Source: an uncultured Actinomycetota bacterium
GTDB lineage: Bacteria > Actinomycetota > Actinomycetes > Propionibacteriales > Nocardioidaceae
Direction: 5' to 3'
DNA: 64,000 nt
Assembly: GCA_963796975.1 (NCBI GenBank)
Contig: CAWCNW010000023.1
Coordinates: 35,305-99,304 of the forward strand
Below the pieces are notes generated by a model that ran no database searches, had not been told where the DNA came from, and worked only from the letters and a program-made list of their open reading frames with translations. Within the stretch, counting starts at the first letter, position 1. The number at the start of each line of letters is the position of its first letter. A program made the translations under genes and the position numbers. Below, one piece after another: positions 1 to 64,000 of this stretch.

Positions 1-19
1 GGTGTCTCTTTTCGGTGGA

Positions 20-1654
<1,635 letters not shown>

Positions 1655-1701
1655 TCATGAATGAGGCGTGAAACGACGATGGTCTCGACCACCGAAGAGG
1701 A

Positions 1702-1753
1702 CGGGTCGTGTGCCCGAGGACGCGCGTCAGCGCGTCCGGGGGCACACGACCCG
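1702..1753. repeat. Composite palindrome in the groES-groEL spacer; member of the CGGGTCGTGTGCC...GGCACAC repeat family
   Basis: Outer arms cgggtcgtgtgccc / gggcacacgacccg enclose an inner palindrome ggacgcgc-gtca-gcgcgtcc. The 13-mer cgggtcgtgtgcc recurs at 29739 and 30768. Confidence 0.7.
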
Positions 1754-1758
1754 GTGAA

Positions 1759-2052
1759 TCAAGAGACGACGGCGAGGACGTCGCGCGCCGAGAGGATGAG
1801 GTACTCGTCGCCGCCGTACTTCACCTCGGTGCCGCCGTACTTGCTGTAGATGACCTTGTCGCCCACGGCCACGTCCAGCGGGACGCGGTTGCCGTTGTCG
1901 TCGATGCGCCCCGGGCCGATCGCCTGGACCTCGCCCTCCTGGGGCTTCTCCTTGGCGGTGTCGGGGATGACCAGGCCGGAAGCCGTGGTCTGCTCAGCCT
2001 CGAGAGGCTTGACCACGATCCGGTCCTCGAGGGGCTTGATGTTGACCGACAC
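1759..2052 (-). CDS. groES: Co-chaperonin GroES (10 kDa)
   Basis: C-terminal 97 aa of the 1759..2316 ORF read [14 protein letters not shown]...[18 protein letters not shown] start at 2052. Upstream of groEL. Confidence 0.95.
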
Positions 2053-2165
2053 GATGCCGACCTCCACTTTCTCCACTGGTGTTTCGGACTCGGGAGCCGG
2101 GGCTCCCGGACGTTGGAGCCTGCGTTGACGTACGCCGTCGCGGGGGTCGTACGTCGTGGCAAGCG

Positions 2166-2227
2166 CTGGCATTCTCGGGTCGAGAGTGCCAAAGCCGAAA
2201 CTAGCACTCACCTGGCGCGAGTGCCAA
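2166..2227 (-). promoter_or_regulatory. CIRCE (HrcA operator) upstream of groES: one good copy plus one degenerate tandem copy
   Basis: Minus strand 2227->2201 reads TTGGCACTC-N9-GAGTGCTAG against the consensus TTAGCACTC-N9-GAGTGCTAA. A second copy, TTGGCACTC-N9-GAATGCCAG, runs 2192->2166. Confidence 0.8.
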
Positions 2228-2318
2228 CGGGGGCTCCCGAGCCCTCCCGTCGGCGGTCGCGGCGGCGTAGCGTGCCCAGCGCATCCGACCCCGACCCGTG
2301 CCACCTCGAGGAGCACCC

Positions 2319-3092
2319 ATGTCCGTGCTGTCCGACCTGACCGACGCCCTCACCTCCGGGCGCGTCGAGATCGTGGACCTGACCGCCCGCCTCACCGCGG
2401 AGACGCCGATCATCGCGCTGCCGCCGGAGTTCGGGCAGACGCAGCGCTTCGAGCTCGACGAGATCAGCCGGTACGACGAGCGCGGACCCGCCTGGTACTG
2501 GAACAACTTCCGCAGCGGCGAGCACACGGGCACCCACCTCGACGCCCCCAACCACTGGGTCACCGGGCGCGACGGCAGCGACGTGGCCGACATCCCGGTG
2601 TCGCGGCTGATCCGGCCGGTGGTGGTGCTCGACTTCAGCGCCGAGTGCGCCGCCGACGCCGACTTCCTGCTCGAGGTCGACCACATCAGAGCCTGGGAGG
2701 CCGAGCACGGCCCGCTGCCCGACGGCGGCTGGATGATCTACCGCACCGGCTGGGACGAGCGCTCCGACAGCCAGGAGCGGTTCATCAACGCCAACGAGAC
2801 GGGCCCGCACACGCCAGGGATGAGCATCGAGTGCGCGCGCTGGGTCGCCGAGGAGGCGCCGGTGGTCGGGGTCGGCGTCGAGACCGTCGGTACCGATGCA
2901 GGCGCCGCGCACTCCTTCGACCCGCCGTTCCCCTGCCACTCCTACCTGATGGGCAGCGGCAAGTACGGCCTCACCCAGCTGCAGAACGTCGCTCGGCTGC
3001 CGGCCACCGGCGCGGTGCTGGTGGTGGGTCCGCTGCCGATCGTCACCGGCTCCGGGTCGCCCGCCCGGGCCGTGGCGCTGGTCGAGCGCTGA
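2319..3092 (+). CDS. Cyclase family protein (kynurenine formamidase-like metal hydrolase)
   Basis: Motif [12 protein letters not shown] (HxGTHxDxPxH) and overall cyclase-family layout. Start MSVLSDL chosen inside the 2298 ORF. Confidence 0.8.
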
Positions 3093-3097
3093 CCCTC

Positions 3098-4822
3098 GTG
3101 CGCGTCTCCGACGCGGTCGGGCAGGCACTGGTCCGGGCCGGCGTCGACCACGTCTTCGGCGTCGTCGGCTCCGGGAACTTCCACGTCACCAACGCGATGG
3201 TGGCCGAGGGTGCGCGGTTCGTCGCGGCCCGCCACGAGGCCGGCGCCACGACGATGGCCGACGCCTACGCCCGCGTCTCTGGCCGGGTCGCCGCGGTCAC
3301 CGTCCACCAGGGCTGCGGGTTGACGAACGCGATGACCGGGCTTGCCGAGGCCGCGAAGAGCCGGACGCCGCTGGTGGTCGTCGCGGCCGAGGCGACCGAG
3401 CCGCGGTCGAACTTCTACGTCGACCAGCCGGCGTTGGCGCGGGCGGTGGGGGCTCTCTCGTTGCGCGTGGACAGCGCCGAGGAGGCGGTCGCCCGGGCGG
3501 TAGAGGCCGTCACGCTGGCGGTGACCACGCGCCGTACCGTGCTGCTGAACCTGCCGTTGTCGGTGCAGGCGCTCGACGTGCCCGTGGTCTCGACAAGCTC
3601 GACCGACGGGGTGAGCTCGACCGACGGGGTGAGCTCGACCGACGGGGTGAGCTCGACCGACGGGGTCGGCTCGACCGGCGAGACCACGCCGGTCGAGCCT
3701 GTCGAGACCCCACCCGTCGCGCCGGACCCCGCGGACGTCGCGCGGCTGGCCGACGCCGTGCGACGCGCCGAGCGGCCGGTGTTCGTGGCGGGCCGGGGTG
3801 GACGCCCGTTCGGTGCGGACCTGCGCGAGGTGTCCGCCCGCGCCGGCGCACTGCTGGCGGAGTCGGCTGTCGCCAAGGACCTGTTCCACGACGAGGACTG
3901 GTCCCTCGGCGTCTCGGGCGGCTTCGCCTCACCGCTGGCCGCCGAGCTGATCGGCGGGGCCGACCTGATCGTGGGCTGGGGCTGTGCCCTCAACATGTGG
4001 ACGATGCGGCACGGGAAGCTGATCGCTCCCGGTGCCACCGTCGTCCAGGTCGACGACACCGCCGATGCGCTCGGTGCCCACCGCGCCCTCACCTTCGGCG
4101 TCCTCGGCGACGTAGGGCTGACCGCCCGAGCGCTCGCCGACCTGCTGCCGGACCAACGCCAGGGCTACCGCACCGACCAGGTCCGGCGCCGGCTCTCGGC
4201 CGGTCCGCTGCGCTGGCGCGACGTGCCGTACGACGACCTCGGCGGCGACGGGCTGATCGACCCGCGCACCCTCACCACGGTCCTCGACGACCTGCTCCCG
4301 CGCGAGCGGATCGTGGCGGTCGACTCGGGCAACTTCATGGGCTACCCCGCGATGTTCCTCGGCACCCCCGACGAGCAAGGCTTCTGCTTCACCCAGGCCT
4401 TCCAGTCGATCGGGCTCGGCCTCGCCACCGCCGTCGGCGCCGCCCTCGCCCGCCCCGACCGAATCCCGGTGGCCGCGCTCGGGGACGGCGGTGCGCTGAT
4501 GTCGGCCGTCGAGTTGGAGACCGTCGCGCGCCTCGGCCTGCCGATGCTCGTCGTGGTCTACGACGACCACGCGTACGGCGCCGAGGTCCATCACTTCGGG
4601 CCCGACGGCGATCCCCTCGACACCGTGGTGTTCCCCGACACCGACCTGGCCGCCATCGCCCGCGGCTACGGCTTCGAGGCGGTCGCCGTGCGCAGCGTGG
4701 CCGACCTGGCGGCGGTGGGCGATTGGCTCGACAAGGGACCCGTCGGTCCGATGCTGGTGGACGCCAAGGTCGTCGACAGCGAGCCGTCGTGGTGGCTCGA
4801 GGAGGCGTTCCGCGGCCACTGA
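3098..4822 (+). CDS. Thiamine pyrophosphate-dependent enzyme (acetolactate synthase large subunit-like) with a repeat-encoded linker insertion
   Basis: N-terminal Pyr domain (GVDHVFGVVGSGNFHV, HEAGATTMADAYARVSG), a central domain, and a C-terminal PP domain (ALGDGGALMS, VVVYDDHAYGAE). GTG start at 3098, in frame with the 2156..4822 ORF. Confidence 0.85.
   Translation: MRVSDAVGQALVRAGVDHVFGVVGSGNFHVTNAMVAEGARFVAARHEAGATTMADAYARVSGRVAAVTVHQGCGLTNAMTGLAEAAKSRTPLVVVAAEATEPRSNFYVDQPALARAVGALSLRVDSAEEAVARAVEAVTLAVTTRRTVLLNLPLSVQALDVPVVSTSSTDGVSSTDGVSSTDGVSSTDGVGSTGETTPVEPVETPPVAPDPADVARLADAVRRAERPVFVAGRGGRPFGADLREVSARAGALLAESAVAKDLFHDEDWSLGVSGGFASPLAAELIGGADLIVGWGCALNMWTMRHGKLIAPGATVVQVDDTADALGAHRALTFGVLGDVGLTARALADLLPDQRQGYRTDQVRRRLSAGPLRWRDVPYDDLGGDGLIDPRTLTTVLDDLLPRERIVAVDSGNFMGYPAMFLGTPDEQGFCFTQAFQSIGLGLATAVGAALARPDRIPVAALGDGGALMSAVELETVARLGLPMLVVVYDDHAYGAEVHHFGPDGDPLDTVVFPDTDLAAIARGYGFEAVAVRSVADLAAVGDWLDKGPVGPMLVDAKVVDSEPSWWLEEAFRGH
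3584..3709 (+). repeat. Intragenic minisatellite: about 4.5 copies of an 18-bp unit (gctcgaccgacggggtga) flanked by inverted repeats gtggtctcg / cgagaccac
   Basis: Tandem units at 3597-3614, 3615-3632, 3633-3650, 3651-3668 and a partial unit at 3669-3686. They encode (STDGVS)n. Homologous to the reverse complement of 41227-41287 and to 39780-39805. Confidence 0.85.
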
Positions 4823-4828
4823 GGTGGT

Positions 4829-5065
4829 GAGGGCACACGGTGTGCCCGTTCCCGACGGTGCTCGGAGCTCGAGGTGGAACACCCTGTGCCCGTTCCGGGT
4901 TGTCGTTCGCGGCCGTTGTGGAACAGCCTGTTCCACTACCGCTTCCGAAGGGGGCTCCTTGAGGGCACACGGCGTTCCACAACCCCCGCCGCAGGTTGCT
5001 CGTTGGGGGCACACTGCGTTCCACCAACCCCTCAGCGGGTCGTCCGTTGCGGGCACACTCTGAGC
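4829..5065. repeat. Cluster of 5-6 copies (both orientations) of a roughly 22-bp motif GGGCACAC-NN-YGTTCCAC in a 268-bp intergenic spacer
   Basis: Copies at 4831-4852, 4873-4896 (reverse), 4917-4937 (the palindrome gtggaacag-c-ctgttccac), 4963-4985 and 5007-5031, plus a partial copy at 5052-5067. Confidence 0.7.
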
Positions 5066-5090
5066 CCGGTCCGGCTGCGAGGATGACGGC

Positions 5091-6266
5091 GTGGACCTCG
5101 ACACCTTCCGCTGGCTGCTGACCGACGAGGGTCAGGCGCTGCTGGCCTCGGCGACCGCCGCCGAGGGCACACCGTTGCAGGTGCAGAAGCAGCTCCGAGC
5201 GATGGTCGCGACAGGCTCGACCGACGAAGGCGCTGCCCGGGTCGCGGCGGCACTCGGGCAGGTGGAGCTGCGGGCGCGGGCCGCGGCGAAGCTGGGCGAC
5301 GATGCCGCCCGGATGTACTTCACCCGCGACGGCCTCGAGCAGGCCACCCGCAGCTCCGTCGCCAACCACCGCGCCGCGCGCCTGGCCGTGGCCGGCCCGA
5401 GCGTGCTCGACCTGACCTGCGGCATCGGTGGCGACCTGGTCGCGTTCGCGCGGGCCGGCCTCACCACGGCCGGGATCGACCTCGACCCGCTGCGCGTCGA
5501 GATGGCGCGCGCCAACCTGGCGGCGCTCGGACTCGGGGGCGCCGTGAACGTCGCCGACGCGACCACCCTCGACGTCTCGCCGTTCGGCACGGCGTATGCC
5601 GACCCCGCGCGGCGCAGCGGCCGGGGCCGGAGCTTCCGTGCCGACGACTGGACGCCACCGTGGACCTTCGTCGCGTCGCTCCTCACCGGCCGGGCCTGCG
5701 TCAAGGTCGCGCCGGGGATCCCCCACTCCCTGGTGCCGGACGGTGCCGAGGCCGAGTGGGTCAGCGACCGCGGGGAGGTCAAGGAGGCCGCCCTGTGGTC
5801 GCCGAGGCTCGCGACCGTCGCCCGACGCGCGACCGTGATCGGGAAGGGCGGCCTCGCGACCCTGACCGACGAGGACGACCCGGGCGCGGAGGTCGGCGAC
5901 GTCGCCGAGTTCCTGTACGAGCCCGACGGCGCCGTGATCCGGGCCGGCCTGGTGACCGCCGTCGCCGCCGGGGTGAACGGCCACCTGCTGGACCGCCGGA
6001 TCGCCTACGTCACGGGCCCGGAGTCGTTCCGTTCGCCGTTCGCTCGCGGCTACCGGGTGGTGGAGCGGCTGCCGTTCCGGGAGCGCTACCTGAAGACGGC
6101 GCTGCGCGAACGCGGCATCGGCACCCTGACCATCAAGAAGCGCGGCATCGACGTCTCCCCGGAGCAGCTGAGGTCGCGGCTCGCTCTGCGCGGCGAGGAC
6201 GAGGCCACCCTGGTGCTGACCCGGGTCGCCGACGAGGGCGTGGCCCTGCTCGTGCAGCCCTTCTGA
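5091..6266 (+). CDS. Class I SAM-dependent methyltransferase with a THUMP-like C-terminal region
   Basis: 391-aa ORF with SAM-binding motif VLDLTCGIGGD. GTG start at 5091. Confidence 0.7.
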   Translation: MDLDTFRWLLTDEGQALLASATAAEGTPLQVQKQLRAMVATGSTDEGAARVAAALGQVELRARAAAKLGDDAARMYFTRDGLEQATRSSVANHRAARLAVAGPSVLDLTCGIGGDLVAFARAGLTTAGIDLDPLRVEMARANLAALGLGGAVNVADATTLDVSPFGTAYADPARRSGRGRSFRADDWTPPWTFVASLLTGRACVKVAPGIPHSLVPDGAEAEWVSDRGEVKEAALWSPRLATVARRATVIGKGGLATLTDEDDPGAEVGDVAEFLYEPDGAVIRAGLVTAVAAGVNGHLLDRRIAYVTGPESFRSPFARGYRVVERLPFRERYLKTALRERGIGTLTIKKRGIDVSPEQLRSRLALRGEDEATLVLTRVADEGVALLVQPF

Positions 6267-6267
6267 G

Positions 6268-6906
6268 CTAGAAGTCCAGCCAGGCCAGCACGGCCAGCAC
6301 CCGCCGGTTGTCGTCGGGGGCGGGCGGCAGGTCGAGCTTGGCGAAGATGTTGTTGGTGTGCTTGGCGACCGCCTTCTCGGTCACGACCAGATCGGCGGCG
6401 ATCGCGGCGTTCGAGCGACCCTCGGCCATCAGCGCCAGGACGTCGCGCTCGCGGGCCGTCAGCCTCTCGACCGGCTGCTGGCGGGCCATCACCGCCGCCA
6501 CGACCTCGGGGTCCAGCACGGTGCCGCCCCCGGCCACCCGCCGCAGCGCATCGACGAACTCGCGGACGTCGCCCACCCGTTCCTTGAGCAGGTAGCCGAC
6601 GCCGCCCTGGCCGTCGGCGAGCAGCTCGCGGGCGTAGATGCGCTCGACGTACTGCGAGAGCACGAGCACGGGGAAGCCCGGCCGCCGGTGGCGTACGTCG
6701 ACCGCGGCACGCAGGCCCTCGTCGGTGCCGGTCGGCGGCAGGCGTACGTCGAGCAGCGCGACGTCCGCGGTGTCGGGGTCGGCCAGGGCGGCCGCCAGCG
6801 AGTCGGCGTCCTCGGCCGCCGCGACGACCTCGAAGTCGTTCGACTCGAGCAGCCGGATCAGGCCTTCCCGGAGGAGGGTCTGGTCCTCGGCGAGGACGAC
6901 GCGCAC
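6268..6906 (-). CDS. LuxR/NarL-family response regulator
   Basis: Receiver domain (VRVVLAEDQTLLREGL, DVALLDVRLPP) plus LuxR HTH (LTARERDVLALMAEGRSNAAIA). GTG start at 6906. Confidence 0.9.
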   Translation of the reverse strand: MRVVLAEDQTLLREGLIRLLESNDFEVVAAAEDADSLAAALADPDTADVALLDVRLPPTGTDEGLRAAVDVRHRRPGFPVLVLSQYVERIYARELLADGQGGVGYLLKERVGDVREFVDALRRVAGGGTVLDPEVVAAVMARQQPVERLTARERDVLALMAEGRSNAAIAADLVVTEKAVAKHTNNIFAKLDLPPAPDDNRRVLAVLAWLDF

Positions 6907-8003
6907 GGCACCTCCAGTGTGACCAGGGTCGGCCCGCCGACCGGGCTCGACACCATCATCGTGCCGTCGAACGCGGCCAGCCGCCGCGCGACCCCCCGCA
7001 TCCCGGTGCCGGCACCCGGGTCGGCGCCGCCGTGGCCGTCGTCCCCGACGACGACCCGCAACGAGTCCGCCTCGAGCGCCAGCTCGACCCAGGCGTGCGC
7101 CGCGTCCGCGTGCTTGCCGACGTTGGCCAGGCACTCCGCGACCGCGAAGTAGACCGCCGACTCGACGGGCGCCGGGAGCCGCTCGGTCAGCGAGCCGCTG
7201 ACCGCGACCGGGAGCCCCAGGTCGAGCGAGAGCGCCTCGAGTGCCGAGCCCAGTCCGCGGTCGGCGAGCACCGGCGGATGGATCCCACGGACGACGTCGC
7301 GCAGGTCGCCGAGCGCGGCGCCGGTGGTCTGACGCGCCTCGTCGAGGATCTTGCGCGCACCCTCCGGGTCGCGCTCCATCAGGTCCGCGGCCATCCCGAG
7401 CGTCATCCCGAGCCCGACGAGCCGGGCCTGGGCGCCGTCGTGGAGGTCGCGCTCGATCCGGCGCAGCTCGGACGCGGAGTGGTCGAGCGACTCGTTGCGG
7501 GTCTCGGTCAGCACCTCGACCCGCTGCTCGAGCCGCTCGGTGGTGCCGAAGGTCAGCAGCAGCCGGTCCAGCCGGCTGCGGATGACCATGATCGGCCCGA
7601 CCCCGAACCACCAGGCGACCCCGGTGACGACGAGCACGAGCAGCAGCACGACCAACAGCGAGAACGTGAGGGCCAGCGGCAGGGCCAGCAGCAGCCAGGC
7701 CTCGTCGCGCCAGGTCATCGGGTCGGAGGCCCAGATCCGCAGCCGCTGCATCGCCCCCACGCCCTCGGTCGAGCGGTACGGCGCGGGCACCGGCGAGCCC
7801 AGGATGTCGGCCGCCATCCGGCGGTGCACCCCGGCCAGCCACCTGCTGGCCGGCAGCGTGAGCATCAGGATCGGGATCCCGACCACGATCACGACCAGGA
7901 TGCCGGCGACGGCGTTGAGGACGAAGAGCACCAGGGCCGGCACGGACAGCAGGATCTGCAGGGCCGCGTAGCCCGTCATCCGCAGTCGTGAAGCGCTGGT
8001 CAT
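6858..8003 (-). CDS. Sensor histidine kinase (HisKA_3/NarL-partner type, multi-TM sensor)
   Basis: H-box RIERDLHDGAQARL, HATPase region, N-terminal TM helices. ATG at 8003. Its 3' end overlaps the response regulator start by 49 nt. Confidence 0.85.
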   Translation of the reverse strand: MTSASRLRMTGYAALQILLSVPALVLFVLNAVAGILVVIVVGIPILMLTLPASRWLAGVHRRMAADILGSPVPAPYRSTEGVGAMQRLRIWASDPMTWRDEAWLLLALPLALTFSLLVVLLLVLVVTGVAWWFGVGPIMVIRSRLDRLLLTFGTTERLEQRVEVLTETRNESLDHSASELRRIERDLHDGAQARLVGLGMTLGMAADLMERDPEGARKILDEARQTTGAALGDLRDVVRGIHPPVLADRGLGSALEALSLDLGLPVAVSGSLTERLPAPVESAVYFAVAECLANVGKHADAAHAWVELALEADSLRVVVGDDGHGGADPGAGTGMRGVARRLAAFDGTMMVSSPVGGPTLVTLEVPCASSSPRTRPSSGKA

Positions 8004-8142
8004 GGGACCAGTCTCGCCGATGCGAGCCCCGCACACAGTGGACCTAGCACCACCCTCGACAGGGGTGCTCGCGCTCCTGACCGGGCGGCTGGCGATGGCG
8101 ACGCTGGAGAGGTCCCAGCAACTCCGACCTGAGGAGCCCGCC

Positions 8143-10332
8143 ATGTCTCCACACCTGCACAGCTCGAGCCTCCTGGCCCGGCTGCCCCTGCGCGCCGCGC
8201 GTTGGAGTGCGTCTCATCCCTGGCGTGCGATCGGTGCCTGGTTCGCGTTCGTCGCGACCGCCGTCGCCCTCGCTGCCCTGATCCCGACCAAGCAGACGAC
8301 CGATGCCGACTACCGGCTTGGAGAGTCCGGCCGAGCCGACGCCCTGGCGGCGGCCGGGCGGTTCCCCGACGACCAGGTCGAGAGCCTGCTGGTCACCTCC
8401 CGCGACGGCCGCCGCCTCGACCCTGCCGACGTACGACGGGTGGCCCGCGAGGTCGACACCGCGATGTCCGGCGCCAAGGGCGTCACCGAGGTCACGCCTC
8501 CGCAGTGGAACGCCGCTCGCACCGGCGTGCTCGTCGACGTCCATCTGAAGAGCACGATCGACGATGCGCAGCAGATCCAGGCGCGGACGGCTGCGATCGC
8601 CCAAGCCCATCAGGAGCTCCGGGTCCGTGAGGCCGGTGACCTCTCGGTGAACACCGCCATCAACGACCGGGTCGGTGAGGACCTGCACTCCGCCGAGGGG
8701 ATCAGCCTCCCGGTCACCCTGCTGCTCATGCTGCTCGCCTTCGGTGCCCTGATCGCGGCCGGCGTGCCCGTGCTGCTCGCCCTCACCTCGGTGGCGGCGA
8801 CCATGGGTATCACCGCCCCTCTCTCGCACCTGATCCACGCCGAGCCCACCGTGACCAGCATGATCGTGCTGATCGGGATGGCCGTCGGGGTCGACTACTC
8901 GCTGTTCTACCTCAAGCGCGAGCGCGAGGAGCGAGCCGCCGGGCACAGCACCCTCGACGCCGTGGAGATCGCCGCCGCCACCTCGGGCCACTCGATCATG
9001 GTGTCCGGTGGCGCCGTGATCGCCTCGATGGCCGGGCTCTTCATCGTCGGCGGTGCGACCTTCGACTCGCTCGCCTCCGGGGCCATCGTCGTGGTCGGCG
9101 TGGCCGTGGTCGGCTCGGTCACCGTGCTGCCTGCGCTGCTCGCCAAGCTCGGCCGCTGGGTCGACCGGCCCCGGGTGCCGCTGCTGTGGCGCCTGAACCG
9201 GCGGATCGGCCGGGGCGGTCTGAGCCGCCGGATCCTGGCCCCCGTCGTACGTCGTCCCGTCGCCGCCCTGGTCGTCTCGCTCACTGCGCTGGTCGCCCTC
9301 GCGGCTCCCGCCTTGAGCATGAGGACCCACGACGGCAACCTCGACACCCTCCCGCACTCGATCCCGGAGGTGCAGACCCTGCACGCGATGGCCGACCAGT
9401 TCCCGTCGCAAGGCACCAACGCGACCGTGGTCGTCCGCGGCGCTGCGAGTGACCACGACCGGGTCGTCGGCGCGCTGACCTCGCTCGAGACGAGCGCCGC
9501 CGCCACGAAGTGGTTCGACCAGGCGGGACAGCGGGCGATCGAGACCTCACCCGACGGCAGCACCGTCCGGCTCACCCTGCCGATCCCGTACTCGGCCTCC
9601 GACGACCGGTCAGGCCAGGCCGTCGAGCAGCTGCGCGAGCACCTCGTCCCGGACGCCGTGGGCGATCTGCCGGTGGAGCACGCGGTCGGTGGCGACGTCG
9701 CGAGCTCGCTCGACTACGCCGGCCACCAGTCGAGCCGGCTGCCCTGGGTGATCGGCTTCGTCCTGCTGCTGACCCTGGTGATCATGACGCTCGCGTTCCG
9801 CAGCGTGGTGGTGGCGGCCCTGTCGTCGGCCCTGAACCTGCTCTCCGTAGGGGTTGCGTTCGGGATCCTCACGCTGGTCTTCCAACACGGCTGGTTCGCC
9901 GGGCCGCTCGGCTTCACCAACCCCGGCTTCGTGATCGACTGGATCCCGCTGTTCGTGATGGTGGTCCTGGTCGGGTTGTCGATGGACTACAACGTGTTCG
10001 TCCTGGCCCGGATCCGTGAGCACGTGGCGAGCGGCCTGCCCGCGCGCGTCGCCGTAGAGCGCGGCATCGCCGACACCGCCGGCGTGATCACGAGCGCGGC
10101 GGCGGTGATGGTCTCGGTGTTCGCCATCTTCATCACCCTGAGCATGATCGAGATGAAGATGATGGGCGTCGCCCTGGCCGCCTCCATCCTGATCGACGCC
10201 ACCGTGATCCGGCTGGTGATCCTGCCGGCCGCGCTGGTGCTCCTCGGTGAGCGCGCCTGGTGGCCCGGTCGGCCGACCCGGCCGCGCGGCGAGGTCGTCG
10301 ACGCCGAGCCCGAGTCGGCGATGGCGCACTGA
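8143..10332 (+). CDS. MMPL family (RND-type) membrane transporter
   Basis: 729 aa with two six-TM bundles and typical MMPL blocks (VDYSLFYLKRERE, MDYNVFVLARIRE). Divergent from the two-component system. Confidence 0.85.
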   Translation: MSPHLHSSSLLARLPLRAARWSASHPWRAIGAWFAFVATAVALAALIPTKQTTDADYRLGESGRADALAAAGRFPDDQVESLLVTSRDGRRLDPADVRRVAREVDTAMSGAKGVTEVTPPQWNAARTGVLVDVHLKSTIDDAQQIQARTAAIAQAHQELRVREAGDLSVNTAINDRVGEDLHSAEGISLPVTLLLMLLAFGALIAAGVPVLLALTSVAATMGITAPLSHLIHAEPTVTSMIVLIGMAVGVDYSLFYLKREREERAAGHSTLDAVEIAAATSGHSIMVSGGAVIASMAGLFIVGGATFDSLASGAIVVVGVAVVGSVTVLPALLAKLGRWVDRPRVPLLWRLNRRIGRGGLSRRILAPVVRRPVAALVVSLTALVALAAPALSMRTHDGNLDTLPHSIPEVQTLHAMADQFPSQGTNATVVVRGAASDHDRVVGALTSLETSAAATKWFDQAGQRAIETSPDGSTVRLTLPIPYSASDDRSGQAVEQLREHLVPDAVGDLPVEHAVGGDVASSLDYAGHQSSRLPWVIGFVLLLTLVIMTLAFRSVVVAALSSALNLLSVGVAFGILTLVFQHGWFAGPLGFTNPGFVIDWIPLFVMVVLVGLSMDYNVFVLARIREHVASGLPARVAVERGIADTAGVITSAAAVMVSVFAIFITLSMIEMKMMGVALAASILIDATVIRLVILPAALVLLGERAWWPGRPTRPRGEVVDAEPESAMAH

Positions 10333-10415
10333 GACCCCCGGGAGGTACGGCGAGCAGCGGGCGCCCGTCGTACCTCCCGGGCCTGCTCCCGCAGGCCTCT
10401 GGCAGCATCCCCCGG

Positions 10416-11834
10416 GTGACGCCCGACGCCGACCGCAGCCGCTGGATCGCGCTGGTGGTCTGCTGCAGCGCGATGTTCATGACGCTGCTCGACGTCAGCG
10501 TCACCAACGTCGCGCTCCCCTCGATCGGCGCCGACACGCATGCCGGCAACTCGCAGCTCCAGTGGATCGTCTCCGGCTACACGCTGGCCTTCGGGCTGGT
10601 GCCGGTGCTCGGCGGCAAGCTCGGTGACGACCACGGCCGGCGGCTGATGTTCCAGGTCGGGGTCGCCGGCTTCGTGGTCACCTCCGCGCTCTCCGGGCTC
10701 GCCCCGACCGCCGGGATCCTGATCGGCGCCCGCGTCCTGCAGGGCCTGTTCGGCGGCCTGATCAACCCGCAGACCTCGGGCCTGGTGCAGCAGATGTTCA
10801 GCGGCGCCGACCGCGGACGGGCGTTCGGCGTCCTCGGTACGACGGTGGGTCTCGGCACCGCGATCGGCCCGATCGTGGGCGGGGTGCTGATCGCCCTCGG
10901 CGGCCCGACGCTGGGCTGGCGGCTGGTCTTCTTCATCAACATCCCGGTCGGGATCGTGGTGCTCGCCCTCTCGCGCAGGTTCCTGCCCGCGAAGACCGCC
11001 ACGACCCCGCACCGGCTCGACGTGCTCGGTGCCGCCCTGCTCGGCGGCGCGACGTTCTGCGTCCTCTTCGCGTGCGTGGAGTACGACGCGCTCCACGACG
11101 TCCGGCTCGCCTGGCTGGCGGTGCCGACCGCGGTCCTGGTCGCACTCTTCCTGCGCCGCGAGCGCCGGCTCACCCGGGACGACCTCGACCCGCTGGTGGA
11201 CCTGCGCCTGTTCCAGCAGCCGTCGTACGTCTCCGGGATCACGCTGGCCCTCGCCTTCTTCCCGGCGATGGCGGGCCTGCCGCTGGTGCTGGCCCTGTAC
11301 TACCAGCGCGGGCTCGGCTACACCGCCCTCGCGTCGGCGCTGGGCGTCACGGCGTACGCCGTCGGGAGCGCGATCTCGGCGCCGCTCACCGGACGCGTGG
11401 TCACCCGGATCGGCCGACCCCTGGTGGTCGCCGGCGCGGTCACCTTCGGTCTGGGTGCGATCGCCCTGGCCGTGGTGGCACGCCACGTGCCCGAGGGCCA
11501 CGCGACCCTCGCCTTCGCCGGGCCGCTGTTCATCATGGGCTGCGGGCAGGGCGCGGTGATCACGCCGAACCAGACGCTGTCGCTCATGGATGTGGACCCG
11601 CAGATGGGCAGCACCGCCGGTGGCGTGCTGCAGACCGGCCAGCGGATCGGGCTGGCGATCGGTCAGGCGCTGATCGGCGCGGTCTTCTTCAACTCGCTGA
11701 CGGGCCCCGGGGTGGCGTCGTACTCGCGGGCGCTCGGGTACGCCGTCATCGCCGCGATCTGCTTCGTCTCGATCGCGGTCGCGATCGGGGTGCACGACCT
11801 GGTCCGGGCGCGGCGGCGCGAGTCGTACGCCTGA
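10416..11834 (+). CDS. MFS transporter, DHA2 (EmrB/QacA-like, 14-TM) family
   Basis: Motif LDVSVTNVALPSI and GGKLGDDHGRR (motif A). Many TM segments. GTG start at 10416. Confidence 0.85.
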   Translation: MTPDADRSRWIALVVCCSAMFMTLLDVSVTNVALPSIGADTHAGNSQLQWIVSGYTLAFGLVPVLGGKLGDDHGRRLMFQVGVAGFVVTSALSGLAPTAGILIGARVLQGLFGGLINPQTSGLVQQMFSGADRGRAFGVLGTTVGLGTAIGPIVGGVLIALGGPTLGWRLVFFINIPVGIVVLALSRRFLPAKTATTPHRLDVLGAALLGGATFCVLFACVEYDALHDVRLAWLAVPTAVLVALFLRRERRLTRDDLDPLVDLRLFQQPSYVSGITLALAFFPAMAGLPLVLALYYQRGLGYTALASALGVTAYAVGSAISAPLTGRVVTRIGRPLVVAGAVTFGLGAIALAVVARHVPEGHATLAFAGPLFIMGCGQGAVITPNQTLSLMDVDPQMGSTAGGVLQTGQRIGLAIGQALIGAVFFNSLTGPGVASYSRALGYAVIAAICFVSIAVAIGVHDLVRARRRESYA

Positions 11835-11894
11835 GCCCGGACGGCCGAAGACCGGCGCCCTGTGGGGGACGCCGGCCTCAGGTGGACCACTGGG

Positions 11895-12503
11895 TCAGGC
11901 GGGCGCGCCCACCGGCTGAATCCCCGTGGCCACGTCGTTCTCGGCCTTACGCGAGTGCCAGAAGCCGATGCCCACCAGCAGGAGCATGAGACCCGCGGCG
12001 ACGAAGGCGGAGATGGCGGCGATGCCGGCGATCGTGCCCATGGTGGCGAACGCGTAGCCGTAGAGGAGCAGACCGCGCAGTGTCTCACCCTGGAACAGGG
12101 TTGCCTTCTGCCCGGCGAGCGTCGTGCATGCCTCGGTGGCGGCGGCCTTCGGGTCGCTGCACTGTGCGATGTAGGCACCACTGACCTCGGAGTAGGTCTG
12201 GCCGTCGGCCACACCCTGGAGGTGGGCGTTGATGTAGTGGTCGGCGTAGGCCCGGGCCTGGGGACCGGTGGTCAGCTTCTGGCCGGCGTAGGGCTGGAGA
12301 GCAGCCTTGTCAGCGGCGGGAAGCTCGCCGTACTGCTCCGAGGTGGGCATGGTGACGTGCTGTGCCCCGAGCTGGCTGGTCACCTCGTTGTTGATGAATG
12401 TGCTGGCCCAGGTCAGCAGACCGCCGGCGACGATCAGGACGGCGACGAGGAGCAAACCTGTCCATGAGATCAACTTGTCAAGCGTGGCGCGCATGATGTT
12501 CAC
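11895..12503 (-). CDS. Conserved hypothetical membrane protein (N- and C-terminal TM helices, extracytoplasmic middle with Cys pair)
   Basis: 202-aa ORF with coding-like codon usage and two hydrophobic helices. No catalytic motif recognised. Confidence 0.55.
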   Translation of the reverse strand: MNIMRATLDKLISWTGLLLVAVLIVAGGLLTWASTFINNEVTSQLGAQHVTMPTSEQYGELPAADKAALQPYAGQKLTTGPQARAYADHYINAHLQGVADGQTYSEVSGAYIAQCSDPKAAATEACTTLAGQKATLFQGETLRGLLLYGYAFATMGTIAGIAAISAFVAAGLMLLLVGIGFWHSRKAENDVATGIQPVGAPA

Positions 12504-12630
12504 CTTCTCTGTGGGTTCCTCGGTCCATCCGAAAACCCTTTACCTTCACCCTGGAGTGCATCCCCCTCCCGCCGTAGGGCTGGAAGTCACCGCAGCCGCT
12601 GCCAAGGGTCCCTCCTCGGCGGGACCTACG

Positions 12631-13431
12631 GTGGAGGGTGTGGACGACCCCGAACCGGCTCTCGCGGCGGCGCGGCGCCTGGCCGAGCTGACCGGCGTAC
12701 CCCGGCACCGGGCCGTGGTGGTGCTCGGCTCGGGCTGGGGACCCGCCGCCGAGGCGTTCGGCGCGCCGCTCGCGACGCTGCCGATGACCGAGCTCCCGGG
12801 CTTCGTCGCGCCGGTCGCCGAGGGGCATCGCGGCACCGTCGCGTCGTACGACGTTGGCGGCGTGCCGACCCTCGTGCTGTTCGGACGGACCCATCTCTAC
12901 GAGGGCCTCGGGCTCGACCAGGTCGTGCACGGCATCCGTACCGCGGCCGCAGCGGGCTGCACCACGGCCGTGCTCACCAACGCCAACGGGTCCCTCCGGC
13001 CCGACTGGGAGGTCGGCCGCGTCGTCCTGCTGCGCGACCACCTGAACCTGACCGCGACCTCGCCCCTGGTCGGCCCGCGCTTCGTCGACCTCACCGACTG
13101 CTGGTCGCCGCGGCTGCGCGAGCTGGCCCGCGAGCTGGACCCGTCGCTGGCCGAGGCGGTCTACGCCTGGCTGCCGGGGCCGCACTACGAGACCTACGCC
13201 GAGGCCGAGTGGGTACGACGGGTCGGAGCAGACGTGCTCGGTATGTCGACCGTTCCCGAGGCGATCGCGGCGCGAGAATATGGGCTCGAGGTGGTCGGCC
13301 TCTCGACGGTGACGGCGATCGAGGGTGACGATGCGGGAATTGACCCGGGCGACGTGGTCGTTGTCGCAGAGAGGGCGGCCGCGCGGACCGGGCCGCTGCT
13401 GGCGGATCTGCTGAGGAGAGGGACGTCATGA
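12631..13431 (+). CDS. punA: Purine nucleoside phosphorylase (trimeric PNP family)
   Basis: VVLGSGWG, FGRTHLYEG and GMSTVPEAIAAR motifs. GTG start at 12631 (alternative at 12640). Confidence 0.85.
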   Translation: MEGVDDPEPALAAARRLAELTGVPRHRAVVVLGSGWGPAAEAFGAPLATLPMTELPGFVAPVAEGHRGTVASYDVGGVPTLVLFGRTHLYEGLGLDQVVHGIRTAAAAGCTTAVLTNANGSLRPDWEVGRVVLLRDHLNLTATSPLVGPRFVDLTDCWSPRLRELARELDPSLAEAVYAWLPGPHYETYAEAEWVRRVGADVLGMSTVPEAIAAREYGLEVVGLSTVTAIEGDDAGIDPGDVVVVAERAAARTGPLLADLLRRGTS

Positions 13432-14999
13432 CCACCACGAAGGAACCGACGCGGGCACCGGCGGCACCGGCCGGCATCGAGGCCAACGGCATCAACGTGA
13501 TCGCCGAGTCCGAGCGGCGCGGCACTCCGGCCGGCCTCTTCTGGCCCTGGTGCGCCTCCAACATCTCGGTGCTCGCGGTCGCCTACGGCGCGTTCGTGCT
13601 CGGCTTCGGGATCGGGCTGTGGCAGGCGCTGATCGCCGCCACGGTCGGTGCCGTCGTCTCGTTCCTGCTCGTCGGGCTGGTCTCGATCGCGGGCAAGCGC
13701 GGCTCCGCGCCCACCCTGGTGCTCTCGCGCGCGCCGTTCGGGCGCTACGGGAACACCCTGCCGGCGCTGGTGTCCTACCTGCTCCTGGTCGGCTGGGAGA
13801 CGGTGCTGGTCGCCCTGTCGACGCTGGCCACGGCGACGGTCTTCGAGCGGCTCGGCTGGGCGCACGGCAACGGCACCAAGGTGGTGGCGTTCGTGGTCGT
13901 CGCGGCGATCATCGTGCTGGCCGGGATCATGGGCTTCGACCTGATCATGCGGCTGCAGAAGTACCTGACCCTCGCGATGATCGTGGTCACCGCGGTCTAC
14001 GTCGTACTGGCCTGGGACCACATCAGCCTCTCGACGGCGCGGGCGCTGCCCTCCGGCTCCACCAGCGCGGCGATCGGCGCAGGGATCCTGGTGATGACCG
14101 GCTTCGGGATCGGCTGGGTGAACACCGGCGCCGACTACTCCCGCTACCTGCCCCGCGACGCCTCCACGGGGGGCGTGGTGCTGTGGCCGACGCTGGGTGG
14201 CAGCTTCCCGGTCGTCGTGCTCGTGGCCTACGGCATCCTGCTGGCCGGATCCTCGCCCGACCTCCTGGACGCGATCGGCGCCGACCCGATCGGGGCGCTC
14301 ACGACGATCCTGCCGACGTGGTTCCTGGTGCCGTTCGCGCTCGTCGCGGTCGGCGGGCTGATCAGCGGGGCGATGATGGACATCTACTCCTCGGGGCTGA
14401 CACTGCTCACCCTCGGCCTGCGCACCCCGCGCTGGGTCGCGGCGGCGATCGACGGCGTACTGATGATGCTCGGCGCCATCTACATCGTCTGGATCTCCAA
14501 CGCCGACTTCATCTACATCTTCGAGGGTTTCCTGATCACCCTCGGCGTGCCGATGGCCGCGTGGTGCGGGGTCTTCCTGGCCGACCTGCTGGTCCGCAAG
14601 CGCGACTACGACGAGGCGGCGCTGTACGACGCGCGCGGACGGTACGGCGCGGTCGGCTGGCCGGCGGTCGGCTCGATGGTCGTGGCCACCGTCGTCGGCT
14701 GGGGGCTCGTGGTCGCGCCGTTCGGCTCCCAGGGGCTGGGCTGGCTCGGCTACTTCCTGGACCCCTTCGGCTTCGGCGGCAAGACCGGCACCTGGGCGTT
14801 CGCCAACCTCGGCGTCCCGATCGCGCTGGCCATCGGCTTCCTCGGCTACCTGCTCCTCGGCACCCGCGGCGTACACCGTCAGGAGCGCGACCAGGTCAAG
14901 GTGGCCTTCGACTCCTCGAGCGGTGAGCCCGCCACCGTTTCGCCGTCCGGTTCGGTGGCTGACTCACCGGCACTCGACCCCACCACGCCCGAGCGGTGA
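13428..14999 (+). CDS. NCS1 family purine/cytosine permease
   Basis: 523 aa and about 12 TM segments. N-terminal block ERRGTPAGLFWPWCASNISVL is typical of cytosine/purine permeases. ATGA overlap with the PNP gene. Confidence 0.85.
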   Translation: MTTTKEPTRAPAAPAGIEANGINVIAESERRGTPAGLFWPWCASNISVLAVAYGAFVLGFGIGLWQALIAATVGAVVSFLLVGLVSIAGKRGSAPTLVLSRAPFGRYGNTLPALVSYLLLVGWETVLVALSTLATATVFERLGWAHGNGTKVVAFVVVAAIIVLAGIMGFDLIMRLQKYLTLAMIVVTAVYVVLAWDHISLSTARALPSGSTSAAIGAGILVMTGFGIGWVNTGADYSRYLPRDASTGGVVLWPTLGGSFPVVVLVAYGILLAGSSPDLLDAIGADPIGALTTILPTWFLVPFALVAVGGLISGAMMDIYSSGLTLLTLGLRTPRWVAAAIDGVLMMLGAIYIVWISNADFIYIFEGFLITLGVPMAAWCGVFLADLLVRKRDYDEAALYDARGRYGAVGWPAVGSMVVATVVGWGLVVAPFGSQGLGWLGYFLDPFGFGGKTGTWAFANLGVPIALAIGFLGYLLLGTRGVHRQERDQVKVAFDSSSGEPATVSPSGSVADSPALDPTTPER

Positions 15000-15041
15000 G
15001 CCTGCCACCGTTCCCTCGAACAGATCGGTGGCACACTCACC
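14922..15041. repeat. Tandem pair of hairpin repeats GGTGAGCCYGCCACC-N17-GGTGGC(N3)CTCACC
   Basis: Unit 1 has arms at 14922-14936 and 14954-14968. Unit 2 has arms at 14995-15009 and 15027-15041. The same family occurs at 52947-53067. Confidence 0.7.
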
Positions 15042-15070
15042 GCCCGCCGGCGCCGCCCGCCGGCGCAGCC

Positions 15071-15679
15071 TCAGCCCAGCGCCGCCCGCTCGGCTTCGAT
15101 CGTGGTGTCGTCGCCGTGACCGGTGTGGACGACGGTCTCGCCGGGTAGCGCGAGGAGGCGCTCCCGGATCGACTCGACGATCAGGTCACCGTCGCTGAAG
15201 GACCGCCCGGTGGCGCCGGGGCCACCCTGGAAGAGGGTGTCCCCGGTGAAGACGCAGCCGAGATCGGGCGCGAGCAGGCAGACCGAGCCCGGGGAGTGGC
15301 CCGGCGTGTGCAGCACGGTCAGCGACGACCCGGCGACGGGGATCGACATCCCGTCGGAGAGGTCGACGTCCCAGAGCATGTACGGGTGGGACAGCTCCCA
15401 CAGCGGGCGCTCGGCGGGGTGCAGCAGGATCGGCGCGGTCACCGCCTCGCGCAGCGCCACGGCGACCCGCACGTGGTCGTCGTGCGCGTGGGTGCAGACG
15501 ATCGCGGTGACCTTCCGCTCGCCGACCACCTCGAGGATCCCCTCGACCGAGTGAGGGGCGTCGATCACCACGCAGGTCTCGTCGTCGCCGACCACCCAGA
15601 CGTTGTTGTCGACGTCGAAGGTCTGCCCGTCGAGGCTGAACGTGCCGCTGGTGACGCCGTGGTCGACCCGGATGCTCAC
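15071..15679 (-). CDS. MBL-fold metallo-hydrolase (glyoxalase II-like; likely S-formylmycothiol hydrolase partner)
   Basis: THAHDDH metal motif. 4-nt overlap with the upstream class III alcohol dehydrogenase, as in the Mtb Rv2259-Rv2260 pair. Confidence 0.8.
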
Positions 15680-16764
15680 GAGAAGAGCACGACGCTGCGG
15701 AGCACGTCGCCGTGGTGCATCTTCTCGAACGCCGCCTCGACGTCGCCGAGGCCGATCTCCTCGGACACGAACGCGTCGAGGTCGAGCCGGCCCTGCTGGT
15801 AGAGCGAGACGAGCATCGGGAAGTCGCGCGAGGGCAGGCAGTCGCCGTACCAGCTGGACTTCAACGAGCCGCCGCGGCCGAAGACGTCGATGAGCGGGAT
15901 GTCGGGGATCTTCATGTCGGGCGTCGGTACGCCGACCAGGACCAGCGTCCCGGCCAGGTCACGGGCGTAGAAGCCCTGCTTCCAGGTCTCGGGCCGGCCG
16001 ACCGCGTCGATCACGACGTCCGCACCGTTGCCTCCGGTGAGGGCCTGGATCGCCTCGACGGGGTCGCCGTTCGCGCTGTTGACGGTGTGTGTGGCACCCA
16101 TCCGGGTGGCGCCCTCGAGCTTCCGGTCGTCGATGTCGACGGCGATGATCGTGGACGCACCGGCCAGCGCCGAGCCGGCGATCGCGGCCGCTCCGACGCC
16201 GCCGCAGCCGATCACCGCGACGCTCTTGCCGCGCGAGACGTTGCCGGTGTTGATGGCCGCGCCGAGCCCGGCCATCACGCCGCAGCCGAGCAGGCCGACC
16301 GCGGCGGCGCGGGTCGACGGGTCGACCTTGGTGCACTGTCCGGCGGCGACCAGGGTCTTCTCGGCGAAGGCGCCGATGCCGAGTGCCGGCGAGAGCTCGG
16401 TGCCGTCGGCCAGCGTCATCTTCTGGGTGGCGTTGTGGGTGGCGAAGCAGTACCACGGCTCACCGCGCAGGCAGGCGCGGCAGTTGCCGCAGACCGCACG
16501 CCAGTTGAGGATCACGAAGTCACCGGGCCCGACGCCGGTGACGCCCTCCCCCACCGACTCGACCACGCCTGCGGCCTCGTGGCCGAGCAGGAACGGGAAG
16601 TCGTCGTTGATCCCGCCCTCGCGGTAGTGCAGGTCGGTGTGGCAGACCCCGCAGGCCTGCACCTGCACCAGCGCCTCCCCGGGTCCGGGGTCGGGAACGT
16701 TGATCGTCTCGATGCTGACCGGCTCGCCCTTGGCTCGCGCGACCACTCCCTGGACCTGTTGCAT
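15676..16764 (-). CDS. mscR: S-(hydroxymethyl)mycothiol dehydrogenase (mycothiol-dependent formaldehyde dehydrogenase, Zn-ADH class III)
   Basis: [27 protein letters not shown] Rossmann motif. Paired with the MBL hydrolase. Confidence 0.75.
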
Positions 16765-16830
16765 GCACCCCTCCTGAATGACGGTGCAGCCACCCTAGGG
16801 GCAAGGCGCGTGCACCACGACCCCGAGTCA

Positions 16831-16858
16831 GGCAACCTTTCGCGTACGAAGGAGGTCC
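16831..16858 (+). promoter_or_regulatory. Possible ECF-type promoter GGCAAC-N17-GGTCC ahead of the orphan sensor paralog
   Basis: gcaacctttcgcg closely matches gcaacccttcgcg at 17992. The -10-like element ends 7 nt before the ATG at 16866 (leaderless?). An AGGAGG also overlaps it, so the call is ambiguous. Confidence 0.35.
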
Positions 16859-16865
16859 TACCCCC

Positions 16866-17966
16866 ATGACGACGAGCTTTCTGCGACCGCTGACCCTGTC
16901 CGCCATAGCCACCTTGCTGATGATCGTGCCTCTGGCCGGCACGCCGACCGGCGCCGCGACGAACGTGGCCGCACGTGCGCCCGCCCACGCGGCCACGCCC
17001 CCGCTCCCGGTCTCCGGTCTGCCGACGGGTGCCCGTCCGAGGATCCCGTACGCCTTCGCCACCGAGCCCGCGTTCCTCGGCGGCAACTTCCGCGTCCACC
17101 GGCCCTCCGGAGCCGTGTCGCGGATCGGGTTCCTCGCCCTGGGCCAGTGGTCGACCACGGGCCGCGGCGTGTTCGGGATCGCCGCCACCGAGGTCGGCCC
17201 TCAGCTGCAGAGGATCGACGCCCACGGGACGCTGGTCCGCTCGCAGTTCCTGACCCACTCCGGGCTCGCGACCTCGCCCGACCACTCGATCGTGAGCTGG
17301 CTCGACAACCACCGTCGGCCGCACGATCTCGAGAGACGGGGCTCGCGCGAGTTCACGCTGCCACGGGTGGCGCGGGGCGACAGCGTCGGAGCGATCTTCG
17401 GTGCCAAGACCTGCAAGGAGCAGGTCCCCGAGGGCGGCGGCTGCACGATCTTCGTCAACGCTGCCCGCAACCAGGGGGTCTTCGTCTCGACCTCCCACGG
17501 CATCGTCGACCGGATCGGTCCGATGGTGCAGGTGTCCGACGTCAACCAGCGTGGCCGCGTGACCGGTCTGGCCTCGAGGGCCACGCAGACCACGCCGGCG
17601 TGCTGGGGTGTGTTCGCGGCGTCGGGTCATCGCGCCTGGCAGACCTGCCGCTACCGGCTCGACACGTTCTCCGACGACGGGCACCTCGTGCTGGGCGAGC
17701 ACTCCCAGGCGACGTCGGACAGCGTGAACCGGTTCGCGATCTTCCGCGACGACGGCACGGTCGCCCGCGCGTACACCTTCCAGCCCGGTCCTCGTCGCAG
17801 CCTGACCCGCCTCACCTGGGAGGACTCGACCCACCTGTTGGGCGTGCTCCGCGTGGGCGGATCCTGGTCGATCGTCCGGATCGGCGTCGATGGCTCGGTC
17901 GAGTACGCCGTCGCCCCCGTCCCCGCCGTCAACGAGTTCACGCCGTTCGCCCTCCCCATCCGCTGA
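16866..17966 (+). CDS. Secreted hypothetical protein, paralog of the two sigma-linked membrane proteins (beta-propeller-like?)
   Basis: Signal-peptide-like N-terminus (LTLSAIATLLMIVPLAGTPTGAA). C-terminal block WEDSTHLLGVLRVGGSWSIVRIGVDGSVEYAVAPVP is shared with 20400..21677. Confidence 0.7.
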   Translation: MTTSFLRPLTLSAIATLLMIVPLAGTPTGAATNVAARAPAHAATPPLPVSGLPTGARPRIPYAFATEPAFLGGNFRVHRPSGAVSRIGFLALGQWSTTGRGVFGIAATEVGPQLQRIDAHGTLVRSQFLTHSGLATSPDHSIVSWLDNHRRPHDLERRGSREFTLPRVARGDSVGAIFGAKTCKEQVPEGGGCTIFVNAARNQGVFVSTSHGIVDRIGPMVQVSDVNQRGRVTGLASRATQTTPACWGVFAASGHRAWQTCRYRLDTFSDDGHLVLGEHSQATSDSVNRFAIFRDDGTVARAYTFQPGPRRSLTRLTWEDSTHLLGVLRVGGSWSIVRIGVDGSVEYAVAPVPAVNEFTPFALPIR

Positions 17967-17990
17967 GCCGTCGGGCGATAGTCCGACCGA

Positions 17991-18018
17991 TGCAACCCTT
18001 CGCGGGTCGATCTCGTCG
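17991..18018 (+). promoter_or_regulatory. ECF-type promoter TGCAAC-N17-CGTCG upstream of sigma factor 1
   Basis: Exact TGCAAC at 17991-17996 and CGTCG at 18014-18018. Same architecture as 19783-19810. Confidence 0.6.
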
Positions 18019-18080
18019 TGGGAGTGAGGGCCGACGAGGATGGGACGCCGATGCAGCAGACGAACGCGAGGGGAGGCGCC

Positions 18081-18611
18081 ATGGCCACCCCGCTGCGCGG
18101 CTCCGGGACCGCGGAGTTCGAGTCGTGGCTCGCCGCCCGGGAGGGCGCGCTCCAGCGCACCGCCCACCTGCTGACCGGTGACGTCCACGCGGCCCAGGAC
18201 CTCGTGCAGACCACCCTCGCCAAGCTCTACCGGGGCTGGGACCGGATCCGCGACGTCGGCAACCTCGACGCCTACGCGCGGCAGATGCTGGTCAACGAGT
18301 ACCGCACCGCCTGGCGACGGCCGGCCCGCCGAGCCGAGCACCTCGTGGAGGCGGTTCCCGACCTCCCGGCGCCGGAGCCTCCGTCGTACGACGGGAGCCG
18401 TGAGGCCGTGTGGCGCTTCGTCTGCTCGCTGCCGCCCAAGCAGCGCACGGTGCTCGTGCTCCGCTTCTACGAACAGCTGACCGAGGCCGAGATCGCCCAG
18501 CTGATGGGGATCTCAGTCGGCACCGTGAAGTCCCAGAGCAGCCGCGCCCTCGCCGCGCTCCGCACCCGGCTGGCCGACCATCCGGAGCTCTCTGACGAGG
18601 AGGGGCGATGA
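18081..18611 (+). CDS. ECF-type sigma-70 family RNA polymerase sigma factor (SigE-family, actinobacterial type)
   Basis: Region 2 (DVHAAQDLVQTTLAKLYRGWDRI) and region 4 (RTVLVLRFYEQLTEAEIAQLMGISVGTVKSQSSRAL). RBS GGGAGG lies 5 nt before the ATG at 18081. Confidence 0.9.
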   Translation: MATPLRGSGTAEFESWLAAREGALQRTAHLLTGDVHAAQDLVQTTLAKLYRGWDRIRDVGNLDAYARQMLVNEYRTAWRRPARRAEHLVEAVPDLPAPEPPSYDGSREAVWRFVCSLPPKQRTVLVLRFYEQLTEAEIAQLMGISVGTVKSQSSRALAALRTRLADHPELSDEEGR

Positions 18612-19762
18612 CACCCGAGGAACTGCTGACCCGGACCTTCACCGAGGTCACCGAGGCGACCGACTACCCGGCCACGCCGATGGCGACTGTGGTCAACCGC
18701 TCACGGACACTCCGCCACGGACGACGTCGTACGACGGCAATCCTGGCCGCGGCGGCGGCGGTGGCGCTGGTCGGCGGTTCGGCGGCGGTCTGGCTGAACC
18801 ACGATCCGGGCACGACCCCGACCCCGAGCACGCACCTGGACCCGGCCGTGATGCTGCCCGACGTCCCCCAGGGTGATGCACCGAAGGTCGCCTACCTCGA
18901 AGGCAACGCATTCGTCACCACCGGCGGTGACCGGGTCACGTCCGCGACCTTCCGCCAGGCACAGACCGCGACGCCGTACGGCGATGGCGTGCTGGTGGTG
19001 GGCCGCCAGGCGTCAACACTTCCGTTCGTGACGCTCTCGCTGGTGTCGGGCGGGACGACGACCCGCCTCGGCTGCGGCACACCGGAGTTGGCGCTGGGTG
19101 GTGACGCCCCGGCGTACTGGCTGTCGGACACGTGTGGTTTCGACGCGACCGGGCGGCTGGTCCAGGGGACGACGGAGACGCCCACCACGAAGGGCGTGGT
19201 GCTCTACCCGGTCGGGAGCACCGGTCGAGGCCTCGTGGCCAACGCCGCCTCGACCGTCCTCAGGAACGCCGACGGACCGGCCCTGATGGCGGCCGACGGT
19301 TCCAGGCACCGGATCCCTCATCTCACCATCGCGGCCGGGGCGTCGCCCGCCGGGGACCTCGTATCGGGTCGCGGCTTCCAGGGGCAGAACTCGGTCGTCG
19401 TGGACATCGCCACAGGTGCGCTGCTGTGGCGGGCGCCGAACTGGTCGCTCGGGCACTTCTCGGAGTCAGGCCGGTACGTCGTCGGTACCCAGAGCGTGGG
19501 AGCACAGACGGTGCTGGGCGTCGGCGACGTGGTGGGGATCCGGGACGCGGCCACCGGCCGGCTGGTGCGGAGCACGATGCTGCCCAACATGACGATCGTC
19601 GGGGTCCCCGCCTGGGAGGGCGACGACGCGGTCCTCGTCGTCGCCGAGGACCGTCACCACCAGCAGGCAATCGTGCGGGTCGGGCTGGACGGTTCGATCA
19701 CCCGCGCCACGGCGGTGGCGCCGGAGGGGCAGGGCAGCTACCGCCTCGCCGCCACTCCCTGA
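18608..19762 (+). CDS. Membrane-anchored extracytoplasmic protein translationally coupled to sigma factor 1 (putative sensor / anti-sigma-like)
   Basis: ATGA overlap with the sigma gene. About 45 cytoplasmic aa, one TM helix (TAILAAAAAVALVGGSAAVWL), then a large external domain paralogous to 16866 and 20400. Confidence 0.75.
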   Translation: MTPEELLTRTFTEVTEATDYPATPMATVVNRSRTLRHGRRRTTAILAAAAAVALVGGSAAVWLNHDPGTTPTPSTHLDPAVMLPDVPQGDAPKVAYLEGNAFVTTGGDRVTSATFRQAQTATPYGDGVLVVGRQASTLPFVTLSLVSGGTTTRLGCGTPELALGGDAPAYWLSDTCGFDATGRLVQGTTETPTTKGVVLYPVGSTGRGLVANAASTVLRNADGPALMAADGSRHRIPHLTIAAGASPAGDLVSGRGFQGQNSVVVDIATGALLWRAPNWSLGHFSESGRYVVGTQSVGAQTVLGVGDVVGIRDAATGRLVRSTMLPNMTIVGVPAWEGDDAVLVVAEDRHHQQAIVRVGLDGSITRATAVAPEGQGSYRLAATP

Positions 19763-19782
19763 CCCGTCGGCTCTGCCAGGAT

Positions 19783-19810
19783 TGCAACTTCCCCGCCCTC
19801 GTTCGCGTCT
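19783..19810 (+). promoter_or_regulatory. ECF-type promoter TGCAAC-N17-CGTCT upstream of sigma factor 2
   Basis: TGCAAC at 19783-19788, a 17-nt spacer, CGTCT at 19806-19810. It lies 24 nt before the ATG at 19834. Confidence 0.65.
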
Positions 19811-19833
19811 GGGTAGCAACGAGGGGAGGAACC

Positions 19834-20403
19834 ATGCCAGCACCCGACCGACCACCCACGGGAGCACTCGCTGTGGCCGACCGGAACGACGCGCGCGACG
19901 CCGACTTCGCGGCGTACCTCGCCGCCCGGCAGCCCAGCCTGCTGCGGACGGCGTACCTGCTGACCGGCAACCGCCACGACGCCGAGGATCTCGTGCAGAC
20001 GGCGTTCGCGAAGCTCTACCTGTCGTGGGACAAGGTGCGTGACCAGGGAGCGATCGACGGCTACGTACGACGGATCCTGGTCAACGAGCACAACTCCCTG
20101 TGGCGCCGTGCTTGGAAGCGCCGCGAGCACAGCCAGGAGCAGCCGGTCCTCGACCGGCCGGTCCACGACGACCACGACGACGGCACCGGCTCCGAGCTGT
20201 GGGAGCTCGTCCAGACGCTGCCCCGCAAGGCCCGCGCCGTCGTGGTCCTGCGCTACTACGAGGAGCTCAGCGAGGCCGAGACGGCCGCCACCCTCCACAT
20301 CTCGGTCGGCACCGTGAAGTCCCAGACCAGCAGAGCGCTCGCCGCACTGCGCACCCGAACCCCCCGCAGCCTCGACCCCCGCGGACCCGAGGAGGACCGA
20401 TGA
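19834..20403 (+). CDS. ECF-type sigma-70 family RNA polymerase sigma factor (paralog of 18081..18611)
   Basis: NRHDAEDLVQTAFAKLYLSWDKV and ARAVVVLRYYEELSEAETAATLHISVGTVKSQTSRAL. RBS GAGGGGAGGA precedes the ATG. Confidence 0.9.
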   Translation: MPAPDRPPTGALAVADRNDARDADFAAYLAARQPSLLRTAYLLTGNRHDAEDLVQTAFAKLYLSWDKVRDQGAIDGYVRRILVNEHNSLWRRAWKRREHSQEQPVLDRPVHDDHDDGTGSELWELVQTLPRKARAVVVLRYYEELSEAETAATLHISVGTVKSQTSRALAALRTRTPRSLDPRGPEEDR

Positions 20404-21677
20404 ACGACGACGACCTCACCACCGACCTGGGCCGCGAGCTGCGCGACCACGCAGACGCCATGCACGGCTCCTCGCTCGGCCTGGCCGACGTGCAGCGCAA
20501 GGCACGCTCGATCCGGCGCCGGCGTACGGCGATCGCCGTGGGCGGCGCGGTCGCAGCTGTGGCGCTCATCGTGCCGACGGCGGCCCTGGCGAACCACCAC
20601 GGCCACGCCACCGAGCCGCTGCCCGCGACGCAGAGCGTCACCCCCACGCCCAGCCCCACCCCCGGGTCGACGGACGGGGAGCAGCCGGCACGCGGCGTGC
20701 TCGACGTGTCCGGCCTGCCCAGCGGACCCGCGCCGCAGATGGACTACGTCCAGGACGGCGTGTTCCACACCGCCGACGGTGACACCTTCGAGGTGGGCAC
20801 CCGCTACCCGCCCGACCGGCTCGTGCAGCTGGCGGACGGGGCGAAGGTCTGGCAGACGACGGGCAAGAACGGCGTCGGGTACATCGAGATCCAGGACGTC
20901 GACGGCACCTTCCACGACCCGGTCCGCAGTGGCGCCGGCCTGAGCGTGAACAGGGCGCACAGCATCGTGGCCTGGTTGACCCCTGAGGGCCAGGTGACCA
21001 TCTGGGAGGGCTGGGCCAGCGACCCCAGGCCGCTGGGCGACCCCGTCCCCGGTGACGATCTGCGGCTGGGGCCGATCACCGGGAGCGCCGATGTCGTGCC
21101 GGGACAGACGGGCCCGAGCTGCCAGCAGTCGAGCTGCACCGTTCTGGTCAACGCCCGTGACGGCGAGAGCCAGCAGCCCTGGGAGGTCAGCGAGGCCGGG
21201 TCGCAGCCACTGCTCGACGGCGGCTACCTGAGCGTCAGCGACGTGAGCGATGCCGGCCTGTCGGTCGGCCTGACCAAGATCACGGACTTCGGCTCCTGCT
21301 CGACGCTCCTCGGCGGGGGCGAGTTCCAGGGCTTCAAGACCTGCAAGCACACCCTCGTGTCGTTCTCGCCCGACGAGCAGCTCCTGCTCGCCGACCCGGC
21401 GTACCACGACGGCATCGGCAACGGCGTGATCGCGATGTACGACCTGTCGGGCAAGCGGCTCTTCGAGCGGCACAGCACCGAGGACGCCCAGTCCTTCTAC
21501 CCGGAGGCGACGTGGGAGGACGACACCCACGTCCTCGTGCCGGTGTTCCAGGACGGGACGTGGTCGCTCGTGCGCGTGGCGTCGGACGGGGCCATGGAGT
21601 ACGCCGTGCCGCCGGCCCCGGGCGACGAGTTCGAGAACCCGTTCGTGCTGCCCACCGGCGGCGGCCTCACGAGCTGA
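20400..21677 (+). CDS. Membrane-anchored extracytoplasmic protein translationally coupled to sigma factor 2 (putative sensor / anti-sigma-like)
   Basis: ATGA overlap with the sigma gene. One TM helix ([22 protein letters not shown]). C-terminal block [36 protein letters not shown]. Confidence 0.75.
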
Positions 21678-21680
21678 GGG

Positions 21681-22734
21681 CTACGCGACCACCTCGGTGA
21701 TCGGCTGGGAGGAGTCGGCCGGCAGGTCGAGGGACGACGGGGTACGGCCGCGGGCAACCAGCTCGGCGCCGAGCGCGGCCACCATCGCGCCGTTGTCGGT
21801 GCACAGCCCGGGCCGGGGTACGCGGACCCGGACCCCTCGGGCCTCCGCTCGCTCGGTCGCCATCGCCCGGAGCCGGGTGTTCGCCGCGACGCCGCCGCCG
21901 ATCAGGAGGTCCTCGATCCCCTGGTCGTCCGGCGGCGTCGAGTGCCTTGCGGACCAGGACGTCGCAGACGGCCTCCTGGAAGCTGGCCGCGACGTCGGCG
22001 ACGTCGATGGTGACGCCGTCGCGCTGCTGGGTCTCGACCCAGCGGGCGACGGCCGTCTTGAGACCGGAGAACGAGAAGTCGAACCGGTGCCGCTCGAGGT
22101 CGCGCCGACTGGTGAGGCCGCGCGGGAAGTCGATGGTGACCTGGCCGTCGCGGGCGGCGCGGTCGATGTAGGGGCCACCGGGGAAGGGCAGGCCGAGCAG
22201 CCGGGCGACCTTGTCGAAGGCCTCACCGGCCGCGTCGTCGATCGTCGCGCCCAGCGGCACGACTCCCCCGCCGTGACCGGTGACGTCCTCGACCCGCAGC
22301 AGGCTGGAGTGGCCGCCGCTGACGAGCATCGCCAGGCAGGGCTCGGGCAGCGGGCCGTGCTCGAGCTGGTCGACGGCGACGTGGGAGGCCAGGTGGTTGA
22401 CGCCGTAGATCGGCTTGCCGAGCCCGATCGCCAGCGCCTTGGCCGCGGCGACGCCGACCAGCAGCGCACCGGCCAGTCCCGGTCCGCTGGTGACCGCGAT
22501 CGCGTCGACGTCGTGGAGGCTGATGCCCGAGATCTCGCAGGCGCGCTCGATGGTGGGCACCATCGCCTCGAGGTGGGCCCTGCTCGCGACCTCGGGTACG
22601 ACGCCACCGAAGCGGGCGTGCTCCTCGACGCTGCTCGCGACCGCGTCGGCGAGCAGGGTGTGGCCCCGGACGATGCCGACGCCGGTCTCGTCGCAGGAGG
22701 TCTCGATGCCGAGGACCAGGGGCTCGTCGGTCAC
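21681..22734 (-). CDS. tsaD: tRNA N6-adenosine threonylcarbamoyltransferase TsaD, interrupted by an apparent 1-nt frameshift near 21918-21921
   Basis: The N-terminal 270 aa ([25 protein letters not shown]) are in one frame. The conserved C-terminus [18 protein letters not shown]...[10 protein letters not shown] is in the +1 frame (ORF 21681..22607). Confidence 0.9.
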
Positions 22735-23225
22735 GTCAGCTCCTTGAGGAGGATCACCGCGGTGGTGCCGTCGGCGTAGTAGCGCGGCCGCCGGTCGATC
22801 TCCCGGAAGCCACGCGCCGCGTAGAAGGCGCAGGCCACGTGGTTGTCCTCGCGCACCTCGAGCAGCAGCTGGTCGGCGTGACGGGTCAGCGCCTCCTGCT
22901 CCACGCGGGCGAGCAGGTCGGAGGCCAGACCGGTACGGCGATGGGGCTCCGCCACTGCGATCCGCTGGAGCTCGGCGAGGTCGGCGACGATGCTGACGGC
23001 CGCGTAGGCGACGAGCGTGGTCTCGACATGCTCGACCGACGGGCCGGGCTCGACCGACGAGGCGGTCGCGACCAGGTAGAGCGTGGTCGGCACCCGGCCC
23101 GAGACCCCCTCGGTGACCAGGCCGTGGGACCAGGCGTCGGAGCCGAGGGCGTCGTGCTCCAGGGCCGCGACGGCGTCGGCGTCGTCGGGGCCGGCGAGTC
23201 GGACCTCGACGTCGGTCACGCTCAC
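22731..23225 (-). CDS. rimI: Ribosomal-protein-alanine N-acetyltransferase RimI (GNAT)
   Basis: 164-aa GNAT ([17 protein letters not shown]) between tsaB and tsaD, with 4-nt overlaps on both sides. Confidence 0.85.
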
Positions 23226-23854
23226 GACACCCGCTTCGGTGCGGCGGGCGCGACCGCGTCGGGCCGCCGCAGGTAGAGCGGCTCAGGGTCGCGCAGCTCG
23301 GCGAGCTCCTCGGCGACCGCGCGGGCCAGCCAGCCCGCGCTGGGCAGCTCGGGAAGGCGGCGGTCGGGGAACGCCTCGGGGTAGAGCACCCCTCCTTCTC
23401 CCGCGACCGGGCGGTCGGTGGCCGCGTCGGCGGGACGGATGACCTCGGGATCCTCGAGGCGGCGACCCTGGTCGTCGTACGACGCGAGGTAGACCTCCTT
23501 GCGGCGGGCGTCGGTCGCGACCACGAAGTCTGCTCCGATGGCGGCGGCCGCCTCCACGGCGATCACGTCGAGCGAGCACACGCCGTACACCGGGATCTCG
23601 AGCACGAACGCCAGGGTGCGCGCGGTGACCAGCCCGACCCGCAGCCCGGTGAACGGTCCGGGTCCGACGCCGACTGCGATCGCGGTGAGGTCCTGCCGCA
23701 CGATGCCGGCATCGGCCAGCACCGCCTCGATGAGCGGGGCGAGCTGCTCGCCGTGCTTCATCCGCTGCTCGGAGCGGCGCTCGGCGACGACGTCCTCACC
23801 GTCGTGGAGGGCGACGGTCACCAAGGGCGTGGCCGTGTCGAAGGCGAGCAGCAC
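23222..23854 (-). CDS. tsaB: tRNA threonylcarbamoyladenosine biosynthesis protein TsaB
   Basis: [32 protein letters not shown] start at 23854 chosen inside the 24004 ORF. Confidence 0.85.
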
Positions 23855-23864
23855 GGTCCCGAGG

Positions 23865-24608
23865 TTACTGACCTGGCAGCGCCCGCCAGTGGGTGGTGAC
23901 GCGCCCGTCGTCGCCGACGAGGTGGAGCGCGAAGGTCGGCGGTGCCTCGAACCAGATCGTCGGCGGTGCCTCGGCGTCCGCGGTGACCGTCGACACGACC
24001 CCACCTCCGATCAGCAGCGGGCGACCGGCGAACGTCGTGGCGGCCATCGTGTGCGCGTGCCCGACCAGGGTCGCCACGACGTGGGCGTGGCGGGCGATGA
24101 CGCCCTCGAGCGCCTCACCGTCGCGGAGCCGGATCGGGTCCATCAGCTCGAGGTCGATGGTGGCGGGCGGGTGGTGGAGACAGACGTACGTCGGTCGTGC
24201 GTCCTCGGCGAGACGCTCGTCGAGCCAGGCCAGCTGGTCGTCGCCGAGCCGGCCGGGGTCGACGCGCCCGGTCTCGTCGGCGTCGACGAGCGAGTCGAGC
24301 AGCACGAACCGCACGCCGGACGTCTCGACCACGGTCCGCGACCCGATCCCCAGCCCGGCAACGAACGCGTCGCGCACGTCGTGGTTGCCCGGGCAGACCG
24401 CGAGCGGTCCTTCCCAGCGGTCGAGCCACGCCCGCGCCTCGACGTACTCCTCGGGCAGGCCGTGGTCGGCCACGTCGCCGGTGACGAGGAGGACGTCGGG
24501 TCGTGGCGACATCGCGAGGAGATGGTCCATGACCGCGGCGTTGCGAGCGGCGGGATCCTGCGTCTCGTTGCCGAAGTGGGTGTCGCTGACGTGGGCGATC
24601 ACGAGCAT
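23865..24608 (-). CDS. Metallophosphoesterase (CpdA-like calcineurin-fold phosphodiesterase)
   Basis: Motifs HVSDTHFG, TGDVADHG, GNHD, GHAH. Confidence 0.8.
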   Translation of the reverse strand: MLVIAHVSDTHFGNETQDPAARNAAVMDHLLAMSPRPDVLLVTGDVADHGLPEEYVEARAWLDRWEGPLAVCPGNHDVRDAFVAGLGIGSRTVVETSGVRFVLLDSLVDADETGRVDPGRLGDDQLAWLDERLAEDARPTYVCLHHPPATIDLELMDPIRLRDGEALEGVIARHAHVVATLVGHAHTMAATTFAGRPLLIGGGVVSTVTADAEAPPTIWFEAPPTFALHLVGDDGRVTTHWRALPGQ

Positions 24609-24651
24609 GCCGCCCACCCTGGCACGGCCGCGCCGGTTAGGGTCCGAAGGC

Positions 24652-25197
24652 ATGGACGACTCGGGGTGGTCGGAGCGGTTCCCGACGCTGTGGGGCCTGG
24701 ACTTCCAGCCTTACGCCAACGCCGACCTGGCCTTCCGGCTCGGGGCGCCGGACGACGCGCTCGTGACCCGCCTGCACCTGGTGGCGATGGTGCCCGACGG
24801 CCGCGTCGTGGTGTGCCGGACGGACCAGGAGTGGCGGTTCCTGCCGGGCGGCCGGCGCGAGGCCGGTGAGAGCCTGCACGACCTGGCCGCCCGCGAGCTG
24901 CGCGAGGAGGCGGGGTGCGAGCTCTGTGGCGGGATCGAGGTGTTCGCCCACCAGGAGGTGCGCTCGCGCAACCCCGCACCGCACCACCCGCACTTCCCGC
25001 ACCCCGACTCGGCGTGGGCCTTCGCGACCGCCGAGGTCGAGCTGACCGGTCCCCCGACGAACCCGCCCGACGGCGAGGCGGTGGTCGAGGTGCGGACCCT
25101 GCCGGTCGCCGAGGCCGCGGTCTGGCTACGGGTGCACGAGGACGAGCCCGCCGACGTACTCCTGCTGGCGGAGGCCCTGGGGCTGCTCAGGGGATGA
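24652..25197 (+). CDS. NUDIX hydrolase
   Basis: Nudix box GGRREAGESLHDLAARELREEAG. ATG at 24652. Confidence 0.8.
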   Translation: MDDSGWSERFPTLWGLDFQPYANADLAFRLGAPDDALVTRLHLVAMVPDGRVVVCRTDQEWRFLPGGRREAGESLHDLAARELREEAGCELCGGIEVFAHQEVRSRNPAPHHPHFPHPDSAWAFATAEVELTGPPTNPPDGEAVVEVRTLPVAEAAVWLRVHEDEPADVLLLAEALGLLRG

Positions 25198-26105
25198 GTG
25201 CCGGAAGCGGTACGCCGAGCCAGCGGCGCCCCACGGGCGAGACGCGCACCAGGCGCGGGTCGAGGTCTCCGGCTGCATCGTCGGCCAGCGGCCCGCTCGA
25301 TCCACACCTCGACCCGGTCGTCGGCCAGCCCCTCGGCCAGCCCCTCACCCCACTCCACCACGGTGACGGCCTCGTCCAGGGAGGTGTCGAGGTCGAGGTC
25401 GTCGAGCTCGGCGACGCCGCCGATCCGGTAGGCGTCGACGTGGACCAACGCCGGGCCGTCGGCCAGCGAGGGATGGACGCGCGCGATCACGAACGTCGGC
25501 GAGGTGACGTCGCCACGGACCCCGAGCCCTGCGCCGAGTCCTTGGGTGAACGTCGTCTTGCCCGCACCCAACCCGCCAGACAGCACCACCACATCGCCGG
25601 CCCGGAGGACCCCGGCCAGTGCGGTGCCGAGCGAGCGCATCGCCTCGGCGTCCGGCACGTCGTACGAGGTGGGGGCGGGGCGGCGCAGCTCGACGTACGG
25701 CGTGTGGCGGGCGGTCTCGACGAAGCCGTGCTCGCGCCAGAACTTCCCGGTGCCGGGCAGCTCCTCGCGCGCGAGCACCGCGACCTCGTCGTACCCCTCG
25801 GCGCCGGCGAGCGCCTCGGTGACCAGGGCTGTGGCGACTCCGTGCTCGCGCACCTCGGGGACCACTCCCACGCGTCGCAACCACAGCGTAGGTCCCTCCG
25901 GCGCGAGGACCAGCGCGCCGACGTCGCGACCGTCGCTGGCGGCCACCAGGCCGCCATGGGCCAGGGCCGCCGCCAGCGACTCGACGGTCTCACCGAGCGC
26001 GTCGGCCGGGGGGTCGACCGGTGGCCGGGCAGCGAAGGCCGCGCGAACGATCTCCAGCACCGTCGGGGCGGCCTCCGGCCCGACCCGGCGTACGGACAGC
26101 GTCAT
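25187..26105 (-). CDS. tsaE: GNAT domain fused to tRNA t6A ATPase TsaE; apparent 1-nt frameshift near 25292-25294
   Basis: The N-terminal ~150 aa are GNAT-like (WLRRVGVVPEVREHGVATALV). The TsaE core follows (VVVLSGGLGAGKTTFTQGL, TSPTFVI, HVDAYR). The expected C-terminus ADDAAGDLDPRLVRVSPVGRRWLGVPLPALIP is in another frame and ends at 25187. Confidence 0.8.
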
Positions 26106-27178
26106 CTGCGGTCGGCGAGGTCGCCGGCCGCGGCGAACAGGTGGTCGAGCTCGGCGTTGACGTCGTCGTGCCGCTCCATGATCACCAGGTGGCCGGCGCC
26201 CTGGCACTCCAGGAGGTTGGAGCCGGCGATGTAGGCGTGCAGCTTGCGGCCGTGGCCGATCGAGGTGATCCGGTCGGCGGTGCCGCAGATGATGCTCGTC
26301 GGCACCACCGAGAGCGCCTTCACGGTCTCGAACTTGTGGAGGTTGGCGAAGTTGGAGAAGAACTCCGCGACCACGCCGAACGGTGTCGCCGACAGCATCT
26401 GGTCGACGAACTCGACGTACGACTCGGGTACGTCGTCGCCGAACGCGAGCTCGTCGGTCGCGACCATGGCGACGGAGTGGCCGAGCCGGCGGAAGCCGTC
26501 GACCTGGCGGTGGCCGCGTGCCAGCAACGACATCAGGCGTTCGGCCACGGCACCGCCGACGGTGGACGGCAGCATGGGGGCGACGATCCGGTGCGGCTCC
26601 AGACCGCCTGCGGTGGTGGAGATCAGTCCGACGCCGACGATCCGCTCCCCGAAGAGCTCGGGGTACTCCTCGGCGAGCGCCATGATCGTCATCCCGCCCA
26701 TCGAGTGGCCGACCAGCACGATCGGGCCGTGCGGCACCACGGTGTCGAGGACGAGCTTGAGGTCGTGGCCCAGCTGCTCGATGGTGGCGTGGCCCTGGCC
26801 GGAGCGCCCGGAGCGGCCGTGGGAGCGCTGGTCGTAGTAGACGCTGCGCACCTGGCCGCGGTAGGCCGCGCGCTGGAAGTGCCAGGAGTCGAGGTTGAGG
26901 GAGTAGCCGTGGATGAAGACCACGGTCAGCTCGGGCACCTGGGTGGCACGCCGGCGTCGTCCGGTGGCGGCGTACTCGTCGACCTCGACGTGCAGGTCGA
27001 CGCCGTCCTCGGCGACGACGGTGATCGGCGCGGAGCGCAGCGACCCGAACTCGGTCTCGTCACCCGCGCCACGGTGAGCGATGACCGCGCGGCGCTGGGC
27101 GACGCGGAGCGCCGTACCGGCGGCCGCGACCCCGACCGCGGCTCCGGCGACGGACAGGACCTTGCTGCTGGCCTTCAT
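26102..27178 (-). CDS. Alpha/beta-fold hydrolase
   Basis: Nucleophile elbow GHSMGG, HG oxyanion motif (FIHGY). N-terminal hydrophobic segment. Confidence 0.85.
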   Translation of the reverse strand: MKASSKVLSVAGAAVGVAAAGTALRVAQRRAVIAHRGAGDETEFGSLRSAPITVVAEDGVDLHVEVDEYAATGRRRRATQVPELTVVFIHGYSLNLDSWHFQRAAYRGQVRSVYYDQRSHGRSGRSGQGHATIEQLGHDLKLVLDTVVPHGPIVLVGHSMGGMTIMALAEEYPELFGERIVGVGLISTTAGGLEPHRIVAPMLPSTVGGAVAERLMSLLARGHRQVDGFRRLGHSVAMVATDELAFGDDVPESYVEFVDQMLSATPFGVVAEFFSNFANLHKFETVKALSVVPTSIICGTADRITSIGHGRKLHAYIAGSNLLECQGAGHLVIMERHDDVNAELDHLFAAAGDLADRR

Positions 27179-28317
27179 GCGGCGTCTCCTCCGACGTAGC
27201 GCCGGAGCAGGCGGCCGCCCATGCGCGTGACGATCTCGTAGTGGATGGTGCCGCAGGCCCGGGCCCAGTCGTCCGCGGTCGGCTCGCCGGCCGTGCCCGG
27301 CCCGAAGAGCACGACCTCGTCGCCCGGCACTGCCTCGTCGTCCCCGAGGTCGACGACGAACTGGTCCATGCAGATCCGGCCGCGGATCGGGCGGCGCTTG
27401 CCGTCGACCCAGACCTCGGCGGCGTTCCCGGCATGGCGTGGCACGCCGTCGCCGTACCCCAGCGGGACCAGGCCGACACGCGTCTCGCCCGGGGCCGTCC
27501 AGGTGTGGCCGTAGGAGACGCCGGCACCCGCGTGGATCTCCTTGGTGAGGACGAGTGGCGCGGTGACGGTCATGGCAGGCTCGAGCCCGACGTCCGGGCT
27601 GAGGCCGGGCGCGGGGTCGAGGCCGTACGACGCGATGCCGCAGCGGACCAGGTCGAAGCGACTGCTCGGTCGCAAGAGGGCGGCGCCGGAGTTGGCGAGG
27701 TGGCGGACCTCGGGGCGGAGACCCGCCCGCTCGGCGCCGGCGAGGGCGTCGCGGAAGGCGCGTTCCTGGACGTCGTTCGCCGGGTGGCTCGGCTCGTCGG
27801 AGGAGGCGAAGTGCGACCAGATCCCGGTCACCCGCCAGACGCCGTCGGCCTCGCCGGCGCGGGCGGCCGCCAGGAGCTCGGGCCAGAGCTCGACGGTCGA
27901 GCCGCCGCGCGAGAGGCCGGTGTCGATCTTGAGCTGGACCCGGGCCGGCGTGCCGGTGACGGCCGCGCGGATCTCGGCGAGCTCAGCCAGGGTGTACGCC
28001 GTGACGTCGACGCCGCGATCGATCGCGGCAGCCCAGTCGTCACCGGGGACCGTGAGCCAGCTCAGGATCCGGCCGGTGTCACCGGCCTCGCGGAGCCGGA
28101 CCGCCTCCTCCAGCGTGGCCACGCCGAGCCAGGGCGCCCCGGCTCGCCGTGCGGCGTACGCCGCCTCGAGCATGCCGTGGCCGTAGCCGTCGGCCTTGAC
28201 CACGACCATCACGTCGGATCCGTCGGGGGCCACGAGGTCGCGCAGCCGCCCGACGTTGCGCCGGATCGCGTCCAGGTCCACCACGATCTCGGGTCGGCGG
28301 ACCTGCTCGCGACTCAT
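27175..28317 (-). CDS. alr: Alanine racemase
   Basis: PLP-lysine motif VVKADGYGHG and overall Alr layout. Synteny with tsaE. Confidence 0.93.
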   Translation of the reverse strand: MSREQVRRPEIVVDLDAIRRNVGRLRDLVAPDGSDVMVVVKADGYGHGMLEAAYAARRAGAPWLGVATLEEAVRLREAGDTGRILSWLTVPGDDWAAAIDRGVDVTAYTLAELAEIRAAVTGTPARVQLKIDTGLSRGGSTVELWPELLAAARAGEADGVWRVTGIWSHFASSDEPSHPANDVQERAFRDALAGAERAGLRPEVRHLANSGAALLRPSSRFDLVRCGIASYGLDPAPGLSPDVGLEPAMTVTAPLVLTKEIHAGAGVSYGHTWTAPGETRVGLVPLGYGDGVPRHAGNAAEVWVDGKRRPIRGRICMDQFVVDLGDDEAVPGDEVVLFGPGTAGEPTADDWARACGTIHYEIVTRMGGRLLRRYVGGDAA

Positions 28318-28348
28318 GCGCTCATCCTCCCATCCCGGTTCGTCCGGA

Positions 28349-29725
28349 CTACGTCAGGAGGTCGGCGATCACGCGGGGAAGAGCTTCGGCGACGTCAGGG
28401 GCGGAGATCGGACCGCCGGCCGAGGCGAGGGTGGCCGCGGCCCCGTGGAGCCACGAGCCGACTGCCCCCGCGTCGTACGGCGAGAGCCCGGCCGCCAGCA
28501 GGGCGCCGCAGAGCCCACCGAGGACGTCGCCGGCTCCGGCGACGGCGAGCCACGGCGTACCGGTGGTGGTGACCCGGACCCGTCCGTTGGGCGCGGCGAC
28601 GAGGGTGTGGTGGCCCTTGAGCAGCACCGTGGCGGCGTACTCGCGGGCCGCACGGCGGGCGAAGGCGAGCTGGTCGGCCTCGACCTCGGCGCGTTCGACG
28701 CCGAGCATGGCTGCCAGCTCGCCGGCGTGCGGGGTGAGCAGCGCGGGACCGCTCAGCGGTGCCTGCAGGTGCTGGAGGGCGTCGGCGTCGACGACCAGCG
28801 GTACGTCGTCAGCCAGGGCCGCATGTAGCGCCTCGGCGGCGTCGGCGTCGCCGCCCGAGCCGACCACCCAGGCCTGCACCCGCCCCTCGCCGACGACGAC
28901 CTCCGGGTGCCGCGCGCGGACCGCGTCGGGCGCCCCACCGGCGTACCGCACCATCCCCGCCAGACCGCAGGCCGCGCCGGACGTGGACAGCACGCCGGCG
29001 CCGGGATAGCGCTCCGAGCCGGCGCGGACGCCGACCACGCCGCGGGTGTACTTCTGGGCGCTCAGCGCGGGACGCGGGATGAGCGCGGCCACGTCGTCGG
29101 CCTGGAGGGCGGTGACGGCGGCCTCGGGCAGGTCCAACCCGATGTCGATCAGCTGGACGACGCCGCACGCGGAGGCGGCGGGCTCGACGAGGTGACAGAT
29201 CTTGTGGGTGCCGAAGGTGACGGTGACGTCGGCGGTCACGTGGCTGCCGTCGAGCCGGCCGGTGTCGACCTCGACCCCGCTGGGCGTGTCGACCGCCACC
29301 ATCGGTACGCCGGCCACGGCCCGGACGGCGTCGAGCGCCGGTTGCCGGAGCCCGGGGCTGCCGCCGATGCCGACGATGCCGTCGACCACCAGGTCGGGCG
29401 GACGGTGGTCGCCGAGCGCGACGACGCGGCCGCCCGCTGCCTTCAACGTGGCTACGCCCGCCTCGTGGGCTCTGTCGGCGACCAGCAGCGCCTCGACCCC
29501 GGCCCCGCGGCGCGCCAGCAGCGCTCCGGCGTACAGCGCGTCGCCGCCGTTGTCCCCCGGCCCGACGAGCAGCAGCACCCGGCGCCCGTAGGCGCCCCCC
29601 CACAGGTCGATGACCGCGGTGGCCAGCCCAGCCGCCGCCCGCTGCATCAGCGTGCCCTCGGGCAGCCGGCTCATCAGCTCCGCCTCCGCGGCCCGCACCT
29701 GCTCGACTGTGTGCGCGGCTCTCAT
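28349..29725 (-). CDS. nnr: Bifunctional NAD(P)H-hydrate repair enzyme Nnr (epimerase + ADP-dependent dehydratase)
   Basis: N-terminal YjeF_N (GPGDNGGDALY) and C-terminal carbohydrate-kinase-like domain (GAGDVLGG). Confidence 0.9.
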   Translation of the reverse strand: MRAAHTVEQVRAAEAELMSRLPEGTLMQRAAAGLATAVIDLWGGAYGRRVLLLVGPGDNGGDALYAGALLARRGAGVEALLVADRAHEAGVATLKAAGGRVVALGDHRPPDLVVDGIVGIGGSPGLRQPALDAVRAVAGVPMVAVDTPSGVEVDTGRLDGSHVTADVTVTFGTHKICHLVEPAASACGVVQLIDIGLDLPEAAVTALQADDVAALIPRPALSAQKYTRGVVGVRAGSERYPGAGVLSTSGAACGLAGMVRYAGGAPDAVRARHPEVVVGEGRVQAWVVGSGGDADAAEALHAALADDVPLVVDADALQHLQAPLSGPALLTPHAGELAAMLGVERAEVEADQLAFARRAAREYAATVLLKGHHTLVAAPNGRVRVTTTGTPWLAVAGAGDVLGGLCGALLAAGLSPYDAGAVGSWLHGAAATLASAGGPISAPDVAEALPRVIADLLT

Positions 29726-29738
29726 GGCCCGAACCTAT

Positions 29739-29787
29739 CCGGGTCGTGTGCCTGAGCCCGCGCCAGAGCGCGGTCTCAGGCACACAA
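29739..29787. repeat. Palindromic repeat, copy 1 (cgggtcgtgtgcctga..cgcgccagagcgcgg.ctcaggcacacaac)
   Basis: About 45/49 nt identical to 30768-30816 in direct orientation. Internal arms gtgtgcctgag / ctcaggcacac. Confidence 0.8.
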
Positions 29788-29856
29788 CTCCCACACGCTG
29801 GGCAGCCCTGTGGAGGACGCGCGCGGGTAGGCGTCCAGTTCGCTGACGCTGAGCAC

Positions 29857-30783
29857 GTGGAATCGCTTCAAGACCTGCTCACCACGCAATGCGGTCTCGT
29901 GGCCCGCCGACAGCTGACGGGCCTCGGACTCGAGTGGGAGCGGGCACGTAACCAGGTCGCGGCCCGTCGCTGGGTCGTGCGAACTCCTCGCGTCATCGGA
30001 GCGACGACGGGCGACCTCACCTGGGAGCAGCGATGCTGGCTAGGGGTCCTGCACGCTGGCCCGCGCAGCCTGCTCGGAGGACTCACAGCGGCTTCCTCTC
30101 TCGGCCTCGAGGGCTGGGACCGAGAGACGGTCACGGTGCTCGTCGACGACGAGCTGGCCTTCGAACCGGTCGACGGAGTCCGCTTCTTCAGAAGCCGTCG
30201 CCCGTTCGAGCTGTTGCGATCGGCGCGACCCGGCATCCCCAGGGCCGGGCTGGAGCCGGCCATCTTGTTGTGGGCGGGCTACGAGGCCCCCGTGAGGGCC
30301 GCGCATGGCGTGCTCGCAGCTGCCGTGCAGCAGCGGCTGACGACCCCGGACCGCTTGCTCGAGTGGGTAGACCTGCTCCGGCCGCTCCGCCGTGCCCGCG
30401 CGTTCAGGCGCACGCTCGGTGACATCGCTGGTGGGGCACATTCCGGCGCAGAGATGGACGTACGTCGGATGTGCCGCCGGTTCGGTCTCGTGAAACCCCA
30501 TCGTCAACGTCCGCGCCACGACCGAGCGGGCAGGCGACGCTGGACCGACTGCGAGTGGGACCTCCCCGACGGCACGACCTTGGTTCTGGAGGTCGACGGG
30601 AGCTTCCATCTCGAGGTCCGGCAGTGGGAAGCCGACCTGAAGCGCGCTCGGTCGATCACGACCCGGACGCGACTGGTCGTGCGGTGCAGCGTCTACGAAC
30701 TACGCCATGAGACCGCCGAGGTGGCGGCCGACCTGGTGGCGCTGGGCGTCCCCCACGTCATCCCGAACGGGTCGTGTGCCTGA
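29857..30783 (+). CDS. DUF559 / Vsr-like endonuclease-domain protein (with N-terminal AbiEi-like region)
   Basis: C-terminal block WTDCEWDLPDGTTLVLEVDGSFH...RARSITTRTRLVVRCSVYELR is typical of actinobacterial DUF559 proteins. GTG at 29857. The stop codon lies inside the flanking repeat. Confidence 0.7.
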   Translation: MESLQDLLTTQCGLVARRQLTGLGLEWERARNQVAARRWVVRTPRVIGATTGDLTWEQRCWLGVLHAGPRSLLGGLTAASSLGLEGWDRETVTVLVDDELAFEPVDGVRFFRSRRPFELLRSARPGIPRAGLEPAILLWAGYEAPVRAAHGVLAAAVQQRLTTPDRLLEWVDLLRPLRRARAFRRTLGDIAGGAHSGAEMDVRRMCRRFGLVKPHRQRPRHDRAGRRRWTDCEWDLPDGTTLVLEVDGSFHLEVRQWEADLKRARSITTRTRLVVRCSVYELRHETAEVAADLVALGVPHVIPNGSCA

Positions 30784-30816
30784 CACCGCGCCAGAGCGCG
30801 GGCTCAGGCACACAAC
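30768..30816. repeat. Palindromic repeat, copy 2 (direct repeat of 29739-29787)
   Basis: See copy 1. The two copies bracket the DUF559 gene between nnr and acpS. Confidence 0.8.
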
Positions 30817-30836
30817 CCCACAGCGGAGCGGCGGCG

Positions 30837-31190
30837 TCAGGACTCCAGGACCACCACAGCCGAGGCGATGCCGGCGTCGTGGGAGAGGGAGAGGTGGACG
30901 TGGACGGCGCCGAGCTCGGCGGACCGGGCGGCCACGGTGCCGGAGATCGCCAGGTGCGGGCGCCCGGAGGACGCCGAGACCACCTCGGCGTCGTGCCAGG
31001 CCATGCCCTCCGGTGCACCCAGCGCCTTGGCGAGGGCCTCCTTGGCGGCGAAGCGCGCGGCCAGCGAGGCCGGAGGTCGGTCGAGCTCACCAGGGGTGAA
31101 GAGCCGCCTCGCCAGCCCCGGCGTACGACGCAGCGACGCCGCGAAGCGGTCGATGTCGACCACGTCGATGCCCACGCCGACGATCGCCAC
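30837..31190 (-). CDS. acpS: Holo-[acyl-carrier-protein] synthase
   Basis: 117 aa with [23 protein letters not shown] and SLSHD motifs. Confidence 0.9.
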
Positions 31191-31200
31191 GGAGCCTTGT

Positions 31201-33045
31201 CTACTCGACCGTGACCGACTTGGCGAGGTTGCGCGGCTGGTCGACGTCGTGGCCGAGCCGGGTCGCGAGCTCGCAGGCGAACAGCTGCAGGGGTACGACG
31301 GCCGGCACCGGCTGCAGCAGCGTCGAGACCCGGGGCAGCCGGATCAGCGTGTCCGCGAACTCCTCGATGTCGGGGTCGTCGTCCTCGGCGAGCACGATCG
31401 TGCGCGCACCCCGGGCCCGGATCTCCTGGATGGCGCTGACCATCTTGTCGTGGAGCTGGTCGCGGCCCTGGGGGGGCACGACGCAGAAGACCGGCAGCCC
31501 CGGCTCGATCAGCGCGATCGGGCCGTGCTTGAGCTCGCCGGCGGCGAACCCCTCGGCGTGGATGTAGGCCAGCTCCTTGAGCTTGAGCGCGCCCTCGAGC
31601 GCGATCGGGAAACCGGCGTGCCGGCCGAGGAAGAGCACCGACTTCGCGTCCTGCAGCTCCTCGGCCAGGTCGTAGAGCTGGTCGGCGTTGTCGAGGATCC
31701 GCTGCACGTGGCCGGGCATGTCACCGAGCTCGCCGACCACCCGCGCGATCTCGTCGTCGTACGACGTGCCCTTGACCTGGGCGAGGTAGAGCCCGAGCAG
31801 GTACGCCGCGATCACCTGGGTGATGAAGCCCTTGGTCGACGCGACGCCGATCTCGGGGCCGGCGTGGGTGTAGATCACCGCGTCGGACTCGCGCGGGATG
31901 GTGGAGCCGTTGGTGTTGCAGATCGCCAGCACCTTCGAGCGCTGCTGGCGCGCGTGCCGGATCGCCATCAGCGTGTCCGCGGTCTCGCCGGACTGGCTGA
32001 TCGCGACCACGAGCGTCGACCGAGTCAGGATCGGGTCGCGGTAGCGGAACTCGTGGGCGAGCTCGACCTCGCAGGGGATCCGGGTCCAGTGCTCGATGGC
32101 GTACTTCGCGACGAGGCCGGCGTAGAACGCCGTACCGCACGCGATGATGATGATCTTGTCGACCTCGCGGAGCTCGCCGTCGGAGATCCGGACCTCGTCG
32201 AGCTGGAGGCGTCCGTTCTCGTCGTGGCGCCCGAGCAACGCGTCACCGATCGCACGCGGCTGCTCGAAGATCTCCTTGCGCATGAACCAGTCGTAGCCGT
32301 CCTTCTCGGCGGCCGAGAGGTCCCAGTCCACGTGGTAGCGGTTGCCCTCGACGGGCGTGCCGTCGAAGTCGATGACCGAGACGCCGTCGCTGGTGATGGT
32401 GACGATCTGGTCCTGCCCGAGCTCCAGCGCCTCGCGGGTGTGTTCGATGAAGGCCGCCACATCGGAGCCGATGAAGTTCTCCCCCTCGCCGATGCCCACG
32501 ACCAGCGGTGAGTTACGGCGTGCGGCGACGACGCGGGTCGGGTCCTCGCCGTCCACTGCGACGAGCGTGAACGCGCCCTCGAGCCGTTGGCACACCGCCC
32601 GCATCGCGTCGGTGAGGTCGCCACCGCGCTCGAGCGCGGTCTCGAGCAGGTGGGCGGCGATCTCGGTGTCGGTCTCCGAGCGGAGGTCGTCGCCGGCGGC
32701 CTCGACCTCGGCGCGCAGCCTGGCGAAGTTCTCGATGATCCCGTTGTGCACCAGCGCGACCCGGCCGTGGTTGCCGAGGTGGGGATGGGCGTTGACGTCG
32801 TTCGGCGCCCCGTGGGTGGCCCACCGGGTGTGCCCGATACCGGTCGTCGACGGCGGAAGGGGGTCGTCGGCGAGGGCCTTCTCGAGGTTGGCGAGCTTGC
32901 CGGCGCGCTTGCTCCACGCGATGGCACCGTCGGAGACGAGCGCGATGCCGGCGGAGTCGTAGCCGCGGTACTCCAGGCGGCGCAGGCCCTCGATGACGAC
33001 GTCCTGAGCCTGCTTGTTCCCGACGTACCCCACGATGCCGCACAT
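31201..33045 (-). CDS. glmS: Glutamine--fructose-6-phosphate aminotransferase (isomerizing)
   Basis: N-terminal MCGIVGYVG (catalytic Cys2), two SIS domains, C-terminal NLAKSVTVE. Confidence 0.96.
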
Positions 33046-33080
33046 GGACCCGAGTCTATCGGCGCCGCGATCGGTGCCCG

Positions 33081-33110
33081 GGACGGCCACCGCCCGAGCG
33101 GTGGCCGTCC
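33081..33110 (-). terminator. Perfect 13-bp stem hairpin (ggacggccaccgc-ccga-gcggtggccgtcc) downstream of the S53 peptidase gene
   Basis: Inverted repeat read directly. It lies 26 nt after the stop at 33136. No U-tract, which is common in high-GC actinobacteria. Confidence 0.5.
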
Positions 33111-33135
33111 TTGGCGACTGCGGGACCTCCTCGCG

Positions 33136-34515
33136 TCAGTGCGCCCGGTGGACCAGCAGCGGCAGCAGTTTCGCCGCGTTCGGCGAGCCGAGCCCCGTCA
33201 CCGGGTCCCAGCCCCTTGCTGTGTCGAAGCCGCCGCCGATCTCGGCGACGTCGTTGTTACCGATCGTGATGTCGTGGAACGCCGAGCGGTACTTCGAGCT
33301 CGAGTTGGCGATGGAGTACAGCGCCGGGTTGATGTCACCCAACCGGTGACCGGCCAGCTGGTCGCCGATCGCCGCCAGAGCCGCCCACTGGGGCGAGCCC
33401 GCGCTGGTGCCTCCGAACAGGAAGACAGCCGGCACGCCGTCGTTGCAGACCGAGCAGACCGTCAGCACACCGCCGTTGACGCCGGCGTTGTAGGCGATGT
33501 CGGGAACGCCTCGACCCACCTTGCCCTTGACCATGGACTTCTGGAACGAGGGCTTGGGGTAGAGGTCGCTGAAGCCGCCGCCGCTGCAGTTGATGTCGGC
33601 CTCTGCCACGGCCGGCGCGTTGCACCCGGTGAAGATCCCCTCGGTCCAGGCTGTCTCGCCCAGGTAGTTGCCATCGATGTCAGCGCTCAGGGTGGTGCCG
33701 CCGACCCCGGTCACCAGCGGGTCGGACGCCGGGCTGCTCGCGACCTCGACCGCCCCGGTGCCGTCACAGGTGAACTGGGCGGCGCCCGAGTCACCGGAGG
33801 AGGCGAAGACCGTCCAGCCCTGCCTCTCGGCCTTGCTGAACATCTGGTGCTCGGCGTCGAGGAGCTGCGGGTCGACGCAGTTCTCGTTCTCGCCGAAGCT
33901 CTGGGAGAGGACGTCGCCCAGGTCGTTGTCCACCGCGTACTGCGTGGCGGCGAGGATGTCGGAGTCCTCGTTGCTGACCGCCGAGACCAGCTCGATCTTG
34001 GCGCCCGGCGCGATCGCGTGGGCCCACAGCACGTCGAGCGTGGTCTCCCCGCCCCATCCGACCTGGTTGTCGTCGTTCGGGTCGAAGTCGGGCGTGCCGG
34101 GCATCACGTGGTTGTCGAAGACCGGGTCGGGCAGACCGAACAGCTGGTCGAAGCTGTGCAGGTCCGAGTCGATGAACGGGTTCTGGTAGGCGTCGACGAT
34201 CACGATGGTGCGGCCGGCGCCGTTCTTGCCGGCGTCGAGCAACGGCTTGACGCCGTACGCGTTCTGGATCTGGCTCGGGTCGTAGCAGACGATGCCCTTG
34301 GAACCGTCGATCGGACGGCCCTGGCAGGTGAACTGCGCCGCCTCGGTGTTGCTGCTGACCTTGACCGAGTCGGGGAAGACCTTGATCCGGTGGGACTGGA
34401 TGGACGGGCCGGTCGCGCCGGCTGGTGCTGCCGCGACGCCGAGCGCGGCGACGGTCGCTGAGGCCGTGAGCACGGCTGCCAGCTTCACTTGCAAGGGGGA
34501 GATTCGCACGAACAT
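33136..34515 (-). CDS. Secreted S53 family (sedolisin-like) serine peptidase
   Basis: Signal peptide. WGGETTLDV (Glu/Asp), SSGDSGA and [13 protein letters not shown] (nucleophile Ser) blocks. Confidence 0.8.
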
Positions 34516-34699
34516 GACTCCTCTGTGGTGGTGGAGCGGCCCGGCACCCGGCTCTGGTGGAGCCGTGTGGACCATCTGGCAGGTTGGCCTTTTATCAGTC
34601 CGTAATCAACCGATGACTTTTGCCGCTGGCGGCGGTGTAATGGTGGGTTTGACCTCCCGCGGCGCACGACGTCCGGCGGACGACTGGAACAATGCCGCC

Positions 34700-35659
34700 A
34701 TGTCCAACGGCGTGCAGGGGAGCGAGCCGTCCCCGTACGTCGAGCTGGACCGCGACGCCTGGGCCGAGCTGGGCGAGCACTTCCACCAGCCGCTGTCGGG
34801 CGAGGAGATCACCCGGCTGCGGGGGCTGGGCGACCAGCTCGACCTCCGAGAGGTGCAGCAGGTCTACCTCCCGCTCTCGCGGCTGCTGAGCCTGCGGGTC
34901 AAGGCCGCGCGTCGCCTGCACCGCAAGCAGGAGGAGTTCCTGCACCGGCCGCAGCCGCCGCGCACGCCATTCGTGATCGGACTCGCCGGCTCGGTCGCGG
35001 TGGGCAAGTCGACGACGGCGCGGGTTCTCCAGCAGATGCTGGCCCACTGGGACGAGCACCCGAACGTCGCGCTGGTGACCACCGACGGCTTCCTCTACCC
35101 CAACGCCGAGCTCGAGCGGCGAGGACTCCTGCAGCGCAAGGGCTTCCCGGAGTCCTACGACCGGCGCGCGCTGCTGCGCTTCGTCGTCGACATCAAGTCG
35201 GGCAGGGACGAGGTCGAGGCGCCGACCTACTCCCACCTCGTGTACGACGTGGTGCGCGACGACCCGATCGTCGTCCGGCACCCCGACATCGTGATCATCG
35301 AGGGTCTCAACGTCCTCCAGCCGGCCCGCCGTACCGAGGACGGCCGCAGCGGCCTGGCGCTGAGCGACTTCTTCGACTTCAGCGTCTTCGTCGACGCCGC
35401 CACCGACGACATCCGCGCGTGGTACGTCGAGCGGTTCCTGCGGCTGCGCAAGACCGCCTTCGCCGACCCCGCGTCGTACTTCTCGCGCTACGCCAACCTG
35501 TCCTCCGAGGAGGCGACCGCGACCGCCGAGGAGATCTGGGGCAGCATCAACGGCCCCAACCTCGAGCAGAACATCAAGCCCACCCGCTCGCGCGCCACAC
35601 TGGTCCTGCGCAAGGATCGTGATCATTCGGTGCGGTACGTGAGGTTGCGGAAGCTGTAG
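34700..35659 (+). CDS. coaA: Type I pantothenate kinase
   Basis: P-loop [18 protein letters not shown], and blocks TTDGFLYPN and [10 protein letters not shown]-terminal [16 protein letters not shown]. Confidence 0.93.
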
Positions 35660-35664
35660 CTGCG

Positions 35665-36264
35665 ATGGGTGTCTGGAAACCCGACTGGGGCCCGAGGACC
35701 TTCGACCCGGTGCGCCTGGGCCACCGGGAGACCGACGCCTGGGCGGCCTACTACCGGCGCGAGTGGCTGACCTTTCTGTGGGCCGCCGTCGGGATGGTCC
35801 GCACCGGCTTCGGCACCGACCCGGTGCGGTCGGTGGTCGGCGCCTACCACGTGCTCCGCGCCAACCAGCTCTGGGCGCCGTACCCCGACAACGACCCGGA
35901 CGGCGCCCGCGCCTCGATGCGGCGGTTCTACGCGATGGTGGCCAAGGACGGTGGCTTCCCGCTCGACCCGGTGCGCGCCGCGGAGCTCGAGGTCGAGTGG
36001 TGGCGCGTGCACCGCGAGCACCAGCACGATCCCGAGGTGTCCGAGGACGCCCTGGTGGACTCGCTGGTCGACCTCTACGCCTACCTGTACGGCGTGACGC
36101 CCGGCGAGGTGCGCGAGGCGGCCGAGCAGCGAGTGCTGGCGATGGCCCACTCCGACGCCTGGGTGGCCGCGGGCTGCCAGCCAGACGACCCTGGCCTGAG
36201 CGCCGAGCGGATGGCCCTGGTCGCGTCGTACAGCGTGCTCCGCCGGGCGATCGCGGAAGAGTGA
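35665..36264 (+). CDS. Hypothetical protein (no motif recognised)
   Basis: 199-aa ORF with good coding bias, located 5 nt downstream of coaA. Confidence 0.55.
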   Translation: MGVWKPDWGPRTFDPVRLGHRETDAWAAYYRREWLTFLWAAVGMVRTGFGTDPVRSVVGAYHVLRANQLWAPYPDNDPDGARASMRRFYAMVAKDGGFPLDPVRAAELEVEWWRVHREHQHDPEVSEDALVDSLVDLYAYLYGVTPGEVREAAEQRVLAMAHSDAWVAAGCQPDDPGLSAERMALVASYSVLRRAIAEE

Positions 36265-36265
36265 C

Positions 36266-37261
36266 TCAGAGCCGCTTCTGGTACTCCAGGAGCTGCTCGA
36301 GGAAGCGGTAGCCGAGCACCGCGTTGACCGCGTTCATGTGGTCGTTGACGTCGGCGTTGCTGGTGACGACCGCCGTGCACTCGGGGTACGACGCGCGAAG
36401 GGCCCGGTGGGTGGCAAGCTTCATGGCCAGCCCCAGCCGGTGCCCGCGCGCGTCGGGCAGCACCATCGTCATCCCGACGTAGCCGATCCGCGGGTCCGCC
36501 CGGGCCACCCGCACGTCCGAGACGCCGACCAGGCGGCCCTCGGGCGACACCGCGGCGGCGTAGAACCGGTCCTGTCCGATCTCCTCCGCGCGACGCTCGC
36601 TCTGGCGCAGGCGTTCGACCGTCCACTCCCCGTCCTCGAGCTCGAGCTCGCCCTGCGGCACCATCGCGATGAAGCCGCTCAGCAACGCGCAGAGGTCCTC
36701 GGCACGCTCGTCGGGGCACGGGCCGCTCCACGCCACGACCTCGAAGTCGCCGCGCGCTGCCTCCACCTCCGCCTCGAGCGCGGCCCAGCCGGGCTCAGAC
36801 GCCGCGAGGTCGATCGCCTTGGTGCCCTCGCGGTTGGCGACCGCGTAGCCGCGCGCGTCGCCGAACTCCGTGCCGGTGCTGGTCCCGCCCGGCGGCGCGA
36901 ACACCTCGACCAGGGCGAGCTCGCGGCCGAGCGCACGGGCACGGCGCTCGACCTCGTCGAGCAGCAGCGTGCCGACGCCGCGGCGCCGGGCCGGCCAGTC
37001 GACCCACACGTCGAAGTAGGCCATCCGGAGGTTGTCGGTCATCGGCACGTTCACCAGGCCGGCCCCCACCATCTCCTCGCCGTCGTAGGCGCCGAAGAGC
37101 TCGATGTGGAAGTCGGGGTGGCGGGTCGGTAGCGCCACTCGAGCCACCTCCCACGACGCCGTGTAGTCGAGCGGGCGGTCGCGCTGCGCCTCGTGGTGGA
37201 TCTCCCACCACCGGTAGAGGGTCTTCTCGTCGGACAGGTCGACGTCGCGGATCTCTGTCAC
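36266..37261 (-). CDS. GNAT family N-acetyltransferase (two tandem GNAT-like halves)
   Basis: RRRGVGTLLLDEVERRA and ARGHRLGLAMK acetyl-CoA-binding-like blocks. Confidence 0.75.
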   Translation of the reverse strand: MTEIRDVDLSDEKTLYRWWEIHHEAQRDRPLDYTASWEVARVALPTRHPDFHIELFGAYDGEEMVGAGLVNVPMTDNLRMAYFDVWVDWPARRRGVGTLLLDEVERRARALGRELALVEVFAPPGGTSTGTEFGDARGYAVANREGTKAIDLAASEPGWAALEAEVEAARGDFEVVAWSGPCPDERAEDLCALLSGFIAMVPQGELELEDGEWTVERLRQSERRAEEIGQDRFYAAAVSPEGRLVGVSDVRVARADPRIGYVGMTMVLPDARGHRLGLAMKLATHRALRASYPECTAVVTSNADVNDHMNAVNAVLGYRFLEQLLEYQKRL

Positions 37262-37324
37262 GGAGCACGACCCTAGGTTGCGGCTCGGCCGACGGCGAGC
37301 CGTTATCGGGTCACAGGCTGCAGG

Positions 37325-38668
37325 TCACAGGGCGAGGCGCTGGCGTACGACGTCGGCCAGGCGCTCGGCCACGGCCCGAGCGTCGTCAGGGGTCGCGGCC
37401 TCGACCATCACCCGCACCAGGGGCTCGGTGCCGGAGGGACGCAGCAGGATCCGCCCGCTGTCGCCGAGCTTCTCCTGCTCGAGGGCCACGGCCTCGGTCA
37501 GCTCGCGGTCGTCGGCGCGGCTGCGGTCGACGCCCGAGACGTTGACGAGGACCTGCGGGAGCCGAGTGACCACGGACGCGAGCTCGCGCAGCGTGGAGCC
37601 GGAGCGCGACATCCGCTGCAGCACCTGCAGTGCGCTGAGGATGCCGTCGCCGGTGGTCGCGTGCTCGCTCATGATGATGTGGCCGGACTGCTCGCCGCCG
37701 AGGGTGAAGCCGCCGTCGCGCATGGCCTCCAGCACGTAGCGGTCGCCGACCGCGGTCTGGTGCACGGTGATCCCGGCCGCGTGCATCCCCTGTACGAAAC
37801 CGAGGTTGCTCATCACGGTCGCGACCACGGTGTCGTGGGCGAGTCGACCGCGCTCGTGCAGATCGACGGCGAGCATCGCCATCAGCTGGTCGCCGTCCAC
37901 GGTGGCACCGGTGTGGTCGATCGCGAGGCAGCGGTCGGCGTCGCCGTCGAGGGCGAAGCCGGCATCCGCGCCCTGGGCCAGGACGACCTCGCGCAGCCCG
38001 GCCAGGTGGGTGGATCCGCAGCCCTCGTTGATGTTCACGCCGTTGGGCTGGTCGTTGATCGACAACACCGAGACCCCGGCAGCACGCAAGGCGTGCGGAC
38101 CGACCGAGGCGGCGGCGCCGTTCGCGCAGTCGAGCACCACGCGCAGCCCCTCCGGGCGGTGGTCGAGGGTGCTGACCAGGTGGTCGGAGTACTCCTCGAC
38201 CGTTGCGCCGTACGGCGTCACGCGGCCCACGTCGGCGCCGGTCGGGCGGTCCCACTCCTCGCCGAGCCGGGCCTCGATCTCGGCCTCGAGCGAGTCGTCG
38301 AGCTTCACGCCGCCGCGGGCCAGGAACTTGATGCCGTTGTCGGGCATCGGGTTGTGCGAGGCGGAGATGACCACGCCGAGGTCGGCGCCCAGGGAGTCGG
38401 TGAGGTAGGCGACGCCCGGGGTCGGCAGGACCCGGAGCCGGAGCACGTCGACCCCGGCCGAGGCGAGCCCGGCGATCACGGCGTGCTCGAGGAACTGTCC
38501 CGAGATGCGGGTGTCGCGGCCGACGACGGCCACCGGGCGCTGCCCGGTGAAGCCGCCGTGGGCCACCAGCACCCGCGCCGCCGCGACGCCGAGGTCGACT
38601 GCGAGCTCGGCGGTGATGACACCGTTGGCGAGCCCGCGAACCCCGTCCGTCCCGAAGATGCGAGGCAT
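37325..38668 (-). CDS. glmM: Phosphoglucosamine mutase
   Basis: MPRIFGTDGVRG, active-site SASHNP, GDGDADR, GEQSGH. Confidence 0.95.
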   Translation of the reverse strand: MPRIFGTDGVRGLANGVITAELAVDLGVAAARVLVAHGGFTGQRPVAVVGRDTRISGQFLEHAVIAGLASAGVDVLRLRVLPTPGVAYLTDSLGADLGVVISASHNPMPDNGIKFLARGGVKLDDSLEAEIEARLGEEWDRPTGADVGRVTPYGATVEEYSDHLVSTLDHRPEGLRVVLDCANGAAASVGPHALRAAGVSVLSINDQPNGVNINEGCGSTHLAGLREVVLAQGADAGFALDGDADRCLAIDHTGATVDGDQLMAMLAVDLHERGRLAHDTVVATVMSNLGFVQGMHAAGITVHQTAVGDRYVLEAMRDGGFTLGGEQSGHIIMSEHATTGDGILSALQVLQRMSRSGSTLRELASVVTRLPQVLVNVSGVDRSRADDRELTEAVALEQEKLGDSGRILLRPSGTEPLVRVMVEAATPDDARAVAERLADVVRQRLAL

Positions 38669-38679
38669 CGGGGAGCGGA

Positions 38680-39195
38680 TCAGCGCTTGCTGAACTGCGG
38701 AGCCTTGCGGGCCTTCTTCAGGCCGGCCTTCTTGCGCTCGATGACGCGGGCGTCACGGGTGAGCAGTCCGGCCTTCTTCAGCGTCGGACGGTTGGCCTCG
38801 ACGTCGATGGAGTTCAGGGAGCGGGCCACGCCGAGGCGGAGGGCGCCGGCCTGGCCGGTGATGCCGCCGCCGTGGATCCGGGCGATGACGTCGAAGCGAC
38901 CCTCGAGACCGAGCGCGGCGAACGGCTCGTTCACGACCTGCTGGTGCAGCTTGTTCGGGAAGTAGGAGTCGAGGGTGCGACCGTTCACGGTCCACACACC
39001 GGTGCCCGGCATGATCCGGACCCGGGCCACGGCCTCCTTGCGGCGCCCGGTGGCGGCCGCGGGGGCGATGGTGGCGGGGCGGGCGGCCTCGGCGGCGCCG
39101 GCGCTCTCGGACGTGTACGCCACGCCTGCCTCGTCGGCCTGGAACGTCTCGGCGGCCTCGTCGGCCCCGGTGGTGGTGGTGGTGTCGTCAGCCAC
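38680..39195 (-). CDS. rpsI: 30S ribosomal protein S9 (with Ala/Thr/acidic N-terminal extension)
   Basis: [11 protein letters not shown]...[14 protein letters not shown]...[15 protein letters not shown] at 39195 is preceded by GAAGG. An alternative GTG at 39225 overlaps the rplM stop. Confidence 0.9.
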
Positions 39196-39221
39196 GGAAT
39201 TACCTTCGCTTCTCTGCTCAG

Positions 39222-39665
39222 TCACTGGGAGACCTGCGTGATCTCGAACGGCTTGGCCTGCTGGGCCTGGTGCGGGTGGTTGGGCCCGGTGTACACCTTG
39301 AGCTTCTTGAGCACCTGGCGGCCGAGCTTGTTCTTCGGGAGCATGCCCCAGACCGCCTGCTCGACGACCTTGCGGGCGTCCTTCTCCAGCTGCTGGCCGA
39401 CGGGGGTCGCGGTGAGACCACCGGGGTAGCCGGAGTGGCGGTACATGAGCTTCTTGGTCAGCTTGTCGCCGGTGAGGGCGACCTTCTCCGCGTTGACGAC
39501 GATGACGAAGTCACCCATGTCCATGTGCGGGGCGAAGGTGGGCTTGTGCTTGCCGCGGAGCAGGTTCGCGACCTGGACGGCGAGCTTGCCGAGGACGACG
39601 TCGGAGGCGTCGATGACGTGCCACTCGCGATGGATGTCGCCGGGCTTCGGGCTGTACGTACGCAC
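39222..39665 (-). CDS. rplM: 50S ribosomal protein L13
   Basis: [21 protein letters not shown]-type L13 sequence, 147 aa. Confidence 0.96.
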
Positions 39666-39779
39666 GTGCGTCTGCCTTACTCGTTCGTGGGACCGGCGGA
39701 CGGACGTCCACCGGCGGTGGTACCACGACCTCTGACGAACACTGCCCGGCTCAGGATCGTCCGGGTCTGCACCGTGGCG

Positions 39780-39805
39780 CTGGTCTCGACAGGCTCGACC
39801 ATCGG
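39780..39805 (+). repeat. Solo partial copy of the GGTCTCGACAGGCTCGACC element in the rplM / citrate synthase divergent spacer
   Basis: tggtctcgacaggctcgacc matches the reverse complement of 41268-41287 and, with one mismatch, 3585-3604. Confidence 0.5.
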
Positions 39806-39932
39806 CGTACGGCGCGGCAGGAGTCGCGACCGCACAATCTACCGGTAGCCGCGCTCACCGGCCAAAACGAGCGGTGTCCGGATCCGCGAAACCGGATTCG
39901 CCCTCCGGCAGACCCCCGACTAGGTTGGTCTG

Positions 39933-41219
<1,287 letters not shown>

Positions 41220-41226
41220 GCCTCCA

Positions 41227-41324
41227 CCGTCGGCCGAGCTGGGTCCGTCGGTCGAGCTGGTCCGTCGGTCGAGCCTGTCGAGACCACGGTGCCGAGGCAG
41301 TAGGCACCGTCACCGGGTCTCGAC
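41227..41324. repeat. Intergenic minisatellite (3 copies of a 17-18-bp unit, ccgtcggtcgagc...) joined to a nested hairpin; probable bidirectional terminator
   Basis: Units at 41227-41244, 41245-41261 and 41262-41278. Outer arms gtcgagacc (41277-85) / ggtctcgac (41316-24). Inner arms acggtgcc / ggcaccgt. Located between convergent genes. Confidence 0.75.
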
Positions 41325-41393
41325 CCGCGGTCACGCCCTCGCGAGCTCGGTCGTGCGCTCGCTCGACCTTCCGCCCGTGCGGGCTTCGCAAGC

Positions 41394-42182
41394 TCAGCCC
41401 GCGGGCGTCGCGGCCTGCTCCACCTCGAGCAAGGACTGGCCGTGCCGTTCGGCCTCGAAGGCGGCGCGGCCGCCGCGGAAGCCGAAGAGCCGCTTGGTCC
41501 ACAGGATGTAGACGACCGCGAAGATGTTGAAGGCGAAGGCGACCACGCGCAGCCAGGTGACCCGCTCGACGAGCTCGTAGATCTCCAGCGGGATGAAGAT
41601 CGCGGTGCCGACCACCGCGACGTACTCACCCCACCGCTTCATCAGCCACAGCCCGACCCCCTCGAGCAGCTCGAGCGCGCCGTAGGCCAGGACCCCGATC
41701 GCGACCAGCTCGAGCGTGCCGTGGCCGGTGGTCAGTGCCTTCTGGATCAGCTTGACCGGGCCGGTGTTCTGCAGGTCGATGCCGAGCTTGTCGGCGAACG
41801 GCTTGAGGGTGGGCAGGTAGGAGTTGAAGACCTGCTCCAGGGAGTCCTGGGCGCCGTTGAACTTGTAGACCCCGTAGGCGAGCGCGACGAGCAGGACCCC
41901 ACGGATGAAACGCTCGGCCGCCAGCAGCCGCAGGATGAAGGCGTCCCGCAGTGCCTTGCCGCGCAGCACGATCGGCGCATCCTCCGCCGGCCCGGTGCCG
42001 GACGGCTCGCCGATCACGAAGGTGCCGCACCGCAGGCAGCGCCAGGCCTCGCCGTCGACGGTCGCGACCTGGAGTCGCTCGGCGAGACCCTCCTCGGTCG
42101 GCCTCCAGGTCAGGTGCCCCTGCCGCCCGCAGCTGCGCAGCTCCCAGCTCCAGTGCGCCCACGGTGTCTTCACCGGCGTCAC
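41394..42182 (-). CDS. DUF2127-like integral membrane protein with N-terminal Cys/His zinc-ribbon-like segment
   Basis: Four predicted TM helices. Block FIRGVLLVALAYGVYKF. N-terminal CGRQGH...CLRCG. Confidence 0.65.
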   Translation of the reverse strand: MTPVKTPWAHWSWELRSCGRQGHLTWRPTEEGLAERLQVATVDGEAWRCLRCGTFVIGEPSGTGPAEDAPIVLRGKALRDAFILRLLAAERFIRGVLLVALAYGVYKFNGAQDSLEQVFNSYLPTLKPFADKLGIDLQNTGPVKLIQKALTTGHGTLELVAIGVLAYGALELLEGVGLWLMKRWGEYVAVVGTAIFIPLEIYELVERVTWLRVVAFAFNIFAVVYILWTKRLFGFRGGRAAFEAERHGQSLLEVEQAATPAG

Positions 42183-42263
42183 CCTAGGTGTTCCTCGTCA
42201 CCCCCGAGTCACCCCTCGGGGATCCGGGAGGACAACGGCGGCCGGGCTTGGCAGGATCGACCT

Positions 42264-42872
42264 GTGCCACTCCGATCCACCGCCGACCTCGAGTCCGCAC
42301 TCGACCACCTGCGCGCCGCGCCCGCCGAGGCAGGGACCTTGACCCTCGTCGTACGTCGTCCCGCGCGGCTGGCGCGGGAGGTGCTCGACGAGGCGCTGAT
42401 CGACGAGGAGGCCGGGCTGGTCGGCGACAACTGGCTCTCGCGGGCGACCTCGCGTGCCGTCGCCGCGGGTCGCCACCTCGACGGCCAGGTCACCGTGATG
42501 AGCAGCCGGATGGTCGGGCTCCTCGGCGAGACCGATGACGAGCGGGCGCTGGCGGGTGACCAGCTCTACGTCGACCTCGACCTGTCCCACGACAACCTGC
42601 CGGCGGGTACCTGGTTCAGGGTCGGCGACGACGTCGTGCTCGAGGTGACCGCCAAGCCGCACGCCGGCTGCAAGAAGTTCCTCACCCGCTTCGGCCCGGA
42701 CGCCGTCGCGTTCGTCAACAGCGAGGAGGGGGCCCGGCGCCGGCTCCGTGGTCTCAACGCGCGGGTGGTGCACGGCGGCACCGTCCGGGTGGGCGACGAC
42801 GTACGCCGGTTGGCTTTTTCGATGGCGCCCAGCGATGTCTCAGGAAGGTCACAGACTCACCCGCGAGGGTAA
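42264..42872 (+). CDS. MOSC domain-containing protein
   Basis: Block LEVTAKPHAGCKKF (conserved Cys) and GLNARVVHGGTVRVGD. GTG at 42264. Confidence 0.7.
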   Translation: MPLRSTADLESALDHLRAAPAEAGTLTLVVRRPARLAREVLDEALIDEEAGLVGDNWLSRATSRAVAAGRHLDGQVTVMSSRMVGLLGETDDERALAGDQLYVDLDLSHDNLPAGTWFRVGDDVVLEVTAKPHAGCKKFLTRFGPDAVAFVNSEEGARRRLRGLNARVVHGGTVRVGDDVRRLAFSMAPSDVSGRSQTHPRG

Positions 42873-42877
42873 GGGTC

Positions 42878-44197
42878 ATGAGCAACGAGTACCCCGAGCG
42901 CGGGCAGAACCAGGACCCCAGCGACAACTGGAGCCCCGAGCCGCCCGCAGCTCCCCCGACCTGGTCGCCGTTCGGCTTCCAGTCCGCCGGCGAGACCCCC
43001 GACGACACCAGGCCCTTCAGCTTCGGCGCTCCCGCCGAGGGCCCGGTCCTCCCCCCGGAGGCACCCGTTGCCCCGGCCTCCCCCCAGGCCAAGCGTGCCC
43101 GCGGCCGGAGCCTGGCCGCCGGCGTCGTGGCAGCCAGCCTGCTCGTCGGCGGTGCGGCCGGCATCGGTGGCGCCGCCCTGTGGACCTCCACGCACGACGA
43201 CCCGGCCGCCGCCTCGTCGCCGATCATCACCCAGAGCGGCAGCTCGGCCATCCCGGCCGCGAGCAGCGACTCGGTGGTCAAGGTCGCCCACAACCTGCTG
43301 CCCTCCGTGGTCAAGATCAACGTGAGCGGCTCCGACGGGTCCGGCTCGGGCTCGGGCATCATCATGAGCGACGACGGCAAGATCCTGACCAACAACCACG
43401 TCGCCTCCCTGGCCGGCAAGAGCGGTCAGATCACCATCGACTTCAACGACGGCACGCACGCCCCGGCGAAGGTGCTCGGCACCGACCCGCTGACCGACAC
43501 CGCCGTGATCCAGGCCGAGGGCGTCTCGGGGCTGACCCCGGCGACCATCGGTCACTCCTCGAGCCTGCAGGTCGGCCAGAGCGTGGTCGCGATCGGCTCA
43601 CCGTTCGGCCTCAACGCCACGGTCACCAGCGGCATCGTCAGCGCTCTCAACCGCCCGGTCGACGTCGGCCAGGTCAGCCAGGGCAACCAGACCGTCTACC
43701 CGGCGATCCAGACCGACGCGGCGATCAACCCCGGCAACTCCGGTGGCCCGCTGGTCAACCTCGCCGGCGAGGTCGTCGGCATCGACTCCGCGATCCAGAC
43801 CGCGACCGACACCACCGGGGGTGGCGAGCCCGGCTCGATCGGCCTCGGCTTCGCGATCCCGATCGACGCGGTCCTGCCGATCGTGCAGCAGATGATCAAC
43901 GGCGAGACCCCGACCCACGCCCGGCTCGGCATCGGCGTCGACAGCGCTGCCCAGACCACCGACGGCGCCAAGGTCTCGCAGGTCGACAACGGCTCGGCCG
44001 GCCAGAAGGCGGGCCTCAAGGCCGGTGACGTGATCACCAAGGTCGACGACCACCTGATCTCGTCGTCCGACTCCCTGATCGCGATCGTCCGGGCCTACCG
44101 CCCCGGCGACTCGGTCACGCTCACCTACACGCGCGGAGGCTCGACCCACACGGTCACGGCCACCCTCGACTCGGACGCTCAGACCGCCAGCTCCTGA
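42878..44197 (+). CDS. S1C (HtrA/DegP-like) trypsin-type serine protease with one PDZ domain
   Basis: Pro-rich cytoplasmic N-terminus, one TM helix. Catalytic triad blocks TNNHV, DTAVIQ, GNSGGPL. C-terminal PDZ (GQKAGLKAGDVITKVD). Confidence 0.88.
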   Translation: MSNEYPERGQNQDPSDNWSPEPPAAPPTWSPFGFQSAGETPDDTRPFSFGAPAEGPVLPPEAPVAPASPQAKRARGRSLAAGVVAASLLVGGAAGIGGAALWTSTHDDPAAASSPIITQSGSSAIPAASSDSVVKVAHNLLPSVVKINVSGSDGSGSGSGIIMSDDGKILTNNHVASLAGKSGQITIDFNDGTHAPAKVLGTDPLTDTAVIQAEGVSGLTPATIGHSSSLQVGQSVVAIGSPFGLNATVTSGIVSALNRPVDVGQVSQGNQTVYPAIQTDAAINPGNSGGPLVNLAGEVVGIDSAIQTATDTTGGGEPGSIGLGFAIPIDAVLPIVQQMINGETPTHARLGIGVDSAAQTTDGAKVSQVDNGSAGQKAGLKAGDVITKVDDHLISSSDSLIAIVRAYRPGDSVTLTYTRGGSTHTVTATLDSDAQTASS

Positions 44198-44216
44198 GCA
44201 TTCTGGTCCGAACAGA

Positions 44217-44278
44217 GCGCGGACAGATCTCTCCCGCCTGCCCCCCAGCCGGTCGATCTGTCCGCGTTCTTCTCGTTT
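44217..44278 (+). terminator. Hairpin (gcgcggacagatc ... gatctgtccgcg) followed by a T-rich tract; likely terminator of the protease gene
   Basis: 12-bp arms at 44217-44229 and 44255-44266, then ttcttctcgttt. Confidence 0.55.
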
Positions 44279-44311
44279 GCCCACGAGTTGCCCACCGAGC
44301 ACGCCAGCGGG

Positions 44312-46003
44312 TCAGCGGGCGCGGCGGACCCGGGTCTCGTCCCAGACCGGGCCGTCGGACTCGTAGACCTCGCCGTCCGCGCCGTAGACGAGGAACCGGT
44401 CGAAGCCACGGGCGAACCAGCGGTCGTGGGTGACCGCGACGACGGTGCCGTCGAACGCCTCCAGCCCGGCCTCGAGCGCCTCGGCGGACTGCACGTCGAG
44501 GTTGTCGGTCGGCTCGTCGAGCAGCAGCAGCGTCGCCCCCGACAGCTCGAGCAGCAGGATCTGGAAGCGCGCCTGCTGGCCGCCGGAGAGTGACTCGAAG
44601 GTCTGCTCCGAGGCGTGGGCCAGCTCGTAGCGGTCGAGCACCCGGGCCGCGGCCTCGCGCCCCATCCCGTCGCGGTGCTCGTCGCCCCGGTGCAGGATCT
44701 CCAGCAGGGTGCGGCCGAGCAGCTCGGGGTGTGCATGGGTCTGCACGAACCAGCCGGGCCGCACCCGGGCGCCCAGCTTCGCCTTGCCGGTGTGGCGCAC
44801 TGGATCGATCTTCGTCGAGTCGACCGGTCGGTGCTCTACGTCGGGATCCGAGCCGCCGGCGGCGAGCAGCCGCAGGAAGTGCGACTTGCCGGAGCCGTTG
44901 CTGCCCAGGACGGCGACGCGCTCGCCGTACCAGACCTCGAGGTCGAACGGCTCCATCAGCCCGGTCAGCTCCAGGCCCTCGCAGATCACCGCGCGCTTGC
45001 CGGTGCGGCCGCCCTTGAGCCGCATCGTGACCTGCTGCTCGCGTGGCTGCTCTGTCGGAGGACCGGCCTCCTCGAACTTGCGCAGGCGCGTCTGGGCGGC
45101 CTTGTACTGCGAGGCCATGCCGTCGTTGTACTCCGCCTTGATCTTCAGCCGGAGGACGAGCGCCTTGATCTTGGCGTGCTCCTCGTCCCAGCGACGCCGC
45201 TGCTCCTCGAAGCGCGCGAACCGGTCGCGCCGCGCCTCGTGGTACGACGCGAACCCACCCGGGTGCGTCCAGGCGCTGTTGCCGCCGCCGAACGAGCCGA
45301 GCTCGATGGTGACGATCCGCGTCGCGGTGTGGTCGAGCAGCTCCCGGTCGTGGCTGATGAAGAGGATCGTCTTGGCGGAGTCGCGGATCCGCTGCTCCAG
45401 CCAGATCTTGCCGGGCACGTCGAGGAAGTTGTCGGGCTCGTCGAGCAGGAGCACCTCGTCGGGACCCTCGAGGAGGTACTCCAGCACGAGCCGCTTCTGC
45501 TCACCGCCGCTGAGGGTCGACAGGGTGCGGTACTTCGCGCGGTCGTAGGGCAGGCCGAGGCCCCGGACCGTGCAGACGTCCCACACCACCTCGAGGTCGT
45601 AGCCACCGGCGTCGGCGTACTCCGCCAGCGCCTCGGCGTAGCGGAGCTGGGTCTTCTCGTCGTCGGTCTCCATCAACGCGAGCTCCCAGCGCTCGACGTC
45701 GGCCGAGGCGGCCCGGACCCGCTCCGGCGAGACCGACAGGAGGAGATCGGCGACCGTCGGGTCGTCGCCGAGGTCGGTGCCGACCATCTGGCGCATCACC
45801 CCGAGCCCGCCCGTGCGTGTGATCACCCCGGCATGCGGCACCAGGTCGCCGGTGATGATCCGCAGCAGGGTCGTCTTGCCGGCGCCGTTGGCCCCGACCA
45901 GCGCGACCTTCGCGCCGTCGCCGACGCGGAACGCGACGTCGTCCAGGAGGACCCTGCCGTCGGGCAGCTCGTAACGCACTCCGGCGACATCCACGTGACC
46001 CAC
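44312..46003 (-). CDS. ABC-F family ATPase (two ABC domains, no membrane domain; translation-factor type)
   Basis: Two Walker A motifs (GANGAGKTT, GSNGSGKSH), two signatures (LSGGEQKR, LSGGQQAR), an inter-domain linker and no TM segment. Confidence 0.9.
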   Translation of the reverse strand: MGHVDVAGVRYELPDGRVLLDDVAFRVGDGAKVALVGANGAGKTTLLRIITGDLVPHAGVITRTGGLGVMRQMVGTDLGDDPTVADLLLSVSPERVRAASADVERWELALMETDDEKTQLRYAEALAEYADAGGYDLEVVWDVCTVRGLGLPYDRAKYRTLSTLSGGEQKRLVLEYLLEGPDEVLLLDEPDNFLDVPGKIWLEQRIRDSAKTILFISHDRELLDHTATRIVTIELGSFGGGNSAWTHPGGFASYHEARRDRFARFEEQRRRWDEEHAKIKALVLRLKIKAEYNDGMASQYKAAQTRLRKFEEAGPPTEQPREQQVTMRLKGGRTGKRAVICEGLELTGLMEPFDLEVWYGERVAVLGSNGSGKSHFLRLLAAGGSDPDVEHRPVDSTKIDPVRHTGKAKLGARVRPGWFVQTHAHPELLGRTLLEILHRGDEHRDGMGREAAARVLDRYELAHASEQTFESLSGGQQARFQILLLELSGATLLLLDEPTDNLDVQSAEALEAGLEAFDGTVVAVTHDRWFARGFDRFLVYGADGEVYESDGPVWDETRVRRAR

Positions 46004-46050
46004 GAGGAGTCATTGTCCGCGACCGGCGGCGAGCGCGCACGTGAGTATCG

Positions 46051-49000
46051 CTACCGGGCGTTCTCCCGCAGCGACGAGGTGCGGGCGCCCCGCACCGTGA
46101 GGGTCGCGAACAACGTCGCGAGCACCAGCAGCACGAGCATCACCGCGATCCCGAGCTCGAAGCCGGTGCTGACGTGGAACGACGGCAGCACCCGCGGCGT
46201 GAGCTGGGAGTCGACGAAGCCCAGCGTCACGGTGCGGACGACGACGGCCTGGGCGAGGGCGCCCGCGGCGATGCCCGCCAGCGCGGCCGCTCCGAGGACC
46301 AGCAGGAACTCCGCGACGACGCCGATCATGATCGACCGGCGTCTCACGCCGACCACCCGCAGGGAGGCCGCGTCGCGTCGTCGGGCCGGCAGCTGTACGG
46401 CGAGGTTGGCCGCCAGACCCGCGAACGCCAGCAGGATCACCAGCACGGTGACCACGATGTACAGCCGCAGCGCGAGCGCGAACGCGTCCTGGTCGAGAAG
46501 CGTCCGCGCGGCGGCCTCGGTGTCGGGACGGACCAGGCCCCTGGCGGCGAGCTGCCTCAGCACCGACCCAGGAGTGTCCGCACGGGCCCAGACGTAGACC
46601 TGGTTCGAGCTGTTGCTCTGCACGGTGTTGCGGTCGAACATCGTGAAGTCCATCAGCATGCCCGAGGGCCCGCGGAACGGCACCGACTCCGCGGTGCCCG
46701 CCGAGCGCACCCGGAACAGCCCCGAGGATCCGGTCTGCAGCTGGGTCTGCGGTGTCGCGGTCCGGCCGAAGAGCACGGGAACCACGGCCGGTACGTCGGT
46801 CGGGCTGATGCCGGAGTAGAAGTTGGAGCTACGTGCGTCGAAGACGACGTCGAGGTGCCCGTCGGCCAGCGTGGGCTGACGGCGTACGCCCATCGGGGTG
46901 CCGACCTTCGACGCCGCAGCCCGCCACGGGGCGTCGAGAGCTCCTGGCACGGGTTGCCCGTCGACGGTGAAGGACTCGATGGTCGCCGTGCCGTGCATCG
47001 CCTCGACCAGCGCGTCCGGCCCGCCGAAGCTGATCGTCTCGAGCAGACAGCCCTGCTGACAGGAGGGGAGCCGCGCGGTCGCGGTCGAGCGCCCCGGCGG
47101 GTAGGGGCCGACGCTCACCTCGCGGGCGGCTCCCTGGTCGTCGAGGATCCCCAGCGACAGGCCGAGCCGGCCGAAGTCGCCCTGCACCCGGTTGTCGACC
47201 GCGATCGTCACCTGCGAGCCCTTCAGCACCACCGATGGCCGCTGCGGACCCAGCGCGCGCGCGATCTGGGCGGCCGAGTGCCCCGGCGTCCACTGCGACG
47301 GCCAGGACGCGACCCGCGCCAGCCGGCTGGTGTCGACCACGACTCGCGGAAGGACGGTGACGCCGGCCTCGTCGGGATTGGGGGTGTTGACCCCCGCCGC
47401 CATCAGCCAGCGACCACCCGGATCCAGCTGATGGGTGAGCCCCACGGCCCGCGACAGCGGGAGGTTGGTCGGGAACGACAGCGGCGCGCCCACCTGGGTG
47501 GCGGCCGCGCTCGCCCGCCAGGTCGAGGCGGCCAGGGAGACACCGACCGTGAAGACCGCGACCGTCAGGGCGGCCGTCACCGGCAGGATCACCAGCGTGC
47601 CCTCACGGCGGCGGCGCACGGTGCGTGAGGCGACGTACGACGAGAGCGAGCGGCGCTTGGCGGACCAGCGCACCCACACGTCGGCCACGACGAGCACCAG
47701 CAGTCCGCAGAGCAGGCCCACCGCGACCGCGAGCAGTATCGGCAGGGACAGGTCGGTGGCGTCCGGAGCCTGCGGATGGCTCCGGCTGGCGGCGACCACG
47801 AGTGCAGCGACGGCCGCGGCGACCATGACCAGCCGCACGATCACCAGGCTTCGGCTGGCGCGGGTGGGACGCCGTACGCCGGCGATCTGAGAGCTCAGCG
47901 GCTCGTTGACGGCGTCGCGCACGACCAGGGCCGCGACCAGCCCCGTCACCAGCACCACCCCCACCACCGCGAGCAGGCTGCCGAGCACGAACGGCACCGG
48001 GAGACCGGGCACCAGCCATCGCCGCGCGAGCAGCCGGGAGGTCAGGTAGCCCAGACCCACGCCGACCGGGGTGGCGACGGCCAGGATCAGCAGCGGCTCG
48101 AGCATGCCGAGGAACCAGAGCTGACGGCGGCCGTACCCGCGCAGCGACGCCAGCGCCAGCTCGCCGCGGCGCAGCCCCATCGCCGCGGCCAGCAGCCTGG
48201 ACAGCAGCACCAGCGCGACCAGGATCAGCGACAGCACCGCGGGCTGGACGGTGGACCGGGCGACGCCGCGCCGGGCCAGCAGCTCGTGGGTGGTCTCGGG
48301 CAGCGAGTTGCCTGGCTCGAGCGACAGCCCGGTCAGCAGCTGGCCGCGCTGGTCGGCCTTCCGGAGAGCGCCCACCCGGGCGGCGGTGAGCGCCGCATCC
48401 TCCGGCGTGAGCTGCGGCGTGACGCGTAGGGCCTGGTCGACGGTGACGAACCAGCCGTTTCCGTTGAGCTCGATCCCGGCCTGGGTGGTGATCCAGGGCG
48501 CGAGCTGCGACGGGATCAGGGTGGGCAGTTGCCGGCCGGGGGCGGTCTGCAGCCGCGGTCCGAACCAGAACCCGTCGTCCTGCGCCTTCGGCGTATAGAT
48601 GCCGACCACGGTGAAGACCTGGTTGTACTCGGGCTGCACGATCGTGGAGCCGAGCTTCCAGCCGTAGGTCTCGGCGTCGGCCTTCAGCACCGCGATCTCG
48701 CCCGGCGAGGTGGGGCACCGTCCCTGTAGTGCGACGTGGGTGCAGGCTCCGGGCACCGACACCAGGCGGGCGATCGCGGGGATCGACGAGGCGGGAAGCG
48801 TCGTCGCGGCCAGCTCGTCCCACACCATCGCGTGCCCGGGTTCGTAGCCCGTCCCCGACTCGCGGGAGGTCTCGTCGAGGGCGGTCACGGTCGCGGCGTC
48901 GGCGTCCTCCTGGTCGGCGTGCTGGTAGTCGTAGGTGAGCCCGGTGTTGATGAGGGGCTGGGCCCGCAGCTGCGCGATCACGAAGGAGTTGGCGGCGTTC

Positions 49001-49131
49001 AGCTGGTAGCTCGGCCCGACGACCGCCGAGGCGATCGCGATCGCCGTGAGCAGCAGGGAGCCGAGGGTGAGCGCCGTGCGCGAGGCCAGCCCGCGCAGGC
49101 TCGTGGCGATCAGCCAGCCCAGGCGAGTCAT
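46051..49131 (-). CDS. FtsX-like ABC transporter permease, duplicated (about 10 TM, two large extracytoplasmic domains), 1026 aa
   Basis: ATG at 49131 overlaps the upstream stop (ATGA). Two FtsX-type 3-TM bundles lie at the middle and the C-terminus. The upstream part of ORF 46051..50034 is an Arg-rich artefact. Confidence 0.8.
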   Translation of the reverse strand: MTRLGWLIATSLRGLASRTALTLGSLLLTAIAIASAVVGPSYQLNAANSFVIAQLRAQPLINTGLTYDYQHADQEDADAATVTALDETSRESGTGYEPGHAMVWDELAATTLPASSIPAIARLVSVPGACTHVALQGRCPTSPGEIAVLKADAETYGWKLGSTIVQPEYNQVFTVVGIYTPKAQDDGFWFGPRLQTAPGRQLPTLIPSQLAPWITTQAGIELNGNGWFVTVDQALRVTPQLTPEDAALTAARVGALRKADQRGQLLTGLSLEPGNSLPETTHELLARRGVARSTVQPAVLSLILVALVLLSRLLAAAMGLRRGELALASLRGYGRRQLWFLGMLEPLLILAVATPVGVGLGYLTSRLLARRWLVPGLPVPFVLGSLLAVVGVVLVTGLVAALVVRDAVNEPLSSQIAGVRRPTRASRSLVIVRLVMVAAAVAALVVAASRSHPQAPDATDLSLPILLAVAVGLLCGLLVLVVADVWVRWSAKRRSLSSYVASRTVRRRREGTLVILPVTAALTVAVFTVGVSLAASTWRASAAATQVGAPLSFPTNLPLSRAVGLTHQLDPGGRWLMAAGVNTPNPDEAGVTVLPRVVVDTSRLARVASWPSQWTPGHSAAQIARALGPQRPSVVLKGSQVTIAVDNRVQGDFGRLGLSLGILDDQGAAREVSVGPYPPGRSTATARLPSCQQGCLLETISFGGPDALVEAMHGTATIESFTVDGQPVPGALDAPWRAAASKVGTPMGVRRQPTLADGHLDVVFDARSSNFYSGISPTDVPAVVPVLFGRTATPQTQLQTGSSGLFRVRSAGTAESVPFRGPSGMLMDFTMFDRNTVQSNSSNQVYVWARADTPGSVLRQLAARGLVRPDTEAAARTLLDQDAFALALRLYIVVTVLVILLAFAGLAANLAVQLPARRRDAASLRVVGVRRRSIMIGVVAEFLLVLGAAALAGIAAGALAQAVVVRTVTLGFVDSQLTPRVLPSFHVSTGFELGIAVMLVLLVLATLFATLTVRGARTSSLRENAR

Positions 49132-51275
49132 CGTTCGGCCTCCCGGAGCGCGGAGGGGCGGGCGGCGCGGCCGAACCGGGTGAACACCGCGGTGCAGCAG
49201 GCGGCGGTCACGACGGCCACCCCGAGACCCACTGCGGTGAGGACCCACGGGCGTACGGCGAGGTCGATGAGCGGCGCGACCGCCCAGCCGCCGACCAGCT
49301 CCATCGGACCGAGCAGGGTGGTGGTCGTGGCGGCCGCGGTCACGACGGCGGCTACGAGCACGATGCCGGCCAGGGCGAGCGCCTCGACGACGTAGGCACG
49401 CCGTACCGCGCCGGGGAGCAGGCCCGCCGCTCGCAGGCCGGCCACCTCGGCCCGCCGCCGCGACATCTGGCCCGCGAGCCAGGCGACCAGGTGGGTGAGC
49501 GCGACCAGGGCGACCCCGATCGCGACGAGCAGCGCGAGCCGGTCGGCGCGGGCCTCGGTGGTGCCGTCGAAGGCCGCCCGCACCGAGGCGTACGTCGTGG
49601 GCGCACCGCCGCCGTCCGTACGGAGCCGCGCGAGGACGGCCGGCGGGGTGTCGGCGCGGGCGATGACGACCGCGTGCGCGGCGGGGATGGTGCCGACGGC
49701 GCCGCGGAGGACCCGCGGCAGGTCGAGCAGGCTGCCGGACCGGCCGAGGAAGGGCACGGCGCCGACCGGACCGACGACCCGGATCCCGGGGTTCTGGCCG
49801 TCGAGGCCGGGCACGGTCGCGTGCAGGGAGACGTCGGAGGTGGTGAGGGCCTGCATGGCCTCGGCCGGCGGCGGGTGCGCGGACTGGTCGAAGGAGAGCA
49901 GCGGGACCGCACCTTTCCCGGTGTACGAGACCGGGTCGCTCACCAGGTTCTGGGAGCCGGCGGTCACCCGGCGTACGACGAACGGTGCGGCGCCGCCGAC
50001 GGTCACGGACAGCACCGAACAGCCGACCCGGCACTGACGCAGCGGACCGGTCGCCTCGCCGTTGCCGGTCACCCGCACCCGGGTGGTCAGGGGGAAGCCG
50101 CCGTCGCCGACGTAACGAGCGACCACGGTGCCGGTGCTGCCTCCGCTGCCGCCGAACCCGGACACCAGCACTCGCAGCGACGTGCCGGTCATCAGCACCG
50201 GGTCGGGCTGCTTGGCCAGGGCGGTGATCCGGGAGGTCGCGCCGGCGACGCTGGTGCTGGTCATGAAGTCACCCACGACCGCGGGCCAGCGCGCGGAGTC
50301 GACGAAGACCCGACGGTCGAAGGGTCGTTGGTCGTCGATCGCGACGGCCGCCATCAGCCAGGTGCCGCGGGGGTCGGCGTCGTGGGCCGCGGCGTACGCA
50401 CGCAAGCCGCCAGCGGTGAACGGCACCGCGAGCGGTCCGCCGGCCCGCAGGCGGGAGGCGTCGTCGCGCCAGGCCGCCGCCGCCCGGCCGCCGGTGAGGG
50501 TGACCGCAAGCAGGACGGTCGCGGCCACCAGGATGCGGACCACCGAGGCGGGGTCGGGGTCGCGCCGGAGCCGTCGGCTGGTCAGCGCCGGCCCGAGCCG
50601 CTGCCCGAACCGCGGGACGAGCAGCATCAGCCAGGCCACCACCTGTCCCGCCGCCAGCGCCACCAGGGCGGGGGCGATGACCGGGACCCAGCCCTCTCCG
50701 CGGCGGTGCGCCTCGTAGACCGCGAGCACGGCGCCGGCGACGACCAGGATCTCGAGGAACGAGGTCAGCCAGGAGCCGGTCCGGCGTCGCGGATGCACCG
50801 ACAGCGCGTCCCCGAGAGGCCGCCGGATCACCGAGGCGGCCACCACCGCGACGGTCGCCCAGGAGCCGAGCAACAGGCCGACGCCGAGAAGGATCTCGCG
50901 CGCGCCGACGGAGTACGACGTGTGCCAGCCGTCGGCGATCCGCTTCGCCAGCAGCACACCGAGCCCGGTGCCGAGCGCGACCCCGACCAGGCTCACCACG
51001 AGCAGCGGGCCGGCCGCGAAGCCGACCAGCCGGATCCCGGTCATCCCCCGCAGCCGGGCCAGCGCGACGTCGTGGATCCGGTCGACGGTCGAGCGTGCCG
51101 TCTGCTCGGCCAGCACCACCGCGCCGTACAGAGCGAGCATCGCGGCCACGGCGGTCGGGGTGTGGCCGGTACGGGACGCGCCGACCACGGCCACCGCGCC
51201 GGCGGCGACCACGAGGGCCAGCACGAACGTCGCGGACGAGGCGACCAGGTGCGACCGGATGCTGCGCAGGAGCAC
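49128..51275 (-). CDS. FtsX-like ABC transporter permease, duplicated (about 10 TM), 715 aa
   Basis: N-terminal and C-terminal FtsX-like TM bundles separated by an extracytoplasmic domain of about 300 aa. Confidence 0.8.
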   Translation of the reverse strand: MLLRSIRSHLVASSATFVLALVVAAGAVAVVGASRTGHTPTAVAAMLALYGAVVLAEQTARSTVDRIHDVALARLRGMTGIRLVGFAAGPLLVVSLVGVALGTGLGVLLAKRIADGWHTSYSVGAREILLGVGLLLGSWATVAVVAASVIRRPLGDALSVHPRRRTGSWLTSFLEILVVAGAVLAVYEAHRRGEGWVPVIAPALVALAAGQVVAWLMLLVPRFGQRLGPALTSRRLRRDPDPASVVRILVAATVLLAVTLTGGRAAAAWRDDASRLRAGGPLAVPFTAGGLRAYAAAHDADPRGTWLMAAVAIDDQRPFDRRVFVDSARWPAVVGDFMTSTSVAGATSRITALAKQPDPVLMTGTSLRVLVSGFGGSGGSTGTVVARYVGDGGFPLTTRVRVTGNGEATGPLRQCRVGCSVLSVTVGGAAPFVVRRVTAGSQNLVSDPVSYTGKGAVPLLSFDQSAHPPPAEAMQALTTSDVSLHATVPGLDGQNPGIRVVGPVGAVPFLGRSGSLLDLPRVLRGAVGTIPAAHAVVIARADTPPAVLARLRTDGGGAPTTYASVRAAFDGTTEARADRLALLVAIGVALVALTHLVAWLAGQMSRRRAEVAGLRAAGLLPGAVRRAYVVEALALAGIVLVAAVVTAAATTTTLLGPMELVGGWAVAPLIDLAVRPWVLTAVGLGVAVVTAACCTAVFTRFGRAARPSALREAER

Positions 51276-51281
51276 GCCGGA

Positions 51282-51947
51282 CTACCGCCCGTCGCCCGCG
51301 AGGAACAGCTCGTCGCCGCCGGCGACCAGCCGGCCCTCGTCGAGCACGAGCGTGCGGTCGGCCGCGTGCACGACGGCGGGGTCGTGGGTGGCGACCACGA
51401 CGATCGCGCCGCGGGCCGCCTCGGCGCGCAGCTGGTCCATGACGTGCTCGCGGTTGCCCTCGTCGAGCTCGCTGGTGGGCTCGTCGGCGAGCAGGATCTG
51501 GGGGGCGACCGCGAACGCGCGGGCGCAGGCCACGCGCTGCATCTGCCCGCCGGACAGCTCCTCCACCTGCCGGTCGCCGAGGTCACCGATGTAGAACCGG
51601 GTGAGCTCGAGGTCGGCGCGCTCGTCGGCCTCGCGGGGCCGCTCACCGCGGGCCCGCAGCGCGATCGCGACGTTCTCGCGGGCGCTGAGGATCGGCACCA
51701 GCCCGTAGACCTGGAGCACGAACGCGACCTCGTGGCGTGGGTCGCCGTCGCCCTGCCACATGTGCCGGCCGCCGTACGTCGCGAAGCCCGTCGTCGGCTT
51801 CTGGATGCCGCCGGCGATCGAGAGCATGGTCGTCTTGCCGGAGCCCGACGGGCCGGACAGCGCGGTGACCTCGCCGGGCCGGAACTCCAAGGTGACCCGC
51901 TCGAGCGCCCACCGTCCTCCGACGTTGAGCGAGACGTCCTCGAGCAC
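51282..51947 (-). CDS. ABC transporter ATP-binding protein (MacB/LolD-type), subunit B
   Basis: GPSGSGKTT, LSGGQMQRVACA, LLADEPTSELD, VATHD. GTG start at 51947 is proposed; an upstream non-ATG start is possible. Confidence 0.85.
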   Translation of the reverse strand: MLEDVSLNVGGRWALERVTLEFRPGEVTALSGPSGSGKTTMLSIAGGIQKPTTGFATYGGRHMWQGDGDPRHEVAFVLQVYGLVPILSARENVAIALRARGERPREADERADLELTRFYIGDLGDRQVEELSGGQMQRVACARAFAVAPQILLADEPTSELDEGNREHVMDQLRAEAARGAIVVVATHDPAVVHAADRTLVLDEGRLVAGGDELFLAGDGR

Positions 51948-51994
51948 CAGGTCGTCGGTGGCCGGCTCCGGGACCGGATGCAGGTCCGGCCATG

Positions 51995-52930
51995 TCAGAC
52001 CACCTCGTCGTCGGTGGCGGACCGGCTCAGCAGCAGGCGGTCGGCCTCTTCGGGCTCGATCCGCACCAGCGTGCCCGGCGGCCACTCACGCGCGATGTGG
52101 GCGGGCAGATGGACGACGCCCTCCGCACCGACCACGACGTACTCAGCGCCCTCGCGGCCCTCCATCCCGACCCGGCCGCCGCGCATGGTGACCGTGCGCG
52201 GGAAGGTGCCGGCGACCTCGGGCTGGTGGGTGACCACCAGGATCGTCGTCCCGAAGTCGTTGCCGAGGCCGTGGATCAGCTCGAGCATGTGGTCGCGGTC
52301 CTCGTGGCTGAGCTGGCTGGTCGGCTCGTCGGCGAGCAGGAGCTGGGGCGCGCTGGTCACGCTGCAGGCCAGGGCCAGGCGCTGGCGTTCGCCCCCCGAC
52401 ATCGAGGAGACCACCTGGTCGCGCTTGGCCTCCAGCCCCACCCGGCGGAGCAGCTCGGCGTCACCGAGGGTGCGGTCGGGGTCGCTGCTGGCCGACCGGC
52501 TGAAGCGCAGGTTCTGGCGGGCCGTGGCGTAGTGCAGGAGGTTGCGGGTGGCGCCCTGGAGCATGGTGCTCACGCGCGAGGCGCGGACCTTGGTGAGCTG
52601 GCGCTCGCTCATCCGCGAGATCTCCTCGTCGCCGAGGAAGATCCGGCCGGCGCTGGGCCGCTGGATCCCGCCGAAGAGGGTCAGCAGCGTCGACTTGCCC
52701 GAGCCGCTGGGGCCGAGGAAGGCGACCCGCTCGCCGGCCTCGACGGTGAGGTCGACGCCCTGGAGGGCGACGACGTCGTGGCCCTCGAAGGTCTTGTAGA
52801 GGTGGACCAGGCCCTGGCACCGGACCGACAGCCCGCCCGTGCGCTCGGCGGTTGCTTCCACTGCTCCCCCTCCACCCGCCCGTACCGGGCCCTGCCTGTC
52901 TGACGCAGCAGTATCGCCCACGGTTGTCAT
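51995..52930 (-). CDS. ABC transporter ATP-binding protein (MacB/LolD-type), subunit A, with a C-terminal extension of about 70 aa
   Basis: GPSGSGKST, MSGGERQRLALA, LLADEPTSQL, VVTHQ. ATG at 52930. Confidence 0.85.
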   Translation of the reverse strand: MTTVGDTAASDRQGPVRAGGGGAVEATAERTGGLSVRCQGLVHLYKTFEGHDVVALQGVDLTVEAGERVAFLGPSGSGKSTLLTLFGGIQRPSAGRIFLGDEEISRMSERQLTKVRASRVSTMLQGATRNLLHYATARQNLRFSRSASSDPDRTLGDAELLRRVGLEAKRDQVVSSMSGGERQRLALACSVTSAPQLLLADEPTSQLSHEDRDHMLELIHGLGNDFGTTILVVTHQPEVAGTFPRTVTMRGGRVGMEGREGAEYVVVGAEGVVHLPAHIAREWPPGTLVRIEPEEADRLLLSRSATDDEVV

Positions 52931-52946
52931 GGGGACCCGAGATGGC

Positions 52947-53067
52947 GGTGAGTGTGCCACCGAACTGGTCAGGGACAAGGTGGCAGGCTCACCGCTACGG
53001 CGGGGGCCCGGCCCGGTGGCGGTGGGTGTGCCACCGATCCGGTGAGGGAAAAGGTGGCAGGCTCACC
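52947..53067. repeat. Tandem pair of hairpin repeats GGTG(A/G)GTGTGCCACC-N17-GGTGGCAGGCTCACC in a divergent promoter region
   Basis: Unit 1 arms at 52947-52961 and 52979-52993. Unit 2 arms at 53021-53035 and 53053-53067. Same family as 14922-15041. Confidence 0.7.
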
Positions 53068-53092
53068 GCCAAGCAAGGACCAGGAGGCAACG

Positions 53093-53761
53093 GTGAAGCT
53101 ACTGCTCACGTCCGGCGGCGTGACGAACCCGACCATCCGCGAGGCGCTGGTCGGGCTGCTCGGCAAGCCGATCGCCGACAGCACCGCCCTCTGCATCCCC
53201 ACCGCGCAGTACGGGCATCCGAACGTCGGCCCCGGCGTCCGGCCGTGGCAGTTCATCAGCGGACACTCCGAGAACCCCATGGTCGAGCTGGGCTGGAAGT
53301 CCGTCGGAGTGCTGGAGCTCACCGCGCTGCCCAGCATCGACGAGGAGCACTGGGTGCCTCTGGTCCGTGAGACCGACGTCCTGCTGGCAGCGGGCGGCGA
53401 CGCCCTCTACCTGTGCCACTGGATGCGCGAGTCGGGGCTCGCGGACCTCATCCCCTCACTCACCGAGACGGTCTGGGTGGGGCTGAGTGCCGGCAGCATG
53501 GTGATGACACCCAGGATCGGCGAGGACTTCGTCCAGTGGAGGTCGCCGACCGGTGACGACAGCACTCTGGGCCTCGTCGACTTCTCGATCTGCCCGCACC
53601 TGGCTCCCGATGGCAAGCCCGGCAACTCGATGGCCGAGGCGGAGCAGTGGGCGGCCGGCCTCGGGGGTACGACGTACGCCATGGACGACCAGACGGCGAT
53701 CCAGGTCGTCGACGGCACCGTCGAGGTCGTCTCCGAGGGGTACTGGAAACAGCTCAGCTGA
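53093..53761 (+). CDS. Peptidase E-like (S51 family / type 1 glutamine amidotransferase-like) protein
   Basis: KLLLTSGG at the N-terminus, GLSAGSMV nucleophile-like block. AGGAGG lies 6 nt before the GTG at 53093. Confidence 0.75.
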   Translation: MKLLLTSGGVTNPTIREALVGLLGKPIADSTALCIPTAQYGHPNVGPGVRPWQFISGHSENPMVELGWKSVGVLELTALPSIDEEHWVPLVRETDVLLAAGGDALYLCHWMRESGLADLIPSLTETVWVGLSAGSMVMTPRIGEDFVQWRSPTGDDSTLGLVDFSICPHLAPDGKPGNSMAEAEQWAAGLGGTTYAMDDQTAIQVVDGTVEVVSEGYWKQLS

Positions 53762-54380
53762 CACCCGCGACGCGCGACTCGAGGACCCGGAACCCCTTCG
53801 CGCTGGCCAGCCGGGTCGTCGGGTAGCCCTGGTCGGTGAGCCAGGCCTGGAGCGAGTCGCCGCCGAGGTTCTTCCCGACCACCATCACCGCGCGGCCCTC
53901 GGGCCGCAGCCGGGCGAACCACTGCAGGAGCAGGTCGTGCAGCGCCTGCTTGCCGATCCGGATCGGCGGGTTGGACCAGATCTCGTCGTACGACGCAGCG
54001 GGCGGCACGTCGTCCGGCTCGACGGCGACGAAACGGTCCGCGAGCCCGAGCGCCTCGGCGTTCTCGCGGGCGAGGAGGATCGCCCGCTGGTTGACCTCGA
54101 CGCCGGTCACCGACGCGTCCTCGGGCCGTACTCCGGCGCGCCGCCAGGTCGCCGCGATCGACAGCCCGATCACGCCGTACCCGGTTCCGAGGTCGAGCAC
54201 CCTCCCCGGGCCCGGCGGCTCGGTCTCGCGGAACAGCACGGCCGTGCCGACATCGAGCCGACCGCGGCTGTAGACGCCCGATCCGCTGGTCAGCGCGAGC
54301 CGCTCCCCCCAGACCTCGCACTCGAACCGCTCGCGGCTGAAGGGCACGGAGGGATCGGCGGTGAAGTAGTGGTCGCTCAC
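53754..54380 (-). CDS. Class I SAM-dependent methyltransferase (RsmC/RsmD-like small methyltransferase domain)
   Basis: [15 protein letters not shown] motif and NPPIRIG (NPPF/I-type) catalytic motif. GTG at 54380 overlaps the truA stop. Confidence 0.8.
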
Positions 54381-55204
54381 GCGTCCCGCCTGGCGCGCGT
54401 CGTGCCGGCTCGGGCGGCGAGGTCGGCGTCGGGCGGGTAGGCGACCTCCTCGAGCGTCAGCCCGTGCGGGGGTACGACGGTCACGGCGGGGTCGCGGACC
54501 CCGGCGGCGAGGACCTCGGCCGGCCAGGCGACGGGGCGGCGTCCCTCGCCGACCGCGAGCAGGCACCCGACCAGCGACCGCACCATGTGGTGGCAGAACG
54601 CGTCGGCGCGGACGGTGCCGGTCACCAGGTCGCCGTCGCGGGTCCAGGCGAGGTCGAGCAGGGTGCGGACCGTGGTCGCGCCCTCGCGCTGCTTGCAGAA
54701 CGCCGCGAAGTCGTGGAGGCCGAGGAGCGACGCCGAGGCGGCGTTGAGCGCGTCGACGTCGAGCGGGCGGGGCCAGGCGAGCACGTGGTGGCGGGTGAGC
54801 GGGTCGGGTACGCCATCGGTGACGCGGTAGGCGTACCGACGCCAGAGCGGTGAGAAGCGTGCGTCGAAGCCGTCGGGCGCGGCGACCACACGCCGTACCC
54901 GGAGGTCGGCGGGCAGCAACCCGTCGAGCCGGCGCGCGAGCGCGTCGCACGGGTCGCCGTCGTACCTCCCGGCGGCCGCCGCGAGCGCCTGCGGCTCGAC
55001 GTCGAGGTGGACGACCTGGCCGCGGGCATGGACCCCGGTGTCGGTGCGGCCGGCGCAGACCACGGTGGGGCCGTCGACCCGCAGGACGGTTGCCAGGGCT
55101 GACTCCAGCTCGCCCTGCACGGTGCGCAGCCCCGGCTGGGTGGCCCAGCCGTGGAAGTCGCCACCGTCGTAGGCGAGATCCATCCGCAGGCGCACGGTGG
55201 GCAT
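54377..55204 (-). CDS. truA: tRNA pseudouridine(38-40) synthase TruA
   Basis: [25 protein letters not shown] (catalytic Asp), [11 protein letters not shown]. The real start lies inside the long 54377..57070 ORF. Confidence 0.93.
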
Positions 55205-55249
55205 CCTAGGCGGGCGACGTCGCGGCGTTCGCCGCCTACGATCGGTGCA

Positions 55250-56917
55250 ATGGACGACCGCCCCGCCATCCTGCTCGCGTCGGAGGAGAACTCCGAGTTC
55301 CTGCTCGACGAGTTCGGCCGCTATGCGCGCGACTACGACGTACGCGCCGTGCGCAGCGCCGCCGAGGCCGCGGCCACGGTCAAGGGCCTGTACCGCGAGG
55401 GACGGCAGCTCGCGCTGGCCGTCTCGGAGTCGGTGCTGCCCGACGACGAGGTGCTCGCGATGTTCCAGCGGCTGCGCACCTACGTGCCCACCGCGCGCCG
55501 GCTGATCGCCGCGCACTGGACCCGCTTCCGCACCGACGCCGAAGCACTCCGCCCCGCGCTCGCCAAGGGCAAGTACGACGCGTACCTGCTGATGCCGCGC
55601 GGCCCCCGCGACGAGGAGTTCCACACCGCGGTCTGCGAGCTGCTCTCCGACTGGGGCTCGACGGTCGCCGCGCCGGTCGTGGAGAGCCTCCGGATCGTGT
55701 CGCCGACCAACGACGGGCTCACCCTCGCGGTCCGTGACTACCTGGACCGGATCGGCGTACCGGCGCTCGTGCACCACCCCGACAGCGAGATCGGCCGCGA
55801 GGTCCTCGCCAAGCTCGGCGACCAGACCCCCGTCTACCCGCTGGTCGAGCGGTGGGACGGCGACCCCTACACCGTCACCTCGGTACGCGACGTCGCGATG
55901 ACGATCTACGGCCGACCCGACGACATCGAGGTCGACTCCGTGGTCGACCTGGTCATCGTGGGCGCCGGGCCGGCGGGGCTCGCCGCGTCGGTGTACGGCG
56001 CCTCCGAGGGGCTCTCCACCGTCGCCATCGAGGCCGAGGCGATCGGCGGGCAGGCCGGCACCAGCTCGATGATCCGCAACTACCTCGGCTTCCCCCGCGG
56101 CATCTCCGGGATGCGGCTGGCCCAGCGCGCCCGCAACCAGGCGATCCGCTTCGGGGTCCACTTCTACACCGGCTGGCCCGCGACGGGGCTCGACGTCGGG
56201 CGCGACGGCGCCCCGCACGTCGTACGCACCGAGGGCGGCGACGTGCACGCACGGGCCGTCGTGATCGCCTCCGGAGTCACCTACCGCAAGCTCGGCGTGG
56301 AGTCGGTCGACTCCCTGGTCGGGCAGGGCGTCAACTACGGCGCCGCCATGACGGCGGCCCGCGAGATGGAGGGGTACGACGTGTTCGTGGTCGGCGGCGG
56401 GAACTCCGCCGGCCAGGCCGCGATCCACCTGGCCCGCTTCGCCCGCAGCGTCACGATCCTGGTGCGCCGCCCCGACCTGACGGCGACCATGTCGGCGTAC
56501 CTGATCGGCGAGATCCAGTTCAACCCGCGGATCTCCGTCGAGGGCTGCCGGCAGGTGGTCGACGGCGGCGGCAACGGACGGCTGGAGTGGATCGAGGTCG
56601 AGGACACCTCCACCGGCGAGCGCACCCGCCGCGACGCCGGCGGTCTCTTCCTGCTGCTCGGCGCGGTCGCCCACTGCGACTGGCTGCCGCCCGAGGTCGC
56701 CCGCGACCCGCGCGGCTTCGTGCTGACCGGGCGCGACGTACCGGGTGTGGGGTGGGACGACGGCCTGCCGCCGGAGAACCTGCAGACCACGGTGCCCGGG
56801 ATCTTCGCCGTCGGTGACATCCGTGCGGGCTCGATGAAACGGGTCGCCAGCGCGAGCGGTGAGGGCGCCTCCGTCGTGCCGTTGGTGCACACCTGGCTGG
56901 AGCCGGCGCCCGGCTGA
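55250..56917 (+). CDS. Thioredoxin-reductase-like FAD/NAD(P)-binding oxidoreductase with an N-terminal extension of about 230 aa; lacks the CxxC redox motif
   Basis: [34 protein letters not shown]. At the position of the TrxR CATCDG motif the sequence reads [12 protein letters not shown]. Confidence 0.8.
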
Positions 56918-57005
56918 TCCCGGTCTGTGAGGCGGGTCACGACACCCGGCCGGGGGCGGTCCGCCGAAGCGGGTCGGCGACCTCCCCGTTGGTACGGTTA
57001 CGCCC

Positions 57006-59708
57006 GTGTCAGCGGCCTCCACGGACCGGTTCTCCTCGGTCCCCACCTCTCGGTTGAAGAGGCTCGGCATCTGGCTCGTGGTCGCGCTCGTCGTGCTCTA
57101 CGCGCTCTGGGAGGCCTTCCTGGCGCTGGTGAACATCCGCACCAACGTGCTCTGGTACCGCTCGGTCGACACCGGCTCGGTCTACCGGACCATCCTGGGC
57201 GCCCAGGTACTGCTGTTCTTCGTCTTCGGTGTGCTCGCCGCGCTGGCTGTCGCGGCCACGCTGCTCGTCCTGATCCGACACCGACCCCGGTTCCGTCCCG
57301 ACCCGGCCCGGCACAAGTGGCGGCACCGCTTCCTCCGCTTCGACCGCCGGTTCCGGCTCTGGCTGGTCGGGGCCGTCGCCCTGTACCTGGGCGTCCGCGC
57401 CGGCACTGCGGCGACCCACCGCTGGCAGGCCTACGAGATGTGGCGGCACGCCCAGCCCTTCCACCAGACCGACCCGCAGTTCCACCGCGACGTCTCCTAC
57501 TTCGTCTCGGTGCTGCCGTTCCACCTGGCCGTCGTCGGCTTCCTCACCTCGATCGTGGTCGCCTGCCTGCTGGTCACCCTGGTCGCCGGCTACCTGTACG
57601 GCGCGCTGCGGATCCGCGGCCGCGGACGCAAGCTGACGCCGGCGCTCAAGGCGCAGATCTCGGTGCTGCTCGGCCTCTACCTGCTGCTCAAGGCGTCGTC
57701 GTACTGGCTGGGCCGCTTCTCCCTCACCACCTCGAACCGCGGCCCGGTGACCGGTCTGTCCTACACCGACACCCACGCCACGCTGCCCGGGCTCACCGTC
57801 CTGGTGGTGGTCGCGTTCCTGCTGGCACTGCTGCTCTTCGCGAACGCCTGGCTGGGCAGGCTGCGCTGGATCGCGGTCGCCGTCGGCGGGATGGTGGTCG
57901 CCGCGCTGATCTTCGGCACCGCGCTGCCGTCGCTGGTCTTCAAGTTCCGCGAGCAGCCGAGCGCCTCCACCGTCGACCGCCCCCTCATCGCGCGCAACCA
58001 GGCCGCGACGTTGAAGGCCTTCGGCCTCGACGGGAACGTCACGACGCAGGAGTACGGCGCCACGGGCAGCACGCCGACCACCACGAGCGTGGCCCGCGCC
58101 CGGCGCTCGGCCCAGATCCGGCTGCTCGACCCGAACAAGCTGTCGCCGACCTTCAACGTCAAGCAGGAGATCCAGGCGTTCTACCAGTTCAAGACGCCGC
58201 TCGACATCGCCCACTACCCCCTCGGCGCGCGCGACCAGGACGTCGCGATCGCGGCCCGCGAGCTCAACCTCTCCGGCATCTCGCGCAGCACCTGGTCCAA
58301 CCGGCACCTCATCTACACCCACGGGTACGGCGTGGTGGCCGCGCCGACCGACCAGCTCAACGACAACGGCGAGCCGATCTTCGTCAACGGCGGCCTGCCC
58401 CCCGTGAACCAGATCCCGGTGACGGTGCCCCAGATCTACTTCGGCCAGCACTCACCGTCGTACTCCATCGTCGGCGAGCCCCCGGGCAGCACCAAGAACG
58501 TCGAGTTCGACCACCCGAGCACCAACGGCGGCACGACCGGCGTGCACAACACCTACCAGGGCAAGGGCGGCGTGCCGATCGGCTCACGCCTGACCCGGCT
58601 GCTGTACGCCGTCCAGCTCGGCGACCCGAACATCTTCTTCTCCAGCGGCATCAACTCCGGCTCGCAGCTGCTGACGGTGCGCGACCCGCGCAAGCGCGTC
58701 GCCAAGGTCGCCCCGTGGCTGACCCTCGACGGCGACGTCTACCCGGCCTTGGTCGACGGCACGGTGCAGTGGGTGGTCGACGGCTTCACCTCGAGCGCGC
58801 GCTATCCCGACTCCCAACAGCTCAACCTGCACCAGGCGACCGCCAACTCCTTGACCAACGCGACGGGCATCGCGAGCCAGCCGCCCCAGCAGGTCAACTA
58901 CCTGCAGAACTCGGTCAAGGCCGTCGTCGACGCCTACTCCGGCAAGGTCACGCTGTACTCCTGGAACCAGCAGAGCCAGCCCGACCCGGTGCTGCAGACC
59001 TGGGAGAGCGCCTTCCCGGGCCTCGTCCAGCCCGAGTCGAGCATCCCGCCGGCCCTGTTGGAGCGCCTGCGCTACCCGCAGGACCTCTTCGACGTACAGC
59101 GTGCGCTGCTCACCCAGTACCACGTCGCGGACCCGAGCGACTTCTACAACGGTGCCGACTTCTGGAAGGTCCCCACCGACCCGACCGTCGCAGCGACGAA
59201 GACCTTCAACGGCCGCGGCGCGAGCGGCTCGTCGCCCACCATGCCGTCGACGTACATGTCACTCTCGCCGACCGGCGACGGCCCGTCGCAGTGGGCGCTC
59301 TCCACGCCGATGGTCACCCTCAACTACCGCCAGCTCGCGGGCTTCCTGTCCGTGAACGCCCAGCCCGGCCCCGACTACGGGAAGCTCACGTTGCTGGACT
59401 TCCCGGCCGGCCAGTCGGTCGAGTCGCCGGCGCAGACCCAGAACGACATCGACTCCGACAACCAGATCGCGAGCGCACTCACCCTGCTCCGCGGCAACTC
59501 CAAGGTGGTGCTCGGCAACATGCTGACCATCCCCCTGGACAACAAGGTGCTGTACGTCGAGCCGGTCTACACCCAGGCCAGGGGCTCGAACTCCTTCCCG
59601 AAGCTGAGCCGCGTGATCGCGGTGTACGGCAACGGGCAGCCCGCGTTCAAGCCCACTCTCAACGCCGCCCTGCGGCAGGCGATCGCCAACGACGCCCGGC
59701 GCTCCTGA
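57006..59708 (+). CDS. UPF0182 family large membrane protein
   Basis: 900 aa with about 7 N-terminal TM helices and a large C-terminal domain. Blocks [22 protein letters not shown] and LYVEPVY are typical of actinobacterial UPF0182. Confidence 0.8.
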
Positions 59709-59739
59709 CCGCACCCTGCGCGGGTGTGACCATGGGTGC

Positions 59740-60498
59740 ATGGTCGAGCGCGCTCTGAGCTTCGGATCGGTGGCAGCGGCGTACGAACGGTTCCGTCCCG
59801 GCTACCCCGACGAACTCGTCGACGAGGTGCTCGCCTATGCGGGCCGGCCGGTCGCCTCGGCCCTGGAGATCGGTGCGGGTACCGGCAAGGCCACCCGGGT
59901 GTTCGCCCGGCGTGGGATTGCCGTCACAGCCACCGATCCTGACGCCGCGATGCTGGCCGAGCTGCGCCGCCACGTGCCCGACACGGTCGCCACCGTGCAG
60001 GCACGCTTCGAGGACCTGCCCCTCACCCCGGTCTACGACCTGGTCCTCGCCGCAGCATCCCTGCACTGGACCGAGCCGGACGGTCGTTGGTCACGAGTTG
60101 CCGCGATGCTCGGCTCCGCGGGGATCTTCGCCTCCTTCGGAGCGCAGGTGCACCTGGCCGACCCCGACCTCGAGGCGGCCGTCCGGGCAGCACGGGCTCC
60201 GCACCTCGCTGATGACGACGTTGCCTCACCCGACGGCACGCCGCCCGACAGCCCGTGGCAGTGGCCAGGGACCGAACTGGTCAGGTCGAACCTGTTCACC
60301 GACGTCCGCCAGTCGGTGATCGCACGTCGTCCGACGGCCTCGGCCAGTGACTACGTCGACCATCTCTCGACGATCTCGGCGTACCTCGAGCTGGCCGTCG
60401 CCGAGCGAGAAGTCGTGCTCGACCGGATCCTGGGCGTGCTCCCGGACCGGGTGGCGCTCGTCGCCGACCTCACCCTGCACCTGGCCCGACGGGTCTGA
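59740..60498 (+). CDS. Class I SAM-dependent methyltransferase
   Basis: ALEIGAGTGKAT motif I, 252 aa. Confidence 0.8.
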   Translation: MVERALSFGSVAAAYERFRPGYPDELVDEVLAYAGRPVASALEIGAGTGKATRVFARRGIAVTATDPDAAMLAELRRHVPDTVATVQARFEDLPLTPVYDLVLAAASLHWTEPDGRWSRVAAMLGSAGIFASFGAQVHLADPDLEAAVRAARAPHLADDDVASPDGTPPDSPWQWPGTELVRSNLFTDVRQSVIARRPTASASDYVDHLSTISAYLELAVAEREVVLDRILGVLPDRVALVADLTLHLARRV

Positions 60499-60510
60499 TG
60501 ACGCCGTGGT

Positions 60511-60570
60511 CAACCAAACGGTTGACAACGGCGCGCGGGCCGCCTACGTTGTCCCGCAACCACAAGGTTG
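60511..60570 (+). promoter_or_regulatory. Two copies of a CAACC-N4-GGTTG palindrome upstream of the ArsR-family gene (candidate operators)
   Basis: caaccaaacggttg at 60511-60524 and caaccacaaggttg at 60557-60570. The second copy ends 14 nt before the ATG. Confidence 0.45.
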
Positions 60571-60584
60571 AGGAAGGCGGCGTG

Positions 60585-60956
60585 ATGGCCGACGAGCTGT
60601 CCCGGGTGTTCGCCGCTCTGGCGGACCCGACCCGGCGCGACCTGGTGGCCCGGCTGACCGACGGCGACGCCACGGTCGGCGACCTCGCTGCGCCGTACGA
60701 CGTGAGCCTGCAGGCGGTCTCCAAGCACCTCAAGGTGCTCGAGGAGGCCGGCCTGGTCACCCGCAGCCGCGACGCCCAGCGCCGCCCCGTGCACCTGGAA
60801 GCGGAGGTGTTCGACCTGATGACCGCCTGGATCGAGCGCTACCGGCGTCGGGCCGAGGAGCGCTACCAGCGCCTCGACACCGTCCTCGCCGAGATGGACG
60901 ACGAGCACGACGAGGCACCCACCACCGAGAAGCCCCAGGAGGGAACCGCATCATGA
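60585..60956 (+). CDS. ArsR/SmtB family transcriptional regulator
   Basis: FAALADPTRRDLVARL...VGDLAAPYDVSLQAVSKHLKVLEEAGLV winged-HTH. Confidence 0.88.
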   Translation: MADELSRVFAALADPTRRDLVARLTDGDATVGDLAAPYDVSLQAVSKHLKVLEEAGLVTRSRDAQRRPVHLEAEVFDLMTAWIERYRRRAEERYQRLDTVLAEMDDEHDEAPTTEKPQEGTAS

Positions 60957-61456
60957 CCACCGCACCCGCCCACACCCGCTACGACGAGGCCGCCATCGAG
61001 GCGGACCCGACGGTCCCGATCATCCACATCCGGCGCGACTTCGACGGCACCCCCGAGCAGCTCTTCCGCGCCCACACCGACCCCGACCTGCTGAGCCGTT
61101 GGATCGGCCCGGCCGGCTCCACCACCGAGGTGCTGGTGTGGGACCCCACCGACAACGGTCGCTGGCGCTACTCGGTCAGCGACTGCGACGGCGTCCCCCA
61201 GCAGTTCCGTGGCAGCTTCCACACCGTTCGTCCCGACCGGATCGTGCAGACCTTCACCTGGGAGGGTATGCCCGACAGCGTCGCCCTCGAGACCCTCACC
61301 CTCACCGACCTCGGCGACGGCCGCACCCGCTTGCACGCCCAGTCGCTGTGCGACAGCTTCGAGGCCCGCGACGCCTGGCTGCGCAGCGGCATGGAGACCG
61401 GCGTGAACGACGGCTACACCGCCCTCGACCGGCTGCTGACCGACGGCACCGTCTGA
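60953..61456 (+). CDS. SRPBCC family protein (AHSA1/Aha1-like domain)
   Basis: 167 aa. ATGA overlap with the arsR-like gene, which is the usual ArsR-SRPBCC pairing. Blocks PEQLFRAHTDPDLL and WEGMPD. Confidence 0.8.
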   Translation: MTTAPAHTRYDEAAIEADPTVPIIHIRRDFDGTPEQLFRAHTDPDLLSRWIGPAGSTTEVLVWDPTDNGRWRYSVSDCDGVPQQFRGSFHTVRPDRIVQTFTWEGMPDSVALETLTLTDLGDGRTRLHAQSLCDSFEARDAWLRSGMETGVNDGYTALDRLLTDGTV

Positions 61457-61542
61457 CCTGAGGACACGCCGAAGGGTGCGTCGGTTCGTCGGACCACTTA
61501 TGGATAAAGTAGAGTGACTTACTCCAGATTGAGGGAGTGGTC

Positions 61543-62479
61543 ATGCTGGCGGTCGACCTGCATCAGCACCTGTGGCCGGCGTCGTTCGTCGAGCTGCTGC
61601 GCCGGCGTACCCGCGCGCCGTACCTGCGCGGCTGGCAGCTGGTCACCGAGGGCGAGCCGGCCTATGACGTGCGTCCGGCCGACCACGAGGTCGCCCGCCG
61701 CATCGAGCAGGACCACCGGGCCGGGATCGGGCTGGCCTGCCTGAGCCTGTCAGCGCCGCTCGGCATCGAGTCGCTGCCCGGCGACGAGGCCTCCGCTCTC
61801 CTCGACGGCTACCACGCCGGCGTGCACGACCTGCCCGAGCACTTCGCGGCCTGGGCATCGGTGCCGACGACTGAGCCCGACCTGCTCGGACTGGCCGACC
61901 TGCTCGCCGGCCGCTTCGTCGGCGTACAGCTGCCGGCGACCGCGCTGACCACCCCTGCCGGGTGGAGCGCCGTCGCCGACGTCCTGCGCGTCGCCGAGCT
62001 CAGCGACAAGCCGGTGTTCGTGCACCCCGGCCCGATGCCGCCCGCGGGCGCGCTGCCGCCGTGGTGGGCGCCCGTCGTCGGGTACGTCGCCCAGCTCCAG
62101 GCCGCGTGGTGGGGGTGGCACGCCTTCGGTGGCCGCTCGCAGTTCCCCCAGCTGCGGCTCGTCTTCGCCGCCGGCGCCGGCCTCGCACCCGTCCACCACG
62201 AGCGGCTCACCGCCCGCGGCGGTCGCCTCGGTCCGGTCGACCCGGACCTGTTCGTCGACACCTCGTCGTACGGCGCCCAGGCCCTCGACGCCCTGACCCG
62301 CGACCCTCGGCATCGACTCGATCGTGCTCGGCAGTGACCGTCCGTACGCCGAGCCGCTGCACTCGCTGCTCGGCGAGGCCGCGACCCGCGCGATGCGGGT
62401 CGACAACCCCTACCGGGCGCTCGGGCGCTCTCCGCACTCCGGCCACGAGGCCGCAGCAAAGATGGAGGCAGTGGCATGA
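61543..62479 (+). CDS. Amidohydrolase family protein (amidohydrolase_2 / ACMSD-like), apparent 1-nt frameshift at 62304-62306
   Basis: N-terminus AVDLHQHLWP. The reading frame stops at 62337, but the next frame continues with LGIDSIVLGSDRPYAEP... to a TGA at 62477-62479 that overlaps the next ATG. Confidence 0.75.
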
Positions 62480-63021
62480 GCGTCACCGTGCTCGGCGTAC
62501 CGGCCCGCGAGGCGACCCCCCTGGAGGGCGACCTGAGTCTCGACACGCTGCCGGGACGCGACCTGGAGCAGGAGGAGCTGCGCTCGCTCGCCTCCTACCT
62601 CGCCCTGCGCCCCGAGCTGTGGCAGCATCACCTCGCGTTCGACGACGACCACCGCGTCTACGTCTCGCTCTACCGCGACGCCCACGTCGACGTCTGGCTG
62701 CTGTGCTGGACACCCGAGAACGACACCGGCTTCCACGACCACGACATCTCCTCCGGCGCGGTCGCCGTCGTCAGCGGCACCCTGCTCGAGCACAACCTCG
62801 CCGTCGACAACGGCACCATCGAGACCGTTGTCGAGGGCGGCCAGGTCTTCAGCTTCGGCCCCGACCACATCCACCGGCTCACCGGAGCCGTGCACGGGTC
62901 GGTCTCGGTGCACGCCTACAGCCCGCCGCTGTGGCGGATGGGCCAGTACTCCATCACCGCCGACGGCCGGCTCCGCCGGGTCTCGGTCTCCTACGCCGAC
63001 GAGCTGCGCCCCATCGACTGA
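62476..63021 (+). CDS. Cysteine dioxygenase type I-like cupin protein
   Basis: Cupin metal motif GFHDHD...HIHRL. 181 aa. Translationally coupled to the amidohydrolase. Confidence 0.75.
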   Translation: MSVTVLGVPAREATPLEGDLSLDTLPGRDLEQEELRSLASYLALRPELWQHHLAFDDDHRVYVSLYRDAHVDVWLLCWTPENDTGFHDHDISSGAVAVVSGTLLEHNLAVDNGTIETVVEGGQVFSFGPDHIHRLTGAVHGSVSVHAYSPPLWRMGQYSITADGRLRRVSVSYADELRPID

Positions 63022-63029
63022 CGGCCGGC

Positions 63030-63923
63030 TCAGAGCATCTCGTGGCGGTACGGCGGGTCGGCGCCGGGCCGCGAGACCGTCACCGCCGCCGCCCGCGCCG
63101 CGCGACGCAGCACGGTCTCGATCGCGGAGGCGTCGAGCGCCGCGAGGCGGCCGCCGAAGGCGTTCAGCTCCCAGAGCGCGTCCAGCATCGCCGCGCCGAA
63201 GGTGTCACCGGCACCGATGGTGTCGGCCACCTCGACGTCGGTGGAAGGTGCGTCGACCCGTCCCGCCGCATGGAACCAGGTGGCTCCGTCGCGGCCCCGG
63301 GTGACCACGACGGCAGCGGGGCCCAGGCCGAGCAGGTGCGCGACCGACTGCTCGACGGTGGCGTCGGGATACAGCGCCTCGAGGTCCTCGTCCGAGGCCT
63401 TGACCAGGTCGGCGAGCACGACCACCTCCTCCACGGCGCGCACCACGTCGGGTCCGGCCCCGGTCACGGCCGGCCGGGCGTTGATGTCGTAGCTGATGGT
63501 CGCCGTCGGCCGCTGCCGCTCCAGCAGCCGGCGTACGTCGTCGGCACCGGGGGTCAGCACCGCGCCGAGCGAGCAGGTGTGCACGACGACCGGTGACAGG
63601 TCGGGCACCGCGTTGAGCCGCCAGTCGATGTCGAAGGTGTACGACGCGCTCCCGTCCGCGGCGAGCGTGGCCAGCGCGGTGGCGGTGCGCTCCAGGGCGT
63701 GCGGGTCGCCGGTGACCGCGACGGCGGACTGGTTGAGGTGCCGCGCCAGCACCGCGCCGCGCTCGTCGTCGGCGTACGCCGTCACGAACGCGACCGGGCG
63801 GCCGAGCCGGGCCAGGGCGACCGCGACGTTGGCCGCGCTCCCGCCGGCGTACTCCACCGACGTACCGTCCGCCCGCCGCACGATGTCGACCAGCGACTCC
63901 CCCACCACCAGCACGTCCGTCAT
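63030..63923 (-). CDS. PfkB family carbohydrate kinase (fructokinase/ribokinase-like)
   Basis: N-terminal VVGESLVD..GGSAANVA and C-terminal DTIGAGDTF motifs. Confidence 0.88.
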   Translation of the reverse strand: MTDVLVVGESLVDIVRRADGTSVEYAGGSAANVAVALARLGRPVAFVTAYADDERGAVLARHLNQSAVAVTGDPHALERTATALATLAADGSASYTFDIDWRLNAVPDLSPVVVHTCSLGAVLTPGADDVRRLLERQRPTATISYDINARPAVTGAGPDVVRAVEEVVVLADLVKASDEDLEALYPDATVEQSVAHLLGLGPAAVVVTRGRDGATWFHAAGRVDAPSTDVEVADTIGAGDTFGAAMLDALWELNAFGGRLAALDASAIETVLRRAARAAAVTVSRPGADPPYRHEML

Positions 63924-64000
63924 GAGGCCATGCTTACCTCATCGAGGCCGTGGCGACGGGGCGACCGGCGGAGATGGACGGCACCAGGCATGATGCGGCC

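Follow-up and report, generated by a model that had tools for sequence, protein, structure and literature searches.

The array in the TPP enzyme gene

The 64-kb window (the whole stretch of DNA that was analysed) carries, at positions 3098-4822 of its forward strand, a gene coding for a thiamine-pyrophosphate (TPP)-dependent enzyme of the acetolactate-synthase-like superfamily, a protein of 574 aa with the Pfam domains TPP_enzyme_N, M and C. Residues ~163-204 of this protein are encoded by a repetitive insert (3584-3709) in which three elements can be distinguished: 1) a 24-mer module on the forward strand (3586-3609, GGTCTCGACAAGCTCGACCGACGG), which matches the position matrix of the repeat family described below and reads VSTSSTDG in the frame of the gene; 2) a forward-strand tandem array of half-modules (3596-3677), consisting according to Tandem Repeats Finder of 4.6 copies of the unit (A)GCTCGACCGACGGGGTG with a period of 18, 96% matches and zero indels, which a degenerate additional unit extends to ~3687 and which is translated in frame as VVSTSSTDGVSSTDGVSSTDGVSSTDGVGSTGETT; 3) a second 24-mer module in inverted orientation (3686-3709, GGTCTCGACAGGCTCGACCGGCGT on the minus strand), which reads PVEPVET in the frame of the gene. 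An array of 18-bp units lying in frame in this gene had already been noticed in a sequence-only reading of the window, and both Tandem Repeats Finder and the reading frame agree with it.

The same reading described a 9-bp inverted repeat bounding the array, gtggtctcg at 3584-3592 and cgagaccac at 3679-3687 (both as read on the forward strand), and direct reading confirms its presence. At this locus, the 19-mers at 3586-3604 and 3691-3709, identical at 18 of 19 positions, form the more telling inverted repeat. The modules at 3586-3609 and 3686-3709 close a 124-nt stem-loop, and the RNA fold of 3575-3720 reaches -90.9 kcal/mol (z -4.83).

The insert is predicted to be located in a disordered coil that separates the first domain of the enzyme from its middle one. 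Residues 158-210 are modelled as coil by AlphaFold2, with pLDDT values of 51-74 across residues 161-200 versus a mean of 86.5 for the protein, and NCBIfam profiles align to the enzyme in two stretches, skipping residues ~161-194. The gene is under purifying selection, as judged from its dN/dS of 0.14-0.18 in comparisons with orthologues.

A family of dispersed 24-mer repeats

Six copies of the 24-mer are found in the window; three are genic, hosted by the genes for the TPP enzyme and a THUMP-like methyltransferase and by rimI, and two flank the citrate synthase gene. Those at 5204, 23019 and 39782 had been overlooked in the sequence-only reading. The first of these (5204-5227, forward strand, GGTCGCGACAGGCTCGACCGACGA) lies within the methyltransferase gene (5091-6266, identified by its Pfam domains), where its codon phase matches that of the TPP copy and it reads VATGSTDE. 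The second (23019-23060) is a forward-strand module with one unit, lying within rimI (22731-23225), a minus-strand gene that reads the reverse strand of the element. The tsaD gene (21667-22734) is split over two frames, a sign of indel errors in the window. The third copy is a lone intergenic 24-mer (39782-39805, forward strand, GGTCTCGACAGGCTCGACCATCGG) between the divergent rplM and citrate synthase genes. A minus-strand element (41227-41285), composed of a module at 41262-41285 and 2.7 units of 17-18 bp, begins 8 nt past the citrate synthase stop codon and lies between convergent genes. By pairing with 41277-41285, a partial inverted partner (41315-41326, forward strand, gggtctcgaccc) encloses a further small hairpin; this helix appears in the fold, with an overall z-score of only -1.6.

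The likeness that the sequence-only reading had reported between 3584-3650 and the reverse complement of 41227-41287 is far above chance, but the identity is 78% (52 of 67 columns) rather than ~85%. The 19-mer ggtcgagcctgtcgagacc, which it had located at 3691-3709, does recur at 41267-41285. When up to three mismatches are allowed, the 19-mer is found 6 times in the window versus 0.17 times expected, and none of 100 shuffles reached 6; with at most one mismatch, GCTCGACCGACGG is found 12 times in the window versus 1.35 expected.

The conserved module of the family is the 24-mer GGTCTCGACA[A/G]GCTCGACC[A/G]NCG[G/A]. At least 118 stretches of genomic DNA, most of them from Propionibacteriales and Micrococcales, contain it, in both orientations, and related elements occur in isolate genomes too. 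In the position matrix derived from 182 copies, conservation drops abruptly outside positions 1 and 24. Modules are most commonly single, frequently arranged as inverted pairs, or else followed by tandem half-units, each made of GCTCGACC and a 5-nt tail and then a spacer of 1-11 nt (units of 14-24 bp); at some loci, L015 for example, units of ~100 nt bear the same termini.

Only positions 1-4 and 16-19 of the module are complementary, corresponding to the four outermost bases at either end of the 19-mer core, around an 11-nt centre. This complementarity is kept in 36 of 75 non-canonical copies versus 7.3 expected, the stem pairs including GATC/GATC (15), GGTT/AACC (8), CATC/GATG (6) and GATT/AATC (5). 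The stem bases co-vary between subfamilies, at least five of which coexist within the same genomes. As a lone 24-mer is not a stable hairpin (DNA folds of 0 to -2.8 kcal/mol, z ~0), this co-variation may reflect dyad-symmetric recognition by a protein instead.

An operator of the DasR-/GntR-type (TGGTCT...GACCA) was considered and rejected, since its spacing is different and the half-sites of the 24-mer vary together across five or more subfamilies; a phage origin was likewise rejected, as 2.9 million viral contigs yielded only 5 matches. The whole window has no Rfam match at gathering thresholds, and when two of the elements were scanned permissively, the only matches were weak ones, due to chance, with miRNA, snoRNA and VA models. 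Literature searches by DNA words and on the topics of REP, RAYT and Actinobacteria returned no description of the 24-mer family.

Frame, presence and unit number at orthologous sites

According to a crude classifier based on ORFs and GC3, which left 47 clusters undetermined and the TPP cluster itself unclassified, 153 copies out of 183 are either non-coding or situated at the edges of genes and 30 are coding, and clusters are found between co-directional (45), convergent (16) or divergent (9) genes or within genes (15). Most of the coding copies (25/30) use one of two frames, reading VSTSST or VEPVET. By the same classifier, units in coding arrays are spaced by multiples of 3 in 25 of 25 cases, versus 30 of 76 in non-coding ones, so that an earlier remark on the frame, contrasting the 18-bp coding units of the window with its 17-18 bp intergenic ones, extends across genomes. 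The proposal that a non-coding, structure-forming repeat family has been taken up in frame by an enzyme linker is thereby supported, the 24-mer being also intergenic and in both orientations.

One check proposed in the sequence-only reading was whether residues ~165-205 of the TPP enzyme are absent from orthologues. The close orthologue L120 is without the element, and most orthologues are ~30 residues shorter. The linker is hypervariable in length and sequence among orthologues, with 0, ~1-2 or 4.6 units depending on the species, and peptides derived from the repeat are present in 44 of the 121 TPP sequences compared (~36%). The right-hand module is missing from L119, L120 and L121; it takes the place of ancestral sequence of similar length rather than being a plain addition. 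Other TPP orthologues carry a second palindromic insert (family B), of which there are no other copies among the loci examined.

Variation of the same kind is seen at the other genic copies. The methyltransferase copy is a clean 21-nt in-frame insertion, and three syntenic orthologues are without it. The loop of rimI contains 0, 1, 2 or 3 units depending on the species, at both the protein and the DNA level. In the syntenic 20 kb of ten relatives there is only one degenerate copy, versus three in the first 12 kb of the window.

The suggestion that the TPP array could be a VNTR was not borne out at this locus, as the sole near-identical genome also has 4.6 units. In this second assembly record (ERZ25039606 contig_11104), which shows 99.6% identity with most of the differences being substitutions, the array is the same and likewise in frame. 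Searches of JGI metagenomes with the TPP junction and a two-unit probe gave 0 matches, and no other strain was found.

Known repeat systems and the origin of the 24-mer copies

Rickettsia palindromic elements (RPEs) are small dispersed repeats found between genes as well as in frame in genes that are still apparently functional, where their insertion adds a surface peptide segment to the host protein (PMC3733652). The 24-mer copies are similarly in frame in three genes of the window, including the TPP gene with its dN/dS of 0.14-0.18. Unlike the RPEs, which are longer and were described in Rickettsia, they consist of a 24-nt module with a 4-bp stem, often with tandem half-units, are found in Actinomycetota and have no sequence in common with them. 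RPE-4 and RPE-6 have been assigned to the CGTC-tagged REPs, with stems of 8-9 bp (PMC3733652), and neither REP super-family was reported from Actinobacteria in the survey of Di Nocera et al. 2013 (PMC3733652).

As is the case for REP/REPIN sequences and CGTC-tagged REPs, the 24-mer occurs in many short copies, mostly between co-directional and convergent genes. It shares with REPs the occurrence of singletons and inverted dimers (often combining two stem variants as heterodimers) and of occasional in-frame genic copies that are missing from shorter orthologues. It differs from REP/REPIN sequences, which have stems of 5-13 bp and form stable hairpins, in its 4-bp stem, the instability of a single copy and its 3' tail ([A/G]NCG[G/A], with no trace of the unpaired terminal GTAG tag in the matrix of 182 copies). 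REP/REPIN sequences flank a cognate gene for a RAYT, an IS200/IS605-like Y1 transposase; no RAYT gene was found beside the 24-mer copies at 118 loci. As for the CGTC-tagged REPs, which end in an unpaired CGTC (or TGTC/CCTC) motif, the tail GACGG reads CCGTC beside the stem in the subfamily of the window, but family-wide only YCGNY is kept; their stem of 8-9 bp has A/T in its first two positions, encloses a loop of 4-5 nt and is accompanied by a CCA tail (PMC3733652), whereas the 4-bp stem of the 24-mer starts with GG or GA, encloses an 11-nt centre and has no CCA tail. As they lack the defining features of REPs and RPEs, the 24-mer repeats are classed as a new family, REP- and RPE-like in behaviour.

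Two other types of repeats invite comparison. The arrays resemble mycobacterial MIRU-VNTRs in being actinobacterial tandem repeats with different numbers of units in different lineages. MIRU units have a length of 46-101 bp and lie in intergenic parts of operons; the half-modules described here are unlike them in their length (14-24 bp), in being tied to a dispersed 24-mer and in sometimes being coding, and the variation seen in their number is between species. The TPP copy (3586-3709, 124 nt), with its 24-nt inverted termini and long stem-loop, also looks like a MITE of the Correia/NEMIS, Nezha or ERIC kind. No target-site duplication, as expected of MITEs (70-300 bp in total), was seen, there is no related insertion sequence, and its termini are commonest alone. 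From the comparison of orthologues, the two ends of this copy were apparently acquired on separate occasions, and 3584-3709 is more likely to represent two adjacent copies than one.

We consider it probable (at about 0.72) that 3584-3709 is a REP-like small dispersed repeat of Actinomycetota that sits in the disordered linker of a TPP enzyme which is functional and whose frame it keeps. Such repeats would have spread as non-autonomous DNA, through recognition by an enzyme or through ectopic recombination, and genic insertions would survive only where the frame is kept, the peptide is harmless and hydrophilic (VSTSSTDG or SVEPVET) and the loop is tolerant. The forward copy was probably in the linker of the ancestor common to the lineage of the window, L119, P0003 and L121, while the expansion of the array and the inverted right-hand copy would have arisen in the window's own lineage. 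The half-unit array may have grown through slippage between the 13-nt GCTCGACCGACGG repeats, with selection on the frame presumably holding the 18-bp period in the TPP gene. The enzyme would have gained ~31 flexible linker residues, with an effect that is probably near-neutral.

A tentative extension of this reading is that the 24-mer is the recognition site of a putative, vertically inherited enzyme or binding protein, functionally analogous to RAYT, which would have preserved this sequence, as several co-varying stem subfamilies, across Propionibacteriales and Micrococcales, and that the elements are still active, repeatedly seeding and resizing enzyme loops and linkers. When the 820 ORFs surrounding the repeats at the 118 loci were clustered, no gene family was enriched near the repeats and no mobilising enzyme was found; the families present there are common ones such as ABC transporters and LuxR-type regulators.

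Among the alternatives to a REP-like repeat, the one that fares best, although we regard it as rather unlikely, involves no transposition: ectopic gene conversion or template switching into partly similar sites (CTCGAC/GTCGAC-rich, in GC-rich DNA) would have produced the copies, with the arrays and inverted partners as by-products of repair. As the right-hand TPP copy replaces ancestral sequence, conversion or templated repair fits that event as well as transposition does. The mismatch GTCGCGAC in the methyltransferase copy resembles the empty site of its orthologues, GACGCGACC; no transposase is associated with the repeats, and no clean target-site duplication is visible at the TPP locus, where CCCGT adjoins the left end of the copy and recurs 3 nt past its right end. 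However, the sharp edges of the 24-mer in 182 copies and the clean 21-nt insertion in the methyltransferase gene look like those of a discrete moved unit, and conversion alone leaves the co-varying stem subfamilies unexplained.

Slightly less probable again is that the primary function of the 24-mer is to be bound by a DNA- or RNA-binding protein conserved in actinobacteria, for example as a dyad-symmetric site with a part in organising the nucleoid, in forming transcript ends or in stabilising mRNA, and that the coding copies are incidental. The exact 19-mer is kept across two orders, which is unusual for selfish repeats, and its outer four bases co-vary though a single copy forms no stable hairpin. 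Copies are also fewer in divergent promoter regions (9, versus 45 co-directional and 16 convergent), and one of them directly follows the citrate synthase stop codon, in a predicted helix. Against such a role, the copies show no orientation bias relative to transcription (27 vs 30), the same genomes harbour five or more stem subfamilies side by side, presence varies at orthologous sites, the elements are tolerated in three unrelated genes, and no Rfam match was obtained.

It is very improbable that the Ser/Thr/Asp/Gly repeats were selected as protein, whether to be modified by phosphorylation or glycosylation or to act as a spacer of tuned length, with the likeness at the DNA level merely following. 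Coding copies do favour two frames giving hydrophilic peptides, and more than a third of the TPP sequences compared (44/121) have repeat-derived linker peptides; the same DNA is, however, mostly non-coding, and the linker is hypervariable among orthologues and predicted to be disordered. The sequence-only reading had raised the case of an STDGVS peptide conserved over unrelated DNA. The DNA of the TPP array is in fact common to intergenic copies, and reverse-oriented copies encode an unrelated peptide, VEPVET.

An ordinary minisatellite built from native linker codons, resembling the intergenic elements by chance in a 72% G+C genome, is scarcely credible: CTCGAC/GTCGAC strings are indeed common, with GCTCGACC alone found 47 times in the window, but against this stand the excess of the 19-mer over expectation and shuffles, the exact copies in both orientations, the same module in many genera and an orthologue (L120) without the element. 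An artefact of long-read metagenome assembly is just as implausible, for despite the indel errors to which the split tsaD points, ERZ25039606 contig_11104 has an identical in-frame array and related elements are found in isolate genomes.

In-frame small palindromic repeats have been documented in Rickettsia and some Proteobacteria but not in Actinomycetota, and the 24-mer family shows that in this phylum, too, protein loops are remodelled by dispersed repeats. Its copies inflate or split gene calls and yield spurious "VSTSST" or "VEPVET" peptides, and the hypervariable linkers to which they give rise disturb orthologue alignments. If the census holds, the family would offer a defined and widely shared element with which to ask how repeats move without an obvious transposase, why the same sequence persists across orders and how often linkers are created or lengthened. 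Should the 24-mer prove to be the recognition site of a RAYT-analogous protein, these elements would regularly give rise to variation in the length of proteins in these bacteria.

A dispersed 24-nt module in and between genes

The insert in the linker of the thiamine-pyrophosphate-dependent (TPP) enzyme is one copy of a dispersed repeat family. With up to 3 mismatches allowed, the 19-mer GGTCTCGACAGGCTCGACC, which is the core of the repeat, occurs 6 times in the window (0.17 expected from shuffles): as an inverted pair in the TPP gene (left member at 3586, plus strand; right member at 3709-3691, minus strand), at 5204 (+) in a THUMP-like methyltransferase gene (5091..6266), at 23019 (+) in rimI, itself on the minus strand, and intergenically both upstream (39782, +) and downstream (41285-41267, -) of the citrate synthase gene. 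The modules at 39782-39805 and 41262-41285, inverted and about 1.5 kb apart, bracket this last gene, the upstream one lying within a divergent promoter region common to rplM.

The family consists of a discrete 24-nt module with co-varying subfamilies, mostly non-coding and present in both orientations. A position matrix of 182 copies gives the conserved block as GGTCTCGACA[A/G]GCTCGACC[A/G]NCG[G/A], with information dropping to background directly beyond it. In a search with the four outer bases per side relaxed and the centre TCGACA-N-GCTC fixed, 36 of 75 non-canonical copies had perfectly complementary ends (7.3 expected under independent ends), including GATC/GATC (15), GGTT/AACC (8), CATC/GATG (6) and GATT/AATC (5). 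There are therefore several subfamilies, in each of which a conserved 11-nt centre is enclosed by a 4-bp stem or dyad. As single modules did not fold stably as hairpins (0 to -2.8 kcal/mol, z ~0), the co-variation could reflect either a hairpin stabilised by protein or duplex recognition at a dyad-symmetric site. Modules are found alone, in inverted pairs 6-40 nt apart whose members often belong to different subfamilies, or at the head of a tandem run of half-units, as in the three arrays of the window (TPP, rimI and downstream of citrate synthase). A half-unit comprises GCTCGACC, a tail of 5 nt and a spacer of 1-11 nt; successive GCTCGACC starts lie 14-24 nt apart.

Scanning a single genome per species recovered the exact pattern GGTCTCGACANGCTCGACC in at least 118 stretches. 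Judging by record titles, nearly all of the stretches listed are Propionibacteriales (among the matches listed, Nocardioides, Marmoricola, Micropruina and Propionicimonas) or Micrococcales (likewise Cryobacterium, Leifsonia, Arthrobacter, Promicromonospora and Isoptericola). The few outliers among the matches listed comprise two Rhodobacteraceae isolates (Roseovarius, Antarctobacter) and metagenome-assembled genomes whose labels name other phyla; mis-binning of contigs or single matches by chance could account for them. Only 5 matches to the module came from 2.9 million viral contigs. A stretch of Nocardioides sp. NPDC006303 (L029, 4245-6879) carries seven exact modules and CATC-subfamily partners across 2.6 kb of seemingly non-coding DNA, interspersed with the parS-like palindromes GTTTCACGTGGAACA and GTTTCACGTGAAACA. 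Cryobacterium arcticum (L015, 4155-4401) has a tandem pair of roughly 100-nt units, each with inverted 24-mers bounding a common 50-nt core, a composite, MITE-like arrangement of the family.

The insert in the TPP enzyme linker

Tandem Repeats Finder places the array at 3596-3677 (period 18, 4.6 copies, 96% matches, no indels), inside an ORF at 3098..4822 whose GTG start and extent (574 aa) are our own placement. The sequence-only reading is confirmed in its 9-bp inverted repeat (3584-3592 and 3679-3687) as well as in the 19-mer at 3691-3709 that recurs at 41267-41285; the likeness to an intergenic element that it reported is also real, but with an identity of 78% (52/67 columns) rather than the 85% estimated by eye. 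The insert reads VVSTSSTDGVSSTDGVSSTDGVSSTDGVGSTGETTPVEPVET in frame and falls between the N (residues 1-105) and M (214-346) Pfam thiamine-pyrophosphate domains, the C domain occupying 409-540; acetolactate-synthase-like NCBIfam profiles match the ORF in two stretches, omitting approximately residues 161-194. In an AlphaFold2 model (77 sequences, mean pLDDT 86.5, pTM 0.88), residues 158-210 are without secondary structure and 10-residue blocks over 161-200 have pLDDT values of 74, 56, 51 and 71, with well-folded domains on either side, so that the insert is predicted to be a disordered lengthening of the inter-domain linker. As RNA, the stretch 3575-3720 has a predicted fold of -90.9 kcal/mol (z -4.83) closed by both inverted modules. 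The dN/dS of the gene against three orthologues is 0.14-0.18, and the host gene in all probability still works.

The array had been put forward as a candidate VNTR. The sole close relative found, ERZ25039606 contig_11104 (L123 and L132), is 99.6-99.75% identical over 19 kb; most of its differences are substitutions, and its TPP array is identical, while junction and two-unit probes gave 0 matches in JGI metagenome scans; strain-level variation is therefore not borne out, although unit number does vary between species. The few differences from L123 are clustered: the 22 nt at 3712-3733, directly to the right of the insert in the TPP gene, contain four of them, and the 18 nt at 5526-5543 in the methyltransferase gene contain six. 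These patches look like short conversion tracts.

In the intergenic region separating the TPP and methyltransferase genes (4823-5090), a different motif, GGGCACAC-N3-5-GTTCCAC, recurs five or six times, in part as palindromic pairs (gtggaacagcctgttccac), and a 44-bp repeat is reported at 4954-5058 by Tandem Repeats Finder; the equivalent place in the compared stretch L120 reads TGTGGAACACCTTGTTCCACA.

Gain, loss, resizing and frame at orthologous sites

The 24-mer is present or absent at orthologous sites, and its coding copies are frame-filtered. The best 120 TPP homologues are mostly 542-550 aa long, as against 574 in the window, the lengths differing solely in a hypervariable linker that is flanked by the conserved motifs LNLPL.VQA and D(V/L).RLA.AV. 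Among syntenic orthologues (gene order groES-groEL, cyclase, TPP, methyltransferase), compared as DNA at this site, L120 is without the element, L119 has a degenerate module and one unit, and a decayed module is seen in L121 and L122. Peptides derived from the family occur in 24 of 121 TPP linkers (forward only 14, reverse only 1, both 9). A different, roughly 100-nt insert containing nested palindromes (CGAAGTGGGACTTCTCC...GGGAGAACTCCC...GGAAAGTCCCACTTCG) is in frame in 20/121, for instance in other Nocardioides (L127 8420-8520, L128, L130 8440-8535), and reads RSGTSP...GE(V/L)PPRPR...SPTSA; no dispersed copies of it were found elsewhere in the loci compared.

The methyltransferase copy is a clean 21-nt insertion of seven codons (MVATGST) absent from L119, L120 and L121. 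In rimI, protein and DNA alignments agree that the loop between TTLYLVAT and a 10-residue stretch ranges from no unit (L139) through one (L138) and two (the window) to three (L140). The first 12 kb of the window contain three copies in its own lineage; across the syntenic 20 kb in ten relatives, a copy is found in L119 only. The tsaD gene (21667-22734, minus strand) is split in two frames, ORFs 21667..22734 and 21681..22607 each holding part; the split comes from either a frameshift or an indel error and points to an assembly made from long metagenome reads.

Our own crude classifier (a stop-free frame and GC3-minus-GC2 contrast in both flanks), imperfect in that it leaves, for example, the TPP cluster itself unclassified, assigned 153 of 183 copies to non-coding or gene-edge positions and 30 to coding ones. 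Only two of the six frames account for 25 of the 30 coding copies, the forward G|GTC|TCG|ACA|AGC|TCG|ACC (VSTSST) and the reverse G|GTC|GAG|C[C/T]T|GTC|GAG|ACC (VE(P/L)VET). Where arrays follow a core module, the distance from one GCTCGACC motif to the next is a multiple of 3 in 25/25 coding cases (18 in 21/25) and in 30/76 non-coding ones, near the one-third expected by chance. The contrast first seen in the window, of exactly 18 bp within the gene and 17-18 bp between genes, thus extends across genomes.

Propagation and relation to known repeats

We infer that the element propagates as non-autonomous DNA in the manner of REP/REPIN sequences; selection would then weed out all insertions except harmless ones that keep the frame and fall in tolerant loops, and arrays would change size by slippage. 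Among ORFs around the 118 stretches listed, no one family of genes stood out as enriched, and no target duplication is visible at the TPP copy. Its right-hand inverted copy, absent from the TPP linkers of L119, L120, L121 and L122, takes the place of an ancestral segment encoding PVARVTAPEG in L120 and PVARVTAPDG in the homologue P0002. Because this end is replacement-like, spread by ectopic conversion or template switching is a serious alternative. It is also possible that the 24-mer is primarily a binding site, since it is conserved across orders and copies are scarce in divergent promoter regions (intergenic contexts by cluster: co-directional 45, convergent 16, divergent 9, with 47 unclassified); copies have no orientation bias relative to transcription (27 vs 30).

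The family behaves in the same way as intragenic REPs and Rickettsia RPEs (as reviewed, PMC3733652). The survey found REPs inside ORFs and absent from shorter orthologues, as well as REP dimers made of different stem variants, and the phyla reported with REPs did not include Actinobacteria (PMC3733652). The 24-mer family has neither the GTAG tag and 5-13 bp stems of GTAG-tagged REPs nor the 8-9 bp stems and CCA tail of CGTC-tagged ones, and, unlike GTAG-tagged REPs with their RAYT association, no RAYT was found next to its copies in the loci compared; lacking these defining features, it is placed in a family of its own, though alike in behaviour. Rfam gave no match to the elements and no paper with the family's sequence was found in the literature. 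We take the family to be new; the phenomenon is not new in principle. Its interest for the study of bacterial repeats lies in its unusually wide conservation, its structured co-variation and the repeated colonisation of the same enzyme linker in both orientations.

Follow-up and report, generated by a model that had tools for sequence, protein, structure and literature searches.

The four genes at positions 46051–52930 of the window (the whole stretch of 64,000 nucleotides that was analysed) constitute a genuine, conserved actinobacterial MacB/FtsX ("type VII") ABC system. The reading favoured by the sequence comparisons, with a probability of roughly 0.6, is that its two ATPases, A and B, form a heterodimeric motor which most likely serves two alternative permeases, P1 and P2. 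All four genes lie on the minus strand in the order A, B, P1, P2. ATPase A (51995–52930) has 311 aa from its ATG, with a TTG at 52978 as an alternative start, and is followed after 47 nt by ATPase B (51282–51947), which has ∼221 aa from a GTG; the start codon of the latter is uncertain, the frame being open up to 52085 without a clear ribosome-binding site. P1 (49128–51275; 715 aa) begins 6 nt further on, and its stop overlaps the start of P2 (46051–49131; 1026 aa) in an ATGA at 49128–49131. The open reading frame coordinates thus confirm the gene order, small gaps and overlapping last junction described in an earlier reading of the sequence alone (hereafter, the sequence-only reading), as well as the 47 nt separating P2 from an ABC-F gene downstream on the same strand. 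The divergent intergenic region 5′ of ATPase A (52931–53093), the presumed promoter region, was found on sequence inspection to hold a hairpin-forming repeat in two direct copies of ∼47 nt; a search of this region for a sigma-70-like promoter was negative. The order A-B-P1-P2 recurs across Nocardioidaceae, and its presence in ∼60 related loci shows that the arrangement is not due to chance.

Both ATPases matched PF00005 in Pfam (1.8e-28 for A and 2.2e-27 for B). Their best NCBIfam matches were LolD, DevA, FtsE and L_ocin_972_ABC, all under the equivalog cut-offs, and the PDB sequences nearest to ATPase A were the nucleotide-binding domains (NBDs) of YbbA, LolD and MacB; these matches place the ATPases in the LolD/MacB/FtsE subfamily of NBDs. 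The two proteins share 34% identity (BLASTP), with the alignment ending at residue 260 of A. In this genome, Walker A, the Walker B Asp-Glu pair and the H-loop His are intact in both, and the signatures read MSGGE in A and LSGGQ in B, in agreement with the sequence-only reading. The sole deviations at the ATP sites are the D-loop of A, which is SQLS instead of S-x-L-D (that of B is SELD), and the lack of an aromatic residue in the A-loop region of B.

The distribution of such deviations was evaluated over 68 orthologous A/B pairs, the counts of which are not phylogenetically independent. ATPase A retained the A-loop Tyr/Phe in 67/68 and the Walker A Lys, Q-loop Gln, Walker B Asp-Glu and H-loop His in 68/68 each, and ATPase B retained the signature LSGG[QE] in 68/68 and the D-loop Asp in 67/67. 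By contrast with this invariant set, all the deviations fell in one composite site, made of the catalytic motifs of B and the signature and D-loop of A. In A, the SGG of the signature was intact in 36 pairs and lost in 32, and the D-loop Asp was kept in 53 and lost in 15; in B, the H-loop His was present in 64/67 and the Q-loop Gln in 64/68, and the A-loop aromatic was missing in 20/68. The signature variants of A differ by family (SPGQ, TPGQ, PPGQ, SAGx and STGQ), which suggests repeated, independent relaxation. Restriction of the deviations to a single composite site points to an A:B pairing, and the family-level pattern indicates an asymmetric heterodimer. In such a heterodimer, site 1, with the Walker A, Walker B, Q-loop, H-loop and A-loop of A facing the signature and D-loop of B, would be the invariant catalytic site, and site 2, with the reciprocal motifs, would be relaxed in evolution and probably slower or regulatory, being still nearly canonical by motifs in this genome. 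Site 2 is not a classical dead site, as both Walker B glutamates are present in every pair (Asp-Glu in 68/68 for A and 67/67 for B), and in this genome the two sites both look competent. The earlier view, which set aside a degenerate-site heterodimer, is valid for this genome; at the level of the family it is not, given the frequent losses in the signature and D-loop of A.

The history of the locus bears on the same question. Orthologues of ATPase A were found in 57 of the 401 genomes of the class, and A and B occur with a single P2-like permease, in the order P-A-B, in ∼14% of the sampled Actinomycetes genomes. B adjoins A at 70 of 71 loci in more than 20 families, whether one permease or two are present; the exception, locus L144, has P-A without B, in a genome that is 68% complete. 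P1 and P2 are sister clades in the permease tree, so that their duplication is lineage-specific, and a second, independent permease duplication was seen in another family. As judged from these comparisons, P-A-B, with two ATPases and one permease, is the ancestral as well as the commonest form, the A/B pair having had a P2-like permease as its ancestral partner; the 2+2 form results from a lineage-specific permease duplication, and the split between A and B is far older than that between P1 and P2. It could be argued that the locus encodes two separate conventional transporters in one operon, each ATPase homodimerizing on its own permease (e.g., A2-P1 and B2-P2), since there are two ATPase and two permease genes, the motifs of both ATPases are near-canonical in this genome, and the NBDs of all characterized type VII systems are homodimeric, as in those of Bacillus subtilis (PMC11466899, Table 6) and in YbbAP. 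This is very unlikely, as most families have only one permease and yet keep both ATPases, and as the duplication of P2 that gave rise to P1 is recent, A and B having diverged much earlier. Moreover, a homodimer of A would be crippled, with its often-degenerate signature at both sites, and nothing would explain why A and B are conserved in a complementary way.

Orphan P2 paralogues without ATPase genes were also found, in genomes that carry the full cassette as well. Together with the independent, lineage-specific permease duplications, these orphans suggest that several permeases probably draw on one motor. In this genome, each of the three other 10-TM FtsX permeases has a single ATPase gene. 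The same orphans, lying away from any P1, argue against a four-protein super-complex in which P1 and P2, each with an A:B pair, are bridged, for example, by a dimerizing AbrB-like C-terminal domain of A. ATPase A does carry an extension of ∼50 aa past the ABC domain (51998–52147, minus strand), kept family-wide in 66 orthologues with the motif G-x-x-x-LP…PPG-x-x-x-R and weakly resembling the swapped-hairpin half-barrel of AbrB/MazE, a fold that requires a second copy; in addition, the ATGA overlap couples the translation of P1 and P2, and the two permeases are stably co-retained over Nocardioidaceae. The AbrB-like assignment is nevertheless weak (a match to PF04014, SpoVT/AbrB/MazE, in 5 of 27 members with a best E value of 0.019), and the extension is equally conserved at loci with a single permease, which makes the bridged complex quite unlikely. 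Somewhat less than an even chance is given to the wider proposal that this family is the first of type VII to be described with an obligate heterodimeric motor, having one invariant, catalytic site and one relaxed, possibly regulatory site, in which the AbrB-like tail may sense a signal or bridge complexes and the motor is common to interchangeable permeases (P1, P2 and orphans). One engine would then power several different extracytoplasmic tasks.

P1 and P2 are 10-helix "fused-dimer" FtsX permeases. Pfam detected PF02687 (FtsX) in two stretches of each (1.7e-08 for P1 and 4.9e-15 for P2), and hydropathy and AF2 models (pLDDT of 74.6 for P1 and 81.5 for P2) gave 10 TM helices in each, bearing out the two FtsX-type bundles per permease proposed earlier, with four helices in each bundle, and leaving the FtsX-type assignment of these large proteins upheld by HMM and topology. 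One or two extracytoplasmic domains per permease had also been foreseen. P1 has one, at approximately residues 280–572 between TM7 and TM8, in a BceB-type architecture, and P2 has two, at approximately residues 58–295 (TM1–2) and 548–882 (TM7–8), in a YbbP-type architecture. The best Foldseek matches of the P1 model were BceB (8g3a_A, 1e-06) and YbbP (9ge7_A, 1.2e-06), and those of P2 were YbbP (9ge6_A, 8.9e-17), followed by MacB (∼3e-08), LolE and BceB; the TM-scores of both against solved type VII permeases were modest (0.34–0.54). Of the Pfam families suggested by the sequence-only reading, PF00005 and PF02687 were found as expected, whereas PF12704 (MacB_PCD) had no match in P1 or P2 even at E values up to 10. 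Foldseek did pair the P2 model with the periplasmic region of MacB (3ftj, 3.9e-03) and with a LolE domain (5udf, ∼2e-02), and the outer domains of the permeases had no Pfam match. The P1 outer domain is homologous to the second one of P2, ECD2 (27% identity, 8e-23). Among 90 permeases, the coupling-helix motifs of the N-half and the C-half are each conserved, yet differ from one another.

Each permease is on this basis a pseudo-dimer of two FtsX bundles, so that one permease with one A and one B would make a complete 1:1:1 machine, parallel to YbbP with two YbbA or BceB with two BceA. From the retention of A and B and from the permease history we infer that the same heterodimer is most likely common to P1 and P2, the BceB-like P1 having arisen from a Nocardioidaceae-specific duplicate by loss of the first outer domain. 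When ATP drives A:B to close, the movement would be passed on by the stalk helices to the outer domains, which bear disulfides. We further infer that these domains act outside the cytoplasm, where the likeliest activity would be to draw an amphipathic or lipid-like molecule out of the outer leaflet or wall zone or to expel it from there. Evolution is fast in the outer domains, which show 30–40% identity compared with ∼70% for the ATPases. Taken with the BceB architecture and top structural match of P1, and with hosts that are soil actinobacteria meeting antibiotics, this rate could also fit a BceAB-like detoxification or sensing module, protective against lipid II binders or antimicrobial peptides that target the cell wall. 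That function is unlikely, as neither a BceRS-type two-component system nor any regulator was linked to the cassette in ∼130 loci, the cassette is located in conserved core-genome neighborhoods, the ancestral permease is of the two-domain YbbP type, and the NBDs are heteromeric, unlike BceA.

The absence of a two-component system, adaptor or lipoprotein gene noted from the sequence alone was confirmed over ∼10 kb around the cassette, and no conserved accessory or partner gene was found beside it in any lineage. Even in the closest relatives, the divergent S51 peptidase gene is not retained next to the cassette. These results tell against an FtsEX-like activator, in which movements of the outer domains would switch on an extracellular hydrolase or partner protein without transport of a small molecule; such a role has type VII precedents in FtsEX-EnvC/RipC and YbbAP-TesA, and the outer domains are large and well folded with conserved cysteines, but it appears rather improbable here. 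The ABC-F gene is of the translation type and adjoins the cassette only in closer relatives; it is thus a syntenic neighbor and not part of the system. Consistent with the earlier statement that the 2+2 arrangement lacks an assigned substrate, no characterized orthologue or substrate of the cassette was found in the literature searched.

Among known systems, Escherichia coli YbbAP(-TesA) (PDB 9GE6–9GE8) is similar to P2 in having 10 TM helices, two FtsX bundles joined by TM5–6, and outer domains at TM1–2 and TM7–8. It also has a separately encoded MacB-type NBD, with two YbbA to one YbbP and coupling helices between TM2–3 and TM8–9 (PMC12646458). It differs in that YbbA is a homodimer, whereas two different ATPases are present here, one with a C-terminal extension; there is no TesA-like partner gene at the cassette, and the host is a monoderm actinobacterium. 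YbbP and P2 share only ∼14% identity, and ECD2 of P2 is much larger, its ∼335 aa including an additional beta-rich insert; PF12704 was undetected. B. subtilis BceAB(-RS)/PsdAB (PDB 7TCG, 8G3A and 9UGG) resembles P1, which has 10 TM helices and a single outer domain between TM7 and TM8 with none at TM1–2; P2, with two outer domains, departs from this plan. The intrinsic asymmetry of the BceAB complex is a further likeness. However, BceA is a homodimer from one gene as against two ATPase genes, 34% identical, in the cassette; BceAB has genetic as well as physical ties to a two-component system, BceRS, which has no counterpart here; and P1 is ∼10–11% identical to BceB, with an outer domain of ∼300 aa carrying a CxxGC motif.

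Characterized systems of this kind had been said to use one ATPase gene and one permease gene, which overlooks LolCDE, also of type VII, where a single operon carries two different permease genes. The periplasmic domains of LolE (5udf) and MacB (3ftj) are similar to ECD1 of P2. LolC and LolE are, however, 4-TM halves of one heterodimer on a LolD homodimer, whereas in the cassette both permeases are fused dimers in themselves and it is the ATPases that are heteromeric. No characterized type VII system with two distinct ATPase genes beside such permeases was found in the literature searched, in line with the sequence-only reading, and two distinct ATPases apparently driving MacB-type permeases set the cassette apart from its characterized relatives there. 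A parallel to the proposed motor is with heterodimeric exporters with one degenerate ATP site, such as TM287/288, TmrAB, BmrCD, PatAB and Rv1273c/72c (review PMC7756269). In these, too, the two NBDs differ, an invariant consensus site is paired with one that tolerates a non-canonical signature and other motifs, and the deviations are split over both subunits in a complementary fashion, in the cassette at the family level only. They are type IV half-transporters, in which each NBD is fused to its transmembrane domain, whereas the NBDs of the cassette are separate and would act on a type VII permease; and where the catalytic Glu is usually missing from their degenerate site, the cassette keeps both Walker B glutamates (67–68 of 68).

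Four consecutive genes were read on the minus strand at 46051-52930 of the window, which has a G+C content of 72%, and their closest named homologues belong to Nocardioides and Nocardioidaceae. As claimed in the sequence-only reading, these genes encode ATPase A (51995-52930, 311 aa), ATPase B (51282-51947, 221 aa from a GTG codon), permease P1 (49128-51275, 715 aa) and permease P2 (46051-49131, 1026 aa), with an ATGA overlap between P1 and P2 and tiny gaps elsewhere, here measured at 6 nt (B-P1) and 47 nt (A-B). The start of B is uncertain; the frame is open as far as 52085, and a clear ribosome-binding site was not seen. A 12-nt direct repeat, GCCACCGACGAC, is present at 51951-52021 in two copies, 56 nt apart, one coding for ATDD at the C-terminal end of ATPase A and the other for ATDD in the B frame, just upstream of the presumed start. 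A combined scan for promoters and terminators gave little information; it showed no terminator-like site within the four-gene block. Its sole match (53071-53055, minus strand) lies between A and the divergent S51 peptidase gene, inside one of two direct, hairpin-forming copies of ∼47 nt (unit ggtgagcctgccacc...ggtggcaca[ct]ccaccgcc) that fill the intergenic region (52947-53067). Pfam analysis assigned PF00005 to both ATPases and PF02687 (FtsX), in two stretches, to each permease, in agreement with the initial assignment. In NCBIfam, A and B were closest to the LolD, DevA, FtsE and MacB-type NBDs, under all equivalog cut-offs, and no model was found for P1 or P2.

Hydropathy analysis and AlphaFold2 models (mean pLDDT of 74.6 for P1 and 81.5 for P2) showed ten TM helices in both permeases, matching the earlier estimate. 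P1 has the layout of BceB, with the TM1-TM2 loop almost absent and a single β-rich outer domain of ∼300 aa between TM7 and TM8; P2 has that of YbbP, with outer domains at TM1-2 (ECD1, ∼240 aa) and TM7-8 (ECD2, ∼335 aa). Structural comparison with the PDB using Foldseek identified E. coli YbbP (9ge6_A, 8.9e-17, full-length alignment) as the top match of P2, followed by MacB, LolE and BceB, and for P1 the top matches were BceB (8g3a_A, 9.8e-07) and YbbP (1.2e-06). Sequence search of the PDB gave no match for P1 and no significant match for P2 (best E 0.22, PsdB). Both proteins are pseudo-dimeric permeases of the fold class of type VII (MacB/FtsX "mechanotransmission") ABC systems. Residues 227-619 of P1 align with residues 496-929 of P2 (27% identity, 8e-23), and hence the outer domain of P1 is the counterpart of ECD2. 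The isolated outer domains showed no significant match in Pfam. They carry cysteine pairs that are invariant or nearly so, i.e., C130/C139 and C691/C695 in P2 and C415/C419 in P1, within the motifs GxC...GRCP (ECD1) and CxxGC (ECD2 and the P1 outer domain), which are found in distant orthologues too; these pairs probably form extracellular disulfides. Across 90 permeases, the coupling-helix motifs after TM2 (N-half, R-x-P-E-[LIV]-A-L-A-[KR]-L-R-G) and after TM8 (C-half, R-x-x-[ED]-x-A-A-L-R-x-x-G) were each strongly conserved and mutually different, and the half-specific forms are common to P1 and P2, which weakly supports the docking of a specific ATPase on each permease half. A database protein of 1297 aa (P0289) carries PF00005 and shares 71% identity with a P2-like permease along 85% of the query length; it may be a naturally occurring fusion of permease and ATPase or else an artefact of gene calling or a frameshift. 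If the fusion is real, it would go against the rule that an NBD is never fused to an FtsX permease of the fused-dimer kind.

The pairing of A and B is obligate, and their motif conservation is complementary. B directly adjoins A in 70 of 71 loci (in one of them a contig end truncates B, and in another B has a frameshift), and the sole A locus devoid of B comes from a 68%-complete genome. Loci with a single permease retain both A and B, so "one ATPase per permease" cannot be the rule. ABC ATPases dimerize head to tail, each ATP site being composed of the catalytic motifs of one subunit and the signature and D-loop of its partner. Motif statistics for 68 A/B pairs (raw counts ignoring kinship) revealed one invariant site, in which A provides the A-loop Tyr/Phe (67/68) and the Walker A Lys, Q-loop Gln, Walker B D-E and H-loop His (each 68/68), and B provides the signature S-G-G (68/68) and the D-loop Asp (67/67). 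The other site is relaxed: the A signature S-G-G was present in just 36/68 and the A D-loop Asp in 53/68, while B retained the H-loop His in 64/67 and the Q-loop Gln in 64/68 and lacked an aromatic residue in the A-loop region in 20/68. From the head-to-tail geometry, therefore, all deviations fall in the site built from the catalytic motifs of B and the signature and D-loop of A. The non-canonical A signatures (SPGQ, TPGQ, PPGQ, SAGx, and STGQ) occur in at least eight families and differ between them, which indicates that the A signature was relaxed repeatedly and independently. Such a complementary pattern would not arise from A2 or B2 homodimers. Unlike classical degenerate-site heterodimers, both A and B keep their Walker B glutamates.

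The genome studied here departs only slightly from the canonical motifs at the second site (A signature MSGGE, A D-loop SQLS, and a B A-loop region without an aromatic). The initial statement that this is not a degenerate-site heterodimer thus holds for the genome at hand but not for the relaxed site seen across the 68 pairs. Neither the D-loop Ser of A nor the aromatic-free A-loop of B was more than partly upheld as a fixed family trait; a D-loop Asp is found in most A orthologues, and a nearby aromatic in many B orthologues. The three other 10-TM FtsX permeases of the same genome have one adjacent ATPase gene each. From these sequence patterns, we infer that A and B form one heterodimeric, asymmetric motor of the type VII family. 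A also possesses a C-terminal tail of ∼50 aa that is conserved family-wide. When the tail was scanned against Pfam member by member, weak matches to PF04014 (SpoVT/AbrB/MazE) recurred in 5 of 27 cases, the best E being 0.019; the isolated tail had no significant match in Pfam, and profile searching against the PDB produced no convincing hit. The AbrB-like assignment may serve as a lead.

Homologues of P1 and P2 are plentiful in soil metagenomes and MAGs, labelled just "hypothetical" or "FtsX-like permease." The order A-B-P1-P2 was found in ∼60 of 74 named Nocardioidaceae/Propionibacteriales loci, including N. koreensis JCM 16022 and N. cremeus SOB44, most of the others being orphan copies or lying on contigs that are truncated or frameshifted; the genus itself is unevenly covered, with the cassette in ∼9 of the 25 genomes sampled. 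With A as the probe (E ≤ 1e-45, match reaching into the C-terminal tail), orthologues were detected in 57 of 401 genomes of the class, covering 39 of 174 genera, and in 18 of 301 genomes of other classes of the phylum. No orthologue was found in f33 and f51, two of the sampled families with large genomes; we presume these to be the families of Streptomyces and Mycobacterium, and if this assumption is right, the negative result may explain why the A/B family escaped notice. Among 60 A loci examined, the usual order is P-A-B, with one P2-like permease (P) of 1000-1130 aa. The order P-P-A-B occurs in one family, the named relatives being Sporichthyaceae, Angustibacter, and Micromonosporaceae MAGs. 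As judged from these surveys, the A/B type VII family is widespread in soil Actinomycetota and uncharacterised.

In a FastTree maximum-likelihood tree of 90 permeases, the Nocardioidaceae P1 and P2 formed sister clades (supports 100/100, joint node 97), which makes P1 a copy of a P2-like gene that was duplicated within that lineage and has lost the first outer domain. In one related locus (L108), the P1 position still holds a full-length permease of 1064 aa. The permease of the P-P-A-B family was duplicated separately from the Nocardioidaceae P1/P2. Orphan P2 paralogues (L060, L061, and L114; ∼60% identity to P2) have no ABC ATPase gene within 6 kb, and the three MAGs that contain them also hold complete A-B-P1-P2 cassettes (L059, L057, and L066). 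In YbbAP and BceAB, a single fused permease already binds two NBDs (PMC12646458). The simplest reading would be two alternative 1:1:1 complexes, A:B:P1 and A:B:P2, on one motor. Since permease duplications recur and orphan permeases exist, it is suggested that one motor is shared by several permeases, a principle that would be new for the type VII class.

Clustering of all neighbours over 73 loci revealed no accessory gene conserved across lineages. The adjacent two-component system, already stated to be missing, was not found in this clustering, nor was a regulator. In the window, the neighbours are housekeeping genes, namely those for citrate synthase, DUF2127, an HtrA-like protease, the S51 peptidase, a methyltransferase and a TrxR-like flavoprotein. 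The ABC-F gene reported 47 nt downstream is indeed present (44312-46003); its best model, "ribosomal protection-like ABC-F," scored 246 bits, well under the 380-bit cut-off, and the protein is by its sequence a generic translation-factor-type ABC-F. It lies beside the cassette only in relatives sharing the HtrA/DUF2127/citrate-synthase context and was rejected as a member of the system. Similarly, the S51 peptidase was discarded as a TesA-like partner, its adjacency to the cassette not being conserved, and methylmalonyl-CoA mutase, GroEL, GlgB and a thioredoxin-like gene, the only recurrent neighbours in the clustering, were attributed to housekeeping synteny and likewise rejected as partners. 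The TrxR-like gene (55151-56917) has counterparts a few kb away from P-A-B cassettes in genomes of another family (phmmer 581-596 bits; 15169-17196 in locus L029 and 17569-19500 in locus L030), which suggests old chromosomal synteny and not a functional link. An ORF of ∼940 aa with high GC3 and without a Pfam match is located at 56927-59758.

As for the mechanism, A:B would close upon ATP at the invariant site, and the movement would travel via the coupling and stalk helices to the outer domains; these would then act upon an extracytoplasmic target. The proposed path is the mechanotransmission path seen in MacB, LolCDE, and YbbAP. The favoured function, with a probability of about 35%, is the extraction or expulsion of an amphipathic, membrane-associated molecule. 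Antibiotic defence of the BceAB type is an unlikely role, and the activation of an extracellular partner is unlikelier still; this ranking is based on three features, namely the placement of the cassette in the core genome, the absence of a sensor or regulator, and a first outer domain resembling those of YbbP and MacB.

The type VII ABC systems MacB, LolCDE, FtsEX, BceAB, and YbbAP are involved in efflux, lipoprotein sorting, cell division, and antibiotic sensing. To our knowledge, all type VII systems studied to date employ a single ATPase in two copies. According to a review of the MacB family, the NBD is a separate protein where the permease is fused and bears one (BceB) or two (YbbP) periplasmic domains; a heteromeric NBD is not mentioned there (PMC5985334). 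In Bacillus subtilis, 8/8 type VII systems were modelled with one NBD in two copies (PMC11466899), and YbbAP contains two YbbA (PMC12646458). The literature searched in full text did not describe any type VII system whose NBDs are heteromeric, and degenerate-site heterodimers were found in type IV exporters only; the complementary motif pattern of A and B is that of such heterodimeric exporters (PMC7756269). The initial observation of four genes with FtsX permeases was upheld, and its interpretation was supported in part. What appears to be new is a type VII family with a heterodimeric, asymmetric motor, to which this lineage adds two paralogous permeases. Two specialised ATPases on an asymmetric permease would allow the coupling of each ATP site to either half of the mechanotransmission machinery to be tested. 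Asymmetric ATP sites are well known in type IV exporters, and the A/B family would also allow their independent origin in the type VII fold to be tested.
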